A stretch of DNA of 64,000 bases from an uncultured Verrucomicrobia subdivision 3 bacterium (lineage in GTDB: Bacteria > Verrucomicrobiota > Verrucomicrobiia > Limisphaerales > DASXHY01), in NCBI GenBank assembly GCA_937890005.1, contig CALBZA010000026.1:3841-67840 (forward strand). The letters run 5' to 3'. Below are positions 1 through 64,000 of this stretch, piece after piece. The position numbers and the translations under genes are program-made. The notes beneath the pieces were generated by a model. That model was not told where the DNA came from. It was given only the letters and a program-made list of their open reading frames with translations, and did no database searches. How positions within the stretch are numbered: the first letter of the stretch is position 1; each line of letters starts with the position of its first letter.

Positions 1-630
1 TGTGACTGTTGAAGTTTCGGCGAGCTGGCCGGAGTTGCCGAACAGCACCAGGCCGTTCTGGATGATCAGGTCGCCGGGGATCGACACCAAACCCACCAGT
101 GTTTCATTGTCGAGAGTGACGCTGCCGGATCGCAGAATGGTCGGGCCGGCGAACGTGTTCGCCGCGGCAGCACCGAACCTCACGGTGCCTTCGGTTTCCA
201 GTCCGCCCGAGCCGATCACGCTGCCGAGAAAATTGAACGAAACGGGCGAGACGATGCGATTGGTGCCTTCCAGCGTGATGGTGGTGTCGATGTAGTTCAC
301 GCCCGCGGAATGAACGTTCGTAATCGAGTTGCCGCCACGCAGGGTGATCGTGCCACCGCTCGCAGTGCGGATCGTCTGCCCCGAACCGAGCATTCGGAGC
401 AAGTCGATCTTGAGACCGAAGATGTTGTTCGTGGTTGCGCCCGAAATGGCGGCGGGAATCTCGATGATGACAGGGGCGGCTTCGTTGATGGACGGAGCGC
501 CACCGGAACTCCAGTTGGCCGGATCGCTCCAAAATTTGTTTCCACTGGCACCGCTCCAGACGTGTGTTCCGGCAAAAGCCGGTTGCGCAATCGCCAATAC
601 CGCCGACAACACTGCGTAACGTATTTTCAT
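1..630 (-). CDS. autotransporter-associated beta-strand repeat protein, N-terminal part (runs off the window start)
   Basis: My own minus-strand translation from ATG 630-628 gives MKIRYAVLSAVLAIAQPAFAGTHVWSGASGNKFWSDPANWSSGGAPS..., a signal peptide followed by glycine-rich repeats. The frame stays open to position 1. It is absent from the ORF track because there is no stop in the window; track ORFs 104..694(-) and 2..295(+) are other frames. Confidence 0.7.
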   Translation of the reverse strand, partial: MKIRYAVLSAVLAIAQPAFAGTHVWSGASGNKFWSDPANWSSGGAPSINEAAPVIIEIPAAISGATTNNIFGLKIDLLRMLGSGQTIRTASGGTITLRGGNSITNVHSAGVNYIDTTITLEGTNRIVSPVSFNFLGSVIGSGGLETEGTVRFGAAAANTFAGPTILRSGSVTLDNETLVGLVSIPGDLIIQNGLVLFGNSGQLAETSTVT

Positions 631-941
631 GGTCATGTCCTTTGAATTGATGCCGGTCGTTGTAGCACCAGCACCGAACAGCGGACCATGCCACTAGCGG
701 ATTAGACCATGAGTGAGTTCTGCGTTTTAAGTTTTGAGTTTTGAATTAATGCGTTTTGAATTTCGGCATCCAGGTTCTTCAGCTTTCAGCATTTCAGCTT
801 TTCAACGAATGCACTGAAGACTGCGACCTGAAAACCTCGAATCCGTGTCTCACTGTGTTTCATCTGTGGCTCAAATCATTTTTGGCCAGCCGGCTGAACG
901 ACGCGGTGAATTGACGGGGCGCGGGATACTACTGTAGTGGT

Positions 942-3926
942 ATGTCTCATCCCGGTTTTCTGAGAAACACTCGTGACATGTCCGACATGCGCAGAAAGCC
1001 GTTTCCCGATATGCGCCCCGTCATTTCGTTCTGGAAAGACTCCCTCGCCGGGCGCGCGCTGCGCTTCACCGCGGCCATGGTCGGGCTCGTCGTTGTCATC
1101 TCCACCGCCGTGTCCTACTGGGTGGTGTTTCGGAACGCAGAGAAGGATCGCCTCGAAGCACTTGGCGAATACGCCTCCGAACGCGCCCGACGCGAGAACA
1201 TGAGTTTCAAGCTCGCCGAGGAATATCATTCCGTTCTCAAGGCCGCCTTCATCAAACGCTGGAATCAGCCCGATCCGGAAAACATGGAGGAACGTTTCGA
1301 CGCCGTTTTCGCCAAGGGCACTGACGGCGCGTGGCGCAGCCGTCGGGACCTCATTGATCCGTTGCGCGAGCCATCGACATGGATTCGAGCCGGCCGCGAA
1401 ATCACGCCGGAACTCAAGCGCATGGTCATGATCTGCCACGACCTGACCTTCCAATATTTCGATGCGTGGGCGCCACAGTTCAAAAGCCTCTACATTTCCT
1501 CCCCTTACGAATTCAACACCGGCATCGCTCCCGATCTTCCTGAATGGGTCTGGCAGATCGCACCCGATTTCGATCAAAACAACCACGTCTGGGGACTTCT
1601 CGCCAGCCGCGAACACAATCCCGACCGCCGCTCTCTCTGGACCGGCGTCTTCTACGACATCGCCGCCGGAGATACCAGCCCATCGAGCCTTTACGTCACG
1701 CTCTGCACTCCGGTTGACGTCGGCGGGCGTCACATGATCACCGCTCACCTGGACATTCAAATCTCGGAACTCCTTCAACGCGCCGTCGCTGTCGAACGTC
1801 CCGGCCTCAGTCATCTGATTTTCCGCCCGGACGGAAGAGTGATCATCGGCGGCGGCCTGATGGAACGGATCGCCCAAAGCAAAGGCGAACTGACGCTCCA
1901 GAATTCGGGAGATCCGTCGCTGCAGAGCATTTACAAACTCGCGTCTGCTCAATCGAACTTTCCCTACACGGGATACGATCCGGTCAGCGATCGGTATCTC
2001 GCCATCACGCACCTTGAACATCCCGGCTGGTTGTTTGTATCAATGGTGCCGCGCGCCGACCTTCGCGAGCAGGCGTTTCGATCGGCGCAATGGGTTCTCT
2101 GGAGCGGACTCGGTGTGCTGCTCGTTTCGCTGGCGTTGATCAGCGGAAGCTTTCGCACGCAGGTCGCCCGGCCGCTGAGCCAGCTGCTCGCCATGACCCA
2201 GCGGCTCGAAGCCGGCGAAACGGACGTGAGAATCCAGGTGAACACAACGCGCGAGGACGAGATCAGTGAACTCGCCCGTTCGTTCAACGAAATGGCGGAT
2301 CGCGTTTCCGAGCGCGATGCTGCCGTGCGTGCTTCCGAACGCCGCTGGCGTCTGCTGTTCGAACAATCGCCGTTGAGCGTCCAGTTCTTTTCGCCCGACG
2401 GCCATTCGCTCCGGGTCAACAAAGCGTGGGAACAGCTCACCGGTCTGCAACATGAAGCCATCAGCGGCTGGAATCTTCTCAAGGATGAACAGCTCAAAGC
2501 GGCGGGTTTGATGCCGCACTTCGAACGCGCGTTCAAAGGCGAGGTCGTGGCCATTCCACCCACGCTTTACGACACCGAACAGGCCCGGTTCGTGGGCGAA
2601 CACACCGGCGCCAAACTCAAATGGATCAGCGCGATTCTCTTCCCGTTGTTCGACGACGACGGGAAGCTCATCGAAGTCGTTGCCATTCACGAGGACGTCA
2701 CGGCACGGAAAGTTGCCGAGGAGGAAATCCGGAAACTGAACCAGGAGCTCGAACAGCGCGTGACGGAACGCGCCGCGGCACTGCGGGTCAGCGAGGAACG
2801 TCTGCGCATGATCCTGGAGCACACCCCCATCGCAATCGTCACGCTGGATGCCGAGACCGGACGTTTCGTGGATGCCAACGATCAGGCGCTGCTGCTGTTC
2901 GGTCTTTCACGCGAAGAGTTCCTCTCGGTCGGACCCGCCGATCTCAGTCCCGAACGTCAGCCCGATGGACGGCTTTCCAGTGAAGTGGCGATGGAAAAGA
3001 TTCGCGCCGCGAGAAACGGCGGATCGTCCGCATTCGAATGGACGCACATCAATGCCGGCGGCCAGAAGGTGCAGTGCGAAATCCGGCTCGCCCCCATGCC
3101 TTCCTCCGGACAAAACCTCGTTGTGGGCAACCTGCTCGACATCACCGCATGGAAACGCGCCGAGGAGGAATTGATGAACGCGCTGACCCGCGAGCGGGAA
3201 TTGAGCGAGCTGAAAACGAATTTCGTTTCGCTCGTCTCACACGAGTTCCGCACACCGCTCGGAGTCATCATGTCTGCCACCGATGTTCTCCAACGTTACT
3301 TCGATCGTCTGCCGGCCGAAAAACGGGCGCGGCATCTCGACATGATCTTTCGCTCAACCAGGAACCTCGCGGCGCTGATTGAAGAGGTTTTGTTGCTTGG
3401 AAAAGTTGAAGATGGCCGGATGCAGTTCACGCCAGTGCCGGTCGATCTGGAAACGTTGTGCCGGAATTTTGTCGATGAAGTCACGTCCGCCACCAATGCC
3501 TCATGCCCGATTCAATTCACGGTGCATGGATCCGTGGCGGGCGCTGTCAGCGACGAAAGTCTTCTCCGGCATACGCTGACGAACCTGCTTTCCAACGCGG
3601 TGAAATACTCCGCGCCCGGCACGCCGGTTGAGTTCAGTGTGGAACGTCAGGGCAGCGCCGCGGTGTTCACCATCCGCGATCGTGGAATTGGAATTCCAAA
3701 GGAAGATCAGGCGCGCCTGTTCACCACATTCAGCCGCGGACGAAACGTCGGAGACCGCCCCGGAACCGGGCTTGGCCTGGTCATTGTGCACCGGTGCGTC
3801 CGGTTGCATCGCGGAAAGATTCAACTCCAGAGCGAGCCGGGCACGGGCACGACGGTAATCGTGCATCTTCCCGTCTTTTCCCTGAAACCTGCGCCCGACG
3901 CTCAACTGCAATCTGCCTCGTCATGA
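942..3926 (+). CDS. membrane sensor histidine kinase (TM-HAMP-PAS-PAS-HisKA-HATPase)
   Basis: 994-aa ORF with an N-terminal TM segment (AAMVGLVVVISTAVSYWVVF), an H-box SHEFRTPLGVI, and G-boxes DRGIGI and GTGLGL. Coiled-coil/PAS-like segments lie between. The start could be 942 or the ATG at 978. Confidence 0.9.
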   Translation: MSHPGFLRNTRDMSDMRRKPFPDMRPVISFWKDSLAGRALRFTAAMVGLVVVISTAVSYWVVFRNAEKDRLEALGEYASERARRENMSFKLAEEYHSVLKAAFIKRWNQPDPENMEERFDAVFAKGTDGAWRSRRDLIDPLREPSTWIRAGREITPELKRMVMICHDLTFQYFDAWAPQFKSLYISSPYEFNTGIAPDLPEWVWQIAPDFDQNNHVWGLLASREHNPDRRSLWTGVFYDIAAGDTSPSSLYVTLCTPVDVGGRHMITAHLDIQISELLQRAVAVERPGLSHLIFRPDGRVIIGGGLMERIAQSKGELTLQNSGDPSLQSIYKLASAQSNFPYTGYDPVSDRYLAITHLEHPGWLFVSMVPRADLREQAFRSAQWVLWSGLGVLLVSLALISGSFRTQVARPLSQLLAMTQRLEAGETDVRIQVNTTREDEISELARSFNEMADRVSERDAAVRASERRWRLLFEQSPLSVQFFSPDGHSLRVNKAWEQLTGLQHEAISGWNLLKDEQLKAAGLMPHFERAFKGEVVAIPPTLYDTEQARFVGEHTGAKLKWISAILFPLFDDDGKLIEVVAIHEDVTARKVAEEEIRKLNQELEQRVTERAAALRVSEERLRMILEHTPIAIVTLDAETGRFVDANDQALLLFGLSREEFLSVGPADLSPERQPDGRLSSEVAMEKIRAARNGGSSAFEWTHINAGGQKVQCEIRLAPMPSSGQNLVVGNLLDITAWKRAEEELMNALTRERELSELKTNFVSLVSHEFRTPLGVIMSATDVLQRYFDRLPAEKRARHLDMIFRSTRNLAALIEEVLLLGKVEDGRMQFTPVPVDLETLCRNFVDEVTSATNASCPIQFTVHGSVAGAVSDESLLRHTLTNLLSNAVKYSAPGTPVEFSVERQGSAAVFTIRDRGIGIPKEDQARLFTTFSRGRNVGDRPGTGLGLVIVHRCVRLHRGKIQLQSEPGTGTTVIVHLPVFSLKPAPDAQLQSASS

Positions 3927-4561
3927 AAACTATCCTCATCATCGAAGATCAACCCGACATGCGGGAGAACATCGCCACCATTCTCGAAATGGAAAACTAC
4001 GCCGTGCTCACAGCCAATGACGGCGAACAGGGCCTCGCCATGGCGCGCGAGGAAAAGCCGGATCTGGTTCTTTGCGATGTGATGATGCCGAAGATGGATG
4101 GCCACGAAGTGCTCCGGCAGCTCCGGGAGGATCGCACGATAGCGGGGACGCCGTTCATTTTCCTGACGGCGAAGGGTGAGCGTCGCGATCAGCGCGCTGG
4201 AATGAATCTCGGCGCCGATGATTACCTGACAAAACCGGTGACAGCCACGGATCTGCTTGCGGCTGTTTCCGCAAGACTGGATCGCGAGCAGAAGCGACCG
4301 GCGGGCGAATTTCATCCTGACTTCAGCTCCCCCGCTCCGCTCGAGCGGACGTTGAATCTCACACCGCGCGAAGCGGAAGTGCTGCTCTGGGTGGCACAGG
4401 GCAAGAGCAATCCGGAAATCAGCGCGATCCTCGGCGCTGCAGAGAACACGATCAAAAAGCATCTCCAGAACATTTTCGAGAAGATGGGCGTGGACAATCG
4501 AAACGCCGCCAGTCTCCGGGCGATGGAGATTCTTTCCCAAACCGCTAAACTCAGCGCATGA
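3923..4561 (+). CDS. response regulator, NarL/LuxR family (REC + LuxR HTH)
   Basis: [16 protein letters not shown]...[13 protein letters not shown] forms the REC domain. The C-terminal [45 protein letters not shown] is a LuxR-type HTH. Its ATG overlaps the kinase stop (ATGA). Confidence 0.9.
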
Positions 4562-4698
4562 AATCGCTGACTGAACATCTCTGGTTCGAAACGCCCAATC
4601 GAAGGGATTACATCAACATCACCGACACCGTTGCGGCACTGGTTCGCAAGAGCGGCGTGCAGGAAGGCCTGTGTCTGGTGAACGCAATGCAAAACTAG
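4558..4698 (+). pseudogene. yjbQ: 5' fragment of a UPF0047/YjbQ-family gene, truncated by an insertion
   Basis: Encodes [44 protein letters not shown] followed by QN and a stop. The sequence continues seamlessly as [15 protein letters not shown]... at 15889. ATGA-coupled to the upstream response regulator. Confidence 0.8.
4682..4698. other. attL junction (host GAACGCA | ATGCA | element AAACTAG)
   Basis: Comparison with the attR junction at 15884-15900 shows a shared ATGCA. The arms differ immediately on either side. Confidence 0.65.
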
Positions 4699-4740
4699 CT
4701 ACTACCGGTTCACATTGCCGACTGGAGGGGATTTGCTGAT

Positions 4741-5016
4741 ATGAAGCCCGTGCTCAAAATTTCACTGTTCGGAGCAACGGCTCGCTGGAACACAATGCGC
4801 GGAAAGTGGATTTGCTCTGACAAAACGCTTCAGCGCCTGCTGAATCAAACAGTTCCAGATTTCAGCGTTCACACCCGATTCATGACAGACGGGGTCCAAG
4901 GAGAGGCAAAACGAGGGTTGATGAACTCGCCCTTGTGGGAGTCCGTAACCATTCTCAAGGAAGTTCCGGAAACCGCAGACAAACCTTCCGACGATCCCAA
5001 CGAACTCGACGGGTAA
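4741..5016 (+). CDS. hypothetical protein (first gene inside the element)
   Basis: 91-aa ORF with an ATG start. No recognisable motif. Confidence 0.4.
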   Translation: MKPVLKISLFGATARWNTMRGKWICSDKTLQRLLNQTVPDFSVHTRFMTDGVQGEAKRGLMNSPLWESVTILKEVPETADKPSDDPNELDG

Positions 5017-5083
5017 AATATCCTTGTCAGCGCGAACGTAAGAGTTCACAAGAGGTGCGGATTCAAATTGGGGAAAGGGAAAT

Positions 5084-5281
5084 ATGCCAAAGGAAACAGT
5101 TACGCGGAGCGCGACCATTCAAGTTGAGAAAAAGGAGATCACAGTCCAACTCGTTGAAAACCCTCGGGGAAGCTGTGTCCGATTCATTGAGAGCAATGCT
5201 GCCGGACGACGCAATTACCGGATGGTTCCGGCAAGTGGATTGTCGGAACTGACAAAAGTGCTTCAGCAGCTCTCAGCGTAG
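5084..5281 (+). CDS. PUR-alpha-like (DUF3276-like) single-repeat nucleic-acid-binding protein
   Basis: 65 aa. The segment IQVEKKEITVQLVENPRGSCVRFIESNAAGRRNYRMVPASGLSELTKVL matches the PUR repeat pattern (...f.fdlkeNpRG.flrI.E.....r..i.iP..gl.ef...l). A GGGAAAGGGAAAT SD-like stretch lies upstream. Confidence 0.5.
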   Translation: MPKETVTRSATIQVEKKEITVQLVENPRGSCVRFIESNAAGRRNYRMVPASGLSELTKVLQQLSA

Positions 5282-5318
5282 CATCACAAACGAGATTCCT
5301 CGTTTTCACATCTATCAC

Positions 5319-5366
5319 AAGGGTAGGCACCCGCGCCTTGCCCTTCCGTTCGCCCTGCCTACCCTT
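5319..5366 (+). terminator. strong hairpin after the PUR-like gene (11-bp stem AAGGGTAGGCA/TGCCTACCCTT, 26-nt loop, then TTTG)
   Basis: The inverted repeat was read directly from the sequence. The long C-rich loop is atypical for an intrinsic terminator. Confidence 0.4.
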
Positions 5367-5502
5367 TTGAATAAGTAGCGGCGCAAGTGTGCGGGAAGCC
5401 TGTTGCAGGATTACACGCTGCCGTTTGCGGGGGATACACATCACAAGGAGTTGATCCGGCGCTAACCGGAAAAAACATATTGCTGTTTCCTCCAAGATTC
5501 CT

Positions 5503-5751
5503 TTGAATCGGCCCGGTAGGAAAGGACGCGAATTGATCCAAGACGCAAAACGAAAACGGCTCGCAAAGGAGTGGCTAATCTTCATTGTGTCAGTTCTTCC
5601 CGGCACCCTGTTTGTCATCGTCGCAGCCATAGCTGAAGACGGCGCGCCGTTCTGGGCATGGACCTTAATTCCGTTTGGGCCTTACGCCCTGATCATGATT
5701 CTTCGCTCAATTGTCTGGTCTGTGAAAGTTCTGCGGTCGCGACAACAATGA
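5503..5751 (+). CDS. small membrane protein (2 predicted TM helices)
   Basis: WLIFIVSVLPGTLFVIVAAIA and WTLIPFGPYALIMILRSIVW are hydrophobic spans. The start is uncertain: TTG at 5503 or the in-frame TTG at 5533. Its stop overlaps the next ATG (ATGA). Confidence 0.45.
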   Translation: MNRPGRKGRELIQDAKRKRLAKEWLIFIVSVLPGTLFVIVAAIAEDGAPFWAWTLIPFGPYALIMILRSIVWSVKVLRSRQQ

Positions 5752-6320
5752 AGAAAGTTAAAATTCAAGATGATGCGGGACTTGCGTACTGCGTTGAGCA
5801 TGCAAGCGCCTTGATACAAGCAATTCACGATTACGCGGGACGTGATTTCACGAAGAAGTGGAAGCTTCGTTTTCCGCGGGGTTATGTTCGAACAGCACAA
5901 GAACAAAGACAACGGTTATCGTTTATTCCAGATGGCCCTTTGAAAGACAACATTGCTTATACGCTGATTCTTGCTGATACGACTCACTGGCTTCTGTGCA
6001 GAACTGATGTCACCCACACAATACAGGAACAGCTTATCAAACTTCACCTATTTCTCCTTGGCGCACTGGTTGAAAGCATTACGAAAGTCTATTTGTCTGG
6101 CAAATGTGGGAAGAGCTATAAAATCCGAACGGAATATCTAGTCACTCACCACCACATCACTCCCAAATTGAAAATCGATTTGGACTGGCTCTGGGATATG
6201 CGGAACAACATGCATTTGTTCCTCGTGCCCAATTCGGAGTATAGCTGTCCCGATTACACGGTCGCCAACTATAGTCGCGGAGTGGCGGCATTTCGTGAGC
6301 TAGTCAATGGGCTAGCCTGA
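5748..6320 (+). CDS. hypothetical 190-aa protein, AT-richer, translationally coupled to the membrane protein
   Basis: MKKVKIQDDAGLAYCVEH..., with ATG at 5748 inside track ORF 5658..6320. Contains DMRNNMHLF, which is HEPN-like but one residue short of Rx4-6H. Confidence 0.6.
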   Translation: MKKVKIQDDAGLAYCVEHASALIQAIHDYAGRDFTKKWKLRFPRGYVRTAQEQRQRLSFIPDGPLKDNIAYTLILADTTHWLLCRTDVTHTIQEQLIKLHLFLLGALVESITKVYLSGKCGKSYKIRTEYLVTHHHITPKLKIDLDWLWDMRNNMHLFLVPNSEYSCPDYTVANYSRGVAAFRELVNGLA

Positions 6321-6680
6321 GCATTCCATTTCCAAGCTGCGAAAGCGCTTCGGAAAAGGGTTCGCCCGACGTTCACAACTACAACATTCCTTGAGCTGCC
6401 TGGGCTAAAACACGCGTTTGTCTGCGCGGATCGGCCGTTCTAGCGTTTTCCCATTGGAAGTGCAGAGACTCGACTTGCACTAACAAACACACCGAACACA
6501 AGTGCTGCGTCACGGTCGTCCGCCTCCTCCTTGCCGCATTTTTCTGCCGCAGCTAGATAATGTCTGAAAGCGGGCAGCGGGCCTGATCCCCCGTTGAAGA
6601 TTCCCGGCTGGCGGTGGTTGTGTTTTTCATTATTGCCGCTTCTGCCGCTGGCCGGAATCGCTCGCGAACAAAATAATGAA

Positions 6681-7694
6681 ATGAACTACACGATTGAGCG
6701 GGACGAATCCGATTACCTCGACAGACAGTATGAGCTGGGGGCCCAAAAATTGGAGGACGAAGAAGCAGACACACGCTGCAGGTTCCAAGAAGTTGCCGTT
6801 TTCGATCCGAGCGAGGTTTCCAAGGCACTGCTGGAAAGCGAATGGGCTGACCTGCAAGGTCGTGAATCGGACGGAAGCCTTGAACAGCCCTCAAAAATAT
6901 CTAGCCCCTACATCAACGCGCCGCTGCCCCTCTTGGGAATCATGCACGGCGAGGACGTTCACCGCAGGAAAGCGTTTGAAAGGGAAGACCCACGTGATCG
7001 CAAAGCCTTCTGCAACTTCTTTCGTAGCTATGCGATTTGTTACTATGCACAGAACTTGTATCGCAAAACAGCAAAGGATGAAATGAACGGTCTGCGCTAT
7101 CCCGAGAAGACACCAACCGGCTTTAACAGGAACAATCCAAGGCATCGAGCGCTGGGCGCTGCGATGTTCGCGATGAATCGCGGCGGCGGCAGTGTTAAGC
7201 GAATCTTCGGACATTGGAACACGGCACGAGAATTCATGAAGGAGCGTCAGCTTGCCGAATGTGAGCAGGCACGTTTTCAGATTTCATTGAAGCTGCTTGG
7301 GCCGGAATACGATTTTTTGAGCCTGCGCGATCTTCGTGTGCTGATGGCTGTAAACTCGTGCATGGGTGAGGACGGATTCGGCACGATAAGCTGGCGGGTT
7401 CTATCGTGGCGCGCCGTGGGTGCAACGAACGAAGCGGGGCTAGAGTTGCTGGGCGTTAAGCCGCTTGGAAAGCATCAAGTGGAGAATGCCCTTGAGCGGC
7501 TGCAAAAGCATGGACTGATCCACCGCTTGGAAGTCAGGAAAGGGGTGGACAGTCGTGTTACCTTCGTTGCAAAAGGCACCATGTCGGAAAACGTGTTTCA
7601 CACGCTCGTTGCCGACAGAGTCTCCAAGGGCAAAGCTCGGCGTGGCGTGCTTCGGAATGGCAAACTCATTGTTCTTGGACGACTGGCGGAGTGA
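6681..7694 (+). CDS. hypothetical protein with a C-terminal winged-helix-like segment (candidate replication/regulatory protein)
   Basis: The track ORF 6594..7694 starts at a TTG; the first ATG is at 6681 (MNYTIERD...). The C-terminal LSLRDLRVLMAV...GKHQVENALERLQKHGLIHRLEVRKG looks like a wHTH. Confidence 0.5.
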   Translation: MNYTIERDESDYLDRQYELGAQKLEDEEADTRCRFQEVAVFDPSEVSKALLESEWADLQGRESDGSLEQPSKISSPYINAPLPLLGIMHGEDVHRRKAFEREDPRDRKAFCNFFRSYAICYYAQNLYRKTAKDEMNGLRYPEKTPTGFNRNNPRHRALGAAMFAMNRGGGSVKRIFGHWNTAREFMKERQLAECEQARFQISLKLLGPEYDFLSLRDLRVLMAVNSCMGEDGFGTISWRVLSWRAVGATNEAGLELLGVKPLGKHQVENALERLQKHGLIHRLEVRKGVDSRVTFVAKGTMSENVFHTLVADRVSKGKARRGVLRNGKLIVLGRLAE

Positions 7695-7720
7695 GGAACA
7701 TCCAACGCCCTGTTTCACGT

Positions 7721-7752
7721 GGTGCCTACCTGCGGTGCCTACCTGCGGTGCC
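7721..7752. repeat. 13-bp tandem repeat GGTGCCTACCTGC x2.5
   Basis: Read directly from the sequence. Lies in the intergenic region after the wHTH gene. Confidence 0.85.
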
Positions 7753-7756
7753 ATAT

Positions 7757-7780
7757 AATAAAAGCTTCAATAAAAGCTTC
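7757..7780. repeat. 12-bp tandem repeat AATAAAAGCTTC x2
   Basis: Read directly from the sequence. AT-rich, and adjacent to the 13-bp repeats. Confidence 0.85.
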
Positions 7781-7784
7781 CATA

Positions 7785-7815
7785 GCGCCCGCCGCTTTTT
7801 TGGCGGCGCGGGCGC
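7785..7815. other. GC-rich imperfect hairpin (GCGCCCGCCGC-T6G-GCGGCGCGGGCGC)
   Basis: Inverted repeat with a 2-nt bulge; the T-run sits in the loop. Confidence 0.5.
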
Positions 7816-7885
7816 TGTATGCGAAGAAGGAGAGAGAGATGTGTGTTTCCTCAGAAAAGCAGAAAACGCCAATTTGCTTAGGTGA

Positions 7886-8929
7886 ATGGAACGGAAGGAG
7901 GGAGAAGAACGAAAACACCAAATGAAAAATCTCCTTGCAGCCAAAACCAGAAAGAGCAAATTCCGCCTCATGACAAAGGAGAAAGCCAATTTGCAGCCAA
8001 ATGGAGAAGATGCTTCGTCTGAAGATGTGTTGCTTCCCACTCCCGAAGAACAACTGCAACGTCAGGAGCGCGAAAAGCGCGATGCGTTTGTGAGGCAGAT
8101 TGAGGGCTTTTTAGAGAATGATCCCGAGTTGCGTTCAATCGTGTTCCACCGGATTAAGGAAAATGCCCGTAAAAGGATTGAAACCCTCCGTAAAGGGGAA
8201 GCGATTGAAGAGATTCTCCAGATGCAAAAGCGCGAAAAGGACAACGCTAACGCGTTAGCGGTGCTTTCTCAAAGAATTCGGACAGGGACGCTCCAGGAAA
8301 AAACAAAAGCCCTCCAATCGCTCGTGGGCGAGATTGCGGACCGACAACAGAACATCGACAAAAACGAACGTGCCGCGGCGAACTCTATGAACTTGGCCGT
8401 GACGTATGCCAAAGAAATTGGAGACAGATTGCAGTTCGCAAAGGATCATTTGATTCCCGAAGGACAATACGAAAAGTGGGTTGAAGAGACATTTGACGGC
8501 ATTTTCAAACCTTCCACCGCTCGCCTCTATCGACAAATCGCCGCACCTCAGAATTGGAAAAAGATCGCAAAAAAGGTCAACACACCCCCGGGGTTGAGCC
8601 TGCGAGCGGCCCGCGCACTTCTCACGGACAAACCCGAAAAGCAGAGCAAATCCGAAATAGAAAAGACGCGCGCAAAGTTGGAAAAGAAAGCTTTGGAAAA
8701 GTTCCGCGAACTCATAGCTGGATGGCCCCCAAAGATGCTCGATGAAGTGACATTCTCCAACGCATGGTTTTGGGGAAGGCTCGACAAGGAGGCGCAAAAG
8801 CTCTGCAACCCCAGCGAAATGGCGAGGGAGTCGGCGAGGAACTTCCGTCGGTTGCTCAATGCTCAACGCCAAATGTTGAACGCCGGACAGTTTTCGCCAG
8901 CGGACCTATTGGAATCCGATTTTCATTAA
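7886..8929 (+). CDS. DUF3102-like coiled-coil protein
   Basis: 347 aa and K/E-rich. KDHLIPEGQYEKWVEETFDGIFKPSTARLYRQIA resembles the DUF3102 core (HGeW..Wle..f..s.rtA..ym). An alternative start is at 7922. Confidence 0.5.
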   Translation: MERKEGEERKHQMKNLLAAKTRKSKFRLMTKEKANLQPNGEDASSEDVLLPTPEEQLQRQEREKRDAFVRQIEGFLENDPELRSIVFHRIKENARKRIETLRKGEAIEEILQMQKREKDNANALAVLSQRIRTGTLQEKTKALQSLVGEIADRQQNIDKNERAAANSMNLAVTYAKEIGDRLQFAKDHLIPEGQYEKWVEETFDGIFKPSTARLYRQIAAPQNWKKIAKKVNTPPGLSLRAARALLTDKPEKQSKSEIEKTRAKLEKKALEKFRELIAGWPPKMLDEVTFSNAWFWGRLDKEAQKLCNPSEMARESARNFRRLLNAQRQMLNAGQFSPADLLESDFH

Positions 8930-8934
8930 ATACC

Positions 8935-9699
8935 ATGAGTTCAGAATCGAAGCCCACGGACCTACTCGGTCTCGCCCCTTACGGTGAAGCAGTAAAGTCT
9001 GCCACCGACAAGACTTTCGAAACGGCTCAGGCATTTCTCTACGCTTTGTGTCGCCCCGCAGCTGAAGAAGCGGGCTTGCTTTTCCGGGACCAGATACGCT
9101 TTTGGAGAGCGAAGAACCTAGCTCGGATCGCTGAGAAGGCTCAGGCATTCACAACTGTCACGCCTGAAGGTCTGCAATTGCAGGCTCCGCCAAGAGTTGT
9201 TCACGAGATCATCGAGCACGGTTCATGGTGCGAGCAGGAGGAGCTCCAAAGCATGTGGGCTGGACTCTTGGCCAGCTCCTGCACCAAAGATGGCGTAGAT
9301 GATTCGAGCTTACCATTCATAGACATATTAAAACGCATTACGTCAGCGGAGGCTAAACTTATAGAACATGTCTGCAAAAACTCGATCGTGGATGCCAGTC
9401 CTTCGGGTGTGCTTCGAGGCAGGTCTGTAGATTTATCCCTTGAGCAGATTCAGGCGATTACTGGATGGAAGGACAAGACTCTCGCGCAGGCTTGTATCGA
9501 ACACCTAGTTTCCCTCGGGTTGTTGAAGGAGCAACCTGCCATTTTCTTCAACGGAACACCGAAAGTTCCCTGGATTCAACCAGAACCGTTGACTCTCCAT
9601 TTCTATGTCCGTTGCTGTGGTTCCAGAATAGCCACAAAACAGTTTTTTGACGAACTAGCAAGTAAGACCGGAAAGACCGCTTTTTCGGAGGCGGAGTGA
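8935..9699 (+). CDS. Abi-alpha family (DUF4393/PF14337-like) protein
   Basis: The ATG at 8935 lies within track ORF 8764..9699. Matching segments are MSSESKPTDLLGLAPYGEAVKSATDKT..., AEEAGLLFRDQIRFWRAKNLARIAEKA, and EELQSMWAGLLASS...FIDILKRITSAEAKLIEHV. Together they fit the family pattern as I recall it. Confidence 0.6.
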   Translation: MSSESKPTDLLGLAPYGEAVKSATDKTFETAQAFLYALCRPAAEEAGLLFRDQIRFWRAKNLARIAEKAQAFTTVTPEGLQLQAPPRVVHEIIEHGSWCEQEELQSMWAGLLASSCTKDGVDDSSLPFIDILKRITSAEAKLIEHVCKNSIVDASPSGVLRGRSVDLSLEQIQAITGWKDKTLAQACIEHLVSLGLLKEQPAIFFNGTPKVPWIQPEPLTLHFYVRCCGSRIATKQFFDELASKTGKTAFSEAE

Positions 9700-9705
9700 G
9701 TAGTC

Positions 9706-9873
9706 ATGGCAGAGAAGAATTACATTACGTATCGCAAACACCTCGAATATTGTGCGCTAATATCTGCGTTTGGAACAAACAGTTCAGCCTCCCTGATGCA
9801 AACGCGTGTCGCGCGGGAAAACGTGCAGGAAGGGCGGGCAAAGGGGTACTGCAGGGCGGAAAACAAGCATTGA
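9706..9873 (+). CDS. possible 55-aa ORF downstream of Abi-alpha (below the track cut-off)
   Basis: My own translation gives MAEKNYITYRKHLEYCALISAFGTNSSASLMQTRVARENVQEGRAKGYCRAENKH. No motif found, so coding status is uncertain. Confidence 0.2.
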   Translation: MAEKNYITYRKHLEYCALISAFGTNSSASLMQTRVARENVQEGRAKGYCRAENKH

Positions 9874-9923
9874 TCACACGTTAAGGACTACGTGTAGGAG
9901 GCATCTGGCTGGATTAGATTTTA

Positions 9924-9947
9924 GATGCGTTTTTGGATGCGTTTTTG
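9924..9947. repeat. 12-bp tandem repeat GATGCGTTTTTG x2 upstream of the small serine recombinase
   Basis: Read directly from the sequence. Confidence 0.85.
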
Positions 9948-10062
9948 GAACACCCTGAACACGCTCCCCTTTGGTCTCTACAGAACACCTCACGGCAGCA
10001 GGACAAAACGACCGTTTACTTCACGACTGCCTGCCAGATACTCACTCTCGTAAAATGCGAGC

Positions 10063-10731
10063 ATGAAACATTGCGTCGCGTATTTCAGAGTATCAACAAA
10101 GCAGCAGGGAATGGACGGCCTCGGAATGGAGGCACAGCGAACAGCGGTCGCACAGTTCCTAGCATCACGGAACCTCCACTTGCTTGCGGAGTTCGCAGAG
10201 GTGGAAACAGGGAAGCGGAAGGATCGTCCAGAACTCACAAAAGCAATCGCACTGTGCAGGAAAGCAAAGGCAACGCTTGTGATCGCAAAGCTGGACCGGC
10301 TGGCACGCAATGCAGCGTTCGTGCTGAATCTCCGGGATTCCGGCGTGGACTTTGTTGCGTGCGACATGCCGGACGCAAACAAGCTCACAATCGGCATCAT
10401 GGCACTAGTGGCGGAACAGGAGCGGGATTGGATCAGCGAACGCACAAAGGCAGGACTGGCAGCGGCAAAGCGCAGGGGCACCCAGCTTGGCAATCCCCGC
10501 ATCGCAACAGCTCGCACGCTAGCAATCGCTGCAACGAAGGAGAAAACACGGGCATTCACCGACAGGCTTGCGCCGGTGATCGCAGAGATTACGGCTGCGG
10601 GTGTTACGACTCTCAAAGGAATCGCACAGTGCCTCAATGCGCGTGGATTCAAAACACCACAGGGCGCAGCATTCACAAGGCAAGCGGTTGCGAAGCAGAT
10701 GAGACGACTTCGCAAAGAACGTCAGGCATAG
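10063..10731 (+). CDS. small serine recombinase (resolvase/invertase type)
   Basis: The N-terminus MKHCVAYFRVSTKQQGMDGLGMEAQR contains the catalytic Ser motif. Also has LVIAKLDRLARN and ERDWISERTKAGL. Confidence 0.9.
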   Translation: MKHCVAYFRVSTKQQGMDGLGMEAQRTAVAQFLASRNLHLLAEFAEVETGKRKDRPELTKAIALCRKAKATLVIAKLDRLARNAAFVLNLRDSGVDFVACDMPDANKLTIGIMALVAEQERDWISERTKAGLAAAKRRGTQLGNPRIATARTLAIAATKEKTRAFTDRLAPVIAEITAAGVTTLKGIAQCLNARGFKTPQGAAFTRQAVAKQMRRLRKERQA

Positions 10732-10779
10732 CTTCTAAACCAGTTGCCGCCACTCGTTCGTCTCGCGCATTGTCGCAAC

Positions 10780-11202
10780 ATGGACGAGACGGCGGAAGAG
10801 ACGCAGGACAGGGCCGACATTCGGAAACAGGGACGCAGGGCGCAGAAGCGCAAGAACATCACACTCTCCAAGCAGTTTTCTCCCCGATTCTGGGAACAGT
10901 CCGATTCTCGCGTTGCGGTGGTCCGCGCAATTCGCCGCCGGTATGAACTTTTGAAGCAGCACGCAGGCGGCGAAGAATCCTATCAGCGCGATCTACTCTG
11001 CCAGCGCACTGCTTTCATTTCCGTGATCCTCGAAACGCAGGAGGTTGAGGCGGCTGAGGGTGGCTCACTGGACATGAGCGTCTATGTGCAGGCCATTAAC
11101 TGTTTATCGGGCCTGCTCCGCTCCTTGGGGCTGGAACGCCGGATCAGGAACGTGACAGACCTCAGCGCCTACCTTGAGAAGAAACGGAGCGCAGCGCAGT
11201 GA
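10780..11202 (+). CDS. putative terminase small subunit (assigned by position only)
   Basis: ~140-aa basic protein immediately upstream of TerL and overlapping its start. No diagnostic motif. Confidence 0.35.
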   Translation: MDETAEETQDRADIRKQGRRAQKRKNITLSKQFSPRFWEQSDSRVAVVRAIRRRYELLKQHAGGEESYQRDLLCQRTAFISVILETQEVEAAEGGSLDMSVYVQAINCLSGLLRSLGLERRIRNVTDLSAYLEKKRSAAQ

Positions 11203-12698
11203 ACATCCTCGATGCAATCAGAGACGAGAACTTGTTCCGGCCGTTTCTCGGTGATGATTTGAGCACGTGGAAGTATTGGGGAATTGCATTGCGTGCGCTT
11301 TACGGGATCCCAATCAAATCACTTAAAGGACGAGCCTTCGTGCAGCAATGCACAGGCAGGGATGCCAGTGAGCTTCCAGCAGAAGGATTTCAATCCGCGC
11401 TGTTCCTCGTAGGCAGACGGAGTGGCAAATCTCGTATCGCGGCAGTGATCGGCGGTTTTGAAGCGCTGTTCGGTGGACATGAGAAGCGGCTTGCGAAGGG
11501 TGAAACCGGAATCATCCCTATCATCAGCCCTTCAAAATTCCAGAGCGGAATCGTTTGGAAATACATCCGCGGTCTTTTTGATGTTCCACTGCTGAAACAG
11601 GAAGTGGTCAACGAATCCGAGCGTGATCAAACGATTACGCTTCAGAACGGAATCGAAATCCGAATTCTCACAGGCGATTGGCGCACTGTGCGCGGGCCGT
11701 CGGTCGTTTGCGCAATTATCGACGAGGTATGTTTTTTCGGTGTCACAGAAGAATCGAAGGTGCGCAGCGACACTGAACTGGTTCGCGCTTTGCGCCCGGC
11801 ATTGCTGACGACGAAGGGGAAGTTGATTGGCATTTCCTCGAAATATGCGCAGAAGGGGTGGGCCTATGGCACTTGGAAGAAGCAGCACGGAGCGAACAAG
11901 GGAGATGCGCAGTTCAATCCGAAATGGCGCACACTCGTTTGGGACACCGATTCCCGGACGATGAATCCCACGCTGTCGGAAGCAGAGATCGCAGCGGCAT
12001 ACGAAGAAGACCCAGCGGCAGCTCGAAGTGAATTCGGCGGCTGCTGGCGCGAAGACATTGAAGAATTTGTTCCCCGATCCATGATCGAATCGCTTGTTGC
12101 TGCAAACAGGCGAGAACTGCTTCCGCGTTCACTTTCGTATTCCGCAGGCGTGGATTTGAGCGGTGGACGCGGCGACAGCGCCGCATTGTGCATCGTTCAC
12201 AAGGAAGAGCGGCGAGTTGTGCAGGATTTCATAAAGGAGTGGCACGCACCCTTCAACCCGTATTCCGTAGTTTCGGAGATTGCGAGTGAGTTGAAGCGTT
12301 GGAATCTCCGTTCAGTGCGCGGGGACAACTACGCCGGCGACTGGCCTGTTCAGGCGTTTCGCGAACACGGAATACGTTACCTTCCAGCTGATCGCAGCAA
12401 ATCAGAACTCTATCGCGAAATGCTGCCTGTGTTGTGCGGCGGCAAAGCATCAATCGAACTGCTCGACAATGCCACACTGGTAAATCAGCTCGCATCGCTG
12501 GAGCGCAAAACACGCAGCGGGGGCAATGATGTGATTGACCACCCCCGAGGCGGAAAGGACGACGTTGCGAACGCCCTAGCTGTTGCGTGCAGTGCAGCAT
12601 CGCAAAAGCGGCTCCGAGCGGGTGGACTGTGGCGGATTGATCTGAACGCTTCCGAAGAATTTCCAAGCCGTCTTGCAATTCTCCAACAAACCCAATGA
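11199..12698 (+). CDS. terL: terminase large subunit
   Basis: Walker A-like VGRRSGKSRIAA and Walker B-like VCAIIDEVCFF. Nuclease-half motifs GVDLSGGRGDSAALCIVH and VIDHPRGGKDDVANALA. GTG start overlapping the upstream stop. Confidence 0.75.
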   Translation: MNILDAIRDENLFRPFLGDDLSTWKYWGIALRALYGIPIKSLKGRAFVQQCTGRDASELPAEGFQSALFLVGRRSGKSRIAAVIGGFEALFGGHEKRLAKGETGIIPIISPSKFQSGIVWKYIRGLFDVPLLKQEVVNESERDQTITLQNGIEIRILTGDWRTVRGPSVVCAIIDEVCFFGVTEESKVRSDTELVRALRPALLTTKGKLIGISSKYAQKGWAYGTWKKQHGANKGDAQFNPKWRTLVWDTDSRTMNPTLSEAEIAAAYEEDPAAARSEFGGCWREDIEEFVPRSMIESLVAANRRELLPRSLSYSAGVDLSGGRGDSAALCIVHKEERRVVQDFIKEWHAPFNPYSVVSEIASELKRWNLRSVRGDNYAGDWPVQAFREHGIRYLPADRSKSELYREMLPVLCGGKASIELLDNATLVNQLASLERKTRSGGNDVIDHPRGGKDDVANALAVACSAASQKRLRAGGLWRIDLNASEEFPSRLAILQQTQ

Positions 12699-12704
12699 AC
12701 GATT

Positions 12705-13175
12705 ATGAATGACAATCCTGTGATGATGAAGGTCCGAGCGTTCGAGGAACGGCACGGTTCCGAGAAGTATTCTGACGGCGCTGCGTGGTTTTACGCGGAC
12801 GGTGCGATGCGTGACATGAATCCGATCGGCATATTGATGGAGCCGCCTGACTCCGGCACCGACGAGGGGGAATACAAAATGGCCCTGCACAAACTCAAGT
12901 TCGCGCAGCTCAAACTCCAGACCGCCGTTTCGGAGTTCGACCAGCTGAACACGCGGCTGGCACACACGATTCCGATGGACCCGGATGCGGATTTGGCAGA
13001 GCTAAAGCGTCTCGCAAAAGTGGTAGAGAGCCGGAAGAAGCTTGTGACGGAGGCAGAGGAAGGCGTTGCTAATACCCGCTGGGGTCGCCGTCGAGCCGAA
13101 CTGAGGCGAGCAGACGAGGAACAGCGTCAGCGCATGGCTGACTTCAACGAGAAGCGCCGTTCCATCCGAGTGTAA
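12705..13175 (+). CDS. hypothetical coiled-coil protein
   Basis: 156-aa ORF, same strand, tightly packed after TerL. Confidence 0.5.
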   Translation: MNDNPVMMKVRAFEERHGSEKYSDGAAWFYADGAMRDMNPIGILMEPPDSGTDEGEYKMALHKLKFAQLKLQTAVSEFDQLNTRLAHTIPMDPDADLAELKRLAKVVESRKKLVTEAEEGVANTRWGRRRAELRRADEEQRQRMADFNEKRRSIRV

Positions 13176-13191
13176 CGCAATCAAATCACTT

Positions 13192-13485
13192 ATGAATACG
13201 ACTAGAGTTCAACTGCCGGACGGACGACTGCTCACCATCGAGGGTGGCACCGCAGAAACCACCGCAGCATTGCTGAGAAACCACTATCTCACGCCAGCTG
13301 CAACACAGGAACGTGAAGCCCTTGCGACTAACGAGGAACCAATGACGATGCCGAGCCTCCAAGATGCGCTTCAAAACCAGCAGCATCAACGCATTCGCAC
13401 CGTGGTGCAGAACCTTCCGCGTCCGGTTGTGAATGAAACAGACGAGCAACCGCTGGAAATGCCCCGGATGAAGTTCTCTGAGTGA
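13192..13485 (+). CDS. hypothetical protein
   Basis: 97-aa ORF with an ATG start. Confidence 0.45.
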   Translation: MNTTRVQLPDGRLLTIEGGTAETTAALLRNHYLTPAATQEREALATNEEPMTMPSLQDALQNQQHQRIRTVVQNLPRPVVNETDEQPLEMPRMKFSE

Positions 13486-13778
13486 TCTTCAGTTCCGGCG
13501 TCAATGCGATTGCCGTATTGCACGCCGTAGCTATTTTCAGAGTGCCAGCTTGTTTCTGTTTGGAGCTGGTGAGTTACCGACAGCCGTCCCTTTGACTTTC
13601 CACAATGGGACGGCGCTTTTTCCAGCTTCCTCCGTGTCCGTTTCTGCGTTCCGGCCCCAAATGCGCTGTCATGAGCGGGATCTTACTGCTTAGGTCCAAG
13701 GTGGGGCATTGGCAGGTCCAGGCAGGGTGTTTACACGTTGCCGGGGAACAGCGCACACAAGCGGAGGATTGTTCGCTG

Positions 13779-14258
13779 ATGTTCTTAAAAACCATCAATA
13801 CCGTTGCTCACGCGATGCTCATGGATGCACAAATGCCAGTGGTGCTTACAGGCACCGCAGACGGCAATGAAGCCCCTGCATCGAAGGTAAAGCAAATGAA
13901 CAAGAACACTGCGCCGAAGTTCCAAACCCCACACGAAAAAGCCAAATCAGCTCCGCGTCCCAAGCAGCCGGTGAAAGCAAGAGCGAAGAAGTCGGCGAAA
14001 TCCATCAAACCGCGGAAGGGCAAGTTGGGGCTGTTGCTCGGTCACTCGGTTGTCTCCGTGATCCGAGCAATGGGCAAGGCAGGCTGGACATACGAAACAG
14101 CCCGTGCTGCACTGGACAAGGCCGGGATTGAAGCTGCAACGCATACCGTGAAAGTTGGGCTGAAGCGGGGACGCGACGGACAGAAACGCATTGCGCCTCT
14201 CACGGAAAAACAGCTTCAGAGCCTCAAGGTGAAACCGACAACAGCACAGAAGCAATGA
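13779..14258 (+). CDS. lysine-rich basic protein, ATGA-coupled to the large serine recombinase
   Basis: The ATG at 13779 is preceded by GGAGGA. Contains a K-rich tract KAKSAPRPKQPVKARAKKSAKSIKPRKGK. Its stop overlaps the integrase ATG. The track ORF begins earlier, at 13605. Confidence 0.45.
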   Translation: MFLKTINTVAHAMLMDAQMPVVLTGTADGNEAPASKVKQMNKNTAPKFQTPHEKAKSAPRPKQPVKARAKKSAKSIKPRKGKLGLLLGHSVVSVIRAMGKAGWTYETARAALDKAGIEAATHTVKVGLKRGRDGQKRIAPLTEKQLQSLKVKPTTAQKQ

Positions 14259-15937
14259 GCAGGGGAAAACAGAAAATACTCCGTTTCGCCGCGCTGCGCC
14301 GTGTCTCTACGGAGCAGCAAGAGAAGGTTGGTGAATCGCTCCAGACACAGACAAAGGACATCGCATCAACTGTGAAAGACTTGGGTGGTGTCGTTGTCGA
14401 GTGGTATGGAGGGCAGGAACACGCAACACCGGGCCACGAGAAGCGGGAAGTCGAGCGATTGCTCCACGATGCACAGCGAAACCGGTTTGATGCCTTGATC
14501 GTGGCGCATCCGGACAGGTGGAGCCGCGATAATTCTTCCAGCCGCGCAGGACTGGAACTGTTCCGCGAGCACGGCGTGAGGTTCTTTGCTGGTGCAACGG
14601 AATACGACCTGTTCAATCCGGATCACGAGCTGTTCCTCGGGATTTCAGCCGTCGTCGGACAATTCCAAGCGCGCCAGCAAATGCTCAAGTCGATGAAAAG
14701 CCGCATCGAACGGGCAAAGGGAGGAGTTCCCACAGGGGGACGCCTCCCGTTTGGACGTGTTTTCGTGCGCAGCAAGGATAGGCGAACGGGCCATTGGGAA
14801 ATTGATCCAGCGAAGCATGAGATGGTGAGGGACTGCGCCAAGCGTTATCTGAAGGGTGAATCGCTCGTTGATCTAGCTGCCGAATATAACGTGAATGCGT
14901 CGAACCTTTGGAAGGTGCTTACGAAGGTGAGCGGCTCCAAATGGAAAGTTGAATTCAGCTCCAAGGTGCTCAATCTGCACGAGATTGTAGAACTTGATGT
15001 GCCTCCTTTGCTAGACAAGGAGACAATCGAGGCAATTTGCAGCAAAGCAGAAGCAAATCGCACCTACACGCACGGGCATATCAAACATCGGTATCTGTTC
15101 TCCCGGATGATTTTTTGCGCTCATTGCGGCTATGCGATGATGGGACAGACGAACCAGAATACAAAGCGCTACTACAGACACGCGCACACTGAACGAGATC
15201 GCGTCTGCAACGGCGCACCAAGAAAGGGATGGATCCCGGCTGATGCGATTGAGGACAACGTGATGCGCCACCTGTTTGAAACCTTCGGCAATCCGGTCGC
15301 AGTGCAGCGAGCAATCGAGGAAGCGACTCCAAACAGCGACAGGATTCAGCAAGCGGTCAAACGCAAGGGGTTCGTGGAGCAGGAACTGGAGACGATTGAG
15401 AATTCCCGGCAGCGAATTCTCAGATTGATTGTGAAGGGGACGATTGAAGAAGCAAACGCAGAGACGGAGCTTAAGAAGCTCAAAAACCGCGAACAGAAGC
15501 TAACCGACGAGCGAACACGGCTCGAAGATGAGCTTGCGCATGTTCCATCGCGGGAAGTGCTAAAATCGGCCTCAAGGAAGATCGCCGGAAAGTTCCTTCA
15601 ATACACCAGTGCCAAAACTTGGGCAAAAACTCGGCAGGCGAACGAAGCGTTCGATGCGATGAGCTTTGAGGAGAAGCGTGCGCTCTGTGAATCTGTGTTC
15701 GCCGGAAAAACAACCGACGGACGGCGCACGGGCATCTCCATAGCGTGGGACAGCACTGGAAAGAAGTGGCGCTATCGAATCGAAGGATTGTTGATAGATG
15801 CAGAAGGCCCGATCAGTGAGGGCGCATTTGTTTTCGGGGCACCGCAGGGTCAGAAAGCTCTAGTGGGTAAATTTGCATCGCAAACGCCATGCACATCACG
15901 GCAAGCGTTTACATCAATGACGCCGAGGACGGATTAA
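14255..15937 (+). CDS. large serine recombinase (integrase)
   Basis: 560 aa. The resolvase domain has [11 protein letters not shown] and [13 protein letters not shown]. It is followed by a recombinase domain, a zinc-ribbon-like CAHCGYAM...C segment and a coiled coil. The last 14 codons read across attR into yjbQ DNA in another frame. Confidence 0.9.
15884..15900. other. attR junction (element AAACGCC | ATGCA | host CATCACG)
   Basis: See attL. The single a/c difference just left of ATGCA fits host versus element arms. Confidence 0.65.
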
Positions 15938-16179
15938 TTCACGATTACGACGTCTGGCTGGAGAAACTCGCGCCCCACGCGCCGACGTCGCAGTATCATC
16001 ACAATCGCACCGGCGAGGACAATGCCGACGCGCACATGAAACGCCAGATCATGGGACGGGAAGTCGTCGTCGCGATCACCAAAGGAAAGCTCGACCTCGG
16101 ACCCTGGGAACAGATCTTCTACGGCGAATTCGACGGCCGCCGCCGAAAACGTGTTCTCGTGAAAATCATTGGCGAATAG
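15889..16179 (+). pseudogene. yjbQ: yjbQ 3' portion, copy A (96-codon ORF beginning at the internal Met)
   Basis: [96 protein letters not shown] is a typical UPF0047 C-terminal core. Confidence 0.8.
15900..16178 (+). repeat. direct repeat copy A (279 bp, 3 mismatches versus 17337..17615)
   Basis: Base-by-base comparison at a constant offset of 1437 bp. The differences are at 15903, at 15930 (gac/gat), and at the stop third base (TAG/TAA), which lies just outside the repeat. Confidence 0.9.
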
Positions 16180-16225
16180 CACTGTGTAATTTGCGGCGAG
16201 TTGCCGAATTCATCAGCCCGCGACC

Positions 16226-16242
16226 GCGACTCTGCGAGTCGC
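16226..16242 (+). other. hairpin GCGACTC-TGC-GAGTCGC downstream of copy A
   Basis: Read directly from the sequence. No T-run follows. Confidence 0.4.
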
Positions 16243-16304
16243 AGCGGGGTGGATCGCCGAATTGAATCTGAACAACCTCAACCTTTGAAAGCGAACGGTG
16301 CGCC

Positions 16305-17336
16305 ATGACACTCAAACAAATCTATAAAAAGACTTGCTCCGAATATTTTTCAATTCCAGATGAGGAAACAGAGTCTGCATTCGGCCAGCGCAAGCCGATA
16401 GGAGGAGATGTTCTGAACAGAAGCCCAGCCAAAGAAAAGTTCTACCAAGAGCATCTGCGCTACACGGAAATTGTGCCTTCTATCGAACACACAGAGATAG
16501 GTGAGGACGTCGTGTTGCGACGATTCATGGATTTGCCAAAATTCATCGACCTCATTGTCAATAAGCGACTGTTACTGCCGACTGTCAAAAAACTGCAAGA
16601 GGGAGACCCACATGAATGTGAGGCATCACCAGACTACAGCAGAATTTCAGATGATGCTTTGAAAAAAAGTATTTTGGATTTGGCAGAGGAATACGTCACA
16701 GAAGCAGACTTGAATTTATGGCGCCCGCTACAGTTTGACTTGCTTGTCCTTGGCCAACGCCAACCAGTCACCAAGAGCTCTGTGAGTGAAGTCCTAGACA
16801 AGATGTCTCAAGACGAGCTTAGGCAGGCTGCGTGGTGTGTTGAGCACAGGAGATTGCAAGATGAGCTTTGCTGCAATTGTTGGTATGATAGCGAACTGGA
16901 ATCCGATGCCATGTGGAGGCTCTATTGCGACCGTGTAGGAGTTTCCATCGCAACCACGGTAAAAACTTTGCAGAGATCGATTAAATGTGAAGTTCCAATG
17001 ATATTCAAAGACCGCATGAAACTGCATCTCGCAAAGGTGACCTACAGCGATGCTTCAACAGTTTCAGATGCCCCATCGTGGTTGATTAAGAGGTCCGCAT
17101 TCAGACATGAACATGAAGTTCGCTTTTTCATCGATTATCCATTCCCTCGAAACGAAGGTTTTGTACTAACAGTTGAACCTTTGACACTGATAGAGGAAAT
17201 GACGGTTTCTCCCTATGCACCGCGCTGGCAGGCTAACGCAATTGAAGCCATGGCCCGCCGAATTCTAGGAGACGGACTGAAAATCAAAGCATCAAAGCAT
17301 CGCAACTCACTGAAGCCGCCTTGGCCTCAACGTTAA
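16305..17336 (+). CDS. DUF2971-like protein
   Basis: 343 aa, AT-richer. Matching segments, in DUF2971 motif order, are [67 protein letters not shown] and [15 protein letters not shown]. Confidence 0.6.
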
Positions 17337-17615
17337 GGCGAGCGTTTACATCAATGACGCCGAGGATGGATTAATTCACGATTACGACGTCTGGCTGGAG
17401 AAACTCGCGCCCCACGCGCCGACGTCGCAGTATCATCACAATCGCACCGGCGAGGACAATGCCGACGCGCACATGAAACGCCAGATCATGGGACGGGAAG
17501 TCGTCGTCGCGATCACCAAAGGAAAGCTCGACCTCGGACCCTGGGAACAGATCTTCTACGGCGAATTCGACGGCCGCCGCCGAAAACGTGTTCTCGTGAA
17601 AATCATTGGCGAATA
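17337..17615 (+). repeat. direct repeat copy B
   Basis: See copy A. Confidence 0.9.
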
Positions 17616-17616
17616 A
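17341..17616 (+). pseudogene. yjbQ: yjbQ 3' portion, copy B (no start codon; probably the displaced native 3' end)
   Basis: Encodes the same peptide, [10 protein letters not shown]...KIIGE, ending in TAA. Track ORF 17371..17694(-) is its antisense shadow. Confidence 0.75.
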
Positions 17617-17642
17617 CTCGCTCCCGGAAAACGAACGTTGCT

Positions 17643-17659
17643 GCGGGTCACAGACCCGC
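17643..17659 (+). terminator. hairpin GCGGGTC-ACA-GACCCGC after yjbQ copy B
   Basis: Read directly from the sequence. A T-rich stretch appears only ~35 nt later. Confidence 0.35.
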
Positions 17660-17820
17660 GCTCCTGTGACGGTCCACTGAGCGGCGCTTTGCATTTTTTG
17701 CCCTGCTTTCCCGGCTGTTTTTTGTCCTTTCCTGAAAATAAATTCATCTAAGCCCGGCCATGATCGCGCCGATAGTAGGGAGGTCGGCTCCTGACATGGA
17801 CCGCATGGCAGTTAGATGAA

Positions 17821-20457
17821 ATGCATTTGAATATGGAAAGCCGACGGATTCTGGTCGTGGATGACAATCCCGCCATTCATCAGGATTTCCGCAAAATCCT
17901 GGGGCAGGACGTGCCCGGCCTGAATGAACTGCAATCGACCGAAGCCGCCTTGTTCGGCGACACCGACTTCGAACCCGAAGAAACCCGATACGAACTCGAC
18001 TCGGCGTTTCAGGGTGAACAAGCGCTCGAAATGGTCAGGAAAGCTGTTCAAGAAGGCCGTCCTTACGCGATGGCCTTCGTGGACATGCGGATGCCGCCCG
18101 GCTGGGATGGCGTCGAGACGACCGTGAGATTGTGGGAGGTCGATCCGCACCTTCAAATTGCGTTCTGCACGGCGTATTCCGATTACTCCTGGAAATCAGT
18201 GCGCACGAAGCTCTCCAAGGTGGACAGTTTCGTAATTCTCAAAAAACCTTTCGAGACGGTGGAAGTCCTTCAACTGGCCGACGCCTTCTCGACCAAGCGG
18301 CGTCTTTCAGTCGAAACCGAATTACATCTCCGCGAACTGCGCGAAAGCCAGGAACGCTATCACCTTTTGACCAATGCGGTACCCGCCGGGGTTTGGACTG
18401 CGAACAGCAACGGTGAAGGCGACTATGTGAACAAACAGCTGAAGGAATACTGCGGCTGGTCACACGATCACATGGGAGGCGCGGCGTGGCAGGAGCATAT
18501 TCATCCGGACGATTACCCAGCCACGATCGAGACATGGCGAAAATCGCTGGCGAGTGGCGGCGTCTTTGAAAGCGAATTCCGTTTTCGAAAGGCGAACGGT
18601 GAATATCACTGGCACCTTTCACGCGCGCAACCGTTTCGCGGCCCGGATGGCAGCATCCTCCAATGGGTCGGCACACTCACAGACATCGAGGCGCAGAAAC
18701 AGCTCGAACAAACACTGCGGGACTCCAAATCCGAACTTGAGGCTCGCGTCGCCGAACGCACGAACGCTCTCGCACGGGAACGTGATCTTCTGATGGCTCT
18801 GATGGAGCACGCGCCGGACTCGATTTATTTCAAGGACGCCTCGTTCCGTTATACGCGCATCAACAAATCCTTCGCACACCTTTTGGGACTCAACGATCCC
18901 GCCGAGGCTGTCGGCAAAACGCTTCAAGAGTGTTGTCCGCACAGCAGCAACGTGCAGGACATCGTGCACGAAGAACGAATGGCCGTGACGGGCGAACCGA
19001 TCGTGGACTGGCGCATGCCGATCCGCTCGCCGTCGGGAAAGATCGTCTGGATTTCAAACACGAAGGTTCCTCTCAGAGATCGCGAGGGCAAGTTCGTCGG
19101 CATCGTTGGAATCGCCCGCGACATCACGGAACGCAAATTGTTCGAAGAAGAACTCGCATATGAACGCGAACTGCTCCGGACACTTCTCGACAGTTCGCCG
19201 GACTTCATCTTTTTCAAGGACACGGAATCCCGGTTCCTCCGCTGCAGCCAGACGCTGGCGGAACAATTCGGCACCACGCCGGAGCAGATCATTGGAAAAA
19301 AATCCTCCGACTTCCTCGAAAGCGAACACGGCGAAGACTCCTACAATGACGAGCAGCGGATTATCGAGACCGGAGAATCAATCGTCGGAAAACTCGAACA
19401 GCTGAGACTGAAAGGCAGCAGCGAGCTCCGATGGATTCTCACGAGCAAGATGCCGCTCCGGAATGCGGAGGGAAAAATCATCGGCACGTTCGGCATTTCG
19501 AAGGACATCACCGAGATCAAGGAAAACGAGCGCGCGCGCCAGATGATGGAACTTCAGCTGCGCCAGGGACAGAAGCTCGAGGCCATCGGCCAGCTCGCCG
19601 CCGGCATCGCGCACGAGATCAACACGCCGACACAATACGTTGCCGACAACACGCGGTTCCTTCGCGATTCCTTCGCCAGCATCTTCAATGTCCTGAACGT
19701 CGGCAAGGAACTGCTTGAGGCCACCCAGAAAGGAACTGTCACTGACGTTCTCGTTCGGAACGTCGAAGCCACGATCCACTCCGCCGACCTCGACTATCTG
19801 TCAGAACAAATTCCCGCTGCGATTCGCGAAACGCTGGAAGGTGTTGAGCGCGTCACGAAAATCGTCCGTGCGATGAAGGAATTCTCGCATCCCGGCGGCA
19901 AGGACAAATCGCCCGCGGACCTGAACAAAGCGATTGAAACAACCGTCACCGTTGCACGCAACGAGTGGAAGTATGTCGCCGACATGGTGCTGGAACTGGA
20001 TCCCGCCCTGCCACAGATCCCCTGTTTCATCGGTGAATTCAACCAGATCGTGCTGAACCTCGTCGTCAACGCGGCCCATGCAATCAGCGACGTTGTGAAA
20101 CAGAAGCCGGGAACGAAAGGCACGATCACCGTCAGCACGCGACGCGATGGGGATTGCGTTGAATTGCGTGTGAGCGACACGGGAACCGGCATCCCCGAGT
20201 CCGCGCGAGGTCGAATCTTTGAACCCTTCTTCACGACGAAGAATGTCGGCAAGGGCTCCGGCCAGGGGCTTTCGATCGTTTACGGAAGCGTCGTGAACAA
20301 GCACAACGGAACAATTCATTTCGAGACCGAAACCGGCAAGGGAACGACATTCATCATCCGACTGCCGATCGCCCCGTCGTCCGAATTGAAATCAGGCCAC
20401 GTTGGACGCGCACCGGCGGTTCATCTCAACAAACTTCCCCAGCCCGCCCATTCATGA
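17821..20457 (+). CDS. hybrid sensor kinase: N-terminal REC, three PAS-like regions, HisKA-HATPase
   Basis: RILVVDDNPAIHQDF...AFVDMRMPPGWDG forms the REC domain. Repeated PAS-like blocks follow (WTANSNGEGDYVN..., IYFKDASFRYTRIN..., FIFFKDTESRFLRCS...). H-box GIAHEINTPTQYV. G-boxes DTGTGIP and GSGQGL. Confidence 0.9.
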   Translation: MHLNMESRRILVVDDNPAIHQDFRKILGQDVPGLNELQSTEAALFGDTDFEPEETRYELDSAFQGEQALEMVRKAVQEGRPYAMAFVDMRMPPGWDGVETTVRLWEVDPHLQIAFCTAYSDYSWKSVRTKLSKVDSFVILKKPFETVEVLQLADAFSTKRRLSVETELHLRELRESQERYHLLTNAVPAGVWTANSNGEGDYVNKQLKEYCGWSHDHMGGAAWQEHIHPDDYPATIETWRKSLASGGVFESEFRFRKANGEYHWHLSRAQPFRGPDGSILQWVGTLTDIEAQKQLEQTLRDSKSELEARVAERTNALARERDLLMALMEHAPDSIYFKDASFRYTRINKSFAHLLGLNDPAEAVGKTLQECCPHSSNVQDIVHEERMAVTGEPIVDWRMPIRSPSGKIVWISNTKVPLRDREGKFVGIVGIARDITERKLFEEELAYERELLRTLLDSSPDFIFFKDTESRFLRCSQTLAEQFGTTPEQIIGKKSSDFLESEHGEDSYNDEQRIIETGESIVGKLEQLRLKGSSELRWILTSKMPLRNAEGKIIGTFGISKDITEIKENERARQMMELQLRQGQKLEAIGQLAAGIAHEINTPTQYVADNTRFLRDSFASIFNVLNVGKELLEATQKGTVTDVLVRNVEATIHSADLDYLSEQIPAAIRETLEGVERVTKIVRAMKEFSHPGGKDKSPADLNKAIETTVTVARNEWKYVADMVLELDPALPQIPCFIGEFNQIVLNLVVNAAHAISDVVKQKPGTKGTITVSTRRDGDCVELRVSDTGTGIPESARGRIFEPFFTTKNVGKGSGQGLSIVYGSVVNKHNGTIHFETETGKGTTFIIRLPIAPSSELKSGHVGRAPAVHLNKLPQPAHS

Positions 20458-21650
20458 AGCAGCTTCTTTTTGTCGATGACGAACCCCGCATTCTCCAGGC
20501 GCTCCAACGCCAGCTTTACGGAATGCGGAATGAATGGAATATGCATTTTGCCGAGAGCGGCGCCAAAGCCCTCGAACTTCTCCAGTCAACTTCGGTCGAT
20601 GTGATCGTCACCGACATGATGATGGCGGGCATGGATGGTGCGCAGTTGCTGGACGAAGTGATGGTCCGGTATCCGAATACCGTGCGGATGGTCCTCTCCG
20701 GTCACGCAGATCGGGAATCCGTGCTGCGCCTGGTCGGTCCGGCGCATCAATATCTTTCCAAACCGTGCGACGCCGACGAGTTGCGCGATGCCATCAACCG
20801 CGCATTCGCGCTTCGCGACCTTCTGGCCGACCAACGCCTCAAGCAACTCGCCGCCCGGTTGCGCGCGCTGCCGGTGCTCCCAACGCTTCACATGCAGCTC
20901 ACGGATGAACTGCGGAAGGAAGAACCGTCGCTCGAGCGCGTCGGCGAAATCATCGGACAGGATCTCGCGATGACCGCGAAGATTCTGCAGCTCGTCAACT
21001 CCGCGTTCTTCGGCCTTCCCCAGCAGCTTTCCGGTCCGGCAGACGCTGTGATGTATTTGGGACTTTCGACCATTCGCGCGCTTGTGCTGTCGTTGCAGGT
21101 CTTTTCGCAATTCGATCAGAAATCCATTCCGACCTTCTCCATTGAAGGCCTCACGCAGCACTGCTGCACCACGGCGGCGTTCGCGCGCCGGATTTCCGAA
21201 GTCGAACATTCGGGAAAGAAGCACGAAGACCAGTGTTTCCTGGCCGGGATGCTGCACGATGTCGGCAAACTGGTGCTCGCGCATGGTTTGCCGGAGGAAT
21301 ACAGCCGGGTGCTGGAAACCGCGGCGGCGGAAAACATCCCTCTGCAGGAAGCCGAAATCGCTCAGTTTGGCGCGACGCACTCCGAGGTTGGTGCCTACCT
21401 GCTCGGTCTGTGGGGCCTGCCGAATCCGATCGTGGAGGCGGTTGCCCTGCATCATCACCCCGAACAGGCCAGTGGCAAAGGCTTCTCGCCGCTCGTCGCG
21501 GTGCACGTCGCAAATGTTCTCGCCACGGAAAATTCAGGCCAGACCTTGCACGACGCCTCCATCCGGATCAACATGGCGGCTCTTGAGAAACTCGGAGTTC
21601 ACGACCGGCTTCCGGCCTGGAGAGAACGCTGTTTCGATGACGGACTGTAA
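20454..21650 (+). CDS. response regulator with an HDOD output domain
   Basis: LLFVDDEPRILQAL...IVTDMMMAGMDG forms the REC domain. HDOD-like segments are LPVLPTLHMQL...GEIIGQDLAMTAKILQLVNSAFFG and GMLHDVGKLVL. ATGA overlap with the kinase. Confidence 0.85.
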   Translation: MKQLLFVDDEPRILQALQRQLYGMRNEWNMHFAESGAKALELLQSTSVDVIVTDMMMAGMDGAQLLDEVMVRYPNTVRMVLSGHADRESVLRLVGPAHQYLSKPCDADELRDAINRAFALRDLLADQRLKQLAARLRALPVLPTLHMQLTDELRKEEPSLERVGEIIGQDLAMTAKILQLVNSAFFGLPQQLSGPADAVMYLGLSTIRALVLSLQVFSQFDQKSIPTFSIEGLTQHCCTTAAFARRISEVEHSGKKHEDQCFLAGMLHDVGKLVLAHGLPEEYSRVLETAAAENIPLQEAEIAQFGATHSEVGAYLLGLWGLPNPIVEAVALHHHPEQASGKGFSPLVAVHVANVLATENSGQTLHDASIRINMAALEKLGVHDRLPAWRERCFDDGL

Positions 21651-21662
21651 TGCCTTTGATCC

Positions 21663-22817
21663 ATGAGCGACCGCATTCTTTTTGTTGACGACGATCCGCA
21701 TCTGCTTGCGGCCTGCGAACGCAGTTATCGCCGGCGCTTCAAGCTCGACACCGCCGATGGCGGCGAGGCGGGCCTGAAAAAAGTTCAGGAAAACGGCCCG
21801 TATGCCGTGGTGATTTCGGATCGCCAGATGCCGGGCATGGATGGCATCCAGTTCCTCACCCAGGTGCGCCAGCGCGAACCGGACACCGTGCGCATCATGC
21901 TCACGGGAAACGTCGATCTCGAACACGCCGTCCGCGTGGTGAACGAAGGAAACATTTTCCGTTTCCTCATCAAGCCATGTCCGCCGGACATTCTCACCAA
22001 GGCGATCGAGGATGGACTCGCGCAACATCAACTGGTGCTCGCCGAGCGGGAACTCCTGAACAAGACGCTGAGCGGAAGCGTGAAGCTGCTCACGGACATT
22101 CTCTCCATGATGGATGCGAGATCATTCGGCCACACCGAAAAGACGCGCGCGCTGATGAACGAAATCGCCGGGAAGATGTCGCTGCAAAATACGTGGGAGA
22201 TGAACATCGCCGCGATGCTCGCCCCGATCGGGCTCGTCACGCTCCCGCCCGAAACCGTCGTCAAATCCCGCGCCGGCCAGGTGCTTTCAAAACTTGAGGA
22301 ACAGATGGTCGCCTCCGCGCCCGACACCGCGGCGCGATTGCTTTCGAACATTCCCAGGCTCGAAGGCGTCGCACGCATCGCTCATTACCAGCACAAGCGT
22401 TTTGACGGCACCGGATTTCCTCCGGACGACGTGAAAGGCGATGCAATCCCCTTCGGCGCGCGGCTCCTGAAAATTGTTTCCGACCTGACGGGGATGATTG
22501 CCGAGGGAAAACTTCCGCTCGCTGCACTTTCCGAAATGCAGCATCGCGCCGGTTGGTACGATCCGAAGCTGATGGCCGAGGTGCGCGCCTGTTTCGGCGG
22601 CGCCGATGTCGATGCCGGAAAAGTGAAGGAGACCGTTGCCGTGCTTGTTCGCGACCTGAACGTCGGGATGGTGCTTCACTCCAGCGTGATGACGAAGGAC
22701 GACACGCTCGTTCTCGCCGCAGGGCATCAGATCAACGAAATGAGCCTGGAAAAAATCCAGAATTTCGAACAGCTCTCCGGCATCAAGGAACCGATCTTCG
22801 TCGAAGTCGCAAACTAA
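21663..22817 (+). CDS. response regulator with a degenerate HD-GYP-like domain
   Basis: ILFVDDDPHLL...VISDRQMPGMDG forms the REC domain. In the C-terminal domain, AAMLAPIGLV sits where LHDIGK is expected, and YQHKRFDGTGFP where HHE+xDGxGYP is expected. Confidence 0.8.
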   Translation: MSDRILFVDDDPHLLAACERSYRRRFKLDTADGGEAGLKKVQENGPYAVVISDRQMPGMDGIQFLTQVRQREPDTVRIMLTGNVDLEHAVRVVNEGNIFRFLIKPCPPDILTKAIEDGLAQHQLVLAERELLNKTLSGSVKLLTDILSMMDARSFGHTEKTRALMNEIAGKMSLQNTWEMNIAAMLAPIGLVTLPPETVVKSRAGQVLSKLEEQMVASAPDTAARLLSNIPRLEGVARIAHYQHKRFDGTGFPPDDVKGDAIPFGARLLKIVSDLTGMIAEGKLPLAALSEMQHRAGWYDPKLMAEVRACFGGADVDAGKVKETVAVLVRDLNVGMVLHSSVMTKDDTLVLAAGHQINEMSLEKIQNFEQLSGIKEPIFVEVAN

Positions 22818-22856
22818 CCAGGCTTACGCCTCTCGCCTCGCGCCCCGTTTGCCTCT

Positions 22857-23537
22857 TCAGTGGCAACACGATCCCATCGCGAGATCCGGACTGAGATACG
22901 GAATGCCGAGCGACATTCCGCGAAGGATCAGCAGGGTGGCCAGAAGGAAAACGGAAACTGGAATTGCCTTCACGAGCTTCAAACGGACTGAAACCGGAAT
23001 CAGTTTTCCCGACAGGCTGATCGCCAGCATCATGGGAACCGTGCCCGCTCCGAACGCAGCCATGAATCCAGCGCCTCCCAGAACGTCCCCCGACGTGGTG
23101 GCCCCGGCACCCGCCACGTAAACCAGTCCGCACGGCAGCAGGCCGTTCAAGCTTCCGAGCAATGTGAGTGACGCGAACGAACGGCGGCGAAGCATCCCCG
23201 CCATCCGAACCTTCAGCCAGCCCACGAGAGCGGTGACCGGTTGCCACACGGCCAGCTTGCGTGAGCTGAACAATCCGACGAGCAACAGCACGCCCAACGC
23301 GATCGATGCCCAGCGTTGCACCCCAGCGAGCCAGAAAGTTTTCCCAAGCAGTCCAAATACGATTCCCAGTGCGCAATACGTCAGCACACGTCCCAAATTG
23401 TAGGCGGCTCGCCCCGCAGCGAAACTGACCGCGCTGCCACCCGTCACCGGAAGCGCCATCGCCAGAGGACCGCACATTCCCGCGCAGTGAAGGCTGCCGA
23501 GCAGCCCAAGAATGAACGCTGCGAAGTAGTCGGTCAT
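22857..23537 (-). CDS. TauE/SafE- or DsbD_2-like membrane protein, last gene of the cbb3 cluster
   Basis: MTDYFAAFILGLLGSLHCAGMCGPLAMALP... contains the HCxxMCGP motif, and the protein has multiple TM spans. Only the 3' part of track ORF 22857..24080 is coding. ATGA overlap with ccoH. Confidence 0.75.
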   Translation of the reverse strand: MTDYFAAFILGLLGSLHCAGMCGPLAMALPVTGGSAVSFAAGRAAYNLGRVLTYCALGIVFGLLGKTFWLAGVQRWASIALGVLLLVGLFSSRKLAVWQPVTALVGWLKVRMAGMLRRRSFASLTLLGSLNGLLPCGLVYVAGAGATTSGDVLGGAGFMAAFGAGTVPMMLAISLSGKLIPVSVRLKLVKAIPVSVFLLATLLILRGMSLGIPYLSPDLAMGSCCH

Positions 23538-24004
23538 GATGGCCTTGCTTCGACGACAACCTTGCCATCGACGCGATAATCGGAGCCGTTTGCCGTCCAA
23601 TAAACCTTCACCTTCCACAATCCCGGCTGCAGCTGGGCGGCATCGATCGATTGAGTTCCATTGGCGTCCGGCTTCAGTTCGATGTTCCGATCCAGGCCTG
23701 CGGCGGACGGTCTGTAGAGATGAATCCGTCCTTGAGTCGCCCCCTGAACGTGTCCGGCCGGAACAGTTACGACGATCTTCTGCTGTTCGCCGTTGTACGC
23801 CACACCGGCTTCGTCTCCGAGTTCCTGTCCGCGCTGCATCCGGTCGATCTGGTTTTGAAAGCGGATTTCCTCCTCGTAGTAGTTGCTGCTGACGAGATCG
23901 GAATCGTTCCGGCAGGCGATCACGATCAGTGCAATCGTGCCGCTGATGAAAAGAACGAACGTGAGGATGATGCCGTAAGGCCAGAGATTGCGTTTGGTGT
24001 TCAT
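23534..24004 (-). CDS. ccoH: FixH/CcoH family protein
   Basis: 156 aa with an N-terminal TM (WPYGIILTFVLFISGTIALIVIA). Sits directly after ccoG. Confidence 0.75.
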   Translation of the reverse strand: MNTKRNLWPYGIILTFVLFISGTIALIVIACRNDSDLVSSNYYEEEIRFQNQIDRMQRGQELGDEAGVAYNGEQQKIVVTVPAGHVQGATQGRIHLYRPSAAGLDRNIELKPDANGTQSIDAAQLQPGLWKVKVYWTANGSDYRVDGKVVVEARPS

Positions 24005-24006
24005 GT

Positions 24007-25431
24007 TTATTTCGTCTTGAGTCGCGGTCCGATGAACATGGTTTTGAGCGTTTCGACCTTTTTTCCCTCGGCGTAAACACCGACCACGAGCGGCGTCTGC
24101 CCCGGCTTCATCGCTTCCGGTTCGAGTTCAATCAGCAGCGACGTCTCGGCCAGCTTTCGCGGTTCCACTTCAAATGGCTGGCTTCCCATCACGCGCAGTT
24201 CGCCTTCGATGTTCTCCAGCCTGAACTCAACAGGCATCTGCCGGGCCGTCTTGTTCACAACCTTGACCGTGTAAAGATTGCTGAAACGCCCGTCAGGCAT
24301 CTGCTGGAACAGCGCTCCGGGCGCGCGCAGCAGCGAGGTCTGCAAATCGGACCGGGTGAAGATCAAAAATGTTTCCAGGCTGATCAGCGCGAGGATGATG
24401 CCCGTGTATATCATCAGGCGCGGCGTGACCCTGAGCCGTTCACCGCGCTCGATGCCATTCAGCGACGCGTAGCGGATCAATCCCTTCGGCCGGCCGATCT
24501 TCGTCATCACGGTGTCGCAGGCGTCAATGCACGCTGTGCAGTTCACACATTCCATCTGGGTGCCGTTCCGGATGTCGATGCCCGTCGGGCAGACGGCCAC
24601 GCATTGATTGCAGGAAACACAGTCGCCCAGTCCGTCAGCCTGGCGTTGCTCGACGGTCTGGCTGCGCTTGAACGGGCCGCGCTTTTCACCCCGCTTGTAA
24701 TCGTAGGCAACAACGATGCTGTTCTCGTCCAGAAGCGCGGACTGAAACCTTCCGTACGGACAGATAAACGTGCAGGCCTGTTCGCGGAATCGCGCAAAGA
24801 TCAGATAAAACACCGCAGTGAACAGCAGCATCGCTGTCAGGCCGGTCAGGTGATTCGCCGGATTGTCGGTGATGATCCGGAAGAGCTGGTCCTTGCCGAT
24901 GATATAGGCGAGCAGCGTGTTTCCAATGATGAATGACAGCGCAAAGAAGATCGTTTGTTTTCCGACCTTCTTCACGATTTTTGAAAACGTCCACGGTGCC
25001 GCAGCCAGTGCGCGCTGTTGATGCGCATCGCCTTCAATGGCGTATTCGATCTTCCGGAAAACCATTTCCATCAGCACCGTCTGGGGACAGGTCCAGCCGC
25101 ACCAGAGCCGGCCATAGACCGCGGTGAAGATTGCAATGCCGGTGAAGAACACGAGCAATCCGACGGCGAGAATGATTCCGTCCTGCGGCCAGAACACCTG
25201 TCCGAGAATGACGAACTTGCGTTCGACCAGGTTCATCATGAGGAGCGGCTCGCCGGCAATCTTCACGAACGGTCCGATGAACATCACTGCCAGCAGCACC
25301 CAGCTCATCCACGTCCGCCAGCGGAAGAACCGGCCATCGACTTTCTTTGGATAAAGCCACTGGCGGCGGCCCTCCTTGTCGGCGGTGGAGAGTCGGTTGC
25401 GAAAATCGTCCTGGGCGGTGTTGTTCATCAC
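24007..25431 (-). CDS. ccoG: cytochrome c oxidase accessory protein CcoG/FixG (4Fe-4S)
   Basis: CVSCNQCVAVCPTGIDIR and CVNCTACIDACD ferredoxin motifs, TM segments, and a C-terminal FixG_C-like domain. Confidence 0.9.
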   Translation of the reverse strand: MMNNTAQDDFRNRLSTADKEGRRQWLYPKKVDGRFFRWRTWMSWVLLAVMFIGPFVKIAGEPLLMMNLVERKFVILGQVFWPQDGIILAVGLLVFFTGIAIFTAVYGRLWCGWTCPQTVLMEMVFRKIEYAIEGDAHQQRALAAAPWTFSKIVKKVGKQTIFFALSFIIGNTLLAYIIGKDQLFRIITDNPANHLTGLTAMLLFTAVFYLIFARFREQACTFICPYGRFQSALLDENSIVVAYDYKRGEKRGPFKRSQTVEQRQADGLGDCVSCNQCVAVCPTGIDIRNGTQMECVNCTACIDACDTVMTKIGRPKGLIRYASLNGIERGERLRVTPRLMIYTGIILALISLETFLIFTRSDLQTSLLRAPGALFQQMPDGRFSNLYTVKVVNKTARQMPVEFRLENIEGELRVMGSQPFEVEPRKLAETSLLIELEPEAMKPGQTPLVVGVYAEGKKVETLKTMFIGPRLKTK

Positions 25432-25446
25432 GAACGGATTGAGCGG

Positions 25447-26052
25447 TTATTCAAACTCGCTCGGGCCTGTCTGCACCGGCGCCTGGTTCTCGGGAAGCTT
25501 GCCCGGTTTCTCAAGCTTTGCGCCGCGCAGTGTGTAAATATAGCTCGCCACGGCAACGATCTGGTCGGGGCGAAGGTTGTTCTTCCACGTGACCATGCCC
25601 TTCTCCGGAACACCGTTCCAGATCACGAGCACGGTGTTGCCGAAGGTGGAGCCGTGAATCCAGTAATCGTCGGTCAGGTTCGGACCAACCAGCCCGCCGC
25701 CGTCGTTGCGATGGCACGGCGCGCACAAATTGGCGAAAAGCTGCCGGCCTTCTTCGAGAACGAGCGCGTCCGTCGATGGCTGCATTCCATCGATGCTCGA
25801 TTCGAATTTCGTCATCGCTGCGGCCTTGATCGCGGCGCCGACTTTCATTTCCTGCGCATATTCCGCGGCCATCTGGCCCTTGGTTGCGAGATCGCCCCTG
25901 GCGAACACGTGATAGTAACAAAGGTAGATCACGGAGAAGACGATCGTGCAGTAGAACAGGTACAGCCACCAGCGCGGCAGCTTGTTGTCCAGCTCGCGGA
26001 TTCCGTCAATCTCGTGTTCGAGCAGCAAAGAATCTTCTTGTTCTGGTTTCAT
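25447..26052 (-). CDS. ccoP: cbb3-type oxidase subunit III-like, mono-haem cytochrome c
   Basis: N-terminal IDGIRELDNKLPRWWLYLFY (FixP_N-like) and a single CAPCH haem-binding site. Confidence 0.8.
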   Translation of the reverse strand: MKPEQEDSLLLEHEIDGIRELDNKLPRWWLYLFYCTIVFSVIYLCYYHVFARGDLATKGQMAAEYAQEMKVGAAIKAAAMTKFESSIDGMQPSTDALVLEEGRQLFANLCAPCHRNDGGGLVGPNLTDDYWIHGSTFGNTVLVIWNGVPEKGMVTWKNNLRPDQIVAVASYIYTLRGAKLEKPGKLPENQAPVQTGPSEFE

Positions 26053-26057
26053 ATCAG

Positions 26058-26258
26058 TCAGTTCAGGTTCGGATGGGAATCATTCTTTTTCGCCGGCGCA
26101 TCATCCTCAAGCGGCAGGGCCTGCATCGCGGTGTAATACGACTTCTTCAGGCACAGCATCCAGATGGCCACCGCCACGAAGACGGTGACGAAGATCAGGA
26201 TGGAGATGACGCCGTAAACGCCGACGCCGCCAATGTGTGTGAGAACATTTTTGATCAT
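26058..26258 (-). CDS. ccoQ: CcoQ/FixQ-like small membrane subunit
   Basis: 66 aa with one TM (VYGVISILIFVTVFVAVAIWM). Lies between ccoNO and ccoP. Confidence 0.6.
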   Translation of the reverse strand: MIKNVLTHIGGVGVYGVISILIFVTVFVAVAIWMLCLKKSYYTAMQALPLEDDAPAKKNDSHPNLN

Positions 26259-26266
26259 GGTTCGTG

Positions 26267-28474
26267 TCAGTTGGCAGTTTCGGTTTGAGCCGGGGCCGGT
26301 TCAGCCGGCGCGGCCTTGATGTCGGTTCCGAGACGCTGCAGGTAGGCGATCAGCGCGATGATCTCGCGGTCGGCTTCGGCTTCCACCATGCCGGTCTTGA
26401 GATTGGCGACCACCTTCTGCTGTTGCTCGGCGAGCTCCTGTTGTGCCGGTCCGCGTTCGTATCCGTCCGGATACGGAACACCGATCTTGCGGAGTGCAAT
26501 GATGCGTCCGGGCAGCGCGTTCGTATCGAGCTTCTGCGTGAGCAGCCACGGATAACGCGGCATGATCGAGCCCGGCGAAGTCGAGGTCGGGTCGTCCATG
26601 TGGTTGTAGTGCCACGCGTCCGGATATTTGCCGCCGACGCGGTGCAGATCCGGTCCGGTGCGTTTCGATCCCCAGAGGAACGGATGATCGTAAATGTATT
26701 CGCCGGCCTTGGAATACTCGCCGTAACGCTCCGTTTCAGACCGCAGTGGACGCACCATTTGAGAATGGCAGCCGACGCAGCCTTCGCGGATGTAGATGTC
26801 GCGTCCGAGCAGTTCGAGCGGCGAATACGGTTTCACCGAGGAAATGGTCGGAACGTTCTGTTTGATCAGATAGAGCGGCACGATTTCGATCAGACCGCCG
26901 ACGAGAATCGCCACCGTGGTGAGCACGGTGAACAGAAGCGGCTTGGCTTCGAGCAGGCGATGCACGTGGCCGTGGTTTCCTTCAGCCGCAGGAGTCTTCG
27001 CAATCGGAGCCGCCTGCGCCTCGGTCTCAGGCTCGAACACACCGGCCTTCGCGGTCTTGTAGAGGTTGATGAGCATCAGCACGGCACCGACGATGTAGAG
27101 CAGGCCGCCAATCGCGCGCAGCTGATGCATCGGGATGATGCGAATGACGATTTCCAGGAAGTTCGCGTATTGGAGGAAGCCGTCCGAGTTGAACTGCTTC
27201 CACATCAGACCCTGCGTCACGCCGCTGACATAAACCGGCACGACGTAGAACATCATTCCCAGCAGCGCGATCCAGAAGTGGTAGTTGGCAAGCTTCGTGG
27301 ACCAGAGCTTCGTGTTGTAAAGGCGCGGGAAAATCCAGTAGAGCATCGAGAACGTCAGGAAGCCGTTCCAGCCGAGCGCTCCCGTGTGAACGTGCGCGAT
27401 GGTCCAGTCGGTGTAATGCGAGAGCGAATTGATGCTCTTGATCGCAAGCGTTGGACCTTCCAGCGTCGCCATGCCGTAAGCGGTGATGGCCACGACCATG
27501 AACTTCAGCATCGGATCCTGCCGCACCTTGTCCCAGGCGCCGCGCAGCGTGAGCAATCCATTCAGCATGCCGCCCCAGCTCGGAGCCACGAGCATCACCG
27601 AGAACACCATGCCGAGCGACTGCGCCCAGTCGGGCAGCGCGGTGTAAAGCAGATGATGCGGTCCTGCCCAGATGTAGAGAAAGATCAGCGCCCAGAAGTG
27701 AATGATCGAAAGGCGATAGCTGAACACCGGACGATTCGCCGCCTTGGGCAGGAAGTAATACATCAGGCCGAGATACGGCGTCGTGAGGAAGAACGCGACG
27801 GCGTTGTGGCCGTACCACCATTGCACCAGCGCGTCCTGCACGCCGGCGTACATCGAGTAGCTCTTGAACAGACTCGCCGGCATTTCGAGCGAGTTGAAGA
27901 TGTGCAGCACTGCAACCGTGATGACCGTGGCGATGTAGAACCAGATCGCCACATACATGTGCTTCTCACGGCGTTTGATGATCGTGCCGAAGAAGTTCAC
28001 GGCGAAGATCACCCAGACGACGGTGATCAACACGTCGATCGGCCATTCAAGCTCCGCATATTCCTTGCTGGTCGTCAAACCGAGCGGGAGCGTGATCGCG
28101 GCGCTGACAATGATCAGCTGCCAGCCCCAGAAATGCAGCCAGCTGAGCGTGTCATTGAACATCCGCGCTTTGCAGAGACGCTGAAGCGAATAGTAGATGC
28201 CGCAGAACATGCCGTTGCCGACGAAGGCGAAGATCACCGCGTTCGTATGCAGCGGACGAATTCGTCCGAACGTCGTGAACGGCAGGTCGAGGTTCAGTCC
28301 GGGCCAGAACAGCTGGCAGGCCACCAGCAGTCCGGCGCTGAATCCGACCAGTCCCCAGATGGCGGTGACGATCGCGAAGGCGCGGACGATCTTGTTATCG
28401 TATTTGAAGGTTTCTACCTGGGCCGAAGAAGCTCGCGGCTTCGATTCTCCCAGCGGAACAGATGCAGTACTCAT
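26267..28474 (-). CDS. ccoNO: fused cbb3-type cytochrome c oxidase subunits I+II (CcoN-CcoO)
   Basis: 735 aa. The haem-copper subunit I-like polytopic N-terminal part has HFW..., HHLLYT and HVHTGALGW. The C-terminal part has CVGCHSQMVRP and WHYNHMDDP, typical of CcoO. Confidence 0.9.
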   Translation of the reverse strand: MSTASVPLGESKPRASSAQVETFKYDNKIVRAFAIVTAIWGLVGFSAGLLVACQLFWPGLNLDLPFTTFGRIRPLHTNAVIFAFVGNGMFCGIYYSLQRLCKARMFNDTLSWLHFWGWQLIIVSAAITLPLGLTTSKEYAELEWPIDVLITVVWVIFAVNFFGTIIKRREKHMYVAIWFYIATVITVAVLHIFNSLEMPASLFKSYSMYAGVQDALVQWWYGHNAVAFFLTTPYLGLMYYFLPKAANRPVFSYRLSIIHFWALIFLYIWAGPHHLLYTALPDWAQSLGMVFSVMLVAPSWGGMLNGLLTLRGAWDKVRQDPMLKFMVVAITAYGMATLEGPTLAIKSINSLSHYTDWTIAHVHTGALGWNGFLTFSMLYWIFPRLYNTKLWSTKLANYHFWIALLGMMFYVVPVYVSGVTQGLMWKQFNSDGFLQYANFLEIVIRIIPMHQLRAIGGLLYIVGAVLMLINLYKTAKAGVFEPETEAQAAPIAKTPAAEGNHGHVHRLLEAKPLLFTVLTTVAILVGGLIEIVPLYLIKQNVPTISSVKPYSPLELLGRDIYIREGCVGCHSQMVRPLRSETERYGEYSKAGEYIYDHPFLWGSKRTGPDLHRVGGKYPDAWHYNHMDDPTSTSPGSIMPRYPWLLTQKLDTNALPGRIIALRKIGVPYPDGYERGPAQQELAEQQQKVVANLKTGMVEAEADREIIALIAYLQRLGTDIKAAPAEPAPAQTETAN

Positions 28475-28517
28475 GGTTTTTGCTTGGGTGCTGAAAAGGT
28501 TTCGAATCGGAAAATGT

Positions 28518-28748
28518 TCATTGAGCCGTCGGGTTTATCTCGCTGTGACTGCCGGCTTCGCGGTTGCGGGTTTCCTCCCGTCGATTGTTGCTGCGGACCA
28601 CGGCCCGCGCCGGTTCATCCGCGAGAACGCGCATGGACGGGGTCAGCGTGTCTTCGAACTGGCCCGATTTCACTGCCCAGATGAATCCACCGAGGAACAA
28701 CAATGCCATTGCCAGGCTGGCGAGAATCAGGATCAGGATAACGCTCAT
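28518..28748 (-). CDS. ccoS: cbb3 oxidase maturation protein CcoS
   Basis: MSVILILILASLAMALLFLGGFIWAVKSGQFEDTLTP is the typical CcoS N-terminus. Overlaps the ccoI stop. Confidence 0.8.
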   Translation of the reverse strand: MSVILILILASLAMALLFLGGFIWAVKSGQFEDTLTPSMRVLADEPARAVVRSNNRREETRNREAGSHSEINPTAQ

Positions 28749-31291
28749 TTCAAACCTCCCGCGGCGGTCTCAACTGCTGAATCGAATTTCAAACCACTGC
28801 GTTTCGCAGCCCAGCTCGTGGCGCCGCACGCAAAGAGAACCACCGTGAATGAACTCACCGGCATCAGGACCGCGCAAATGATCGGAGCCAGAAGTCCCGC
28901 CGCGGCGATGCTGATTCCAATCACGTTGTACGCGCTGGAGATCGCGAACCCGGCCCGCACGATCCGCGTCGCCCGCCGCGCAAAATTCAAAAACTGGAAC
29001 AGCTCCGGAACACGCTTCGCATCCAGGATCATGTCGCTCGCAGGCGAAAACGCGCCGACCTTTTCCACCACAGCGACACCGACGTCGCTTTGCTTCAGCG
29101 CACCGGCATCGTTCAAACCGTCGCCCACCATCATCACGGTTTTGCCGGATTCCTGGAGCCGCCGAATGAAGCCCAGTTTGTCGAGCGGAGTCTGGTTGAA
29201 GTTCAACTTCGCCGAACTGCCGAACAAGGAACTGAAACGTTCACGCTCGCGTTCGTTGTCGCCGCTGAGCAGCGCAATTTCGTAGCGATCGGCGAGCTTC
29301 CGCAGCATCACGTCGGCTTCTGGACGAAGCGAACTCGCGAGCAGAAAACAGCCGCGATACCGGCCATCGATGGCAACGTGCACCGCGCTCCCCAGCTCTG
29401 CCGGAATTTGCATTGCGGAAATTCCGTTTGCGGCAAACCACGCCGCCGATCCGAGCCGGATCGCATGTCCGTTCACGACACCTTCAATGCCGCAGCCGAT
29501 GGTTTCGTTGAAGTTCGAGACATCGAGCAACGTGTGCCGGCCGGCAAGTGACTCATGCAGACGTGAAGAATGCGGATGCGCCGAATGATGCGTGAGCGAG
29601 AAAATCCACGCCTGTTCATCAGCACTGAGCGGCGTACTGGATTCAATGAAGCGCACGGCGTTCACGCCCGCCGAGGTGAGCGTTCCGGTCTTGTCGAACA
29701 CGATTGCGTCCACGCGCGCCATCCGTTCAAGCACATGAATGTTCTTGAGAAACGCACTCGCCTTCGCGAACCAGCGCTGCGCGGTGCCGAGTGTGAAAGG
29801 CGCCGCGAGAGCGAGCGCGCACGGGCACGCAACAATCAGGACCGAGGTGAACGACTTGAGCCCGCGGGCGGCGTCGCCACGGAAAATCCAGAATGCCAGC
29901 GCGCCGAGCGCAACCGTGATCACGATCCCGATGAATCGCCGGCTGAAAATGTTGCTGAGCGAATCGAGCGTTTCATCCCGTTGTTTTCGGAACGTCTCGT
30001 GATTCCACAGCGAGGTGAGGTAGCTCTGCGAAACGGCTTTGACCGTTTCGACTTCGATCGCAGCGCCCACCTGCTGTCCGCCCGCATAGAGATAATCACC
30101 GGCAGCTTTGGCGACCGGTTCAGATTCGCCGGTGACGAAGCTGTAGTCGATGAATGCCGGGCCGCTGATCAGCTTCGCATCGGCGGGAATGATTTCTCCG
30201 TTGCGAACAACGATGCGATCGCTGACTTCGAGTTGAGAAATCGAAACGCATTCTTCGATCGTTTCACCGCTTTCCGCCGAACGCTTGCGCACGACCGACA
30301 ACGGGAAGAACGACTTGTAATCGCGGTCAAACGCCATTCGTTCCTGCGTCTTCTGCTGAAACGCACGTCCGCAAAGCAGGAAGAAAATCAGTCCGCACAG
30401 TGAATCGAAGTAGCCTTCGCCGGTTCGGGTGACGATCTCGTAAATGCTCTGGCCGTAGATGGCGACGAGCCCGAGCGCAATCGGAATGTCCAGTGTTGCC
30501 ACGCGCTGCCGGATGGAAAGCCACGCGGACTTCCAGTAATCGCCCGCGCTGAACGTCACGACAGGAAAGGCCAGCACCAGACTCAGCCAGCCGAACAGCG
30601 CCTTGAATGCGGGTCCGTTGAAGCTGTCCAGGCCGAAGTATTGCGGGATGCTGAACAGCATGATGTTGCCGAAGGCGAATCCCGCCAGACCGATCTGAAG
30701 CCACTGACGCCGGCGGCCCGGATTCACAGCGCGCTTTTCAAGTTCGCCGAAAGTGAGCGCCGGTTCGTAACCGATCGACGCCAGAAGCGCGACCACTTCG
30801 CTGAACCTGATCTTGTCCGGCGTAAACGTGAGCGCCACTTCGCGGCGCGGAAAATTCACGGTCGATTGTCCGATGCCCGGATGCAGTCGAAAGAGATTTT
30901 CAAGGAGCCAGACGCAGGCGACGCAATGAATCGCCGGGATATGCAGCGTCACGCGACTCTGAACGCCGTCGGTAAAATCGAGCAGCTTCTGCTGCATTGC
31001 AGGCTCGTCGAGAAACGACCATTGATCCGCGCTCGATTTGCGGCGCATCTGCACGCCGGGATGGCGTGTGAGGGAGTAAAATTGATCCAGGCCGTTTTCG
31101 GTCAGCAGATCGTGAACGACCATGCAGCCCTGACAGCAGAACGCCTTTTCCGATTTCGAAAAACTGGAGTCACGACACGGCTCGCCGCAGTGGAAGCAGC
31201 TCGGGACGCTTGTGGCGTCCGCGCGTTCCGCGGCATTCAGGGCCAGTGCGGCGAATCCCGCGGCTTGAGGTTCTGTCAGCGACTCGTTCAA
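28745..31291 (-). CDS. ccoI: copper-translocating P1B-type ATPase CcoI/FixI
   Basis: Has the CPC motif (IVACPCALALAAP), DKTGTLT, MVGDGLNDAGAL, and N-terminal Cys motifs CFHCGEPC and CCQGC. Confidence 0.9.
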   Translation of the reverse strand: MNESLTEPQAAGFAALALNAAERADATSVPSCFHCGEPCRDSSFSKSEKAFCCQGCMVVHDLLTENGLDQFYSLTRHPGVQMRRKSSADQWSFLDEPAMQQKLLDFTDGVQSRVTLHIPAIHCVACVWLLENLFRLHPGIGQSTVNFPRREVALTFTPDKIRFSEVVALLASIGYEPALTFGELEKRAVNPGRRRQWLQIGLAGFAFGNIMLFSIPQYFGLDSFNGPAFKALFGWLSLVLAFPVVTFSAGDYWKSAWLSIRQRVATLDIPIALGLVAIYGQSIYEIVTRTGEGYFDSLCGLIFFLLCGRAFQQKTQERMAFDRDYKSFFPLSVVRKRSAESGETIEECVSISQLEVSDRIVVRNGEIIPADAKLISGPAFIDYSFVTGESEPVAKAAGDYLYAGGQQVGAAIEVETVKAVSQSYLTSLWNHETFRKQRDETLDSLSNIFSRRFIGIVITVALGALAFWIFRGDAARGLKSFTSVLIVACPCALALAAPFTLGTAQRWFAKASAFLKNIHVLERMARVDAIVFDKTGTLTSAGVNAVRFIESSTPLSADEQAWIFSLTHHSAHPHSSRLHESLAGRHTLLDVSNFNETIGCGIEGVVNGHAIRLGSAAWFAANGISAMQIPAELGSAVHVAIDGRYRGCFLLASSLRPEADVMLRKLADRYEIALLSGDNERERERFSSLFGSSAKLNFNQTPLDKLGFIRRLQESGKTVMMVGDGLNDAGALKQSDVGVAVVEKVGAFSPASDMILDAKRVPELFQFLNFARRATRIVRAGFAISSAYNVIGISIAAAGLLAPIICAVLMPVSSFTVVLFACGATSWAAKRSGLKFDSAVETAAGGLK

Positions 31292-31730
31292 ATTCGATCC
31301 GGCAAAGACGGAAACGCGGCGTCATTGCCTGTCGTTTCATCAATTTGCTGATACTAACAACTCTTACTCCTTCGGCCCGGGCAAAAGCTTCCCATCCCTT
31401 GCTCAAGCGTGGACATTTTTTGACTAGTGACGGTTGGGACTGGCGCTCGCGGAGGAGGCGATGCGTGCGAAAATGCGCCGGAAGATGGCGTCCATTCGGC
31501 GGTGGGACGATTCTTTTGCGCGATTGTTTTCCTCCAAAATTTCCAACTACGAACCGGCTGAAAATTGTCTCAGTGGTTTCGGCGCACCAAATTTTGGTCG
31601 TCGCAAACCGGGACTTTCCTCCTCGGATAGCAGGTGAAACCCTTACGCGTTTCACCGCAAAACTGCCGCCTTGCCCGTGCCATGGTCGCGTCGTATAACT
31701 CCCGTGAAATTCGACCAGAAGGATTCAAAT

Positions 31731-33038
31731 ATGTCACAAACCGGGCGACAGTCCGTCAACACGAGCAACGTTCTTTCGGTGATCATGGGTGGTGGACAAG
31801 GGACGAGGCTGTTCCCGCTGACAAAGGAACGCGCCAAACCGGCAGTGCCGCTCGCGGGCAAATACCGGATCGTCGATATCCCGATTTCCAACTGCATCAA
31901 CTCCGGTCTCCGACGCGTTTACCTCCTCACTCAGTTCAATTCCGCCTCGCTGCACCGGCACATCGCACAGTCCTACAAGTTTGATCATTTCTCCGGAGGC
32001 TTCGTGGAAATCCTCGCCGCCGAGCAGACCTACACCGACGCCTCGTGGTATCAGGGAACGGCCGACGCCGTGCGGAAAAACCTGATCCACTTTCTGAACC
32101 ATGACTTCGAATATCTGCTGATTCTGAGCGGCGACCAGCTTTACCGGATGGATTACCGGCAGATCATTCATCAGCACGCGGAAAGTCAGGCAGACATCAC
32201 GATCGCAATGATTCCCGTGTCGCGTCGCGAATCGCAGGCATTTGGCATCATGCAGGTGAACGAGGATCTACGCGTCACGCGGTTCGTCGAAAAGCCCAAG
32301 GATCCCGCATTGCAGGATTCGCTGCGCCTGCCGCAGGAATGGTATCCGAAACTGGGCATCCAGGATGGACGCGAACTGTTTCTGGCTTCGATGGGCATCT
32401 ACGTGTTTTCGCGGGACGTCGTCCGAAACCTGCTGGACAATACACTCGCCGATTTCGGAAAGCACATCATCCCGAGCGCGATCGAGACGCATCGGGTGTT
32501 CGCGCACGTGTTTCAAGGCTACTGGGAGGACATCGGAACGATTCGCTCCTTCTTCGACGCCAACCTCGACGTCACATCTGAACTGCCGCGGTTCAACTTC
32601 TTCGACATGGCCGCACCGATCTTTACACGCCCTCGCTTCCTGCCGGGATCAAAGATCAATGGCGCGCACATCGACCACGCAGTCATCTCCGACGGCTGCA
32701 TTCTGAACCATGCCCGCATCAGCAACAGCATTGTGGGCGTGCGAAGCATTGTCGGGGCCGGCACGGAACTTAATCGCGTCGTTCTGCTGGGCTGCGATTA
32801 CTACGAATCTCACGAGTCCATCCGCTCGAATGAAGCCGCCGGACGTCCACGCATCGGAATCGGCACCAACACACGCATCGAGAACGCAATCATCGATAAG
32901 AACGCCCGCATCGGAAACAACGTCGTGATTACGCCTGCCGGAAAGCCTGAGAACGCCGATCATCCGCTCTATTACATTCGCGATGGCATTGTGATCATTC
33001 CGAAAAGCGGAGTTGTTCCGCACGGCACCGTCATCTAA
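31731..33038 (+). CDS. glgC: glucose-1-phosphate adenylyltransferase
   Basis: VIMGGGQGTRLFPLTKERAKPAVPLAGKYRIVDIPISNCINSG, plus a C-terminal left-handed beta-helix region. The ATG at 31731 lies inside track ORF 31671. Confidence 0.9.
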   Translation: MSQTGRQSVNTSNVLSVIMGGGQGTRLFPLTKERAKPAVPLAGKYRIVDIPISNCINSGLRRVYLLTQFNSASLHRHIAQSYKFDHFSGGFVEILAAEQTYTDASWYQGTADAVRKNLIHFLNHDFEYLLILSGDQLYRMDYRQIIHQHAESQADITIAMIPVSRRESQAFGIMQVNEDLRVTRFVEKPKDPALQDSLRLPQEWYPKLGIQDGRELFLASMGIYVFSRDVVRNLLDNTLADFGKHIIPSAIETHRVFAHVFQGYWEDIGTIRSFFDANLDVTSELPRFNFFDMAAPIFTRPRFLPGSKINGAHIDHAVISDGCILNHARISNSIVGVRSIVGAGTELNRVVLLGCDYYESHESIRSNEAAGRPRIGIGTNTRIENAIIDKNARIGNNVVITPAGKPENADHPLYYIRDGIVIIPKSGVVPHGTVI

Positions 33039-33162
33039 AGACTGCCCCGTCTTCAAACAAACAGTTGCAGGAGCGACGGCACTGTAGAGAATAGGAAGCC
33101 ATGATCATCGCCTTGAAACTCATCGTCGCCATGGTTTTCGGATACTTTATCATGCTGGCGTT

Positions 33163-33552
33163 GTGAAGCGGTTTGGCTATCTCCGCGATCCGCTGTTCCT
33201 CACGACATGTTCGCTCTACGCGCTGAACCGTTGGCTCGTCAAACCGCATGTACACAGTTCGTTTCTGCGGTTTCATTTCAACGATCTTCTGCTCATTCCC
33301 TGCGCACTGCCGCCGCTTCTGCTGTTGCAACGTCTGCTTGGACTGCGCCAATGCGATCAATCTCCGTCCGTCAGTGAAATCCTTCTCTACACAACGGTCT
33401 GGTCCCTGTTGTTTGAAGTCGTCGGACCGCATCTGGTGCGTCGCGCCACCGGCGATCTCATGGACATCGTGATGTATTTCTGCGGCGCGATCCTTGCCGG
33501 ACTGTGGTGGCACCGGCATCGGTTGGCCCGCCGGTTTGGTCATGAGCTTTGA
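33163..33552 (+). CDS. hypothetical membrane protein
   Basis: 129 aa, GTG start, several hydrophobic spans. Confidence 0.45.
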   Translation: MKRFGYLRDPLFLTTCSLYALNRWLVKPHVHSSFLRFHFNDLLLIPCALPPLLLLQRLLGLRQCDQSPSVSEILLYTTVWSLLFEVVGPHLVRRATGDLMDIVMYFCGAILAGLWWHRHRLARRFGHEL

Positions 33553-34180
33553 TCGGCTCGCGCCTCATTATCGCTGGATGGAGTTTCTTGGCTCCGGCCA
33601 AAAGCTGCATCGCTGCCGGACTCACTTTCTTTCGGAACTTCGCTTCGCCAGGCGCATCCTGATTCTCGGCGAAGGTTACGGACGTTTTCTCGCTGATTGC
33701 TGTCGCACGAATCCTGAAGCGCAGATCACGGTAGTCGATGCCAGCCAGCGAATGCTTGCGCTCGCCCAGGAGCGGCTTCATAGAAACGGTTTGTCGGCCG
33801 ACAACATCACGTTCATTCACGCTGATGCGCTGGAATGGAATACTTCCGAACGTTTCGACGCGGTTGTGACTCTCTTCTTTCTCGACTGTTTCCGACGCGA
33901 ACAATTGGAACAACTGATTCCAAAGCTCGCGTCGCTGGCTAACGCCGAAGCGACCTGGCTGATCTCAGACTTTCGCGAGCCGCCATCGGGATTTCGACGC
34001 CTCCGCGCACGGCTGATTCTCTGGAGTCTCTATACCTTCTTCCGCATCACCACCGGCATCGCTGCAGATCGAATCGTTCCGCCCGATTCGTTGCTTGAGG
34101 CCAGCGGTTTTCGACTGCATCAACGTCATTTGACCGATTGGGACCTGCTCTACTCTGATTGTTGGAAGCGCGTCATCTGA
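33542..34180 (+). CDS. class I SAM-dependent methyltransferase
   Basis: ILILGEGYGRFL (motif I-like) and AVVTLFFLDCF. The ATG at 33542 lies inside track ORF 33494. Confidence 0.7.
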   Translation: MSFDRLAPHYRWMEFLGSGQKLHRCRTHFLSELRFARRILILGEGYGRFLADCCRTNPEAQITVVDASQRMLALAQERLHRNGLSADNITFIHADALEWNTSERFDAVVTLFFLDCFRREQLEQLIPKLASLANAEATWLISDFREPPSGFRRLRARLILWSLYTFFRITTGIAADRIVPPDSLLEASGFRLHQRHLTDWDLLYSDCWKRVI

Positions 34181-34232
34181 GGCTTTGAAAAATTCCCGGG
34201 CGCGCTACATTGCCGGAAATCCGCACAAACCT

Positions 34233-35009
34233 ATGAAACACATACTGTCATCCTTTGCCCTGGCTGCTCTGGTCACCTTTACCGCATCCGCTCAGGATTG
34301 GGCGAAAGCCAGAATGGAAAAATCGCCACGTCACCTTGAGTGGATCAAAATCAAAAGCGGCGAACGTGAGGTCAGTTCCTTCATCGCCTTTCCTGAAGTA
34401 AAGGAAAAGGCAACCGCGGTGATTGTGATCCATGAGATTTTCGGACTTACCGACTGGGTTCGAGGCGTGACGGATCAACTGGCTGAAGCGGGTTACATCG
34501 CCATCGCCCCGGATTTCCTCACCGGCACACCCGGCGCAAGCGGTGGCGATGCGGCCCGCACCGCGATCCGATCATTGTCTGCAGAACAGATCACCGCCGA
34601 TCTGGAAGCTGCCGTCAAATACGCTGCGTCCCTGCCCGCCTGCAACGGGAAGGTGGTGGTCGCAGGATTCTGTTGGGGTGGAAAACAGGCGTTCGAATTC
34701 GCCACGAAGAACAAGGACATCAAAGCTTCCTTCGTCTTTTACGGCGACGCCGCTTCGGACAGTTCCATGAAAAGCATCACATGTCCCGTGTACGGTTTTT
34801 ACGGCGAGAACGATGCGCGAATCACCGCTGCGGTGCCCAAAGTGACGGAATCAATGAAAGCTGCGGAGAAGAAGTTCGAGCCGGTCACCTACGATGGCGC
34901 GGGTCACGGTTTCATGCGGGCGGGAGAAGCTCCCGATGCCAGCGAAGCGAACAAAAAAGCGCGTGAAGAAGCGTGGAAACGCTGGAAGGAGATCCTCGGG
35001 AAAATTTGA
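34233..35009 (+). CDS. dienelactone hydrolase family protein (secreted)
   Basis: Signal peptide MKHILSSFALAALVTFTASAQD, then IHEIFGL, the nucleophile elbow GFCWGG, and GAGHGF. Confidence 0.85.
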   Translation: MKHILSSFALAALVTFTASAQDWAKARMEKSPRHLEWIKIKSGEREVSSFIAFPEVKEKATAVIVIHEIFGLTDWVRGVTDQLAEAGYIAIAPDFLTGTPGASGGDAARTAIRSLSAEQITADLEAAVKYAASLPACNGKVVVAGFCWGGKQAFEFATKNKDIKASFVFYGDAASDSSMKSITCPVYGFYGENDARITAAVPKVTESMKAAEKKFEPVTYDGAGHGFMRAGEAPDASEANKKAREEAWKRWKEILGKI

Positions 35010-35036
35010 TTCGTTACGACGATCAATGACCTGCCC

Positions 35037-35063
35037 GGGCGCGGAATCCACCGCGCCCTTTTT
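35037..35063 (+). terminator. rho-independent terminator (GGGCGCGG-AATCCA-CCGCGCCC-TTTTT)
   Basis: Perfect 8-bp GC stem followed by a T-run. Confidence 0.8.
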
Positions 35064-35193
35064 GTAACTCAGACGACTTCCTTCCAACGATCCGAAAGGC
35101 TGTCACTGGAAAAAACTGCCCGGATCCCTTGCCGAGACAAGGGAGAAGAAGACAACGCGCTGAGCCGGGAGTTAACGGCTGTGAAGCCAGCCG

Positions 35194-35628
35194 TTATTTT
35201 GCCTGTGCGAACAGCATGAACACGCGCGGACCGCGAGCCGTCATCAGCTGATAACGCTCTTCATCCGGCCCGCTTGGAACAGCCAGACCGTCGCTATTCC
35301 GGTCGTTCACCGGCTGTCCGTTTACGAGAATCATGTAGTGATGAGTCTTGTTCCCGGGGATTGAATCGATGGTCGCATGCCACGCCGGACTGGTTTTGTC
35401 GCGTTGCATTGTGACCTTTTGCCAACCTGTAAAAGAGCCAACGATCTCAACTTTTTCCGGAGGTTCGGGATGTCCATCGGGCAGGCACCAGCGAAATACC
35501 TTTGAGTAAGTCTGCTGATTCTGAGGCCGCGAATGGGACATGGGAGAACGGGAGGAATGATCCGGAACCGATGTTGCACCGTTATTTACAGTCTTCTGTC
35601 CGAGTTTTTTAATGATACCACTGAACAT
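35194..35628 (-). CDS. CBM48/AMPK-beta-like glycogen-binding domain protein
   Basis: VFRWCLPDGHPEPPEKVEIVGSFTGWQKVTMQRD...HHYMILVNGQPVND matches the AMPK1_CBM pattern. Confidence 0.65.
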   Translation of the reverse strand: MFSGIIKKLGQKTVNNGATSVPDHSSRSPMSHSRPQNQQTYSKVFRWCLPDGHPEPPEKVEIVGSFTGWQKVTMQRDKTSPAWHATIDSIPGNKTHHYMILVNGQPVNDRNSDGLAVPSGPDEERYQLMTARGPRVFMLFAQAK

Positions 35629-35819
35629 AGTGCGAGCCGTAGATTATTCCACCGTCTGCGAAATGAGCAAACCGAAACACTCCTGATTGACAGAAATTAT
35701 TTCATCACACGAATGGATGATTCTCGCGTGCCTTTTTGAAGTGGAATTCAGCTGAACGTTGCAGATCGGTATATGAAAAAGCTAGCGACCCTTCCAACGA
35801 TCCGAATACTGGGCGGCTT

Positions 35820-37241
35820 ATGAACAGGCTGGGATATTTCATCGCCGCGACTGCGCTTTCATTCTCGATCTCGCAGCGCACCATCGCGGCTGCACCTGAG
35901 GGCTCGCACACTTTCCAAACGCCGCCGCCCGTCACGAACGCGACCTGGCTTTCACGACCGCTCTCACTCGCCGACGCGCTCAACACAACGCTCGCGCGCA
36001 ATGCCACAATCTCCAAAGCCAAGAGCGATCTCGAAGCGACTCACGGATTGATCGTCCAAACCCGTGCGGCGGCGATCCCCAAAATCCGGGCCAGCGGTTC
36101 ATTCACAAAGAATGATCCCGATCTCGTTGATCAATTCCCATTCAGCGGTGGCGACACCAATTCCTCCGGCTCCGTCGATCAGGCCGATGCCAACTGGAAC
36201 ACAGGCATCCGCATCATCCAGTCCATTTACGAAGGCGGACGCGTCCGATCCGCGCTCCGCGCCGCGCGTCTCACCCGGCAACAGGCGCTTCTCAACTATC
36301 AAACAACCGTTGCCGACACGCTGCTCGCAACCCGTGTCGCCTATTACGACGTTCTTCTGGCCGAACAACAAATCGTCGTGAACGAAGCTTCAGTGAACCT
36401 GCTCACACGCGAACTTGAAGATCAACGCCGGCGCTATGAAGCCGGCACGGTTCCGCGTTTCAACGTCCTTCGCGCCGAAGTCGCCGTTGCCAACCAGCGC
36501 CCTGCCCTCATCCGCGCCCGCAACGCGCATCGCATTGCCAAGAACAACCTGGCGAACCTGCTCGGATATGATCTCCCGCGCGAAGTCTGGGAGGACATTC
36601 CATTGAATCTCACGGATCGACTCGACGCCGCTCCATTTGAAATTGCCCTGCCCGATGCCATTCAACAGGCGCTTGAAAAGCGCACCGAACTGGGCGCGTT
36701 GCAAAAGGCTGAGCAGCTGCAGCAGGAGAACATCGTTCAGGCGCGTTCCGGCTATAAACCCAGCATCCAGGCGTTTGCCGGATACAGCTGGCACAATTAT
36801 CAGTTCACCAAGGATCTCAGCCGCGAACTCAACGGCTGGAACCTCGGCGCGGAATTGAACTGGAACATCTTCGATGGATTCGAAACCCGCGGCCGCGTGA
36901 TCCAGGCCCGCGCCCAGCACGAACGCGCAAAAACGGAAATCGAAGACGCCGCGCGGCGCATCGAACTGGAAGTCCGCACCGCTTACTCGTCATTCGTCGA
37001 AGCACGCGAAGTGCTGGAGTCGCAAACCAAGGTTCAGGAGGAAGCTGAGGAAGCCTTGCGCCTCGCCAAAGCCCGCACGGATGCAGGCGCGGCGACGCAG
37101 CTCGACATCCTCAATGCCGAAACCGCTCTCACCCAGGCCCGCACAACTCAGATCGAGGCGCTGCACAATTATGCTGTCGCCCGCGCCCGACTTGAACGCG
37201 CGATTGGACAGAACATTGTTGAGGAAAAGAAGCAGCCTTAA
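35820..37241 (+). CDS. TolC-family outer membrane efflux protein
   Basis: Signal peptide followed by two OEP-type repeats (LSLADALNTTLARNATI..., LPDAIQQALEKRTEL...). Confidence 0.85.
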   Translation: MNRLGYFIAATALSFSISQRTIAAAPEGSHTFQTPPPVTNATWLSRPLSLADALNTTLARNATISKAKSDLEATHGLIVQTRAAAIPKIRASGSFTKNDPDLVDQFPFSGGDTNSSGSVDQADANWNTGIRIIQSIYEGGRVRSALRAARLTRQQALLNYQTTVADTLLATRVAYYDVLLAEQQIVVNEASVNLLTRELEDQRRRYEAGTVPRFNVLRAEVAVANQRPALIRARNAHRIAKNNLANLLGYDLPREVWEDIPLNLTDRLDAAPFEIALPDAIQQALEKRTELGALQKAEQLQQENIVQARSGYKPSIQAFAGYSWHNYQFTKDLSRELNGWNLGAELNWNIFDGFETRGRVIQARAQHERAKTEIEDAARRIELEVRTAYSSFVEAREVLESQTKVQEEAEEALRLAKARTDAGAATQLDILNAETALTQARTTQIEALHNYAVARARLERAIGQNIVEEKKQP

Positions 37242-37414
37242 CCACGCTGCGTAAGCGCGAATCGGCGGTAGTTTTCAACGGACGCTCAACAGTCACAGGC
37301 CATCGCCACAGGAAGAGATTCACGCGTTTTGCGTGAATCTGACGACACTCGACCCGCTGCTTCTACAATATTCCGCGAATTTACAGTGGGCACGGCCGCT
37401 GCTAAAGGAACGGC

Positions 37415-38074
37415 ATGAACTTGCATCCGTTCACAAGGAGGCGGCAGGCATTCACACTCATCGAAGCACTCATCGTCGTGACCGTGCTGCTGTTCCTCGC
37501 GGCATTGCTGTTGCCAGCAATGCTCAGACCCAACACTGGCCGCGTAAAAGCCGTTCGCATCAGCTGCGTCAATAACCTGAAGCAGGTCGGACTCGCGCAA
37601 CTGGTTTGGGCTGGCGACAACCTCGATCGATTTCCCGCTCAAGTGCCCGCAGCAGAAGGCGGCGCGATGGAAGCCACATTGGCTGGCGATCCTCTGTTGA
37701 ACTTCGTTGTGATGTCCAACGAGCTTTCAACGCCCAAAATCCTGTTCTGCCCGAGCGTTCCCACGGTGAATCGCGCGACGAATTTCACCTTCTTCACACG
37801 GAGTAATCTCGGTTATTTCATCTCCGCCGACGCAACCACTACCAACGTTCAAACGATTCTCAGTGGAGACATCAACATCACGAACGGCCTTGCACACCAT
37901 GGCGGTTTGCTTCCGTTGAGCACCAATCATCCGGCCGGCTGGACCTCGGCGCGTCACGATCGCGCCGGCAACATCCTCCTCGCAGACGGAAGCGTGCAGC
38001 AGGTCAGCATCGCAGGCCTGCGCAACAGCATCGAAGCGTCAGAAGTTCGGACGAACCGGATCGTTTTGCCGTGA
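37415..38074 (+). CDS. prepilin-type N-terminal cleavage/methylation protein with an H-X9-DG motif
   Basis: QAFTLIEALIVVTVLLFLAALLLP is a pseudopilin N-terminus. The C-terminal HDRAGNILLADGSV gives H-X9-DG. Confidence 0.85.
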   Translation: MNLHPFTRRRQAFTLIEALIVVTVLLFLAALLLPAMLRPNTGRVKAVRISCVNNLKQVGLAQLVWAGDNLDRFPAQVPAAEGGAMEATLAGDPLLNFVVMSNELSTPKILFCPSVPTVNRATNFTFFTRSNLGYFISADATTTNVQTILSGDINITNGLAHHGGLLPLSTNHPAGWTSARHDRAGNILLADGSVQQVSIAGLRNSIEASEVRTNRIVLP

Positions 38075-38733
38075 CTATGAAGACTGGAATTCAAAGTCGA
38101 TCAACACACCAGACGGCGTTTTCGCTGATCGATCTGTTGATTGTCGTCACAGTGATACTGTTTCTGGCAGCACTGATTCTCCCAATGTTGGCCAAAGCGC
38201 GGGTGCGCAGCTCAAAAATGTCCTGCGTAAATTCTCTCAAACAGGTTTCCATCGCATACAGAATCTGGTCGGGTGACAACGGTGACCGCTTCCCGATGCA
38301 GGTTCCGGCCGTCGAAGGTGGCGGCATGGAAGCCGTTTTGAGCGGTGACGTCGTCGCCGTTTACCGATGCATGTCCAACGAATTGAGCGTGCCCAAGATT
38401 CTGATTTGCCCAAACGATTCGGATCGGGCTTCTGCAACCAATTTCGCTGCGCTCACTGTTTCGAACATCAGTTATTTCGTGGGAGCCGATGCTTCGGAAA
38501 CCAACACATTCAGTCTCCTTGCCGGCGACCGAAACATTACCAACGGCACCCGGATCGTCCGCAACACACTGAACCTGAGCACCAATTTTCCTTCGGGATG
38601 GACACAGGAGATTCACGGACGGATGGGAAATATCGCTCTGGCTGACGGAAGCGTTCTGCAGACGGCATTTTCATCTCTTCAGGGAACGATTGCGTCAACC
38701 GGACTTCAAACCAACCGCATCGTTCTTCCATAG
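38071..38733 (+). CDS. prepilin-type H-X9-DG protein, tandem paralog
   Basis: TAFSLIDLLIVVTVILFLAALILP and HGRMGNIALADGSV. Roughly half the residues are identical to the upstream gene by eye. Both end in TNRIVLP. Confidence 0.85.
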   Translation: MTMKTGIQSRSTHQTAFSLIDLLIVVTVILFLAALILPMLAKARVRSSKMSCVNSLKQVSIAYRIWSGDNGDRFPMQVPAVEGGGMEAVLSGDVVAVYRCMSNELSVPKILICPNDSDRASATNFAALTVSNISYFVGADASETNTFSLLAGDRNITNGTRIVRNTLNLSTNFPSGWTQEIHGRMGNIALADGSVLQTAFSSLQGTIASTGLQTNRIVLP

Positions 38734-38854
38734 AAAGCTTTTTTCAAAATTCTCGTGTGGGTTTGACCCCATAACTCAATTCCGCTGCACCCACCAAGAT
38801 CAGTGGCAGGGTAACCCGGAAATTGTCCGGATTTGCCCGCCTTGGCAAAGACGT

Positions 38855-40126
38855 ATGACTGACGAACCCAACAGGAACGGAACATCCGCAGCCCGGCAGC
38901 CTCTGCGGATTCTTATCGTCGAAGACTCCGAATTCGACGCCATACTGCTGGAACGCGCCCTGATTAAAGGCGGGCTCGCGGCCAAATGTCATCGGGTTCA
39001 TTCCGCAGAGGGCATGATCGCCGCGCTCGATTCCCAGTCCTGGGACGTCATCCTCGCCGACCACTCCATGCCGGCCTTCAGCGCGCCCGAAGCCCTCAAA
39101 CTCGCACAGCAACGCGGACTCGACATCCCGTTCATCATTGTTTCAGGCCATATCGAGGAGGAAACCGCGGTTTCTGCCATGAAAGCCGGCGCGCATGATT
39201 ACATTATGAAAGATCGGCTCGCCCGACTGGTTCCTGCCGTCGAACGCGAATTGCGCGAAGCGGAGATGCGGCGCATTCAGCGCAAGTGCGAGGCCGAACT
39301 GCGCCATGCCCACGACGAACTGGAAATCCGCGTGGAACGCCGCACCGCCGCCCTGCGGGAAGCCAACGTCAAATTGCACGCCGTGCTGGAAGAACGTCGG
39401 CGTCTTGAAACGGAACTGCTCGAAATTGCCGAGAACGAACGCCGTCGAATCGGTTTCGATCTCCACGACGATCTCGGCCAGAAGCTCACCGGCCTGCTAC
39501 TGCTAGCAAAAGCGCACGAACAACGTCTCACCAACGAAAATCATCCCGCTGCTCCGGATGCCGCCCACATCAGCGACTTGATCGACCAGGTGATGCATCA
39601 CACGCACAATCTCGCCCGTCATTTCAGTTCGCTCGACGCCAGCGGTGACGATCTGACCTCCGTGCTCAGGAGCCTGGCGACGAATGTGGAGAAGATGTTT
39701 GGCATTCCGTGCACGATCACATTCAAGGGCGACATCCCGATGCTCCCCGCCAACAGCACAATGCAATTTTACAAGATCGCCCAGGAAGCCATCAGCAATG
39801 CCGTGAAACACGGGAAGGCAACACGCGTCTGGCTTTCCACACACATTTCCGGGGGCAGGCTGATCATGACGGTGAAGAACGACGGCATTCCGTTCAACCT
39901 GCCTGAAGGGAAGAAAAGTCGGATGGGGCTTCGCATCATGAATTACCGGGCAAACACCATCGGCGCCACGTTCGACATCAAACCCAACCAGCGCAACGGA
40001 ACCATATGCACCTGCACGATGCCGTTGCCCCAGTCGGTGTCGGCAAAGGTGGACCATGTCTCCGTGGAACTGTTGGACCCGACCGCGTCACGCGTCATTG
40101 CTCCCGCCCTCGCGCTGAAACCGTAA
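38855..40126 (+). CDS. REC-domain histidine kinase (REC + HisKA_3 + HATPase)
   Basis: LRILIVEDSEFDAILL...VILADHSMPAFSA forms the REC domain. The HisKA_3 H-box is ERRRIGFDLHDDLGQKLTGL. The C-terminal part is ATPase-like. Confidence 0.85.
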   Translation: MTDEPNRNGTSAARQPLRILIVEDSEFDAILLERALIKGGLAAKCHRVHSAEGMIAALDSQSWDVILADHSMPAFSAPEALKLAQQRGLDIPFIIVSGHIEEETAVSAMKAGAHDYIMKDRLARLVPAVERELREAEMRRIQRKCEAELRHAHDELEIRVERRTAALREANVKLHAVLEERRRLETELLEIAENERRRIGFDLHDDLGQKLTGLLLLAKAHEQRLTNENHPAAPDAAHISDLIDQVMHHTHNLARHFSSLDASGDDLTSVLRSLATNVEKMFGIPCTITFKGDIPMLPANSTMQFYKIAQEAISNAVKHGKATRVWLSTHISGGRLIMTVKNDGIPFNLPEGKKSRMGLRIMNYRANTIGATFDIKPNQRNGTICTCTMPLPQSVSAKVDHVSVELLDPTASRVIAPALALKP

Positions 40127-40360
40127 GCGGATTCAGATGCCGACCCACCACGTACCCGTCGGTTGAAAACCTCGAAAGCCGGATTGTCCCAGAACCTTCG
40201 TTCCCTTCGTTTTCTTCTGTAAAATCTAAAAGCCCCAATTCACGCCAGAAGCCGTGCTTGACGGGCAATTCATCGATACCTACCTTTTTCGGCTCGCTGA
40301 ACTGCGAAAACTCCGGTGCATACTCATCGCCTCTGGACTTTCAGCGATTAACGGAAAGGT

Positions 40361-41686
40361 TTGTTTGTGAATGTAACCGTAGAAAATCTGGCCCCGTGCA
40401 AAAAACTCGTGCGGGTGGAAGTCGATGCAAAGCAGGTGGACGACACCTTCGATTCCATTACGAGAGATTTCCAGAAGCAGGCTTCCCTGCCCGGCTTCCG
40501 TCCAGGCAAGGCGCCGCGCGACATGGTGCTGCGCAAATACGAGAAGGACATCGAGGACGAAGCCAAGCGCAAGCTGATCGGCGATTCCTATCGCAAGGCG
40601 ATGGAGGAGCAAAAGCTCCAGGTGATCGGCTATCCCGACATCGAGGAAATCCAGTTCGGCCGCGGACAGTCGCTTCAGTTCGCCGCCACCGTTGAAACCG
40701 CCCCCGAATTCGAATTGCCCGAATACAAGGGCATTCCGGTCAAGCGCGAAGCCCGCACCGTCACCGACGAAGACGTCGAGCGCGCGATCGACACGCTCCG
40801 CCAGCAGCAGGTTGATTTCAAGGTCGTGGAACGCACTGCCCAGACCGGCGACATGGTCGTCGTGAACTACACCGGCACCTGCGATGGCAAACCGATCATC
40901 GAAACCGCCCCGACCGCCAAGGGCCTGACCGAGCAGAAGAATTTCTGGGTTGAGATGCAGCCCAACTCGTTCATCCCGGGATTCGCCGACCAGTTGCTCG
41001 GCTCCAAGGCCGGCGACAAGCGCACGGTGAATGTTGATTTCCCCGCGGATTTCGTCACGCCGCAGCTTCAGAACAAGAAGGGCGTTTACGAAGTCGAAGT
41101 GGTCGAAGTGAAGGAACGGGTTCTTCCGAACCTCGATGATGAGTTCGCCAAATCGTACGGAGCCGAAAGTCTTGAGAAGCTCCGCGAAGGCGTTCGCCGC
41201 GACCTGGAAAACGAATTGAAGTTCACGCTGAACAAGAGCGTCCGCACCCAGCTCATCCGCGCCCTGCTCGACAAGGTGAATTTCGATCTGCCGGAAACCA
41301 CCGTCGCCCAGGAGACGCGCAATGTCGTTTACGAAATCGTGAACGAAAATCAGAAGCGCGGCATCAGCCGGGAAGTCATCGAACAGCAGAAGGACGAAAT
41401 CTACAACAACGCCGCAACCGGCGCGAAGGAACGCGTCAAAGCGCAGTTCCTCATGCAGAAGATCGCTGAAAAGGAAAAGATCACCGTCTCGCAGGAGGAA
41501 GTGATCCGCCGCATCAGCCAGCTGTCGCAGATGTATCAGATTCCTCCGGAAAAGTTCGTGAAGGATCTGCAGAAGCGAAATGGCGTCGGCGAAATCTACG
41601 ATCAGATCGCCCGTGAAAAGGTGATGGATCTGCTCCAGGAACACGCAAAGATCGAGGAAGTGCCCGCGGCAGCTCCGCAGGCGTAA
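40361..41686 (+). CDS. tig: trigger factor
   Basis: NVTVENLAPCKKLVRVEV..., the LPGFRPGKAP signature, and an FKBP-like middle domain. The start is TTG 40361 or GTG 40367. Confidence 0.9.
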   Translation: MFVNVTVENLAPCKKLVRVEVDAKQVDDTFDSITRDFQKQASLPGFRPGKAPRDMVLRKYEKDIEDEAKRKLIGDSYRKAMEEQKLQVIGYPDIEEIQFGRGQSLQFAATVETAPEFELPEYKGIPVKREARTVTDEDVERAIDTLRQQQVDFKVVERTAQTGDMVVVNYTGTCDGKPIIETAPTAKGLTEQKNFWVEMQPNSFIPGFADQLLGSKAGDKRTVNVDFPADFVTPQLQNKKGVYEVEVVEVKERVLPNLDDEFAKSYGAESLEKLREGVRRDLENELKFTLNKSVRTQLIRALLDKVNFDLPETTVAQETRNVVYEIVNENQKRGISREVIEQQKDEIYNNAATGAKERVKAQFLMQKIAEKEKITVSQEEVIRRISQLSQMYQIPPEKFVKDLQKRNGVGEIYDQIAREKVMDLLQEHAKIEEVPAAAPQA

Positions 41687-41707
41687 ACTCGTTCAGGATT
41701 TTCCCAC

Positions 41708-41746
41708 GGCCGGACAGTGCAATGCTGTCCGGCCTTTTTGTTTTTT
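41708..41746 (+). terminator. rho-independent terminator (GGCCGGACAG-loop-CTGTCCGGCC-TTTTTGTTTTTT)
   Basis: 10-bp perfect stem plus a T-run after tig. Confidence 0.85.
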
Positions 41747-41920
41747 AGTCGGGCTCCCTTGTGCAGTTTTTTCAATCTCAATTGCCAATCTTCAGGGAGC
41801 ATTCGCAAAAGGCGGCATGCTAGGGTTCGGACCAATCAGCAACGATCCGGCACACCACACTCTCTCACGACAGTGAGGTCGTCGGGTCAGGTTGATCCAA
41901 ATCCAAACCCCATCGACCAC

Positions 41921-44900
41921 ATGATCCAACGAACTCCTTGCGCCGGTTGGAGCCGTCGTTATTCCAGTCTCTTTTTCGGAGCCACTCTGTCGGCAGCGCT
42001 CACATTGGCCCACCCGGCAGCAGCCGCGACCGTCATCTGGAGCGGCGCCAACACCAACGTTTCCTATGATTGGTCCGAGTCCGCCAACTGGGCCGGCGAC
42101 GCATCACCCGGGGTGACTGATGACGTAAAGTTCTTTGATGCCGGAGCTGTCGGCACCGTTTTCAGCCTGAACAACACTGTGGACGCTGTCTTCCCGGGAA
42201 CCATCGCCTCGCTGCAATACGGTCAGACCAACAATCTGCACACCACCTACATTGCCGAAGGAAAAACATTGCTGGTGAACGGTTCGGGTGGAATTCGAAT
42301 CGGCAGCACCGGCGATCCCGGCGTTGTCAAAACGCTTACGAACGTGATCACCGGACCGGGCACGCTGCGCCTGAACAATTCGTCCGCCAGCCTCGTTCTC
42401 AACCAGGGCGGCGCGGCAAACGGACGCGCAATTCTAGATATGTCCGGCCTGAATACATTCGTGATGACCGGCAGTCGCATTGGAATCGGAACAACGCTGC
42501 TCCCGAATCCCGGCAATGCCGCGCAACGGTTGTCCGGCATTCTTTTCCTGGCGCGGACGAACGAAATCTCACTTTCGCAATCAGCTTCCGCCAACACCTA
42601 CGCGACCTCCGCAGGCCAGGCACCTGCCATTGAATTGAGCCACAACCCGGGAAACAACGCCGGCATGCTGAGCGTTCTCTTCCTTGGCCAGAGCAACGCG
42701 TTCTTCATCGACAGCATCTCAGCCGGACGCACCAAAGCTTCTGCCAGCGCTGCGGGCGTCGTGATGTTCAACCCGGCCTTCATCAGCGAAAATCCTGTTG
42801 CCCACTTCCGCGGCATCGGCGGACCGTCCAGTCGCGTCACATGGTGGTCGATCGGTGACATGTGCAACTCCGCCTCCTCGGCGCAGGTTTCGGTCGGAAC
42901 CAACAATTTCACCGGCGGGACCGTGGATGCAATGGTCGATACCCTCTCGCTGGCGCGCGACACCAGCTCCTCGCACAGTGCCACCGCCACCATTTTTGGA
43001 GTGCTGACCTTCAACGCCGGAACCATCAACGCCAACACGATCTTCGCCGGAAATCAAAGCCTCGGTCCGATCGGCAGCATCACACCGCTCTCGGGCATCA
43101 TCAATGTGAACGGCGACGCCACGTTGATCGTGAACAGCAACCTCGTCCTCGGCCACACCACACAGAACAGCGTGGCTGCAACTCAAACAGTGGGAACCGT
43201 CATCGCGACCGGTGGCAGCATTTTCGCCAACCAGATCCGGGTCGGTGCAGCCAGCGCGAACAACAGCATCCGGCTCACAAACGCGACGCTCATCGTCACA
43301 AACACCCTTTCCACGAACGCGAGCGGGCTTGCGACATTCATCGCATCGGATTCCACAATCGGCCTGTCCGTTCAAGCCAACGGCTCGGCATCGGCACTGG
43401 TTCGCACCCTCACCACTGCCGGATCAGCCAATCTCATCCGCCTCGGCTCGACTCCGGTGTTGTTCAATAGCTACCCGCAGCAGATCCCGCTGATCAAATT
43501 CACAACCTGGAACGGTGAGAACAATTTCGCGCTCGACACCCTTCCGGAATGGGCGGTCGGCGCCACACTCGTGAGCAACGGCGCGAACAGTTCACTCGAC
43601 CTTCTGTTCCCAAGCGATCCTCGTCCGGTTATTACAACCCAGCCACTCAACTTCGCAGGCGGTCCCGGCAGCACGGCCTCATTCACGGTCGAAATCGATC
43701 CCAACAGTGTTCAGCCGCTCAGCTTCCAATGGTTCAAAGGAGCAACTCTTCTCAACGATGGTGCTTCCGGCAATGGCTCGACCTATGCCGGCACAACCAC
43801 CGACACGCTGACGATCAACAACGCGCAGGTGGCCGACAGCGGAGATTACTTTGTGATTGTTTCGAATGCCTATGGTTCCGCCACCAATTCGCCCGGCGCA
43901 GTCCTGACAATCAGCGATGGCGAAATCGCTCCTTCCGTCACCGGCCCCGCCAGCCAGACTGTGATTGAAGGAAACGATGCAACATTCTCCGCCTCGGTCT
44001 CGGGTCTTCCAGTCCCGACGTTGAAATGGTACCGCGATGGCGTTGAAATTCCGGGTGCAACAACGTCCACCTACACGCTCACCGATGTGAATTATCTGGC
44101 CGACAACGGCGCTGTGTTCAGCATCGTCGCCAGCAACTCCGCAGGCGTCGTCTCCAACAGCGCAGCCCTGACTGTGATCGTTCCTCCCGCAATTTCCCAG
44201 CAACCAGCCGATCTCATCGTCACCAACTCTCAATCGGCCTCCTTCACAGTCGTTGCTTCCGGCGTTCCAGACCTGTCGTATCAATGGCGGAAGAACGGCA
44301 ACCCGATCCCAAACGCAACGAACGCCACCCTGAGTTTCGCCTCGGCCGCGCCCTCTGACATGGGAGTTTATTCCGTGGTCATCACCAATGCCGCCGGCAC
44401 GCTCACCAGCTCGAATGCGACGCTCACAGTGAATTCGGTGATGTCGGTCGTCTCGGTCAATCCGGCGCTCAATGCAACGGACGTGCGTTATGACACGCCG
44501 CTGAAGATTACCTTCAGCCGACAGCCCGTGCTCAGAAACGCGGGCCGGATTCGCATCTTCGACCTGGCGAATCCATCCACTCCCGTTGACACCATCGACC
44601 TGACCTTGAACAACGGTTCCGGCGCGCAGGCCCACAGCCTTTTCCCCGGCGACGCCCAGAGCTTCAACTACTATCCCGTAATCATCAGCGGAAACACGGC
44701 GACGATTTATCCGCATGGAAACGTGATGACATCGAACAAAACGTATTACGTGACCATCGACAACGGAGTGTTCGCCGACACAACCGGCGCTTACTTCGCC
44801 GGTATCACAAACTCCAGCGACTGGCAGTTCAGCACCAAACCGACCGGTCCGGTTGATCCCCAAAACCCGGTGGTCGCCGCTGATGGAACCGGCGATTTCG

Positions 44901-46588
44901 TGACAGTTCAAGGCGCTGTCGATTCACTGCCGGTGGCTGGTGCCTCCCGTCGTACGATCCACATTCGCAACGGTGACTATTTCGAAATCGTGAACATTTC
45001 TGGCAAGACGAACATCACCCTCCGTGGCGAGAGTCGCACCGGAACAATCATTCGTTACCCGAACAATGCGAACCTTGCGCCCGGCGGCACCACGCACGCG
45101 CGCATGACGTTCAAGGTGAATGCGAATGACATCGCGCTTGAGAACCTCACCATCACCAACAGCACACCCCAGGGCGGCGGCCAGGCGGAGGCGCTGATGA
45201 TCTCCAACGGCCGGCGTTGCATCGTGTTCAACTGCGAACTCTACAGCCGTCAGGACACCATTCTGGCCAATATTTCCGCATCGCAGGCTTACTTCTATCA
45301 GACGAAGATCGTTGGCAACTTCGATTACATCTGGGGCGGTGGAAACCTGTACTTCGAAGATTGCGACATCCAGACCATCTCCGGTGCGAACAACTTCAAC
45401 ATCACCGCAGCCCGCACCGAGACGTCAGGCGCGCTGAGCGCGACAACTCCGTGGATCAATCCCAACGGCATCACCTACTCCGCGAACGGGTTCTCCTTCG
45501 TCCGATGTCGCTTCACCTCCGCCCCGGGTGCGTCTGGAATCACACTGGCCGGAAGCAATGGCACTGCGGGCGGACTTGTTTCATGGGCGTTCTGCAGCTT
45601 CGACAGTGCGACCTACACGACACCGTCCATTGCGCTCTCGAACAACTACGTCTTCTGGCAGCACCAGAACACAACGCTCGCGTCCGCGCCGCTGTCGTTT
45701 GCCAACGTTCAGACGATCGGTGTCACGAACAACGATCCACGTCTTCTCGCGGCCACCAATCTGACCACCTGGTTCTATGGCTGGACGCCAGCGCTGGCGC
45801 CGAACATTCTCACGAATCCCGCAAGCCAGGCCGTCACCGTTGGCGATGAAGCGGTGTTCACCGTCACAGCGACCGGAATTCCGGAGCCGACCTACCAATG
45901 GCTGAAGAATGGAACCAACCTGATTGGCGAAACCGGTTCCACGCTCATCATCCCAAGCGCACAGTCGGATGACGCGGGTGACTATTCGGTCGAAGTCAGC
46001 ACACCGGCCGGTTCCGTTACGAGCGCCACCGCCACCCTGACTGTGAATACCTCCGACAACACCGCGCCGGTGTTCTCCGCTCCGGCTGCGGAAAGCGTGT
46101 TCACCATCAATCCCGGCGTTTCGCTTTCAGTCACCAATGTGGCGAGCGATGCGGATCTGCCGGCACAGACGCTCACCTTCAGCCTCCTTTCGGCCCCGAC
46201 CAATGCAGTGTTGAACTCGGAAGGTGTTCTGACCTGGCGTCCGCTGCTCAGCCAGTCCGACACCACCAACGTCATTACAATCGTTGTCACGGATGACGGT
46301 TCGCCAAACCTGAGCGCGATGAACAGTTATTCGATCGTGGTGAATCCGCTGACGCTGCCGACGCTTGGTTCGATCGCAAGCAGCAGCGGCGCATTCAGTT
46401 TCACAATCGATGGACAGACGGGACCGGATTACGCCGTGCAGGTTTCCACGAACCTGGCGACTGGTGACTGGATCACCATCCTGAGCACGAACTCGCCGGC
46501 GATGCCGTTCGACTTCACGGACATCGATGTCGATGCCGATGCGCCCGTGAAATTCTACCGCGTGCTTGTCGGACCGCCGCTGCCTTGA
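41921..46588 (+). CDS. giant secreted multidomain protein: beta-strand repeats, Ig-like repeats, CE8 pectinesterase-like domain, cadherin-like domain
   Basis: Signal peptide (FFGATLSAALTLAHPAAA). Four Ig-like modules carry the DSGDYF/DMGVYS/DAGDYS motifs. The CE8 motifs are VAADGTGDFVTVQGAV, GQAEAL, SRQDT and GNFDYIWGG. The C-terminal end has a KFYRV motif. Confidence 0.85.
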   Translation: MIQRTPCAGWSRRYSSLFFGATLSAALTLAHPAAAATVIWSGANTNVSYDWSESANWAGDASPGVTDDVKFFDAGAVGTVFSLNNTVDAVFPGTIASLQYGQTNNLHTTYIAEGKTLLVNGSGGIRIGSTGDPGVVKTLTNVITGPGTLRLNNSSASLVLNQGGAANGRAILDMSGLNTFVMTGSRIGIGTTLLPNPGNAAQRLSGILFLARTNEISLSQSASANTYATSAGQAPAIELSHNPGNNAGMLSVLFLGQSNAFFIDSISAGRTKASASAAGVVMFNPAFISENPVAHFRGIGGPSSRVTWWSIGDMCNSASSAQVSVGTNNFTGGTVDAMVDTLSLARDTSSSHSATATIFGVLTFNAGTINANTIFAGNQSLGPIGSITPLSGIINVNGDATLIVNSNLVLGHTTQNSVAATQTVGTVIATGGSIFANQIRVGAASANNSIRLTNATLIVTNTLSTNASGLATFIASDSTIGLSVQANGSASALVRTLTTAGSANLIRLGSTPVLFNSYPQQIPLIKFTTWNGENNFALDTLPEWAVGATLVSNGANSSLDLLFPSDPRPVITTQPLNFAGGPGSTASFTVEIDPNSVQPLSFQWFKGATLLNDGASGNGSTYAGTTTDTLTINNAQVADSGDYFVIVSNAYGSATNSPGAVLTISDGEIAPSVTGPASQTVIEGNDATFSASVSGLPVPTLKWYRDGVEIPGATTSTYTLTDVNYLADNGAVFSIVASNSAGVVSNSAALTVIVPPAISQQPADLIVTNSQSASFTVVASGVPDLSYQWRKNGNPIPNATNATLSFASAAPSDMGVYSVVITNAAGTLTSSNATLTVNSVMSVVSVNPALNATDVRYDTPLKITFSRQPVLRNAGRIRIFDLANPSTPVDTIDLTLNNGSGAQAHSLFPGDAQSFNYYPVIISGNTATIYPHGNVMTSNKTYYVTIDNGVFADTTGAYFAGITNSSDWQFSTKPTGPVDPQNPVVAADGTGDFVTVQGAVDSLPVAGASRRTIHIRNGDYFEIVNISGKTNITLRGESRTGTIIRYPNNANLAPGGTTHARMTFKVNANDIALENLTITNSTPQGGGQAEALMISNGRRCIVFNCELYSRQDTILANISASQAYFYQTKIVGNFDYIWGGGNLYFEDCDIQTISGANNFNITAARTETSGALSATTPWINPNGITYSANGFSFVRCRFTSAPGASGITLAGSNGTAGGLVSWAFCSFDSATYTTPSIALSNNYVFWQHQNTTLASAPLSFANVQTIGVTNNDPRLLAATNLTTWFYGWTPALAPNILTNPASQAVTVGDEAVFTVTATGIPEPTYQWLKNGTNLIGETGSTLIIPSAQSDDAGDYSVEVSTPAGSVTSATATLTVNTSDNTAPVFSAPAAESVFTINPGVSLSVTNVASDADLPAQTLTFSLLSAPTNAVLNSEGVLTWRPLLSQSDTTNVITIVVTDDGSPNLSAMNSYSIVVNPLTLPTLGSIASSSGAFSFTIDGQTGPDYAVQVSTNLATGDWITILSTNSPAMPFDFTDIDVDADAPVKFYRVLVGPPLP

Positions 46589-46608
46589 TTGTTCCGAACC
46601 TTGAATAC

Positions 46609-46648
46609 AAAACCCCGGCTCACGCGATATGAGCCGGGGTTTTTCTTT
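46609..46648. terminator. bidirectional rho-independent terminator (AAAACCCCGGCTCA...TGAGCCGGGGTTTTTCTTT)
   Basis: 14-bp stem between convergent genes, with A/T runs on both sides. Confidence 0.85.
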
Positions 46649-46668
46649 GGCTGAATTCGTTCGAATTC

Positions 46669-49600
46669 CTACTTCACAGCCGCAAGTTCAGCATTGAACA
46701 GCTCGCGCGTTTTGGCCTGAAGTTCGGCCAGCTGGATTTCGCCCTTGTCCAGCTTCGCCAGCAGCGATTTCTGCGCGAAATAATCCTTGTTCACCACGCC
46801 CGCCTTGCTCTGAAGCATGCGCCACGATTTGCGGCGTTCAACCGCGAACAACACCATCTGGCGCGACACCGCGAAGTATTTCATCTTCCCGTTAATCTCC
46901 GCCTTGATGTAAACGCCGAAGTTCGGGACGTAGCTGCGATGTGACGGATTGAACACGCGACGATTGATCACGTCGTCCTGCGTGATGAAGACCAGCATGT
47001 CGTCGAGATGAATCATCTCGGAGATGTCCTCCTCCTTGATCGCCTTGATGTGCTTGCGGAAGCGCGCCTCGGTCAACGCCCAGTGCGCCACCGTGTAATT
47101 GTATTCCTCGCCAGTGCTTGCATACTTGGTCCGCCACCAGTCGCGTTCCATGGAAGGATTGCCCTTGAGATCGAACGCTTCCTGCGAGGTTTCGCCGCGG
47201 CGCGGATTGAACACGAACTCGGGCATGCCGCGCGCGTCGCGAACGAGCTTCGCCTGATCGGCGCTCATGTTGTCGGGAACGCCATGTTCCGGCTGGCAGG
47301 TGGTGTAGCACTGGAAGAACGCCGTGCCGCGATATTCGAGTCCGTCGAGCATCGCTTTGTAGAGCTTCGCGGCATTCGCCATCGAAACCTGCGCCACGAA
47401 CGGCGAACCGTGACCGCTCGTGAATGCCTCGGCCACATTCTTCTTCTCGATCAACTTGCCCTGCGATGCGACGCCGAACTGGTTCATGTCGTATCCGCCG
47501 AGCATGGTCGAACTGTCGGAGTTCTGGCCGCCGGTGTTCGAATAAACCTGCGTGTCGAGCATCAGCATCTTCACGTTCGGGCGATTCTGCAAGATCACCT
47601 TGGAAACGTTCTGGAAACCGATGTCGCCCAGCGCGCCGTCACCGCCGACCACCCAGACCTTCGGCAACTCGCGAATTTCCTGATCGGTCATGAGTGCGTC
47701 ATCGAGGTGCGTGAGGGTGAAATAACCCGCCTCGGTCATCACATCGTCATCCTGATCCAGCAGCGCGTCGCACAACCGCTCCGGCACCACCGAACGCCGG
47801 GCGTGATTCAGCATCAGCGATTCTCCGAGCAACCAGCTGATCGTCGCACCGTCCTGGAACAGCGAGTTCATCCACGGATACGGATGCGGATTCGATGGCG
47901 GCGTGGAACCATAAACGGTGTTACAACCGGTGCTCGCCCCCATGAACATCACGCTCATGCCGTTGGCGTGCCGGCCATCCACAGCCTGCAGGTCGCGATG
48001 ATTGAATGCATCCTGACGCATCACCGCGGCGATGCCCTTCACGATCTGTTCGTCCGTGATAACGCCATGCTTTGATTCGTAGGCAGCGATTCGTTTCGTG
48101 GTGTCGGCGTCGTTCTCGCCGCCGAGCTGCATGACGGTGTGAAGCACCGCGCGGCGGAAGAGCTGGTATTCCTTCTCATCGCGCTGCTTCAACGCCTGAA
48201 GCTTCGCAACACCTTCGTTCTCCAGCTTCGTCGCCTTGCCGCGGAGGCGATCGGCCTTTCGATGATAGATCGGCCGCATGTAGGCCTCGGTGACTGAAGC
48301 CAGCGCGCGGAGAATGCTCTTCTCGCCACAGCCGGCACACGCGCCGTCACCACTGACCAGCGCCTCGTAATTCCGGCGAACCATCAGGTGATTGCGCAGA
48401 GCCGCTTCGCGCGAATTCGCAGCGTCAGCATCATTGTAAAGGCCAAGGAACTTCTGCGGCGTGTCCGGCAGCAGCCGCGAGAAAATCTGCGCCGTGGTGA
48501 GATGCGAATTCAGATCCTCGGTTTCAGCCGTCATGCGCAACGCATCGTGATCGCCGCACACCTGCACGCATTCGCCACAGCCTTTGCAAAGATCGGAGAC
48601 GTAGATCGAGAACAGGCCGCCGGCACCGGGCGTTTTCTGTTCGAGCGAACGGAAGATTGCCGGAACATTCGAGTAGGCGAGCGGCAGCTTGTCGATGATG
48701 CCGGTGAACTCGGCCTTGGTCTTTTCGCTGATGTTCGAAAGCTTGCCGACTTCCTCACGAATGATGTCCTTGAACGGCAGCTTGGCGCGCGTCTTCACCG
48801 CCTCGTTCATCTTCACCCGCGCGCGTTCCTCCACGCCTTTCAGCTCGGCAATCAGTTTCGGACGTTCAACGGGGTCGGTGACGTAATAATGGGCCGCCGT
48901 CTTCAGCACGGTTGAAACTTCCTGCGCCATGTTGGGCAACGCGGTGTCCGGGCAGGCCGTGATGCACTCCATGCATTGCGTGCAGTTCTCGGCGATATAA
49001 ACCGGCGTCTCGCGACGGGCGACGTACTTCGATTGCGTCGCACCACTGCCTGCCCCCATCACGCCAAGCGATGCCAGCGCACCAGCCGGCTGGTGGTAGC
49101 CCAGTCCACTGCGGAACTCGGAATCGAACTTTCCAAGTGTCTGAAATGCGTAACGGGGCGTCTGTTCCGCGGGCGTTGGAAGACCGCCACCACAGGCGGA
49201 GCCGCATCCAGCGGTGGGAATCAACGGCACGCCGCCCACCGGTTTGATTGGCGGATTGCGCATCGACGAACGATCGGGATCGCTGAACTCGCCATACTTG
49301 ATTTCCTGGCAGCGCGAGAATCCCTGCTCCATCACCGTCATGTTCGACGCCACCACATCTTCGCCGAATCGTCCGAACTTCTTTTGATACTGTTTCTTCA
49401 CCGTCGCGAGAAATGTCTCGTCGGAGATGCCGTTGTTCTTCAAAAACGGCGACACGCGGAAGAACGCGCCGAGGAACGAATTGCCCTGCATGCGGAGCTG
49501 CAACTCGGCCTTGCTGGTGGCTTTCTTCGCGATGTCGAATCCGGGCAGGATGTAAACGCGAATATTGTTTTCGGTGACGAACTTCCTGTGCTGCGCCGGA

Positions 49601-51417
49601 ATGCGCTGCCACGCGGTTTCGGGCGTCTCACTCGATTCCCAGACGAGACAGCCGCCCTTCTTGATGCCTTCCAGCGGATTCGTGTGCGTGAATGCCTTTG
49701 GATCGCAGCAGAGCACGACATCGACGTGATTCAACTCGCAGTTCACCTTGATGCGTTCGGGAGCGACGGTGAGATAATAATTCGTCGGCGCACCCTTCTT
49801 TTCCGATCCGTATTTCGGGTTCGCCATCACGAACAGCTTCTCCTTGAGGCGTCCGTCCGCGTCGTATTCCGGATTCTGGTGCGAAATCAATTCGCCGAAT
49901 TCGCCAATGATCTCGCCGAGGTTTTTACCGGTCGTGATCATTCCCCACCCGCCGATCGAGTGAAAGCGAACCGCAATCGACTTGTCCGGCAGCAACGACG
50001 GCGTGTCTTTTGAAATCACCGCGTAAGGATGATCGATGCCGAGCGTGAAATAAGTTTCGCCGTCCGTCGAGCCTTTGCCGTCCTTGCGACGCGTCTGACC
50101 GGTCACAAACTCGTAAGCGCCCAGAATGTGTTCCGGCCGGAAATCGCGCGAGCCGATGCCATACGAACCTCTGAACAGGCGCGGCGTTTCTTCCGGCTTC
50201 AATCCCGGCAAGGTTCCGCCAAACTTCACAACCTCATTCGCCTTGCCCAGCGCCACACGAATATCGCGCGCGAGCGGATTGTCGCCCGCGAGACCTTCGT
50301 CCGTGCGTTCGAGAATGATGACATTCTTCTTGCCGCGCAGGGCATTGATCACGGCTGCTTCAGGGAACGGACGGATCACATTGATGTGAATCGAGCCCAC
50401 CTTTGCGTTGCGCTGGTCGCGCAGGTAATCGCATGCGGCCTCGATGTTGTCCGCCGCGCAACCAAGCGACACAAACACCGTGTCGGCATCGTCGCACTTG
50501 TATTGGATGAGCAGGCCGTAACGACGTCCGGTGAGCTTTCCGAACTCTTCATACGCCGCTTCAAGCATCGGCAGGATGTGCTCGTTGAAATTGTTCCGGC
50601 GAGCGACCACGCCGTTCATGTGATGTTCCTGGTTCTGCACCGGGCCGAGAAGAACCGGATTTTTCAGGTCCATCATTTCAGGCACACGCCGGCGTTTCGG
50701 TCCGAACAACTCGCGCTGGGCGGGCGTCGGGCAGTCGATTATGTCATCGACCGCGCCGAGAAATTCCCGGAGCAACTCCGCTTCAGGCGCGAAGTAGGTC
50801 CGTTCGGAATGGGTGGTGAGCATGCCGTCCTGAATGTTCATTCCCGGGTTGAGCGACAGCTCGTTCACCTTGCGGAGAATGATGGCCTGGTCGGCCGCCT
50901 GTTGTGCGTCCTTGCCCATCAACATCGTCCAGCCGGTGTCGAGCGCGGCATAGAAGTCGTCATGTCCGCAATGAACGTTCAACGCATGTTTCGTGAGCGC
51001 ACGCGCACCGACTTCGAGCACCATCGTGGAGAGCTTGCCCGGCGCATGATAATACTGCTCCATCGCGTAAACGATTCCCTGTCCGGAGGTGAAGTTCACT
51101 GTGCGCTTGCCGCTGACCGCGAATGCCGTCGCGCCGCCCTGGGCTGCGTGTTCACCTTCCGTTTCGACCGCGATCTTCGACTGCCCCCAGACATTCAGCT
51201 CACCCTGCGCGTAGGAACCCTGGTAGAGTTCGCCGCCTTCCGTCGAGGGTGTGATCGGATAAAACACGCCGCCTTCGGTGATGCGGGTTTCCACATGCTG
51301 GGCAACCAGTTGGTTGCCGTTGCAGGTGACGCGGACGCCGGGGTATTTGGGCGCACCGCTGCCGTTGTGATGCGACGTGTGAGGGATGCCTGATGGCGTG
51401 GAAGTAGGCTGATTCAT
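46669..51417 (-). CDS. pyruvate/2-oxoacid:ferredoxin oxidoreductase, single-polypeptide, extended (1582 aa)
   Basis: The N-terminal pyrimidine-binding domain has GNQLVAQHV...YPITPSTEGGE. There are two 4Fe-4S motifs, CTQCMECITACP and CKGCGECVQVCG. The TPP motif is GGDGALGDIGFQN. Confidence 0.9.
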   Translation of the reverse strand: MNQPTSTPSGIPHTSHHNGSGAPKYPGVRVTCNGNQLVAQHVETRITEGGVFYPITPSTEGGELYQGSYAQGELNVWGQSKIAVETEGEHAAQGGATAFAVSGKRTVNFTSGQGIVYAMEQYYHAPGKLSTMVLEVGARALTKHALNVHCGHDDFYAALDTGWTMLMGKDAQQAADQAIILRKVNELSLNPGMNIQDGMLTTHSERTYFAPEAELLREFLGAVDDIIDCPTPAQRELFGPKRRRVPEMMDLKNPVLLGPVQNQEHHMNGVVARRNNFNEHILPMLEAAYEEFGKLTGRRYGLLIQYKCDDADTVFVSLGCAADNIEAACDYLRDQRNAKVGSIHINVIRPFPEAAVINALRGKKNVIILERTDEGLAGDNPLARDIRVALGKANEVVKFGGTLPGLKPEETPRLFRGSYGIGSRDFRPEHILGAYEFVTGQTRRKDGKGSTDGETYFTLGIDHPYAVISKDTPSLLPDKSIAVRFHSIGGWGMITTGKNLGEIIGEFGELISHQNPEYDADGRLKEKLFVMANPKYGSEKKGAPTNYYLTVAPERIKVNCELNHVDVVLCCDPKAFTHTNPLEGIKKGGCLVWESSETPETAWQRIPAQHRKFVTENNIRVYILPGFDIAKKATSKAELQLRMQGNSFLGAFFRVSPFLKNNGISDETFLATVKKQYQKKFGRFGEDVVASNMTVMEQGFSRCQEIKYGEFSDPDRSSMRNPPIKPVGGVPLIPTAGCGSACGGGLPTPAEQTPRYAFQTLGKFDSEFRSGLGYHQPAGALASLGVMGAGSGATQSKYVARRETPVYIAENCTQCMECITACPDTALPNMAQEVSTVLKTAAHYYVTDPVERPKLIAELKGVEERARVKMNEAVKTRAKLPFKDIIREEVGKLSNISEKTKAEFTGIIDKLPLAYSNVPAIFRSLEQKTPGAGGLFSIYVSDLCKGCGECVQVCGDHDALRMTAETEDLNSHLTTAQIFSRLLPDTPQKFLGLYNDADAANSREAALRNHLMVRRNYEALVSGDGACAGCGEKSILRALASVTEAYMRPIYHRKADRLRGKATKLENEGVAKLQALKQRDEKEYQLFRRAVLHTVMQLGGENDADTTKRIAAYESKHGVITDEQIVKGIAAVMRQDAFNHRDLQAVDGRHANGMSVMFMGASTGCNTVYGSTPPSNPHPYPWMNSLFQDGATISWLLGESLMLNHARRSVVPERLCDALLDQDDDVMTEAGYFTLTHLDDALMTDQEIRELPKVWVVGGDGALGDIGFQNVSKVILQNRPNVKMLMLDTQVYSNTGGQNSDSSTMLGGYDMNQFGVASQGKLIEKKNVAEAFTSGHGSPFVAQVSMANAAKLYKAMLDGLEYRGTAFFQCYTTCQPEHGVPDNMSADQAKLVRDARGMPEFVFNPRRGETSQEAFDLKGNPSMERDWWRTKYASTGEEYNYTVAHWALTEARFRKHIKAIKEEDISEMIHLDDMLVFITQDDVINRRVFNPSHRSYVPNFGVYIKAEINGKMKYFAVSRQMVLFAVERRKSWRMLQSKAGVVNKDYFAQKSLLAKLDKGEIQLAELQAKTRELFNAELAAVK

Positions 51418-51773
51418 ATTTAATCCAAGTTAAATTGAATCGACCCGGCACGTTCCAACTCACAAGGAGTTCCGGGCCGAATGCTGAGCGTGGGCAGAGC
51501 ATAAGCCCCGACATGGATGGTGACAAAAGGAAAAATCCGGAATTGCATCACCCGGTCTCATACGGGTCTTCGTCTTCAGGAGAAAAGTTGTGAAGCAAGA
51601 ACGAGACTGGCGACCGGGAAAAAACGAGTTTGGGCATCAAAAGATCACTCCACATTTTCAAGCGAATAATTTTCCGTCCGAAAGTTTTACTTCTGGCAAA
51701 CCTGTTCAAGCCCATGCACGGTAAAGCGTGCCGCGGACCGGACATTTTTTTCGCGGGCAAAGTGCAGTTGATC

Positions 51774-52418
51774 ATGTTGAAGCAGTTGTTACCTGAGCAG
51801 GGCGAGCCCGCCGATTGGCTGGGCAGCTGGCATCCGCTCGCCGAGCAGTTGGGCTCGACGAACGGTCTTGCTGCGCTCAAGGAGGTCTCGCTTTCGATGC
51901 AGGTGCCGATTGTCGATGATCTCCAGTCGCTCCGGCGTTTTCTCGAAAGTTATCTGCTCCAGATTCTCCTGCCTCACGAACTGCCGGCCATTCAACGCGC
52001 ATTCGATCACACGGCGCGCCATGAAGTTCGCGAGCTGTTTGAATTCGATCGTCAGCTCGCCGACGAGCCGGTGCTGAAGGCCTTTGCCGAAGCGAGCCGC
52101 CGTGTCGGACAGACGGAACTGCTCAAGCTGCGCCCGCTCCGAGACGAGCGGATCATCCGCCGATATCTCGAAGCCGTGGATAAAAAGGAGGCCAATGCGT
52201 GGCACACGTTGGTGTATGGCCTGACGCTGGCTCTCTATTCCATGCCGCTGCGACAGGGACTTCTGGGCTACGGTTATCAGACCACCCGAGGTTTCATTTA
52301 CGCCGCGGCCCGTCCGCTTCAACTTTCCGAACTTCAATGCCGCAACCTTCTCGATGAACTCTGCGGCAACCTGCCGAAAACGGTCGAAGCTCTGATCGCC
52401 CAACGCGTCGCAGCGTGA
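51774..52418 (+). CDS. hypothetical protein with weak UreF-like resemblance
   Basis: The helical protein contains WHTLVYGLTLALYSMPLRQGLLGYGYQTTRGFIYAAARPLQLSELQ, which resembles the UreF C-terminal pattern. The start is uncertain; the track ORF begins at TTG 51630. Confidence 0.35.
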   Translation: MLKQLLPEQGEPADWLGSWHPLAEQLGSTNGLAALKEVSLSMQVPIVDDLQSLRRFLESYLLQILLPHELPAIQRAFDHTARHEVRELFEFDRQLADEPVLKAFAEASRRVGQTELLKLRPLRDERIIRRYLEAVDKKEANAWHTLVYGLTLALYSMPLRQGLLGYGYQTTRGFIYAAARPLQLSELQCRNLLDELCGNLPKTVEALIAQRVAA

Positions 52419-52533
52419 CGAGGGCTCGATCACACAATTAACCGTTCGATTTTCCATCCCAACTTTGAGCGGAAATTAAAGTTGGAAGTCTATTCCTGAA
52501 CGTCCAGATTCACACAAAACCGAAAGGACCCTT

Positions 52534-53334
52534 ATGCCACCAATGCACGAAATCGATTACAAGATCTACGGCAACGAAATGCAGTTCGTTGAAATTGAAC
52601 TCGACCCAATGGAAGCTGCGGTTGCTGAAGCCGGCGCCATGATGTTCATGGACGATGGCATCCAGATGGAAACCATTTTCGGCGACGGATCGCAGAAGAA
52701 CACCGGCTTCCTCGGATCGGTTCTCGGCGCCGGCAAACGCCTGCTCACAGGTGAATCGCTGTTCATGACCGTTTTCCAGAACCGCGGCAACGACAAGCGT
52801 CGCGTCGCGTTCGGTGCTCCCTATCCGGGAAAGATCATTCCGCTTCACCTCGGCGATCTCGGCGGTGAAGTGCTCGCACAAAAGGATTCGTTCCTGTGCG
52901 CAGCGAAAGGTGTGAGCGTCGGAATCGCCTTCACGAAAAAATTCGGCGCCGGCCTGTTCGGCGGTGAAGGTTTCATCCTCCAGCGCCTTCAGGGTGACGG
53001 ACTCGCTTTCATTCACGCGGGCGGCACCATTTACGAACGCGACCTCGGCATGGGCGAAATGCTGCGCGTGGACACCGGCTGTATCGTCGGATTCCAGCCC
53101 ACCGTCGATTACGACATCCAGATGGTCGGCGGAATCAAGACCGCGTTCTTCGGCGGCGAAGGTCTCTTCTTCGCAACGTTGCGTGGACCAGGACGCATCT
53201 GGCTGCAATCGCTGCCACTCAGCCGACTTGCCGGCCGCATCACGGCCGCATCGCCGCAAACCGGACGCGGCGGACGCGGCGAAGGCTCGATTCTTGGCGG
53301 CCTCGGCGGCTTGCTGGATGGCGACAACGACTGA
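52534..53334 (+). CDS. TIGR00266/AIM24 (DUF124) family protein
   Basis: [17 protein letters not shown]..., GESLFMT..., [22 protein letters not shown] and [21 protein letters not shown]. Confidence 0.85.
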
Positions 53335-53362
53335 TTCCGCATCACGGCACCTTTGAATCATG

Positions 53363-53394
53363 GGCCGCGCTCGATCAGCGCGGCCTTCTTTTTT
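53363..53394 (+). terminator. rho-independent terminator (GGCCGCGCT-CGATC-AGCGCGGCC-TTCTTTTTT)
   Basis: 9-bp stem plus a T-run. Confidence 0.8.
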
Positions 53395-53445
53395 GCGCCA
53401 GCTGCTTTCCTTGCCGGTCATTTTTCGTGCTGCTAGCTTCCGCGC

Positions 53446-54384
53446 ATGGTGGAAGCCCGAAAACTCATTCCGCTGCTGCTGCTGGCAGCCGGAACTCTTC
53501 TCTGCTCCTGCGACCGCACTTCGCAGCCCAGCTCAGTCTCCGGCACGATTGAAGTCGATGAAGTTCGGGTCGCCTCCCGCTACGGCGGCCGCGTCAAAAC
53601 ACTTGCTGTTCAGGAAGGCGATTCGCTGAAACCGGGACAGCTCATTGCCACGCTCGATGCCGCGGAGCTGCGGGCTCGACGGGATCAAGCCGCTGCACAG
53701 CTTTCCGAACTCGAAGCCGGTCCGCGTCGCGAAGAAATCGCCGCCGCAAAAGCAGAATGGGAAGCACAGGCCGCCCAGTTGGAATTCGCACGCGCCAACG
53801 CCCGCCGCGCCGAGGAACTTTTTGCCGCAAAAACCATTTCCGTCACTGAACGCGATCAGGCGGTCACCCAGGCAAATTCTCTTGAGAAGAATGTCGCCGC
53901 GGCAAAAAGCCGTTACGAACTGCTGCTCGCCGGAACGCGTCCGGAACAGATCGCGCAAGCCCGCGCCCTGCTCGCTCAATACGACGCTGAGTTGAGCGAA
54001 ATGCAGATTGTCGCACCGACCAATTCCGTGTTGGAAATTCTGAGCGTCCGCGTCGGGGATGTGCTCGCGCCGAATCAACAGATTGCAACATTGCTGCTCC
54101 CGGATCACATCTGGGTTCGCGTCTTCGTGCCGGAACCCTGGCTCGGACACATCAAAGTCGGCGATTCAGTGAAAGTGCACGTCGATGCCTTCGCGGACCG
54201 TGAGTTTTCCGGCGTTGTGGAACAAATCGGCCGCCAGGCGGAATTCACGCCGCGAAACGTGCAAACGGTGGAGGAACGCATCAAGCAAGTGTTCGGCGTA
54301 AAAGTCCGACTCGACAATTCCAGCAACGATCTCCGTGCCGGCATGTCAGCGGACGTGTCGTTTGAGCATTTGCGATCCAATTGA
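53446..54384 (+). CDS. HlyD-family membrane fusion protein
   Basis: N-terminal anchor, a barrel-sandwich segment (GTIEVDEVRVASRYGGRV), a long coiled coil, and a C-terminal beta domain. Confidence 0.85.
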   Translation: MVEARKLIPLLLLAAGTLLCSCDRTSQPSSVSGTIEVDEVRVASRYGGRVKTLAVQEGDSLKPGQLIATLDAAELRARRDQAAAQLSELEAGPRREEIAAAKAEWEAQAAQLEFARANARRAEELFAAKTISVTERDQAVTQANSLEKNVAAAKSRYELLLAGTRPEQIAQARALLAQYDAELSEMQIVAPTNSVLEILSVRVGDVLAPNQQIATLLLPDHIWVRVFVPEPWLGHIKVGDSVKVHVDAFADREFSGVVEQIGRQAEFTPRNVQTVEERIKQVFGVKVRLDNSSNDLRAGMSADVSFEHLRSN

Positions 54385-54518
54385 ATGAGGAAGGACATGA
54401 ACCATGACTTCTGACGACCGCCCGTTTTCCAACTCTGGGAATTCCGCGGCTCCTCGAGCCGCCGCCAGTGTCATAGCACCCACCCATCACAACCAATCGC
54501 GCTGACACCGATCTTTTC

Positions 54519-55454
54519 ATGCCCGCCGAACCGATGATCTCCTGCGAAAACCTGACCAAACGGTTTGGGCATTTCACCGCGGTCGATCACGTGAGCCTGA
54601 ACATTTCCAAAGGCTCGATCTTTGGATTTCTCGGGCCAAACGGGTCGGGAAAATCAACGATGATTCGAATGCTCTGCGGATTGCTGGAGCCGAGCGAGGG
54701 TTCGGCGCAAATCGGCGGATTCGATGTCGCAAAGGAACCGGCCGGGCTCAAGCGGTTGATCGGTTACATGTCGCAAAAGTTCTCGCTCTACGACGAACTG
54801 ACCGTCCACGAAAACTTGCAATTCTACGGCAGACTCTATGGTTTGCATGGCAGCGCGCTCAACGGTCGGAAGGATGAACTCGTGGAGCTCACGCATCTCG
54901 AACCTTACATGAATCGCCGCGCTGCCCTGCTCTCCGGCGGCTGGCGTCAGCGTCTGGCCATGGCCTGTTCGCTTCTGCACAAACCCTCCGTTCTCTTCCT
55001 GGATGAACCCACGGCCGGCATCGATCCCGTCGCACGCCGTGAGCTCTGGGATCTGTTGTTTGAATTTTCAAGCCACGGCATGACGCTGTTCGTCACAACG
55101 CATTACATGGATGAAGCCGAACGCTGCTCGCACGTCGGCTATATCCACATGTCGAAACTCGTCGTCTGCGGCGTGCCGGATGAACTCAAGTCAATGCCCG
55201 CCGTGACACCGCCCGGCACAAAGCGACTCGACATCACCTGCGAGCATGTGACCACAGGGCTTCAGGCGATGCGCCATTTTCCAGGAGTGCGGACAGCAAC
55301 CGTGTTCGGTCAGTCGATGCATCTTCTCGTGGATGAATCGATGTCCGAGCAATCGATTCGGACGGAACTCAATCGAGTCGGAATTCCACACGCAGACATT
55401 CGTCCGATCGGGCCGTCGTTGGAGGATGTGTTTGTGGCGTTGACCGCGAAATGA
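54519..55454 (+). CDS. ABC transporter ATP-binding protein (ABC-2 type)
   Basis: Walker A GPNGSGKST, signature LSGGWRQRL, and Walker B LFLDEPTAGID. Confidence 0.9.
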   Translation: MPAEPMISCENLTKRFGHFTAVDHVSLNISKGSIFGFLGPNGSGKSTMIRMLCGLLEPSEGSAQIGGFDVAKEPAGLKRLIGYMSQKFSLYDELTVHENLQFYGRLYGLHGSALNGRKDELVELTHLEPYMNRRAALLSGGWRQRLAMACSLLHKPSVLFLDEPTAGIDPVARRELWDLLFEFSSHGMTLFVTTHYMDEAERCSHVGYIHMSKLVVCGVPDELKSMPAVTPPGTKRLDITCEHVTTGLQAMRHFPGVRTATVFGQSMHLLVDESMSEQSIRTELNRVGIPHADIRPIGPSLEDVFVALTAK

Positions 55455-55524
55455 AAGTTTCAAATCCCAAATTCCAAGCTCCAAAGAAGTTTCAAGCTTC
55501 AAGGATCAATGTTGCTGCCTTCCC

Positions 55525-56646
55525 ATGAACTCTCCCTTCCGCGGTTTCACCGCCATCCTCTACAAGGAATTCATCGTGGTGCTCCGCGATCCGGCGACAT
55601 TGTTCTTCATGTTCTTTCCGCCGCTCATCCAGATGATCGCATTCGGTTTCGCCCTGGACATGGACGTGCGGAACCTGCCGATGTTCGTGCTGGATGAGGA
55701 TCGCACGTTGGAAAGCCGCGAAATCGTGAAACGCATGGTGAACACCCAGACGTTCAAATTCGCCGGCGACGTCGGGAGCATCGACGAGCTGGCTCTTTTG
55801 ATGCGGCAGGGAAAGGCTTCGGTCGGTCTTCAGATTCCACCCGGTTTCACGCGCGACATCACCGCGGGAAGACCGGCGCGCGTGCAGCTGATCATCGACG
55901 GCTCCAATTCAACGATTGCCTCGTCCGCGTTGAACACGTCGCTCGGAGTCGCCTTTCGTGAATCGATTCTTCAACTGCTTCCCTCAGCCGGCCGCCGCGA
56001 AATGCCGGTGGAGGTTCGTCCGCAAATTCTCTACAACCCGGCGATGCGCAGTCCGAATTTCTTCGTGCCGGGCGTGATCGGGCTGGTGCTTCAGATTGCA
56101 ACGGTGTTTGCCACATCGATGTCGCTGGTGCGCGAACGCGAACGCGGCACGATTGAACAACTCCTCGTGAGTCCGCTTTCCCGCTGGGGTTTGATGCTCG
56201 GAAAACTCACGCCCTACCTGCTGATCAGCATGATGATGTCCGCAGGCCTGTTCGCCATCATGCGCTGGGTGTTCAACGTGCCGATTGCCGGACCGGTCAC
56301 GGCGCTGATGCTGGCGTCGTTCCTCTACATTTTCGCACTGCTCAGTCTGGGACTTCTGATCTCCACCCGAGCGCAGAACCAGATGCAGGCGCTGCAAATT
56401 TCAATGATGTTCCTTCTGCCGTCCGTGTTCTTCTCGGGCTTCATTTTTCCGCGTGCGACAATGCCGTGGATTTTTCAGGCACTCGGGGCGTGTTTGCCGG
56501 CAACGTATTTCATCGAACTGATGCGGGCGATCATTCTGCGCGGTGCCAGCGTGATCGAGTTCTGGCCGCATCTGGCCATTCTGGCGGGAATGGGCGCGGC
56601 TTTGTTCACGCTCTGCGCGCTGCGATTCAAGCAGAAGATTGCGTGA
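55525..56646 (+). CDS. ABC-2 family permease
   Basis: 373 aa with an N-terminal TM, a large periplasmic loop and five C-terminal TM spans. Follows the ATPase gene. Confidence 0.85.
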   Translation: MNSPFRGFTAILYKEFIVVLRDPATLFFMFFPPLIQMIAFGFALDMDVRNLPMFVLDEDRTLESREIVKRMVNTQTFKFAGDVGSIDELALLMRQGKASVGLQIPPGFTRDITAGRPARVQLIIDGSNSTIASSALNTSLGVAFRESILQLLPSAGRREMPVEVRPQILYNPAMRSPNFFVPGVIGLVLQIATVFATSMSLVRERERGTIEQLLVSPLSRWGLMLGKLTPYLLISMMMSAGLFAIMRWVFNVPIAGPVTALMLASFLYIFALLSLGLLISTRAQNQMQALQISMMFLLPSVFFSGFIFPRATMPWIFQALGACLPATYFIELMRAIILRGASVIEFWPHLAILAGMGAALFTLCALRFKQKIA

Positions 56647-56664
56647 AGATTTTTCCAAAAAGCT

Positions 56665-56740
56665 CGAAGGACGCGAAGGCTTTTAAGAGGTTTAAACAGG
56701 AAAACCCTCAGAAATTCCTTGGCATCCTTCACGTCCTTCG
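56665..56740. repeat. long-range inverted repeat (15-bp arms CGAAGGACGCGAAGG / CCTTCACGTCCTTCG, 1 mismatch, 46-nt spacer)
   Basis: Read directly from the sequence. Lies between convergent genes. Confidence 0.7.
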
Positions 56741-56767
56741 CGTGAGGTCAAACAGAAAGCGTGTGAT

Positions 56768-58135
56768 TTACCACGGCGCCACGGCTTTCTTTCCTGCAGG
56801 CTGTTCTGATTCCGGTTTCGGATCGGATCGCATCTGCGGTACGTTTTCCCTGTCTTCGCCGGCATCCTCCGGCGGCATGTAAGTGATCAGCCGCGCGCTC
56901 CGCTTGTAGGAGAAATAAGAGTACGCCCATTGGAACAACACCGAGAGCTTGTTGCGAAAACCGATGATGAAAATCAAATGCACGAACAGCCACGCAAGCC
57001 AGGCCAGCCAGCCGGAGAACTTGAACCGTCCGATCCACGCCACCGCAGCGGTGCGGCCGATTGTCGCCATGGTTCCCTTGTCCCAGTAACGGAACGGAGG
57101 CCGCGGCGAACGTCCGACCCCGAGATCGATCTCGTCCTTGATCAATCGCGCCACATAACGTCCCATTTGCATCGCCGCCGGAGAAACGCCCGGAACCGGC
57201 TTTCCTTCTTCGTCCATCACAGAGGCCAGGTCGCCGATTGCAAACACTTCCGGATGTCCCGGCAGACTGAGATCCGGATTCACCTTCACGCGCCCCGCTT
57301 TGTCGAGCGGCACATTCAGTTTTTTCGTAAGCGGATTCGCTGCTACGCCGGCAGCCCAGATGATGTTTCCCGCGCGGATGATTTCGCCGTTGTCGAGCTC
57401 CACTTCGCCTTCGCGAAGATTTTTCACCCGCGTCGAGGTTCGCACGATCACTCCGAGTTCCTTCAACTGGCGAGTCGCGCTTTCCTGCAGGTCAGGCGGC
57501 AGATGCGACAGAACCCGCGGTGATCCCTCAATGAGAATGATGCGGGCGTGCGACGGATCGATCCGGCGAAAATCTTTTGCAAGGACCGTGCGCGACAACT
57601 CCGCAAAAGCGCCTGCGAGCTCCACACCGGTCGGACCGCCACCGATCACCACAATGGTCATAAGCCGTTCGTCGTCGGCTTTGTCGCGCGTGGTTTCGGC
57701 CTGTTCGAACGCGAGCAGAACGCGGCTTCGGATGCGGAGCGCATCGTCGAGACACTTCAAGCCCGGCGCAAATTTCTCCCATTCAGGATGCCCGAAGTAG
57801 CCGGTCTGGCTGCCCAGCGCGATCACCAGGTAGTCGTAGTCGAGAATGCCCGTTTCCAGAAAGACCTTCTTGTTCGCGAGATCGAAATCCACAACCTTGT
57901 CGAACAGCACGGTGATGTCGCGCCGGTCGGAGAAAATGGCGCGCACCGGCTGGGCGACATCGGGCGCCGAAAGCCCCGACGTGGCGACCTGATACAACAA
58001 CGGCTGGAAAAGATGATGATTGGTGCGATCGACGAGAGTGATGCGAGCGTTTGGATGACGGAAGCGCTTACAGAAATCGAGCCCGCCGAACCCTGCGCCA
58101 AGAACGACCACATGAACTGGTTTCCGCTCCGACAT
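56768..58135 (-). CDS. ndh: type II NADH dehydrogenase (NDH-2)
   Basis: The dinucleotide-binding motifs are VVVLGAGFGGL and IVVIGGGPTGVELAG. The ATG at 58135 lies inside track ORF 56768..58201. Confidence 0.9.
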   Translation of the reverse strand: MSERKPVHVVVLGAGFGGLDFCKRFRHPNARITLVDRTNHHLFQPLLYQVATSGLSAPDVAQPVRAIFSDRRDITVLFDKVVDFDLANKKVFLETGILDYDYLVIALGSQTGYFGHPEWEKFAPGLKCLDDALRIRSRVLLAFEQAETTRDKADDERLMTIVVIGGGPTGVELAGAFAELSRTVLAKDFRRIDPSHARIILIEGSPRVLSHLPPDLQESATRQLKELGVIVRTSTRVKNLREGEVELDNGEIIRAGNIIWAAGVAANPLTKKLNVPLDKAGRVKVNPDLSLPGHPEVFAIGDLASVMDEEGKPVPGVSPAAMQMGRYVARLIKDEIDLGVGRSPRPPFRYWDKGTMATIGRTAAVAWIGRFKFSGWLAWLAWLFVHLIFIIGFRNKLSVLFQWAYSYFSYKRSARLITYMPPEDAGEDRENVPQMRSDPKPESEQPAGKKAVAPW

Positions 58136-58222
58136 GGCCACAATCTGTTGTAAGTCTCCCTTTTTCGCAAATGGGCAGAACCCGCGACCCAGCCCGCACA
58201 AACGCGTCGCGATCGCGATTCC

Positions 58223-59464
58223 TTGTTTCTCTTGAGAGCTGCCGCTTCAAACTCCCGTCTCCGGCTTCGCGTCTCTCCCGCCGCGGAATCGCATCTGCGA
58301 TCCGGTCATCCGTGGCTTTTTGCCGACAGCATCCGCGAACAGAACCGTGAAGGTCATGCCGGCGAACTCGGAGTCATTTACGACCGGCAGGACCGATTTC
58401 TTGCAGTCGGTCTTTACGATCCGACATCACCCATCCGGCTGCGCGTGTTGCATGCAGGCAAACCGCAAACGATCGACCACGCCTGGTGGGAACAGCGTTT
58501 CAGACAATCGATCGATCGACGCCGCGGACTCTTTGACGAGCGAACGAACGGCTATCGTTTGATCAATGGCGAAAGCGACGGCTGGCCGGGGCTGGTGCTG
58601 GATCGCTACGACGAAACGCTTGTTCTGAAAATTTACACGGCAATCTGGCTGCGGCGGCTTGATGACGTTGTCGCGTTGATCAAACACGAGCTGAATCCCG
58701 AACGAATTGTTCTGCGCTGGAGCCGAAATATCTCGGTCGAAGTGAAAGCGGCCATGCGTTTCGATTCCTCGGATTTCCAAATTCTTCATGGCTCCGAGTG
58801 CGATGGCAGCGTGGTCTTCAAAGAAAACGGGTTGCTCTTCGAAGCCGATGTGTTGCGAGGACAGAAAACCGGTTTCTTTCTCGACCAACGCGAAAACCGC
58901 AGGCGAGTTGGAGAGCTTGCGAACGGACGCACCGTTTTGAACGCATTCAGTTTTTCGGGTGGATTTTCGCTTTACGCAGCGCGCGGCGGAGCGATGTCAG
59001 TCACCGATCTCGACATCAGCGCCCACGCGTTGAAAAGCGCGGAGCGGAACTTTAAACTGAACGCAGCCGATCCGAATGCGAGCCGCTGCCGGCATGAGTG
59101 TGTTCAAGCCGATACATTCGAGTGGCTGCAACAGAATACGAAACGGAAGTTCGACCTGATCATTCTCGATCCGCCGTCGTTTGCAAAACGCGAGGCGGAC
59201 CGCATCGGAGCCATTCGCGCTTACGAGAAGCTTGCGTTGCTCGGAATGGAACATTTGAAACGCGGCGGCATCCTGCTCTGCTGCTCCTGCTCGGCGCATG
59301 TCACCGCGCAGGAATTTTTCTCAGCGATTCGATCCGCGGCGAGAAGGTCAGGACTGCGCTTCGAAGAAATGGAGACGACCCTGCACGCGCCGGATCATCA
59401 CGCGACGTTCAAGGAAGCCGAGTATCTGAAGGGAATTTATCTCCGGTGCAGTCACGCTGGCTGA
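58223..59464 (+). CDS. RlmI/RlmK-like class I SAM-dependent rRNA methyltransferase
   Basis: PUA-like N-terminus ([11 protein letters not shown]), motif [17 protein letters not shown], and motif [13 protein letters not shown]. The start codon is uncertain (TTG). Confidence 0.8.
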
Positions 59465-59643
59465 CAAAAACCGGCGACTGTCAGAAGTGAACCCGGATGC
59501 CGGCAGCCGTTACGAAGTCGAGATGTAGGAAACGAAACTGTTCCGACCGGACGTGTTTTCAAAGGCTCCGACCATCCCCTCATTGAAGCTGAAATCTGAC
59601 CCGGCTTGAAATTTCCCGCCGCAGCCGTCACGCTTCGCCGTTC

Positions 59644-61647
59644 ATGAATCGCGTCCGTCTTCTTTCAGACCAGGTCGCCAACCAGATCGCCGCCGGCGAA
59701 GTGGTTGAGCGCCCCGCCAGTGTGGTCAAGGAACTGGTCGAGAACTCGCTCGATGCCAAAGCCAGTCGAATCGCAGTCGAAATCCAGGCCGGTGGACGCA
59801 GCCTGATACGCGTCATCGACGACGGTGTCGGAATGAGCCGCGACGATGCGCTGCTCTGCCTCGAACGCCATGCCACCAGCAAGATTCAGCGTGCGGAGGA
59901 TCTCGCCGCAATTTCCACCATGGGTTTCCGGGGCGAAGCGTTGCCCAGCATCGCCAGCGTGAGCCGGTTCACGCTTACAACCCGCGAACGCGACGGCGAT
60001 TCGCCCGAAGGCACGCAGGTCATCATCAACGGCGGCAAAATCGCCGAAGTCCGCGCCGCCGGAACCGCCACAGGCACAACCATCGAAGTCCGCCAGCTGT
60101 TCTTCAATCTTCCGGCGCGAAGGAAATTTCTTCGAACCGAAGAAACCGAGGCGGCGCACATTCAGCACTACCTGACGCTCGCGGCACTTGCGTTTCCCGA
60201 AGTGGCCTTCACCTTTGTGAAAGACACCCGGCTGGTGTGGCAATTGCCCGCGGCGAAGTCCGGCGAATCCGTTTCCGAACGCCTCGGCGGCCTGCGCGAA
60301 CGACTCGGCGCGCTGTGGGGCACCGATCAAAACCTGCTCGCAGTCGATTTCGCAACCGATCTCTCCGAAATCGCAGACGAAACAGAATCGCTCGACATGC
60401 TGCACGATCAGGCGCCACGCACGTCGCGTTTTCGGCTGTGGGGATTCATCGGCGCGCCCGGCGTATCGCGCTCAACCCGCGAAGACCAGCATCTGTTTGT
60501 GAACCGTCGCCCGGTGGAAAACCGCGGACTCAATTTCGCCCTGCTCGAGGGTTATCACACCGCGTTGATGAAAGGGCGTTACCCGGTCTGCTGTCTTTTT
60601 CTCGAAATCAATCCCGCGGCTGTGGACGTGAACATTCACCCCGCAAAACGCGAGGTGAAGTTTCATCGAGAAGCCGACGTCCGCCGACTCGTGGCCAAAG
60701 CTGTTCGGGATACGCTGCTGAAATATCATTCCGGATCGGCAGCAACACAGAATGCGCCAACAGTCTCTCCTCCTCAGAGTTCGCATCCCTCATCAGCGCC
60801 TGTTGCATCGGTTCCCGACCGGCAGACAGCATTGCCGGCCTTTTCCGCCCCGCCCGTTCCTGATCCCCGGTCGCAGCAACCCGCATTGCAGATGGGCTTC
60901 GGAAATCCCAGCGTGGCAAAACCCGAAAACACATCCCTGCCTTCCCTTTCCACTCCGACGCAATCGCCAACGGAGAGAGCATTTCCGTCCGAAACCGTTC
61001 CAGCTCCCAATAATCCGCAATCCGCAATCCCTAATCCGCAATCGCCCCGCCTTCCCCTCCTGAGCGTCCCGCTCCGGATCGTCGGCGTTGTTGGAAAACT
61101 TTATGTCGTGCTGGAGTCAGATCGCGGACTGGTTCTGCTCGACCAGCACGCTGCGCACGAACGGATTCTGTTTGAACAGATGTTGAACCGGCTCGAACTG
61201 AAGCAGCAGGCGGATTCGCAAAAACTCCTTTTGCCCGAAACGGTGGAGCTGTCGGTTCGCGACGCGGGGTTCATCCGCGATCATCTGCCGGTTCTCACGC
61301 GGCTCGGTGTCGGCCTGAGTGAATTCGGTGAGAGAACATTTCTTTTGGACGCACTGCCGCCCTTCGTGAAGGCCTCGAATCCGCGGCAGTTCGTTCTCGA
61401 ACTCGTGGACGAACTGAAGGCGGCCGGGCAGGAAGTGAATTCGCTTCGGTTGGGCGAACATGTCGTCGCCAAAACCGTCTGCCGCCACGCTGTGAAAGCC
61501 AACGATCCGCTCGCGGGACCGGAACTGGAAAATCTCGTCCGCGACCTGCGGCAGTGCGCGATGCCTTACACCTGTCCGCACGGCCGGCCGACGTTGATCG
61601 AGATGAACTTTCGGGAGCTGGAAAAAAAATTCGGCCGTTCCCAATGA
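59644..61647 (+). CDS. mutL: DNA mismatch repair protein MutL
   Basis: The N-terminus is IRLLSDQVANQIAAGEVVERPASVVKELVENSLDA. It is followed by a Pro-rich linker and a C-terminal dimerisation domain. Confidence 0.9.
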   Translation: MNRVRLLSDQVANQIAAGEVVERPASVVKELVENSLDAKASRIAVEIQAGGRSLIRVIDDGVGMSRDDALLCLERHATSKIQRAEDLAAISTMGFRGEALPSIASVSRFTLTTRERDGDSPEGTQVIINGGKIAEVRAAGTATGTTIEVRQLFFNLPARRKFLRTEETEAAHIQHYLTLAALAFPEVAFTFVKDTRLVWQLPAAKSGESVSERLGGLRERLGALWGTDQNLLAVDFATDLSEIADETESLDMLHDQAPRTSRFRLWGFIGAPGVSRSTREDQHLFVNRRPVENRGLNFALLEGYHTALMKGRYPVCCLFLEINPAAVDVNIHPAKREVKFHREADVRRLVAKAVRDTLLKYHSGSAATQNAPTVSPPQSSHPSSAPVASVPDRQTALPAFSAPPVPDPRSQQPALQMGFGNPSVAKPENTSLPSLSTPTQSPTERAFPSETVPAPNNPQSAIPNPQSPRLPLLSVPLRIVGVVGKLYVVLESDRGLVLLDQHAAHERILFEQMLNRLELKQQADSQKLLLPETVELSVRDAGFIRDHLPVLTRLGVGLSEFGERTFLLDALPPFVKASNPRQFVLELVDELKAAGQEVNSLRLGEHVVAKTVCRHAVKANDPLAGPELENLVRDLRQCAMPYTCPHGRPTLIEMNFRELEKKFGRSQ

Positions 61648-61711
61648 TGGAAACGGCCGTGATCACCGCCAGACCAGCAAGCTGGCGTTGCGGCGATGCG
61701 GGTCCCAAAAG

Positions 61712-61876
61712 CTAGACCCGCGGACGTCTCCCGGTAAGCAGGGAGACGAGAAACAGCACGAGGAACACCACGAACATGATCTTGGCGATCGTCGCGGCGA
61801 CTCCTGCGATGGCGAAGAAGCCGAGAGCTCCGGCAATCAACGCAACAATCAGGAACAGTAGTGCATAGTTCAACAT
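61712..61876 (-). CDS. DUF1328/UPF0391 small membrane protein (54 aa, below the track cut-off)
   Basis: My own translation gives [54 protein letters not shown], which is the typical family sequence. Confidence 0.6.
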
Positions 61877-61888
61877 AGTTACCTCCGG

Positions 61889-62089
61889 TTATCTGGCTGT
61901 CCGCAGCGTTCCAACCAGGCCAAGCACCGACAGAATCGCACCGCCCACCATCATCCACACGGCTTTGTCCGTGGGTGATCCGGTGAAGAAGCGCGATACG
62001 TCCGAACTGAACGAATCAGAAGCGCTGAATCCGAAGATGAGGAGAAGAATCCCCCCGACGAGGAATGCGACTGATAGTGCTTTGTTCAT
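61889..62089 (-). CDS. DUF3185-like small membrane protein
   Basis: 66 aa with two TM spans (VAFLVGGILLLIFGF and MMVGGAILSVLGLVG). Confidence 0.5.
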   Translation of the reverse strand: MNKALSVAFLVGGILLLIFGFSASDSFSSDVSRFFTGSPTDKAVWMMVGGAILSVLGLVGTLRTAR

Positions 62090-62274
62090 AGCTGGCCAAG
62101 GTTGCTGGCTGAGAGTGCAGCCAATGTTTCTGTTCTTTCTGACCAGACTCTAGGATTGAACCGCGGCGAAAGCTATGTGGGTGATGTGCCCAACGCGGGC
62201 GGGGTGTTTTTCCGAAGGTGCGAGGCACGGGACGTCAGGCGAGAGGAGTGAAGAAAGGAGAAAGGAGTTCTGCG

Positions 62275-62309
62275 CACGCATCACGCATCACGTTTCACGC
62301 ATCACGTTT
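62275..62309. repeat. heptamer tandem repeat CACGCAT/CACGTTT x5
   Basis: Read directly from the sequence. Lies just 3' of the exonuclease gene stop. Confidence 0.8.
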
Positions 62310-62315
62310 TCCCCC

Positions 62316-62852
62316 TCACGCCCAATTCACATTCACGCTCAGCTTCTTGCCGAAACGGTTGTGATAAAAGAGCTGCCGGTTTGCACAGCCGTATTCGTGA
62401 ACAAGCTTCGTGATCTTCACGTCGTAACAGCAATACTCGGCGATGTTCATCAGCTTTCCCTGCCGATACCACTCGATCGCCTGCAAACCTTCCGCCGTCT
62501 TCTCCACACCAAACGTCGCCGTGGCGATGGAATCGAGCGACAGACGATGCTGCAGCGTGTTCTGAAGGTCGATCATCATGTCCAGCGTTGGAATCTGACG
62601 CAGATCGAACGCCGTGTAGCCGTGCAGCACTTCGTAGTCGAAACGGAGATTGTTGAACCCGACCACGAGATCGGCGCGCTGAAGTTCGCGGATCAATTCG
62701 TCCACCTGTTTCTCGCCGTAAATCCGATAGTCCCCGCGCGCCGTGCTGTAGGTCACGCCGACGCTCATTCCCATGCTGCTGATTTTGTCCCAGCCGCCGA
62801 CTTCCTGAGCTGACTTCTGTGTTTCGAGATCGAAATAGACGATGTTCTTCAT
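62316..62852 (-). CDS. RNase H-like 3'-5' exonuclease domain protein
   Basis: MKNIVYFDLET contains the Exo I DxE motif. VGFNNLRFDYEVL is Exo II-like and YCCYDVKIT is Exo III-like. Confidence 0.7.
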   Translation of the reverse strand: MKNIVYFDLETQKSAQEVGGWDKISSMGMSVGVTYSTARGDYRIYGEKQVDELIRELQRADLVVGFNNLRFDYEVLHGYTAFDLRQIPTLDMMIDLQNTLQHRLSLDSIATATFGVEKTAEGLQAIEWYRQGKLMNIAEYCCYDVKITKLVHEYGCANRQLFYHNRFGKKLSVNVNWA

Positions 62853-63087
62853 CCGCGTTTTTCCAATGCGGTGCGATGATAGCCGCAAACAGGGCAGTCA
62901 AAAGTTCAAAATGTGCGGCAGCCGTTAATTTCATCAAAACATCGCGGCAGAACAGTGCAGACAAATTCGCGGTCCATGAAACAAAGCTGCGTTCCGCGCA
63001 CTTTTCAATTGAATCGTTCCCGACAAAGCCTGCATGTTCTCCCACACGCAGCCACTCAATTTACCCGCAGGATTTTGTCCGTCGTCT

Positions 63088-64000
63088 ATGGATTGGAACA
63101 CCTGGCATCAACAATACGATCAATTCCCGAACCTTCAGGCACGACTGCGCATCGTTCAGAAACTGATCACGTCCGTCCTCGACGATTCACGCGAATCCAT
63201 CCGAGTGATCAGCATCTGCGCCGGCGACGGACGCGATCTCCTCGGTGTTCTCGCGAATCATCCCCGCCGGCATCAGGTCGATGGGCTTTTGATCGACAAT
63301 GATCCCGAATGCATTCAGCGGGGAAGCGAAACTGCGCGCGAGCTGGGTTTGGACGGAAAACTCCGCTGCCTTCACGCCGATGCAACCTTCGCCCGACACT
63401 ACGCCGGAGCCGTTCCCGCCGATCTCGTTCTGCTCTCCGGTTTTCTCGGTCACCTGCCTCACGATGACGTTCCCCGGCTGATCGAGTTTCTTCCGATGTT
63501 CTGCAAACACGGCGCGTCGGTGATCTGGAACCGGCATTTGGTATTGCATGACGGGCGCAATCAGGTTCGGAACATTCGCGACTGGTTCCGCGCTGCTCAA
63601 TTTGAGGAACTCGAATTCGAGACGACAGCGCCGGACGGTTTTGCGGTCGGGCGCGTTCGGTTCCGGGGAAATGAATTGCCGCTCGATGAAAGCAAGGTGC
63701 TGTTTCATTTTGTCGGAGTCGATCGGTTGATGCGTGAAGGCGATGGTGGAAAACCCGGCACTGCCAGCGGCCACCCCTCTTCCAAATCCGCTTTGAATGA
63801 CGACCTCGGTGACGCTGAGCAAACCTTGTCGGAACGCTTCTCACAGATTGTCGCTGAACATCCCGATCGCATGGCCATTGGAACCGGCGACTGGCGGCCC
63901 ACCTACACAGAACTCGACGCGACCGCGAATCAGGTCGCGAACGCCATCGTTGCCCGCGGCGGAAAAATCGGAGATCGCGTGGCGTTGTTGATGCGGCATG
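63088..64000 (+). CDS. methyltransferase-like domain fused to an adenylation (AMP-binding) domain, N-terminal part (runs off the window end)
   Basis: My own translation gives MDWNTWHQQYDQ...IRVISICAGDGRDLL...DLVLLSGFLGHL (SAM-MTase-like). After a linker comes LSERFSQIVAEHPDRMAIGTGDWRPTYTELDATANQVANAIVARGGKIGDRVALLMRH, an A-domain start. It is absent from the track because there is no stop in the window. An alternative ATG is at 63034. Confidence 0.7.
   Translation, partial: MDWNTWHQQYDQFPNLQARLRIVQKLITSVLDDSRESIRVISICAGDGRDLLGVLANHPRRHQVDGLLIDNDPECIQRGSETARELGLDGKLRCLHADATFARHYAGAVPADLVLLSGFLGHLPHDDVPRLIEFLPMFCKHGASVIWNRHLVLHDGRNQVRNIRDWFRAAQFEELEFETTAPDGFAVGRVRFRGNELPLDESKVLFHFVGVDRLMREGDGGKPGTASGHPSSKSALNDDLGDAEQTLSERFSQIVAEHPDRMAIGTGDWRPTYTELDATANQVANAIVARGGKIGDRVALLMRH

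Follow-up and report, generated by a model that had tools for sequence, protein, structure and literature searches.

The window that we analyzed, a 64,000-nt stretch of an uncultured Verrucomicrobia contig from a bacterium of soil or compost, very probably carries an 11,202-bp integrative element (4683-15884) that entered the host gene yjbQ by means of the large serine recombinase it encodes (LSR; 14255-15937). Sequence comparison places strand exchange at the AA of the Asn42 codon of yjbQ (4681-4682 and 15883-15884), not at the ATGCA present at both junctions. As an event, the insertion is clean but ordinary in kind; it reveals that small elements of this type, which carry a terminase and target the same two bases, form a widespread family. 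The locus is laid out as follows.

3794-4561, plus strand: NarL/LuxR-type response regulator of the host flank (Pfam Response_reg, GerE)
4558-4682, plus strand: 5' fragment of host yjbQ (B arm), consisting of codons 1 to 41 and then the AA of Asn42
4681-4682, plus strand: central (crossover) dinucleotide AA at attL, the sole dinucleotide common to both junctions across the family and the dyad center
4683-4704, plus strand: distal attP half-site (P' arm), CGCAATGCAAAACTAGCTACTA, which mirrors the P arm (16/22) and fits the family arm consensus
4683-15884 (equivalently 4681-15882), plus strand: integrated element, 11,202 bp, exactly the length skipped by contigs of runs X2 and X4
14255-15937, plus strand: LSR, 560 aa as integrated (Pfam Resolvase, Zn_ribbon_recom; Ser18 invariant; AF2 fold)
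15862-15882, plus strand: proximal attP half-site (P arm), TAGTGGGTAAATTTGCATCGCA, running as far as the AA, inside the last LSR codons
15883-15884, plus strand: central dinucleotide AA at attR (family junction comparison; dyad)
15885-16179, plus strand: copy A of the yjbQ 3' fragment, from the B' arm through the stop codon; in runs X2 and X4 it is this copy that makes the gene whole
16179-17336, plus strand: separately acquired 1,158-bp segment, GC 0.475, present in X4 without the island and missing from X1
16305-17336, plus strand: DUF2971 gene, PADLOC defense candidate PDC-S31 (4.3e-18; Pfam DUF2971 borderline)
17337-17616, plus strand: yjbQ 3' fragment copy B, a 280-bp direct repeat of 15900-16179 (3 mismatches, 99% identity)

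The first-pass annotation had described a yjbQ gene split between 4558-4689 and 15889-16179, and both coordinates and sequence are confirmed: the 44 codons at 4558-4689 end in LCLVNAM, and the open reading frame (ORF) at 15889-16179 encodes the 96 aa of the 3' piece. Joined, the two give the continuous 139-aa YjbQ-like protein that had been proposed, which covers the whole Pfam UPF0047 profile (positions 1-117, 128.8 bits, E 1.5e-37). By itself, the 3' piece spans profile positions 25 to 117, so the 5' piece contributes 1 to 24, and the fragments are adjacent on the profile. The joined protein aligns without gaps, over residues 1 to 139, with the products of intact yjbQ genes in 80 genomes, among which the closest, from a Verrucomicrobiae MAG, is 94% identical. 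That description of the gene, correct about the split, had missed the second 3' copy (17337-17616) and the DUF2971 module; the window holds one 5' piece and two 3' pieces of yjbQ.

Uninterrupted yjbQ alleles from the same strain as the window exist, following the NarL-type regulator as had been anticipated, in metagenome contigs (Logan, low depth, 3-8x) whose flanks are 99.7-99.8% identical to the window. Contigs of X2 and X4 pass directly from 4680 to 15883, omitting exactly 11,202 bp, and leave yjbQ uninterrupted. In the X1 contig, 4691 is joined through CATCAC to 17337, so that the island and the DUF2971 segment are both missing and copy B completes yjbQ; here too the regulator, whose stop codon overlaps the yjbQ start (ATGA), precedes the intact gene. 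The search for sequences spanning the two parental sites thus recovered empty attB alleles in all three runs but no circular attP junction or free form in the runs holding the island, which are too shallow in depth; the attP pattern was absent from a viral contig collection. The island is missing from near-identical chromosomes, yet 100% identical in other samples. We give almost no credence to a misassembly that joined the island to yjbQ. The window is probably metagenome derived, and the comparison material consists of low-depth short-read contigs only, but an independently assembled contig (L171) is 100% identical to the window across the right junction, from the LSR end through attR, copy A, and DUF2971 to copy B. 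Moreover, the two yjbQ fragments are exactly complementary, and the same LSR-yjbQ junction recurs in at least 25 unrelated metagenome loci.

The island probably entered a chromosome that already held a separate DUF2971 insertion flanked by the duplicated yjbQ 3' end, and the DUF2971 segment was independently assembled in three contigs (L171-L173). A single insertion of a composite 12.6-kb element made up of island and DUF2971 segment would account for the X1 contig, which lacks both (4691 to 17337), and has parallels in L106, a related LSR element that contains a distantly related DUF2971 sequence (27% identity), and in L174, where a 50%-identical DUF2971 homolog stands between two yjbQ sequences. 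We consider it very unlikely, however: X4 contigs span copy A, DUF2971, and copy B with zero island depth and only 11,202 bp skipped, and the copy B junction, which has no att-like arm, is 18 nt away from the AA.

The LSR gene abuts the right junction, as had been noted earlier, and its ORF even reads across it: the last 17 codons lie past the crossover in host yjbQ DNA, in a different frame. A stop codon stands right at the crossover in 16 of 25 family loci. By its predicted fold, the 560-aa product is a full LSR; the AF2 model matches the full-length serine integrases 9dxd, 9dxh, Bxb1, and PhiC31 (E 4e-17), the LI integrase PDB structure is also among the matches, and XisF and CcrB gave weak NCBIfam matches. 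The proposed LSR-type attP x attB insertion is therefore backed by empty alleles, a full serine-integrase fold, and relatives that target this yjbQ codon. Of 57 related LSR loci whose flank is readable, at least 25 are inserted there, and in these the LSR gene is followed by the yjbQ 5' fragment in reverse orientation.

From the window alone, the crossover is ambiguous, since AACGC and ATGCA each occur at both junctions; the AA was placed by family comparison and symmetry. The first-pass annotation had taken ATGCA as the recombination core, with flanks diverging on both sides. To its left, however, AACGC is also common to the junctions, with one mismatch between the two motifs (GAACGC-A-ATGCA versus AAACGC-C-ATGCA). 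Exchange inside ATGCA (attB, GTGAACGCA-ATGCA-CATCACGG; attP, CAAACGCC-ATGCA-AAACTAGC) would fit the identity of these five bases at both junctions and the X1 empty allele, AACGCAATGCAC, which agrees with a B arm carrying GCA. We regard it as improbable, because AACGC is another candidate on the same grounds, and X4, which keeps the DUF2971 module like the window, has the empty allele AACGCCATGCAC expected if the crossover lies left of the variable base; attB alleles with GCA and with GCC both occur in nature, as seen in the empty-site contigs. In the five relatives with both junctions readable, the AA of the Asn42 codon is the only dinucleotide at both. The yjbQ 5' fragments of L081, L082, L083, and L151 end at AA and lack ATGCA, and intersecting the shared bases of L151 with those of L094 leaves AA alone. 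The rebuilt attP, TAGTGGGTAAATTTGCATCGCA-AA-CGCAATGCAAAACTAGCTACTA, is a 46-bp imperfect palindrome with a dyad symmetry of 16/22 centered on AA (null, 5.5 ± 2.1), whereas centers inside ATGCA score 4-6/22, which is background; attB symmetry at AA is 12/22. These observations point to exchange at AA, and ATGCA stands at both junctions because element arm and gene arm each bear the recombinase half-site motif. Accordingly, attB is best written as ...GTG-AA-CGCCATGCACATCACGG and attP as ...GCATCGCA-AA-CGCAATGCAAAACTAGC. The first-pass annotation had held that both sites could be reconstructed from the window alone; placing the crossover at AA alters each of the earlier sites by one base.

Following the serine-integrase mechanism, recombinase dimers would bind to the attP of the circular element and to the attB within yjbQ (TGTGTCTGGTG-AA-CGCCATGCACA), and all four strands would be cut at the central AA with 2-nt staggers. 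One half would then turn 180 degrees and the ends religate, yielding attL at 4681 and attR at 15883, with the nonpalindromic AA setting the insertion orientation. As the AA is on the recombinase-coding strand here, the LSR gene is directed toward the 3' half of yjbQ; by contrast, the LSR strand of 25 relatives reads TT, and their LSR gene is directed toward the 5' half. One of the 57 loci, L101, is a weak example of the yjbQ 3' fragment lying on the LSR strand as in the window. Window and relatives have homologous P arms within the LSR 3' end, and because attP overlaps the final LSR codons, integration alters the C-terminal tail of the enzyme; the circular form would encode 563 aa.

The island (GC 0.532, versus 0.584 in the flanks) encodes the following products upstream of the LSR.

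8764-9699, plus strand: Abi_alpha protein, PADLOC candidate PDC-S47, cargo (Pfam PF14337, E 1.6e-22; PDC-S47, 3e-11)
10063-10731, plus strand: small serine recombinase, 222 aa (Pfam Resolvase, 1.1e-28; HTH_62, 7.6e-10)
10744-11202, plus strand: small conserved protein whose ORF immediately precedes the terminase gene and overlaps the start of that gene
11199-12698, plus strand: large terminase (TerL) with ATPase and nuclease domains (PHROG phrog_2, 1e-16)
12705-13175, plus strand: conserved 156-aa protein downstream of TerL, with homologs in 10 family loci
13605-14258, plus strand: 217-aa basic protein, its stop overlapping the LSR start (ORF list)

The true start of the Abi_alpha gene may be later than 8764. 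A long ORF at 9933-10946 was rejected as an out-of-frame artifact overlapping the small serine recombinase gene, which has counterparts at the matching position in relatives. TerL is a genuine large terminase: its Walker A motif (GRRSGKS) and DE are invariant, and the best Foldseek matches of its AF2 model (pLDDT 88) are the large terminases of HK97, T4, Sf6, and D6E (lowest E, 3e-18). The protein encoded just upstream, which has homologs (46-56% identity) at the same position in L083, L094, L151, L114, and L090 and gave no match in family searches, is possibly a small terminase. An HNH match of the 156-aa protein was nonsignificant (E 0.12). No directionality factor was identified in the island; the 217-aa basic protein, without a match in family searches, is a candidate by position only. 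Profile searches of the island, whose proteins are very divergent, detected no capsid, portal, or tail genes.

The family, found in Verrucomicrobiota, Planctomycetota, and other uncultured groups, ranges from 9.3 to 11.2 kb and keeps a core order of small serine recombinase, small protein, HK97-like large terminase, ∼160-aa protein, and LSR; its cargo varies and is often defense-like, as is Abi_alpha in the window. The most likely lifestyle, which we put forward tentatively, is that of a phage satellite whose own DNA may be packed into helper phage capsids. Against this reading, there is no helper, replication gene, or packaging-site evidence, and some relatives (L081, L085, and L132) are missing the terminase. 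A decayed, immobile prophage remnant, brought in by the recombinase and later stripped of its structural genes, would also explain a terminase without detectable capsid, portal, or tail genes and a circular form that was not seen in low-depth runs or in the viral contig collection. Such decay is unlikely, though, given that the window retains LSR, TerL, and the two att arms intact, that near-identical chromosomes lack the island while other samples hold it at 100% identity, and that many loci keep the core gene order. The five relatives with both ends readable are uniform in size (9.3-10.9 kb) and have palindromic att arms, and random decay is not expected to leave a uniform family.

Serine-integrase elements that split genes include SPbeta/SprA in spsM, skin/SpoIVCA in sigK, and A118-type Listeria phages in comK; the Anabaena fdxN element/XisF, Bxb1 in groEL1, and PhiC31 are further examples. 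Like these systems, the window element has an LSR composed of NTD, RD, and a zinc ribbon with a coiled coil; its short attP is palindromic and adjoins the recombinase gene; and its target is a conserved ORF, with a nonpalindromic 2-bp center and a precise empty site. In the literature searched, we found no report of the yjbQ/UPF0047 Asn42 codon as a target. Unlike these systems, the element is only 11 kb long, with a terminase gene but no detectable virion genes; it gives no sign of developmentally programmed excision, and the disrupted yjbQ of the window is not restored. In Bxb1 and PhiC31, the central dinucleotide alone sets recombination polarity; AA in the window and TT in the relatives go with opposite orientations relative to yjbQ, as this rule predicts, in a natural comparison of diverged elements with a single weak extra example of the window orientation (L101).

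Phage satellites (PICI, capsid-forming PICI, P4-like, PLE, and PICMI) resemble the element in their size of ∼10 kb, own integrase, packaging gene, variable defense-like cargo, and narrow family size range. Classical PICIs carry a small, not a large, terminase, and capsid-forming PICIs carry TerL plus capsid and portal genes, whereas the window element has TerL without detectable capsid genes. It also differs from satellites in that no primase/replication module or AlpA-type regulator was recognized in it. For the DUF2971 module only, the analog is the E. coli icd 3' end duplicated by e14 and phage 21, where the target stays intact through one 3' end and a second is displaced beyond the insert; the DUF2971 repeats, however, are 99% identical, and the 1.16-kb insert has no recombinase.

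In mycobacteriophage integration-dependent immunity, attP lies in the repressor gene, and integration changes the C terminus of its product (PMC3694055). Here, too, attP is embedded in coding sequence, at the 3' end of a gene, and the proteins encoded by the integrated and excised forms differ in the C-terminal tail, but the gene is that of the recombinase itself rather than a repressor, and the enzyme is a serine, not a tyrosine, recombinase. In Vibrio cholerae, yjbQ is described as an insertion hotspot for defense islands (bioRxiv 10.1101/2024.07.25.605194). The phylum differs, and the V. cholerae passage gives the site only; as far as that passage goes, the two cases have in common that mobile elements with defense cargo insert into this gene family.

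The island (4683-15884) interrupts a single yjbQ gene. Its 5' piece (4558-4689) comprises 44 codons ending in LCLVNAM, after which come Q and a stop, and its 3' piece is a 96-aa open reading frame at 15889-16179; both had been located by the first-pass annotation, which had also proposed fusing them at a common Met. The resulting 139-aa YjbQ-like protein covers positions 1-117 of the 117-position Pfam UPF0047 profile (PF01894; 128.8 bits), of which the 3' piece by itself spans positions 25-117. In a scan with one genome per species, 80 loci carried a single uninterrupted gene aligning to residues 1-139 of the joined protein; the top match (94% identity) came from a Verrucomicrobiae MAG. The full-length alignment to intact genes and the whole-profile match indicate that the pieces are adjacent parts of one gene. 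The proposal had been staked on the fragments being adjacent in one UPF0047 HMM, and the joined protein fills that profile. Besides these pieces and a second 3' copy at 17337-17616 (copy B), we found no further yjbQ gene in the window. A tRNA scan of 1-22000 found none, so the island is not tRNA-linked. When the 80 intact-yjbQ genome loci were compared for synteny, yjbQ alone aligned and the flanking genes were not in common; these genomes thus confirm the intact gene and not the local empty site, which came from sequencing runs.

Contigs from public runs holding the left flank (compost and unlabelled metagenomes) were compared with the window over 3000-19000. One 4,863-bp contig from run X1 consists of 3000-4691 (4 differences), then CATCAC, then 17337-18093, and it contains what had been predicted: an uninterrupted yjbQ after the NarL-type regulator, followed by the downstream flank. 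Contigs from runs X2 and X4 follow the left flank to 4680 and resume at 15883; exactly 11,202 bp are missing and an intact yjbQ is regenerated, with five bases at the skip, AACGC, assignable to either side. Depth over the island was zero in all four runs. Thus, we conclude that the insertion was precise, with no target duplication past the 2-bp centre, and that the empty site exists. Run X4 had additional contigs spanning 16042-16418 and 16554-17394, within and around a separate 1,158-bp insert at 16179-17336 (the DUF2971 segment). One strain therefore occurs in three natural allelic states: no insertion, the DUF2971 segment only, and the DUF2971 segment plus the island, as in the window. This arrangement is not an artefact of a single assembly: contig L171 from ENA, assembled independently and 100% identical to 15673-18082, spans the recombinase end, the right junction, the first 3' copy (copy A), DUF2971, copy B, and the flank. 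The GC content is 0.532 in the island, 0.475 in the DUF2971 segment, and 0.584 in both flanks. No contigs across the circular junction were present in the island-holding runs, whose depth was 0.1-3x; the exact attP pattern had no match in a viral contig collection, and no terminal overlaps marking circular contigs occurred among 10-13-kb contigs of the family. Separately, most runs showed high-depth, short-sided joints inside the response-regulator gene (3607-4202 and 4101-4214), which are probably contigs of other genomes with common receiver-domain words and not true deletions.

The first-pass annotation had described junction flanks that diverge on both sides of ATGCA, which it took as the core, and had offered attB and attP from the window alone. 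The junctions in fact have AACGC-N-ATGCA in common, so the window by itself cannot place the exchange. Three lines of sequence evidence (relatives, symmetry, and the closest pre-insertion allele) locate the exchange in codon Asn42, at its AA (4681-4682 at attL, 15883-15884 at attR), a shift of 6 to 9 bp, which leaves the earlier attB and attP each off by one base.

Both junctions are readable in five related loci (L085, L094, L107, L132, and L151). Aligned on codon 42, the bases common to both junctions are C-AA in L151, AACGC in L094, GTGCAA in L107, and AATGC in L132, and the sole dinucleotide common to all readable junction pairs is AA. With the exchange there, attP is rebuilt as TAGTGGGTAAATTTGCATCGCA-AA-CGCAATGCAAAACTAGCTACTA (central stretch TAGTGGGTAAATTTGCATCGCAAACGCAATGCAAAACTAGCTACTA, flanks extra) and attB as ∼50 bp around GTGAACGCCATGCAC; the junction of the excised circle would be expected to read ...GCATCGCA-AA-CGCAATGCAAAAC... 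Around AA, 16 of 22 attP positions are complementary (null, 5.5 ± 2.1), a score of at least 16 being reached at 0 of 20,000 random positions (<5e-5). The corresponding count for attB is 12 of 22 (frequency of at least 12 at random, 0.004), and dyad scores for centres within ATGCA are 4 to 6. Both att sites are thus short imperfect inverted repeats about a non-palindromic 2-bp centre. The half-site consensus near the centre is TGCATxGCG, and ATGCA recurs because the element arms and the gene arm all carry this motif. As for the third line, the empty allele of run X4, which also has the DUF2971 segment, reads AACGCCATGCAC. This is the expectation for exchange at AA, in which the right junction supplies the B' arm (an attB half); the line is only suggestive, since the run X1 allele reads GCA.

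The island's 560-aa recombinase (LSR; 14255-15937) combines a Resolvase domain (PF00239, residues 16-155, E 2.3e-14), the N-terminal catalytic domain, with a Zn_ribbon_recom domain (PF13408, residues 281-340, E 9e-10); Pfam PF07508 was not detected at E 0.01. The catalytic-serine motif R16-V17-S18-T19-E20-x-Q22 and residues C288, C291, and C318 of the zinc ribbon are invariant in 25 homologues. Long helices at 361-448 appear in an AlphaFold model based on these homologues, and the full-length fold matches 9dxd, 9dxh, Bxb1 (9iu2), PhiC31 (9tep), and LI integrase (4kis), with E values down to 4e-17, all full-length serine integrases bound to att sites. The model supports a recombinase domain and a zinc ribbon with an inserted coiled coil, and every feature open to in silico testing identifies the open reading frame as a large serine recombinase. 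A directionality factor, which enzymes of this class need for excision, was not recognised among the island proteins. The LSR fold, the empty sites, and the same-site relatives bear out in substance the proposed attP x attB insertion into yjbQ by this enzyme.

The closest LSR homologues (L081, L082, and L083; 70, 68, and 62% identity) have a yjbQ 5' fragment directly after the LSR gene on the opposite strand; the fragment ends in ...GTCAA and gives way to unrelated element sequence without ATGCA. A metagenome scan with the recombinase alignment added 80 loci; together with L081 to L083, 57 have a readable flank, and in 25 of these the yjbQ 5' fragment lies reversed behind the LSR. Read on the LSR-coding strand, all members have a homologous proximal arm (TAGTGGGTAAATTTGCATCGCA in the window, TAGTAACTAAACATGCTAACTA in L081). 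The two bases after it read AA in the window; in the 24 relatives whose AA is intact they read TT. The LSR gene points into the 5' half of yjbQ in those relatives and into the 3' half in the window, with L101 as one weak further example of the latter. In serine integrases, polarity depends solely on the non-palindromic dinucleotide at the centre (Bxb1 and PhiC31). An orientation switch that accompanies AA versus TT is what this rule would predict, and here insertion orientation changes along with the central dinucleotide in natural sequences.

Two elements carry a full-length yjbQ copy inside (L085, 2428-2847; L104, 8976-9392), which may compensate for the split host gene. Marine relatives (L164 to L169) have the same core of small recombinase, terminase, and LSR and do not adjoin yjbQ; in L164 (9071-11346) a piece of an SU10-type major capsid gene comes after the LSR, on the other strand, which may represent a different target, possibly within a prophage.

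Genes of the island (window positions)
4741-8929: unknown ORFs, two of them common to locus L170 only
8764-9699: Abi_alpha protein (PADLOC PDC-S47)
10063-10731: small serine recombinase with HTH, 222 aa (Resolvase and HTH_62)
10744-11202: small conserved protein
11199-12698: large terminase TerL, 499 aa
12705-14258: three small proteins
14255-15937: LSR

The longest open reading frame in this part, 9933-10946, was rejected as a gene for its low-complexity translation and out-of-frame similarity to relatives, and was replaced by 10063-10731; related elements keep the small serine recombinase encoded there in this place, ahead of the terminase module. The 499-aa protein was missed by Pfam and matches PHROG large-terminase families. 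It has an invariant Walker A motif (G72-R-R-x-G-K77), a Walker B motif with a nearly invariant D175 (at least 90%) and an invariant E176, and invariant nuclease acidic residues D319, D376, D454, and D455. Its model (pLDDT 88) finds its best structural matches in the TerL proteins of HK97, T4, Sf6, and D6E, and also P74-26, over both domains. On these grounds it is a genuine TerL, with an N-terminal ASCE ATPase and a C-terminal RNase H-like nuclease. Many loci repeat the block of small serine recombinase, small protein, TerL, ∼160-aa protein, and LSR. The cargo to the left of it is unrelated from one locus to the next; examples are a TIR protein and another Abi_alpha. Complete relatives measure 9,257 to 10,946 bp.

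An intact temperate prophage has complete structural, lysis, and replication modules and typically exceeds 30 kb. The island measures 11.2 kb with about 13 genes, nothing phage-like among them except TerL, and we rejected that identity. Searches of Pfam, PHROGs, and NCBIfam found no capsid, portal, tail, lysis, or replication families, and about seven proteins had no match at all; protein scans of the viral contig collection found no relatives of the LSR or TerL. Prophage decay does not yield a uniform family of small elements whose ends are intact. The best reading, to which we give somewhat less than an even chance, is that the island could be a mobilisable element that packages into the capsids of a helper phage with its own terminase, i.e., a satellite. 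Literature searches found no relevant account of satellites that combine TerL with an LSR, and an element family with a terminase and without capsid genes in uncultured phyla seems to be undescribed. Its small, terminase-bearing members come from poorly studied phyla of soil and water and may represent a new type of phage satellite.

The first-pass annotation overlooked that 17337-17616 is a direct repeat of 15900-16179 (280 bp, 3 mismatches). The low-GC gene between the repeats (16305-17336) matches PADLOC PDC-S31 (E 4e-18) and, at the borderline, Pfam DUF2971. Run X4 has the segment without the island, which shows that this module is older than the island and independent of it; run X1 lacks the segment. 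The copy B junction lies 18 nt past AA and has no att-like arm, so this recombinase family did not make it. The origin of the module fits the insertion of a circle carrying the yjbQ 3' end, by analogy with icd in E. coli; homology-facilitated illegitimate recombination fits as well. The 9-mer GCATCGCAA, found in the P arm (an attP half) and upstream of copy B, was considered as a relic att arm and dismissed as chance: it occurs 4 times in the window versus 1.8 expected, a count reached in 11 of 100 shuffles. In L174, a 50%-identical DUF2971 homologue (1948-2985) lies between two yjbQ sequences: an intact-looking start on the minus strand (1-207) and, on the plus strand, another stretch resembling yjbQ (2973-3086). 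The DUF2971-yjbQ association thus recurs. A related LSR element, L106, contains a more distant DUF2971 relative (27% identity). Short GC-rich hairpin-like repeats occur ∼45 nt past each yjbQ stop (16222-16246 and 17638-17664). They produced high-depth false joints from 16246 to 17638 in 7 of 8 runs, with loose ends leading elsewhere; this genome probably carries them as a dispersed REP-like element.

Two further loci have a partial yjbQ a few hundred bases from an intact one (L004, 8697-8987; L025, 8784-8927); their junctions lie near CACATC and not AA, with a small HTH-like open reading frame between the copies, hinting that another kind of element also uses this conserved stretch. For Vibrio cholerae, a preprint already lists yjbQ as a defence-island hotspot (bioRxiv 10.1101/2024.07.25.605194). 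From the LSR family, the recurrence of DUF2971, the partial copies, and the Vibrio hotspot, yjbQ looks like a general landing pad, one that recurrently receives defence-carrying elements far beyond Vibrio. Full-text literature searches found nothing on yjbQ/UPF0047 as a serine-recombinase target, and the Asn42 target site seems unreported.

Taken singly, the insertion is a textbook serine-integrase event in a conserved open reading frame, and ordinary. It supplies a natural serine integrase whose attB, attP, attL, and attR can be read at the base level, and dozens of diverged relatives on the same conserved 40-bp site form a series for the evolution of att recognition and the central dinucleotide, with possible new DNA-integration tools. 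The useful picture is thus that of the family, with a natural series of att sites, an orientation that goes with the central dinucleotide, and an attP within the integrase gene.

This last feature has consequences for the enzyme. The attP site overlaps the end of the LSR gene (15883-15937 in the window, 8027-8030 in L081, 11623-11626 in L094, and others). Sixteen of 25 relatives have a stop codon (TGA or TAA) made up of the second T of TT and the first two host-arm bases; being built partly from the host arm, it is created at the crossover. In the five elements for which we have both ends, circularisation would append 10 to 33 residues past the crossover (17 to 33 in the three whose integrated reading frame stops there), so the LSR tail would differ between the integrated and circular states. 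For the window LSR, 560 aa in the integrated form compare with 563 aa in the predicted circular form, and the last ∼20 residues differ. We consider it rather unlikely, although worth stating, that all parts hold jointly: a widespread family of capsid-less satellites of 9 to 11 kb in Verrucomicrobiota, Planctomycetota, and other uncultured phyla, with their own HK97-like TerL, ferrying defence genes into one dinucleotide of the universally conserved yjbQ LVNAMH, and with an LSR stop made or removed by recombination to give state-specific tails. Such a state-dependent tail could act as a built-in switch between integration and excision, and its nearest known parallel is the integration-dependent immunity of mycobacteriophages (PMC3694055).

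Follow-up and report, generated by a model that had tools for sequence, protein, structure and literature searches.

A 64-kb window of DNA, which is the whole stretch analysed here, contains an 11,202-bp integrative element that encodes a full-length terminase large subunit (TerL) and, as the original prediction had stated, no capsid, portal or tail gene that could be detected by Pfam and PHROG searches. This element is one of a large and conserved family that appears not to have been described; no account of its gene combination was found in the literature. The best reading, in which we place moderate confidence, is a phage satellite that depends on a helper and supplies the terminase for its own packaging. 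The earlier proposal of a candidate phage satellite is supported by the conservation of the family and by the finding that the small protein encoded after terL (e12) is not a fragment; helper use, induction and packaging are what we infer from the sequence.

The element interrupts the host gene yjbQ/UPF0047, the start of whose 5' fragment overlaps the stop of an upstream LuxR-type response regulator gene, and an ATGCA core is common to both junctions (Table 1). When the flanks are joined without the element, a continuous YjbQ protein sequence is restored over the junction. The length given above counts a single copy of the core, and the bounds first proposed (4692-15891) are for this reason essentially exact; the att junctions described as intact-looking and the integrase described as intact correspond to this core at both ends and to an intact large serine recombinase at the right end. 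The ORF of this recombinase crosses attR, and its final 16 codons are therefore host yjbQ DNA. The same short yjbQ stretch (the end of ...LVNAM) is the insertion point in seven related loci, in five of which the ATGCA core was read directly on the 3'-fragment side, and the same N-terminal fragment was found by tblastn to adjoin related elements too. The GC content is 0.49-0.57 in the element versus 0.58-0.61 in the flanks. Outside the element, the window consists of housekeeping DNA with no structural cluster, and no helper phage was identified. Public read data for the element consist of soil-metagenome contigs only, at 2-4x depth.

Table 1. Features of the element and of its insertion site (positions in the window)
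Feature	Position	Strand	Remarks
Host yjbQ/UPF0047 5' fragment	4560..4691	+	44 codons, MKSL...LVNAM; sequence read
attL core ATGCA	4687..4691		Left junction; sequence read
91-aa ORF	4741..5016	+	No family match; also called in an independent assembly
65-aa ORF	5084..5281	+	Sub-threshold PurA-like match; competes with minus-strand 148-aa ORF (5184-5630)
220-aa ORF	5658..6320	+	Variable cargo; no family match
366-aa ORF (337 aa from later start)	6594..7694	+	No family or PDB match
Two short tandem arrays, iteron-like	7721..7784		Tandem Repeats Finder
347-aa ORF	7886..8929	+	Common to 7 related loci (cluster 16, 8 loci with the window); weak phrog_1733 match only
Abi_alpha-family protein, 254 aa	8935..9699	+	Pfam Abi_alpha 1.6e-22; PADLOC PDC-S47 1.9e-11
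Small serine recombinase, 222 aa	10063..10731	+	Resolvase + HTH_62 (Pfam 1.1e-28, 7.6e-10); phrog_125 3e-34
e10, 152 aa (140 aa)	10744..11202	+	All-helical; placed where TerS would be; coupled to terL in translation
TerL, terminase large subunit, 499 aa	11199..12698	+	ATPase + RNase-H-like nuclease; PHROG matches, catalytic motifs
e12, 156 aa	12705..13175	+	Small beta domain + three long helices; family-specific
97-aa ORF	13192..13485	+	Orphan
217-aa ORF (159 aa from internal Met)	13605..14258	+	Lysine-rich middle
Large serine recombinase/integrase, 560 aa	14255..15937	+	Resolvase 2.3e-14, Zn_ribbon_recom 9e-10; phrog_95 2.4e-54
attR core ATGCA	15889..15893		Right junction; sequence read
Host yjbQ 3' fragment	15889..16179	+	96 codons, MHITAS...; Pfam UPF0047 1.3e-28, profile positions 25-117

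The ORF set, cross-checked against independent calls made for this element in other assemblies, comprises plus-strand genes of 91, (65, 82), 220, 366/337, 347, 254, 222, 152/140, 499, 156, 97, 217 and 560 aa. The statement that all ORFs are co-oriented is nearly, but not strictly, true, because the gene caller takes the minus-strand ORF in preference to the 65-aa one. The PUR-like match of the latter does exist (Pfam PF04845, E 5e-4) but remains below threshold (20 bits for a cut-off of 25), and the originally named DUF3102-like and wHTH proteins were recovered neither by Pfam nor by PHROGs or NCBIfam. Iteron-like repeats are indeed present 3' of the 366-aa ORF, but they are short (2.5 copies of 13 bp at 7721-7752 and 2.3 copies of 12 bp at 7757-7784); since they come after this ORF, it may encode a replication initiator. 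A counterpart of the 220-aa ORF is absent from the 80 related loci. The Abi-alpha call is upheld by both matches listed in Table 1, and this protein is, by its sequence, a candidate anti-phage cargo gene. Proteins of the Abi_alpha / PDC-S47 type are typical satellite cargo, and this one was counted for the satellite reading. Both announced serine recombinases are encoded: (i) in 20 related loci (tblastn) a counterpart of the small one occupies the same place and likewise precedes the e10-terL pair, and (ii) the large one has homologues 34-51% identical in the same position in 17 loci. The interval between terL and the latter gene contains three small ORFs, as originally described, except that the third is 159 aa long only from its internal Met; its C-terminal ~70 aa are common to small ORFs of three other loci (cluster 33), and it is unrelated to the protease-like c7 (hhalign negative).

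TerL gave nothing against Pfam at E<=0.01 and matched the terminase-large-subunit families phrog_2 (1e-16), phrog_9 (6e-12) and phrog_7579 (4e-6). Its ATPase and nuclease motifs, already recognised at the outset, are invariant (Walker A GRRSGKS at 72-78, Walker B D175/E176 and nuclease acidic residues D319, D326, D376 and D454/D455) over 14-18 sequences sharing 35-69% identity with the window TerL. TerL is under purifying selection, with a dN/dS of 0.067 for two copies within one genome and of 0.06-0.15 elsewhere. Across 50,697 deposited phage genomes the closest TerL reaches just 23% identity, and the IMG/VR relatives are at most 40% identical, so this terminase was not recently borrowed from a known phage. 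The preceding gene, e10, has a counterpart in 73 of the 80 related loci. In 43 of 71 loci, window included, its stop codon and the start of terL overlap (NTGA); in the window the overlap is a 4-nt GTGA. Its description as TerS-like is based on this position and overlap, but its predicted fold (AF2, pLDDT 83) matches no known TerS: no sequence or fold similarity to solved TerS was detected, and HK97 TerS ranked 34th (E 5.4). From position and coupling, e10 is a putative small terminase or packaging-specificity subunit. Directly 3' of terL, in 42 related loci, lies e12, whose family includes 166 cluster representatives, nearly all of ~147-170 aa; because of this similar length, the 156-aa e12 is not a fragment. 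The AF2 model, predicted with confidence (pLDDT 92), shows no HK97 or portal fold. It is possibly an assembly, scaffold-like or adaptor factor.

A total of 772 TerL homologues were found. In the window and in 37 further loci, which with few exceptions are labelled Planctomycetota or Verrucomicrobiota, a large recombinase begins 0.8-3.1 kb 3' of terL; this short interval recurs across two phyla with TerL only ~50% identical. The largest ORF in this interval is at most 333 aa, with the sole exception of a 491-aa PolA-like replicase. The core order in most loci is a small serine recombinase, a coupled gene of 125-150 aa, TerL, a coiled-coil protein of 155-170 aa and a recombinase; conservation across the family is limited to these genes, the others being variable, with two or three serine recombinases per element. 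Delimited elements measure 9.7-13.2 kb and occupy yjbQ, comM, a membrane-protein gene or a prophage capsid gene. The closest relatives (TerL 66-68% identical) are ~10-12-kb elements elsewhere, one of which splits a comM-like gene. One genome contains three copies, and copies 99.9% identical occupy two different sites, one of them inside the SU10-type major capsid gene described below, which shows current mobility.

These data bear directly on the possibility of a prophage remnant, in which one deletion between terL and int would have stripped a normal temperate phage of its portal, capsid, tail and lysis genes, with att sites and integrase still intact. The gene order (replication/regulation, TerS-position gene, TerL, int by attR) is the expected product of such a deletion, and related TerLs exist within full head modules. 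Nevertheless, a remnant is very improbable: the short interval recurs in the 37 other loci, all TerLs of capsid-less elements fall in a single clade, the catalytic residues of TerL are intact under strong selection, and the e12 homologues are small full-length proteins. A decayed prophage was consequently rejected, being largely refuted by recurrent layout, single clade, dN/dS and mobility. The search for conserved ~11-kb homologues in other genomes had been named beforehand as a test, and its outcome, together with the nature of e12, therefore favours a satellite over a remnant. That the element is instead a very small but complete virus, its capsid and portal proteins being too divergent to be recognised, is also highly unlikely; several ORFs lack any family match, but e10 and e12, the conserved genes besides the recombinases and TerL, encode only 125-170 aa, no conserved ORF is of portal size, and the confident models of e10 and e12 are helical and show no HK97 or portal fold.

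Phages with a related TerL are represented by uncultivated IMG/VR contigs (L191, L195, L204, L205 and L217), whose TerLs are 37-40% identical over residues 70-465. Downstream of their terL lie a portal gene (product 37% identical to the portal of Halorubrum phage Hardycor1) and a major capsid protein (MCP) gene (product 40% identical to the MCP of a Brevundimonas phage), so that the head module is complete. Their TerS-position gene is different, e12 is absent, and their phage-type TerLs stand apart from the single clade of all e12-type TerLs. Between the portal and MCP genes they encode a 505-549-aa protein containing the DUF2213/'head maturation protease'-like (prohead-protease-like) domain that also occurs in 12 members of the family, though not in the window element.

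An integrative element whose e10-TerL-e12 trio no longer packages DNA into capsids, and which is transferred by another route, is unlikely, if still credible. The trio could then carry out site-specific cutting, processing of replication products or resolution for the benefit of the element, or act in anti-phage interference by sabotaging the packaging of incoming phages. The depth of the TerL lineage, its distance from deposited phage TerLs, the constantly capsid-less e12 clade, the lack of a recognisable phage fold in e10 and e12, the defence-type cargo and the number of serine recombinases are all consistent with this. However, invariance extends to both the ATPase and the nuclease sites, so selection acts on the entire motor and not on the nuclease alone; e10 is coupled to terL in the manner classical for TerS and TerL; the prohead-protease-like gene kept by 12 members has no obvious role away from capsids; and searches of the window element revealed no conjugation or mobilisation gene.

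Capsids could also be supplied by a resident, vertically inherited structural cluster (defective prophage or GTA-like) of the same chromosome instead of an independent infectious helper, with the element providing packaging specificity. Indeed, one marine member is inserted in the SU10-type major capsid gene of a prophage portal-scaffold-MCP-tail cluster, where precise excision would restore the ORF; this MCP has more than 465 metagenome relatives (62-69% identity), and many of the MCP loci, viewed over 10 kb per side, have cellular-type genes (PfkB kinase, nitroreductase) immediately 5' of the portal. Such a division of labour is nonetheless quite improbable: in one such locus the portal is preceded, at a distance of 6 kb, by a TerL of another family, so that absence of a terminase from these clusters is not established, and neither the window nor any of the 88 other terL loci is near such a cluster.

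Among described satellites, terL is paired with capsid genes in capsid-forming PICI (cf-PICI), and PICI have terS only; the SatelliteFinder paper gives terL as a core gene of cf-PICI only, in agreement with the view that a TerL without head genes is unusual. The cf-PICI are integrative satellites of ~10-15 kb, with terL as defining core gene, whose own terS and terL package only themselves (PMC10085698). The present element resembles them in being integrative, in size and in its own terL, with e10 in the TerS position, but cf-PICI encode a major capsid protein, portal, head-tail adaptor and connector, none of which occurs here, and steal only tails; the present family also differs by its serine recombinases in the PVC clade, its replication genes and e12. 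With classical PICI/SaPI it shares the size, a terminal integrase, central replication and cargo genes, packaging genes at the other end, defence cargo and the lack of structural genes. PICI redirect packaging via a small-terminase-like protein; unlike the present element with its full TerL, they carry terS (or rpp/ppi) and depend on the helper TerL, and they have an AlpA/Stl/MerR regulator and a primase-replicase, whereas the window element gave no AlpA or primase match. The marine VEIMEs (virion-encapsidated integrative mobile elements) are likewise small, integrative and free of capsid genes; they were discovered within virus particles, and some encode small terminases, 'motor-like ATPases', serine proteases or Abi-like products (PMC9618062). 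By description they differ, their authors assuming a helper large terminase and describing no conserved core of TerS-position gene, TerL and e12 (PMC9618062). The PLEs of Vibrio cholerae also integrate by a large serine recombinase and lack capsid genes, and are the only reference satellites with a serine recombinase (PMC9618062); a further account presents them as having no terminase of their own and manipulating the ICP1 packaging motor (10.1101/2024.04.22.590561). No sequence similarity was detected between PLE and the window element. By description, there is also a likeness to the prophage-like elements phiRv1/phiRv2 of Mycobacterium tuberculosis (~10 kb, large serine recombinase, terminase, prohead protease), which also encode a capsid protein and a primase.

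Under the satellite reading, the large serine recombinase would excise the element from yjbQ and restore the gene, and the variable left arm would be a source of replication and anti-phage cargo functions. The e10 protein, coupled to TerL in translation, would select the element's own DNA, which TerL would cut and pump into procapsids of a co-resident or infecting tailed phage; docking of TerL on a foreign portal is assumed here. Furthermore, e12, and in some members the prohead-protease-like protein, may adapt helper capsid assembly, and competition with the helper phage's own packaging would be a likely side effect. If this reading is true, the family spreads through the capsids of other phages.

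The core ATGCA bounds the element at its two junctions (4687-4691 and 15889-15893). Across the joined flanks the yjbQ open reading frame is whole again, and with the core counted once the insert measures 11,202 bp. Its G+C content is 0.49-0.57, against 0.58-0.61 in the flanks, and a tRNA search of the window found none. The interrupted yjbQ is 76-80% identical to yjbQ of Opitutaceae MAGs; this similarity and the names carried by TerL homologues point to a PVC-type host. Together, the Resolvase and zinc-ribbon domains of the 560-aa recombinase, the precise insertion, the short core and the absence of long repeats are the features of an integrative element of the large-serine-recombinase type. 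Integration was precise, and, in line with the original prediction, the att junctions and the integrase are intact. The last 16 codons of the large-recombinase ORF (see table) are yjbQ DNA, the ORF running through attR, so that the excised form would have a different C-terminal end; the 16 C-terminal residues would give way to about 19 others read from the opposite end of the element. Among public reads, parts of the element were recovered only in Logan contigs from soil metagenomes, where depth is 2-4x and the share of words does not exceed 0.09.

Beside the element, in the region 16180-17616, a second yjbQ 3' part is found at 17338-17616 (repeat finder: 286 nt at 98% identity, 17330-17615 versus 15893-16178), without the ATGCACATCACG start and the att core. 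A 1.15-kb segment ahead of it holds one gene (16305-17336), encoding a DUF2971 protein with matches to the PADLOC candidate defence system PDC-S31 (4e-18) and to phrog_34615. As related-strain metagenome contigs join 16246 directly to 17638, the sequences suggest that the DUF2971 cassette and the yjbQ duplicate are an insertion.

Interrupted yjbQ gene and genes of the element, in order of occurrence (window coordinates)
Feature	Coordinates	Strand	Remarks
yjbQ 5' part	4560-4691	+	first 44 codons, MKSL...LVNAM; directly 3' of a LuxR-type response-regulator gene
Three small ORFs at left end		+	alternative: one 148-aa ORF, 5184-5630, minus strand
220-aa ORF		+	after the small left-end ORFs
366/337-aa ORF		+	after the 220-aa ORF
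347-aa ORF		+	after the 366/337-aa ORF
Abi_alpha protein, 254 aa		+	Pfam 1.6e-22; PADLOC candidate system PDC-S47, 1.9e-11
Small serine recombinase, 222 aa		+	Resolvase + HTH_62
e10, 152/140 aa	10744-11202	+	after the small serine recombinase
TerL, 499 aa		+	after e10
e12, 156 aa	12705-13175	+	after TerL
97-aa ORF		+	after e12; no family match
217-aa ORF		+	after the 97-aa ORF; no family match
Large serine recombinase, 560 aa	14255-15937	+	Resolvase + Zn_ribbon_recom; phrog_95 2.4e-54
yjbQ 3' part	15889-16179	+	remaining 96 codons, MHITAS...; Pfam UPF0047 positions 25-117, 1.3e-28

Two further assemblies contain the same element, and the genes called there independently agree with these. In Pfam, PHROGs and NCBIfam, no ORF of the element gave a match to capsid, portal, tail or lysis families, sequence searches of the PDB with the 366- and 347-aa ORFs yielded no interpretable match, and Rfam and promoter/terminator scans of the element returned nothing above chance. 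Short repeat arrays are present at 7721-7784, a candidate origin region with the 366-aa ORF. A 12-bp unit (TTTTGGATGCGT) is also repeated 2.6 times at 9919-9949, in the 360-bp gap 5' of the small serine recombinase gene, and might serve as a binding-site array or belong to a pac or ori region.

The TerL protein has no Pfam match, and a PDB profile search with it gave nothing interpretable, but it matches three PHROG 'terminase large subunit' families (1e-16, 6e-12 and 4e-6) over residues 64-471. Walker A (GRRSGKS, 72-78) and Walker B (D175/E176) are invariant or nearly so in homologue alignments, and the acidic residues D319, D326, D376 and D454/D455, which are predicted to form an RNase-H-like nuclease site, are invariant across homologues. 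The clear ATPase and nuclease motifs reported from the single sequence are thus a full TerL catalytic set, conserved across the homologues. Among 8,000 candidates scored, 772 homologues were retained at E<=1e-5; those with a name are mainly from MAGs of Verrucomicrobiota and Planctomycetota, including Verrucomicrobiia and Limisphaerales. The best match among 50,697 deposited phage genomes, in Synechococcus phage S-CBS4, is only 23% identical.

Related loci were collected by a scan of one genome per species, which gave 80 loci, a set that depends on the peptide patterns used; ORFs were called simply as the longest ones, the products were clustered, and the proteins of the window were mapped onto the loci. 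The ORF e10, directly upstream of terL, is present in 73 of the 80. In 43 of 71 loci, one of them the window with a 4-nt overlap, e10 ends within the start of terL (NTGA). It has no match in Pfam, PHROG or NCBIfam and nothing relevant in a PDB profile search; a Foldseek search of the PDB with its all-helical model (pLDDT 83) gave a best E of 0.56, with none at or below 0.001, and HK97 TerS (small terminase) ranked 34th at E 5.4. The 'TerS-like' label of the original prediction therefore stands as a positional one (synteny and translational coupling to terL) and is not homology-supported, because neither sequence nor fold matches a known TerS. The ORF 3' of terL, e12, is modelled (pLDDT 92) as a small three-stranded domain with three long helices; it has no Foldseek match at E<=0.001 in the PDB or BFVD, no HK97 or portal fold, and nothing interpretable in a PDB profile search. 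Its relatives (166 among 50%-identity cluster representatives) are nearly all 147-170 aa long, so e12 is not a fragment of a larger protein. Cryptic head proteins, for which structure and profile searches had been proposed, were thus sought in e10 and e12, and no capsid or portal fold was found.

In the 80 loci hardly any counterpart of the window element's left arm was seen, so this arm is variable cargo. The right arm is conserved, with the small serine recombinase in 20 loci, TerL in 80/80 and e12 in 42, followed by the co-oriented large recombinase. In 38 loci, the window and 37 others, 0.8-3.1 kb separate terL from the start of this recombinase, and the largest ORF in this interval is at most 333 aa, with one exception of 491 aa that has motifs like those of family-A DNA polymerases. 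With no conserved large ORF in these 38 loci and no match to such families in the window element, the claimed absence of capsid, portal and tail genes holds. Elements delimited by split yjbQ halves (L002, L008, L035, L040 and L063) measure 9.7-13.2 kb, and a size of about 10-12 kb was also found for two of the closest relatives that were inspected (TerL 66-68% identical): one splits a comM-like Mg-chelatase gene and the other adjoins ychF. The first of these targets was seen in a 9.9-Mb Verrucomicrobiia genome, where an element with a 68% identical TerL lies between comM-like halves (L081:3525-4517 and L081:16305-17006). Several carriers of family elements are cultured strains, among them Novipirellula sp. 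SH528 (L030), Rhodopirellula baltica BR-MGV (L014) and Alienimonas sp. DA493 (L032).

The explanation as a defective prophage remnant is effectively refuted by these loci. The search for conserved homologous elements of about 11 kb, proposed to separate satellite from remnant, revealed a compact layout that is uniform across loci and not a series of variable truncations of a larger prophage. Two TerL copies from a single genome, 97% identical in amino acids, give a dN/dS of 0.067, and pairs that are further apart give 0.06-0.15; the conserved core is under purifying selection. In a neighbour-joining tree, which is crude and distance-based, all e12-type TerLs, including that of the window, fall in one clade; the capsid-less TerLs being monophyletic, the lack of capsid genes appears to be the ancestral condition of a deep lineage and not the result of repeated recent deletions. 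The terL gene is broken in only three of the 80 loci (L064, L069 and L075). Two of these, L069 and L075, belong to one Opitutales MAG, in which both terL genes end at residue 302 with repeated ORFs of the transposase-like cluster c34 around them, and are an example of decay; three intact copies on one 7.8-Mb Planctomycetia contig (L013, L018 and L020) are an example of amplification.

In the seven other yjbQ-inserted loci (L002, L008, L035, L036, L038, L040 and L063) the insertion lies in the same short yjbQ stretch as in the window, at the end of ...LVNAM. The integrase gene adjoins the yjbQ 5' half in these loci, antiparallel to it, whereas in the window it adjoins the 3' half, in the direction of yjbQ. 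The element-side sequence beside the 3' half is alike in all eight (...AACGC[C/G]ATGCA). Because the body orientation is opposite but the 3'-half junction is similar, the element interior appears, from these alignments, to have been inverted relative to attP in one lineage of yjbQ-inserted elements. A complete extra yjbQ copy is located inside three yjbQ-disrupting elements, adjoining one end (L002:4782-5195, L035:6378-6797 and L040:2285-2704), and looks like a built-in replacement for the interrupted gene.

Furthermore, one family member moved recently between sites. A 10.3-kb element (about L083:472-10786) recurs at 99.9% identity in four marine contigs (L083-L086), with the core CTGG and different flanks: at one site it is inserted in a gene for a zinc-ribbon/membrane protein, and at the other in a major capsid protein (MCP) gene of the SU10 family, where joining the flanks restores ...ADEMDYQ|KQERLRELL.... 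L083, which joins one flank from each site, is probably an assembly chimera. The target cluster comprises a portal (phrog_64), a scaffold, the MCP (phrog_1328) and tail-like genes, and the MCP has more than 465 metagenome relatives at 62-69% identity. In many of the corresponding JGI metagenome loci (L090-L169), a PfkB kinase and a nitroreductase are encoded just upstream of the portal. The cluster may represent a conserved prophage lineage or a domesticated set of genes. No terminase was found near clusters of this type within the visible 10 kb on each side, except in L093. That such a cluster is devoid of a terminase and is complemented by the element is unsupported, as in L093 a TerL from a different family is encoded 6 kb upstream of the portal. 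No portal-scaffold-MCP-tail cluster of this kind was seen near any other terL locus.

Two further protein clusters bear on head genes. The c6 cluster (about 460 aa, 13 loci, e.g. L030:4781-6163 and L083:760-2115) matches phrog_4756, of unknown function. It was considered as a portal, being encoded downstream of terL and after e12 in L023, and rejected: its conserved motifs E-L-D-Y-S...R-M-L-Y-H, R..VK and I-H-D resemble motifs A, B and C of family-A DNA polymerases, which makes it a candidate replicase; at about 460 aa it is unusually small for a PolA-type enzyme. The c7 cluster, a protein of 165-280 aa encoded between e12 and the recombinase in 12 loci and absent from the window element, matches DUF2213 (1e-5), phrog_760 (down to 4e-20) and three to four 'head maturation protease' PHROGs (1e-6 to 8e-11). 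PDB profile searches with c6 and c7 gave nothing interpretable, and the 217-aa ORF of the window is unrelated to the protease-like c7 family.

A scan of IMG/VR with patterns specific to the e12-type TerL clade found no member, while a broader TerL alignment recovered 47 contigs at 22-40% identity; absence from viral databases therefore holds only for close relatives. In five phage-type contigs of IMG/VR (L191, L195, L204, L205 and L217), terL is followed by a gene for a portal-like protein (v12), and on the longest of them v12 is followed first by a v7 protein, then by a 505-549-aa protein with a c7-like domain (L195 and L205), then by an MCP. In L205 the portal shares 37% identity with its counterpart in Halorubrum phage Hardycor1 (4e-78), and the MCP 40% with the one from a Brevundimonas phage (6e-65). 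The search for the full phages closest to the window TerL thus led to these five contigs, which by sequence are its nearest such relatives. These contigs suggest an origin of the family from such a head module through loss of its portal and capsid genes.

More distant cousins (L045-L080, e.g. L058 and L060), with TerL 35-41% identical, occur in Alphaproteobacteria, Acidobacteriota, Gemmatimonadota and Gammaproteobacteria. Cultured carriers include Mesorhizobium tianshanense NBRC 102499 (L058), Roseomonas sp. CCTCC AB2023176 (L060), Halospina denitrificans DSM 15505 (L073) and Methylobacterium. In these loci a tyrosine integrase is followed by a PrimPol-D5-type primase or another replicase, then by e10 and TerL and finally by a few small genes, an arrangement like that of PICIs plus a large terminase. 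Larger downstream genes, for a lytic transglycosylase-like protein and a 'baseplate hub', are found in some cousins and some IMG/VR relatives, so the sister clade mixes small elements and phages.

Comparison with described satellites places the window element outside the P4-like, PICI, cf-PICI and PLE classes; membership was rejected on the defining features tested. This agrees with the original prediction, by which described satellite families are not known typically to combine a large terminase of their own with a complete lack of head genes. PICIs carry terS but no other phage structural genes, and cf-PICIs are set apart by terL together with capsid, adaptor and connector genes (PMC10085698). 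The window element differs from the former in that no AlpA/Stl/MerR-type regulator or primase-replicase domain was found anywhere in it, and from the latter in having terL while no MCP, portal, head-tail adaptor or connector was found. Unlike P4-like elements, it has no match to psu/delta/sid or the alpha-primase in generic PHROG/Pfam searches (not SatelliteFinder profiles). PLEs encode a serine recombinase (PMC9618062) and are described as hijacking the motor of ICP1 (10.1101/2024.04.22.590561). VEIMEs encode small terminases and 'motor-like ATPases', the large terminase being assumed to be supplied by the helper (PMC9618062). The literature search found no description of a TerL without head genes, and none of satellites in Planctomycetota or Verrucomicrobiota, in agreement with the earlier statement that none were known in Verrucomicrobia-like hosts. 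The window element is therefore classed as a satellite-like integrative element whose gene combination is new to the searched literature.

We lean, with limited confidence, towards a helper-dependent satellite that packages its DNA with its own terminase. The large recombinase would excise the element; the variable arm would drive replication, the 366-aa ORF and the 7721-7784 arrays being the candidate initiator and origin; e10 would recognise the element DNA, which TerL would cut and translocate into helper-supplied procapsids; and e12, plus c7 where present, may modulate assembly. The 11-kb size would require small capsids or the packaging of multimers by headful. No helper phage was found in the window. 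The main rival gives the terminase trio a non-packaging role, e.g. interference or DNA processing. It is favoured by the depth of the TerL clade and its restriction to these elements, and by the unrecognisable folds of e10 and e12; we consider it unlikely.

The self-packaging satellite can be extended, more tentatively and with doubts that somewhat outweigh our confidence, to an old multi-phylum lineage, taking in the tyrosine-integrase/primase cousins of Alphaproteobacteria, Acidobacteriota and Gammaproteobacteria, of capsid-less satellites that would have a complete private terminase (specificity subunit and TerL) and small assembly factors and would parasitise the procapsids of unrelated helpers; some would be inserted in a helper capsid gene, satellite excision gating helper capsid production. 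If true, private-terminase satellites would be a third strategy beside 'terS only' (PICI) and 'whole head' (cf-PICI). The whole packaging motor could then be retained while every structural gene is discarded, and a foreign TerL would have to work on the helper portal, a testable question of motor-portal specificity. The range of satellites would also extend to Planctomycetota and Verrucomicrobiota, the phyla from which the e12-type clade mostly comes. The genomic signature is an e10-terL-e12 core beside a recombinase, without portal or MCP, which current satellite definitions would miss because they expect terL only alongside capsid genes (PMC10085698). Since the family carries defence-type cargo and occupies conserved targets (yjbQ, comM and a capsid gene), it is likely to influence phage-host dynamics among PVC bacteria of soil, sediment and the sea.

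Follow-up and report, generated by a model that had tools for sequence, protein, structure and literature searches.

An integrative element in yjbQ whose attachment site spans the end of its large serine recombinase gene, with probable exchange of the recombinase tail on integration

Judged by analogy, the closest precedent for the locus described here would be the IntP/IntX system of Mx8, as summarized in a secondary account: attP lies within int, and integration creates a new int 3' end with reportedly altered recombination (PMC6070905, citing Tojo 1996 and Magrini 1999). As far as that summary goes, the likeness to the window (the whole 64,000-nucleotide stretch of DNA analyzed) is that the crossover lies inside the int open reading frame (ORF) and that the prophage and free forms of the protein differ in their C-termini, in the window by reconstruction and in a natural pair of related elements (L040/L116) by direct reading. 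Mx8 Int is a tyrosine recombinase, whereas the window Int is a large serine recombinase, and the present system is therefore an analogue of Mx8 and not a member of its type. The swap in Mx8 replaces on the order of 100 residues; the window Int, in contrast, would keep all of its folded domains and exchange only a tail of ~20 residues that is predicted to be disordered. Also unlike Mx8, the crossover of the window falls exactly at a codon boundary, and the last int codons are a half-site of the recombinase itself.

In BPs, Brujita, and prophages of M. abscessus, attP lies inside the repressor gene, and the viral and prophage proteins differ in their C-termini; a stop codon near the junction truncates the prophage form, and the viral form bears an ssrA-like degradation tag (PMC4557955, PMC8092301). 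An earlier note on this DNA had compared the locus with BPs and Brujita. The comparison stands as a concept, but the BPs type combines a repressor gene, tyrosine integrases, and an ssrA-like tag, none of which is found in the window family. The "suicidal" archaeal integrases of the SSV type have the recombination site within the integrase ORF, as the window int does, and integration changes the gene (PMC7253208, PMC8371274), splitting it into two non-functional pieces (PMC7253208). Whereas these tyrosine integrases are split, the window Int keeps 543 of 563 residues with every predicted domain.

The canonical serine integrases of phiC31, Bxb1, A118, and SV1 share with the window Int the plan of a resolvase domain plus a zinc ribbon with coiled coil, and a protein-coding target gene. 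Their att sites are quasi-palindromes of ~50 bp that have only a central dinucleotide in common, which sets the polarity. State-dependent expression of a recombinase gene is known from lambda sib, a 3' RNA signal that is linked to the gene by the integration state, and from Tn4451, where the promoter for TnpX is formed at the circle joint. In both, as here, which DNA is joined to the recombinase gene depends on the state of the element; the lambda and Tn4451 signals act on RNA processing or transcription, whereas in the window the protein sequence changes. An intergenic attP is the precedent given for serine integrases (PMC4068962), and what the unstructured tails at their C-termini do has been described as untested (PMC11795197). 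A literature search, which was incomplete and is weak evidence for that reason, returned no report of a serine integrase ORF completed across attP.

The element in yjbQ and its integrase

The window contains yjbQ in two parts, located by tblastn and translation. The N-terminal part (4558..4682, + strand) closes with the left copy of the dinucleotide AA (4681-4682), and the C-terminal part occupies 15885..16179 (+) from the B' arm onwards. Rejoined, the halves encode a 139-aa protein that matches PF01894 (YjbQ/UPF0047) across the full model (1.5e-37). In the interrupted gene, the N-terminal ORF stops at TAG 4694-4696, within the P' arm of the element. The integrated element itself comprises 11,202 bp (4683..15884, +), with bounds taken from a contig of the public run X4. 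This run represents a strain ~99.5% identical with a precise empty site: the contig joins 4680 to 15883 and skips exactly 11,202 bases; five ambiguous bases at the join (AACGC) fit both sides, and the contig thereafter equals the right-hand sequence. Contigs of the runs X2 and X3 carry uninterrupted yjbQ and lack the element, while the identical integrated element was found in two further assemblies (L032 and L033), i.e., in three assemblies in all. In view of these empty sites and identical copies, 4683-15884 is a discrete, recently mobile insertion.

All ORFs of the element lie on the + strand, with int in last position. Annotation searches assigned an Abi_alpha/PDC-S47 protein (8764-9699, +), a TerS-like ORF (10744-11202, +), and a TerL-like ORF (11199-12698, +) to its cargo, and the TerS/TerL/int module is kept in related loci. 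The same search gave no family match for the ORF directly upstream of int (13605-14258). No capsid genes were recognizable in the element, and many of its ORFs had no annotation in Pfam, PHROG, or PADLOC. With a pair resembling the small and large terminase subunits, an Abi protein, and a large serine recombinase, it is by annotation an integrative element of the phage-satellite type. The circular junction of the window element (GCATCGCAAACGCNATGCAAAACTAGC) had 0 matches when metagenome contigs were scanned for the pattern, and the contigs of eight public runs, with the element at a depth of only 2-5x, contained no go-back joint. It was present only as 2-5x fragments in the runs X1, X7, and X12-X14.

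In the integrated state, the int ORF (14255..15937, +) encodes 560 aa, of which residues 1-543 are element-encoded and residues 544-560, together with the stop codon, come from out-of-frame yjbQ. The assignment of the affected gene to the serine integrases in the earlier note was confirmed by domain searches: Int matches Resolvase (PF00239, 2.3e-14, residues 16-155) and Zn_ribbon_recom (PF13408, 9.1e-10, residues 281-340). The catalytic residues R16-V17-S18-T19-E20-x-Q22 are invariant among 27 homologues. Int gave no match to PF07508 (Recombinase) at E≤0.01; the AlphaFold2 model of the homologue P0019 folds as alpha/beta at 161-262, the place expected for this domain. The same model has long helices (354-474) between the zinc-ribbon strands and, together with the PF13408 match, identifies a zinc ribbon with an inserted coiled coil. 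Its confident fold ends near residue 505, and the half-site region and tail, including the last ~30 residues of the free form of P0019, have pLDDT values below 50. The free-form tail is thus predicted to be disordered, and these values leave no structural role to point to. All predicted domains of Int lie within residues 1-543 and stay in one ORF after integration.

At E≤1e-10, 522 homologues of Int were found, mostly in metagenome-assembled genomes of Planctomycetota and Verrucomicrobiota; a viral contig collection contained only two distant relatives (22-23%). The family survey took in ~120 loci. In more than 35 independent loci, the int 3' end adjoins part of a yjbQ gene that is always interrupted at the same codon, which, together with the empty site in X4, places the arrangement beyond chance. 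Most of these loci are flipped with respect to the window: reading along int, one passes a TT core and enters the N-terminal part of yjbQ on its antisense strand. A core of AA in the int sense is found in the window, in L001/L002, and in a few others, and the orientation of the insertion correlates with AA versus TT. Sister clades target other genes, e.g., a Ser/Thr kinase gene at ..FVMEYV|N...

Position of the crossover

The earlier note took the pentanucleotide ATGCA, present at 15889-15893 and 4687-4691, as the core of the attachment site. This was not borne out. The crossover is at the dinucleotide AA, 6 bp upstream (15883..15884, +, in attR; left copy at 4681-4682), as follows from the symmetry of the attP arms, the L040/L116 pair, and a polymorphic base, and this position agrees with the join in X4. 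The block common to both junctions, AACGC[A/C]ATGCA, begins with this AA. In attR the two bases are the third base of Gln543 (CAA) and the first base of codon 544, whereas in the host they are positions one and two of the Asn codon of yjbQ in ..LVNAMH...

When attP is rebuilt from the two junctions, AA is its dyad centre. The P half-site (15859..15882, +), delimited by the family half-site consensus and arm symmetry, equals int codons 536-543 (..LVGKFASQ). The P' half-site (4683..4706, +; CGCAATGCAAAACTAGCTACTACC), delimited in the same way, would serve as int codons 544-551 in the circle. In register 0, 16 of the 24 positions agree between the two arms of the window; shifting the register never leaves more than 8. 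We rebuilt attP for seven elements from both junctions of each. In six of the seven, 13-18 of 24 arm positions were identical in register 0 (L010: 9 of 24), compared to ~6 of 24 when the register was shifted. Arms match their own partner better than the arms of other elements, the observed sum being reached by only 2 of 5,040 permutations. The arm symmetry and the L040/L116 pair describe an attP that is quasi-palindromic around AA/TT and shares only the central dinucleotide with attB.

The pair in question is a natural one. The metagenome contig L040 is 9,401 nt long, and its ends overlap by 127 nt, so that it represents a 9,274-bp circle; L116 is the same 9,274-bp element, with two mismatches, integrated in yjbQ. 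The attP of L040 equals attR up to and including TT, and equals the attL of L116 from TT onward, so that TT is the sole sequence common to attP and attB. It is the reverse complement of the Asn-codon AA in ..LVNAMH.. and homologous to the AA of the window.

The base that differs between the junctions can be read on the host side. X4 has C here (AACGCC), and so does L120, a close relative whose YjbQ is 89-96% identical; the attR of the window agrees. X4 also shares the neighbouring downstream 1.44-kb insertion of the window and is thus the closer lineage. Given the host-side reading in X4 and L120, the A at 4686 belongs to the P' arm of the element. X2 and X3 carry A at this base, which, taken alone, permits a crossover in ATGCA; the argument from the polymorphic base is not conclusive by itself for this reason. 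A crossover at AA would predict the circle junction ...TTTGCATCGCAAACGCAATGCAAAACTAGC..., with A at the polymorphic base.

Across related loci, the final eight int codons before the crossover are the P half-site of attP. A half-site DNA consensus, ..AGTAACTAAATCTGC..(7 nt)..core, was found in int 3' ends and recurs as the reverse complement in P' arms, which are non-coding. Since the same consensus occurs in these non-coding arms, the protein motif LVTKxA is dictated, at least in part, by the binding site of the recombinase itself.

Two C-termini for one integrase

The crossover falls between int codons 543 and 544, and no int stop codon precedes it. Whichever DNA lies beyond the crossover consequently completes the ORF. 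This absence of an own stop codon is family-wide: in ~40 loci with a recognizable half-site, the int stop lies at -1 relative to the core or 20-152 nt beyond it, and never before. Stops at -1 read T|TGA or T|TAA, i.e., the second core base followed by two host bases. As a result of these stop positions, annotated homologues end at ..LVTKxAxx* or bear unrelated tails of 7-51 residues.

In the integrated window, the tail is host-encoded, with the first 53 bases of the C-terminal part of yjbQ, read out of frame, supplying the tail and the stop codon. The earlier note had counted 14 codons from yjbQ; with the crossover at AA, the number is 17. In the closed circle, as reconstructed, the int frame would run through 4682-4741 to TGA 4742-4744. 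The coding sequence of the free-form tail (4682..4744, +; rebuilt circle junction) comprises 20 residues plus TGA and would give a protein of 563 aa, compared to 560 aa for the prophage form. The circle tail described in the earlier note was correct in its overlap of TGA 4742-4744 with the ATG at 4741-4743, whereas the tail opens with TQC... and not with TPC... The central proposal of that note, an attP inside the int ORF with two states that give two Int C-termini, is supported by the reconstruction of the window and by the L040/L116 pair.

This natural pair shows the tail swap directly. Int of the circle L040 ends in ..CDRH|LQSTSSYTLPFLLRCPASGEQE, while Int of the integrated L116 (P0052) ends in ..CDRH|SPAPDPRERRSRGPRLRPAA. 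L114, a second circle (66-nt overlap), and L115 likewise read through an intact attP.

A further suggestion of the earlier note was to ask which tail homologous integrases conserve. Integrated tails, of 0 to 51 aa, are mutually unrelated and show no conservation at all. For the free form, 15 tails were compared: the window tail, 11 tails rebuilt from attL and attR (L005, L008, L009, L010, L016, L024, L035, L057, L082, L101, and L120), and three taken straight from contigs in which attP is intact (the circles L040 and L114, and L115). All 15 contain the motif [P/H/R]-F-x-L, with Gly two residues past the Leu in 11; as the 15 tails are related by descent and not independent observations, these counts overstate their independence. 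In the window, the motif R-F-T-L lies at 4706-4717 and G-G at 4724-4729, within the stretch R-F-T-L-P-T-G-G (4706-4729). The crossover maps inside the ORF, and it is the free-form tail that is conserved, so that neither outcome named as refuting in the earlier note was observed; in this comparison, the conserved and complete form of Int is shown to be the one that a circle would encode.

The motif lies 9-14 residues past the core, at offsets of 10, 11, 12, or 14 codons, and the distances hence differ by whole codons. Its DNA columns read C-N-N T-T-Y N-N-N Y-T-N N-N-N G-G-N; Phe is kept as TTY, and five codons are used for the Leu (TTA, TTG, CTG, CTT, and CTC). Since the conservation is three-periodic in codon phase and length changes are in frame, the alignment suggests that selection acts on the translated peptide. 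We infer translation of the tail peptide and a role for it in Int. Conservation of the motif through an overlapping antisense gene was considered and rejected, as the yjbQ copies carried by elements end at a distance of 83-89 nt from the core, past the motif; in the window, no antisense ORF covers it. After the motif, 2 to 45 residues follow, with no C-terminus in common, and no common C-terminal degradation tag was found across the 15 tails, which end in ..GDLLI, ..SGEQE, ..DGGAK, ..YATRR, and other unrelated sequences.

The first ORF at the left end of the element, orf4741 (4741..5016, +; 91 aa), starts at the ATG (4741-4743) that overlaps the free-form int TGA as ATGA, and a Shine-Dalgarno-like GGAGGGG (4724-4730) lies within the coding region of the tail. 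The ORF had no match in Pfam, PHROG, or PADLOC and no homologue among related elements; it is regarded as an unproven, putative gene only. The ATGA coupling between int and orf4741 that the earlier note had proposed is present in the reconstructed window circle. It does not extend to the family at large: only four of the 15 elements have a small ORF on the same strand whose start overlaps with the free-form int stop, namely the window (ATGA, 91 aa), L009 (ATGA, 65 aa), L040 (ATGA, 64 aa), and L114 (GTGA, 71 aa). The ORFs of L009 and L040 are homologous (40% identity, 4e-14), and orf4741 is unrelated to them. In further elements, int is followed instead by an antisense copy of yjbQ that the element itself carries. 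Coupling across attP is recurrent and not a family rule, and it probably reflects tight packing of genes in a circle with one-way genes. As a conserved partner of int, orf4741 was rejected, because other elements have no homologue of it.

Consensus patterns, which may not apply to this phylum, detected no promoter-like site and no + strand terminator-like site at either junction. Two minus-strand terminator-like matches at the left junction equal the shuffle expectation, and here, too, the consensus may not suit this phylum.

Possible roles of the free-form tail

Taken together, we consider it likely that the element in yjbQ carries an attP straddling the end of int, and that recombination swaps a complete, free-form Int isoform for a prophage isoform and back. 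In the chromosome, host yjbQ DNA would add 17 arbitrary residues to Int. In the circle, the P' half-site and the left end of the element would add 20 residues with [P/H/R]-F-x-L(-x-G), and the prophage isoform would be the one that lacks this conserved peptide. Integration would also sever int from a one-direction operon that runs round the circle.

Two other accounts of the locus differ in what they make of the junctions. If the crossover lay inside ATGCA, the symmetry of P and P' around AA would be incidental, the free-form tail would open with TPCK..., and the circle junction would read ...CGCAAACGCCATGCAAAAC, with C at the polymorphic base where attB carries A. The 5-bp perfect identity between attL and attR speaks for such a crossover, as do the intact yjbQ contigs of X2 and X3, in which the sequence is AACGCAATGCAC and the polymorphic base, like that in the attL of the window, is A. 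We nevertheless regard it as very unlikely, because the dyad centre is AA (16 of 24 versus ≤8 in other registers), attP and attB of L040/L116 share only the homologous TT, the closer lineage X4 and L120 read AACGCC on the host side, and exchange at a central dinucleotide is established for large serine recombinases (PMC3783163). Barely plausible is the view of the locus as a decaying remnant, with a disused int ORF whose read-through into yjbQ is debris of an old insertion. It would fit the missing circle of the window element in the contig scan and the eight runs, as well as the lack of recognizable capsid genes and the many unannotated ORFs; however, the int ORF is intact with every invariant catalytic residue, identical copies exist in three assemblies next to a precise empty site in a ~99.5% identical strain, and homologous elements exist as circles.

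A more serious alternative accepts the two isoforms and takes them for a neutral by-product. attP would then hug int as part of a compact integration module, both tails would be without function, and the conserved stretch past P' would act at the level of DNA or RNA, for instance as an extension of attP, a site for an accessory factor, or a leader for the next gene. A dispensable tail would be in line with the arbitrary integrated tails (0-51 aa), which show no sign of harm, and with the predicted disorder; the residues after the motif vary from 2 to 45 without a common C-terminus, and the downstream context changes between a small same-strand ORF and an antisense yjbQ copy. A nucleic acid signal is harder to reconcile with a three-periodic conservation in which third positions are free, with five synonymous Leu codons and Phe as TTY, and with a motif that keeps the int frame while its distance from the core shifts by whole codons. 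The motif has no mirror image in the P arm and is therefore not part of the symmetric recombinase site; moreover, it is kept across elements with differing downstream genes. Altogether, a neutral by-product is possible, though we would not call it probable.

Our favoured reading is that the peptide would tune the activity, stability, or partner binding of the integration-competent Int, by analogy with IntP/IntX of Mx8. In a stronger version, which we put forward tentatively from the pattern of conservation, [P/H/R]-F-x-L-x-G might be a built-in sensor of the integration state that controls the activity, stability, or partner choice of Int, with only the circle making complete Int. If this holds, the element could switch between an integration-proficient and a prophage form of the enzyme without, or besides, a separate directionality factor, and recombination would then write a switch into a serine integrase at the level of the protein.

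Serine integrases are major tools of genome engineering, and the search for new ones draws mostly on integrated prophages. The present family is widespread among Planctomycetota and Verrucomicrobiota, and a protein annotated from one of its prophages ends in the wrong C-terminus; only a circle or a rebuilt attP gives the integration-competent form, and mining pipelines should check for this. For the family itself, the terminal int codons double as the DNA-binding half-site of the enzyme that they encode, which explains the apparent conservation of LVTKxA in the protein through a constraint on the DNA. The elements offer a natural case in which recombination rewrites the recombinase, and they make the role of serine-integrase tails directly testable.

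Orientation of insertion and other target genes

When the crossover site of the 11.2-kb element (window 15883-15884) was compared with the related loci L003-L120, one attB was found to carry insertions in both orientations. Read in the sense of int, the large serine recombinase gene, the core is AA in the window, in loci L001 and L002 and for the homologous integrase P0077, and TT in approximately 35 other loci. This two-way use of attB is a natural illustration of polarity set by the central dinucleotide alone. The homologues P0063 and P0078 appear to lie in the forward orientation and to use a different reading frame.

A 3.3-kb mini-element consisting of integrase P0006 and two small ORFs (L120 8332-11625) is inserted at the same dinucleotide as the window element, in the opposite orientation. 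The YjbQ of its host is 89-96% identical to that of the window, and the free-form tail of its integrase, encoded across attP in the excised circle, is LYAQPSYYRFQLSV, closely resembling the tail of the window element.

Sister integrases were found to target conserved genes other than yjbQ (loci L018, L043, L061-L063, L066, and L079; L013 and L056; L014 and L070). Among the targets is a Ser/Thr protein kinase gene, broken between ..PYFVMEYV and N.., where the stop is again formed at the junction (T/TGA or T/TAA, slash marking the junction). An NHL-like gene is also used, as is at least one other gene.

The yjbQ neighborhood

In the window, the element is inserted co-directionally into a host operon of histidine kinase, response regulator, and yjbQ. 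ATGA stop/start overlaps at 4558-4561 and 14255-14258 link yjbQ to the preceding response-regulator gene (3794-4561) and int to the ORF at 13605-14258, respectively. At attL the + strand has no terminator-like site, so transcripts started in the host operon could extend into orf4741, the first left-end ORF.

Downstream, a segment of approximately 1.44 kb (within 15900-17613) is bounded on both sides by a 277-bp direct repeat of the 3' part of yjbQ (15907-16179 and 17337-17613, one mismatch). Its ORF (16305-17336) matched the PADLOC candidate defence family PDC-S31 (4e-18) and, weakly, DUF2971. Public data cover all four possibilities for the presence or absence of the segment and of the 11.2-kb element (the window, assembly L033, and contigs from runs X4 and X2/X3), and the right junction of the segment is not located at the AA core.

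Element-borne yjbQ and possibly satellite-like gene content

In the opposite-orientation class, many elements have an intact yjbQ of their own, approximately 70-90 nt from the P' end (L005 3216-3629, L010 2991-3404, L016 1451-1870, and L035 2428-2847; also L008, L020, L028, and L054). This copy looks like a replacement for the disrupted host gene, and it also provides a fresh attB. Additional yjbQ fragments close by, e.g., L005 13415-13546, suggest that elements have inserted serially or one within another.

Adjoining int, the window element has a module (10744-12698) made up of a small TerS-like ORF and a gene for a TerL-like protein (phrog_2, 1e-16). The module is conserved beside int in many relatives 7-11 kb in size, capsid genes are not recognisable, and two members of the family occur as circles (9,274 and 10,757 bp). 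Taken together, these features suggest that Planctomycetota and Verrucomicrobiota harbor a family of phage satellite-like elements.
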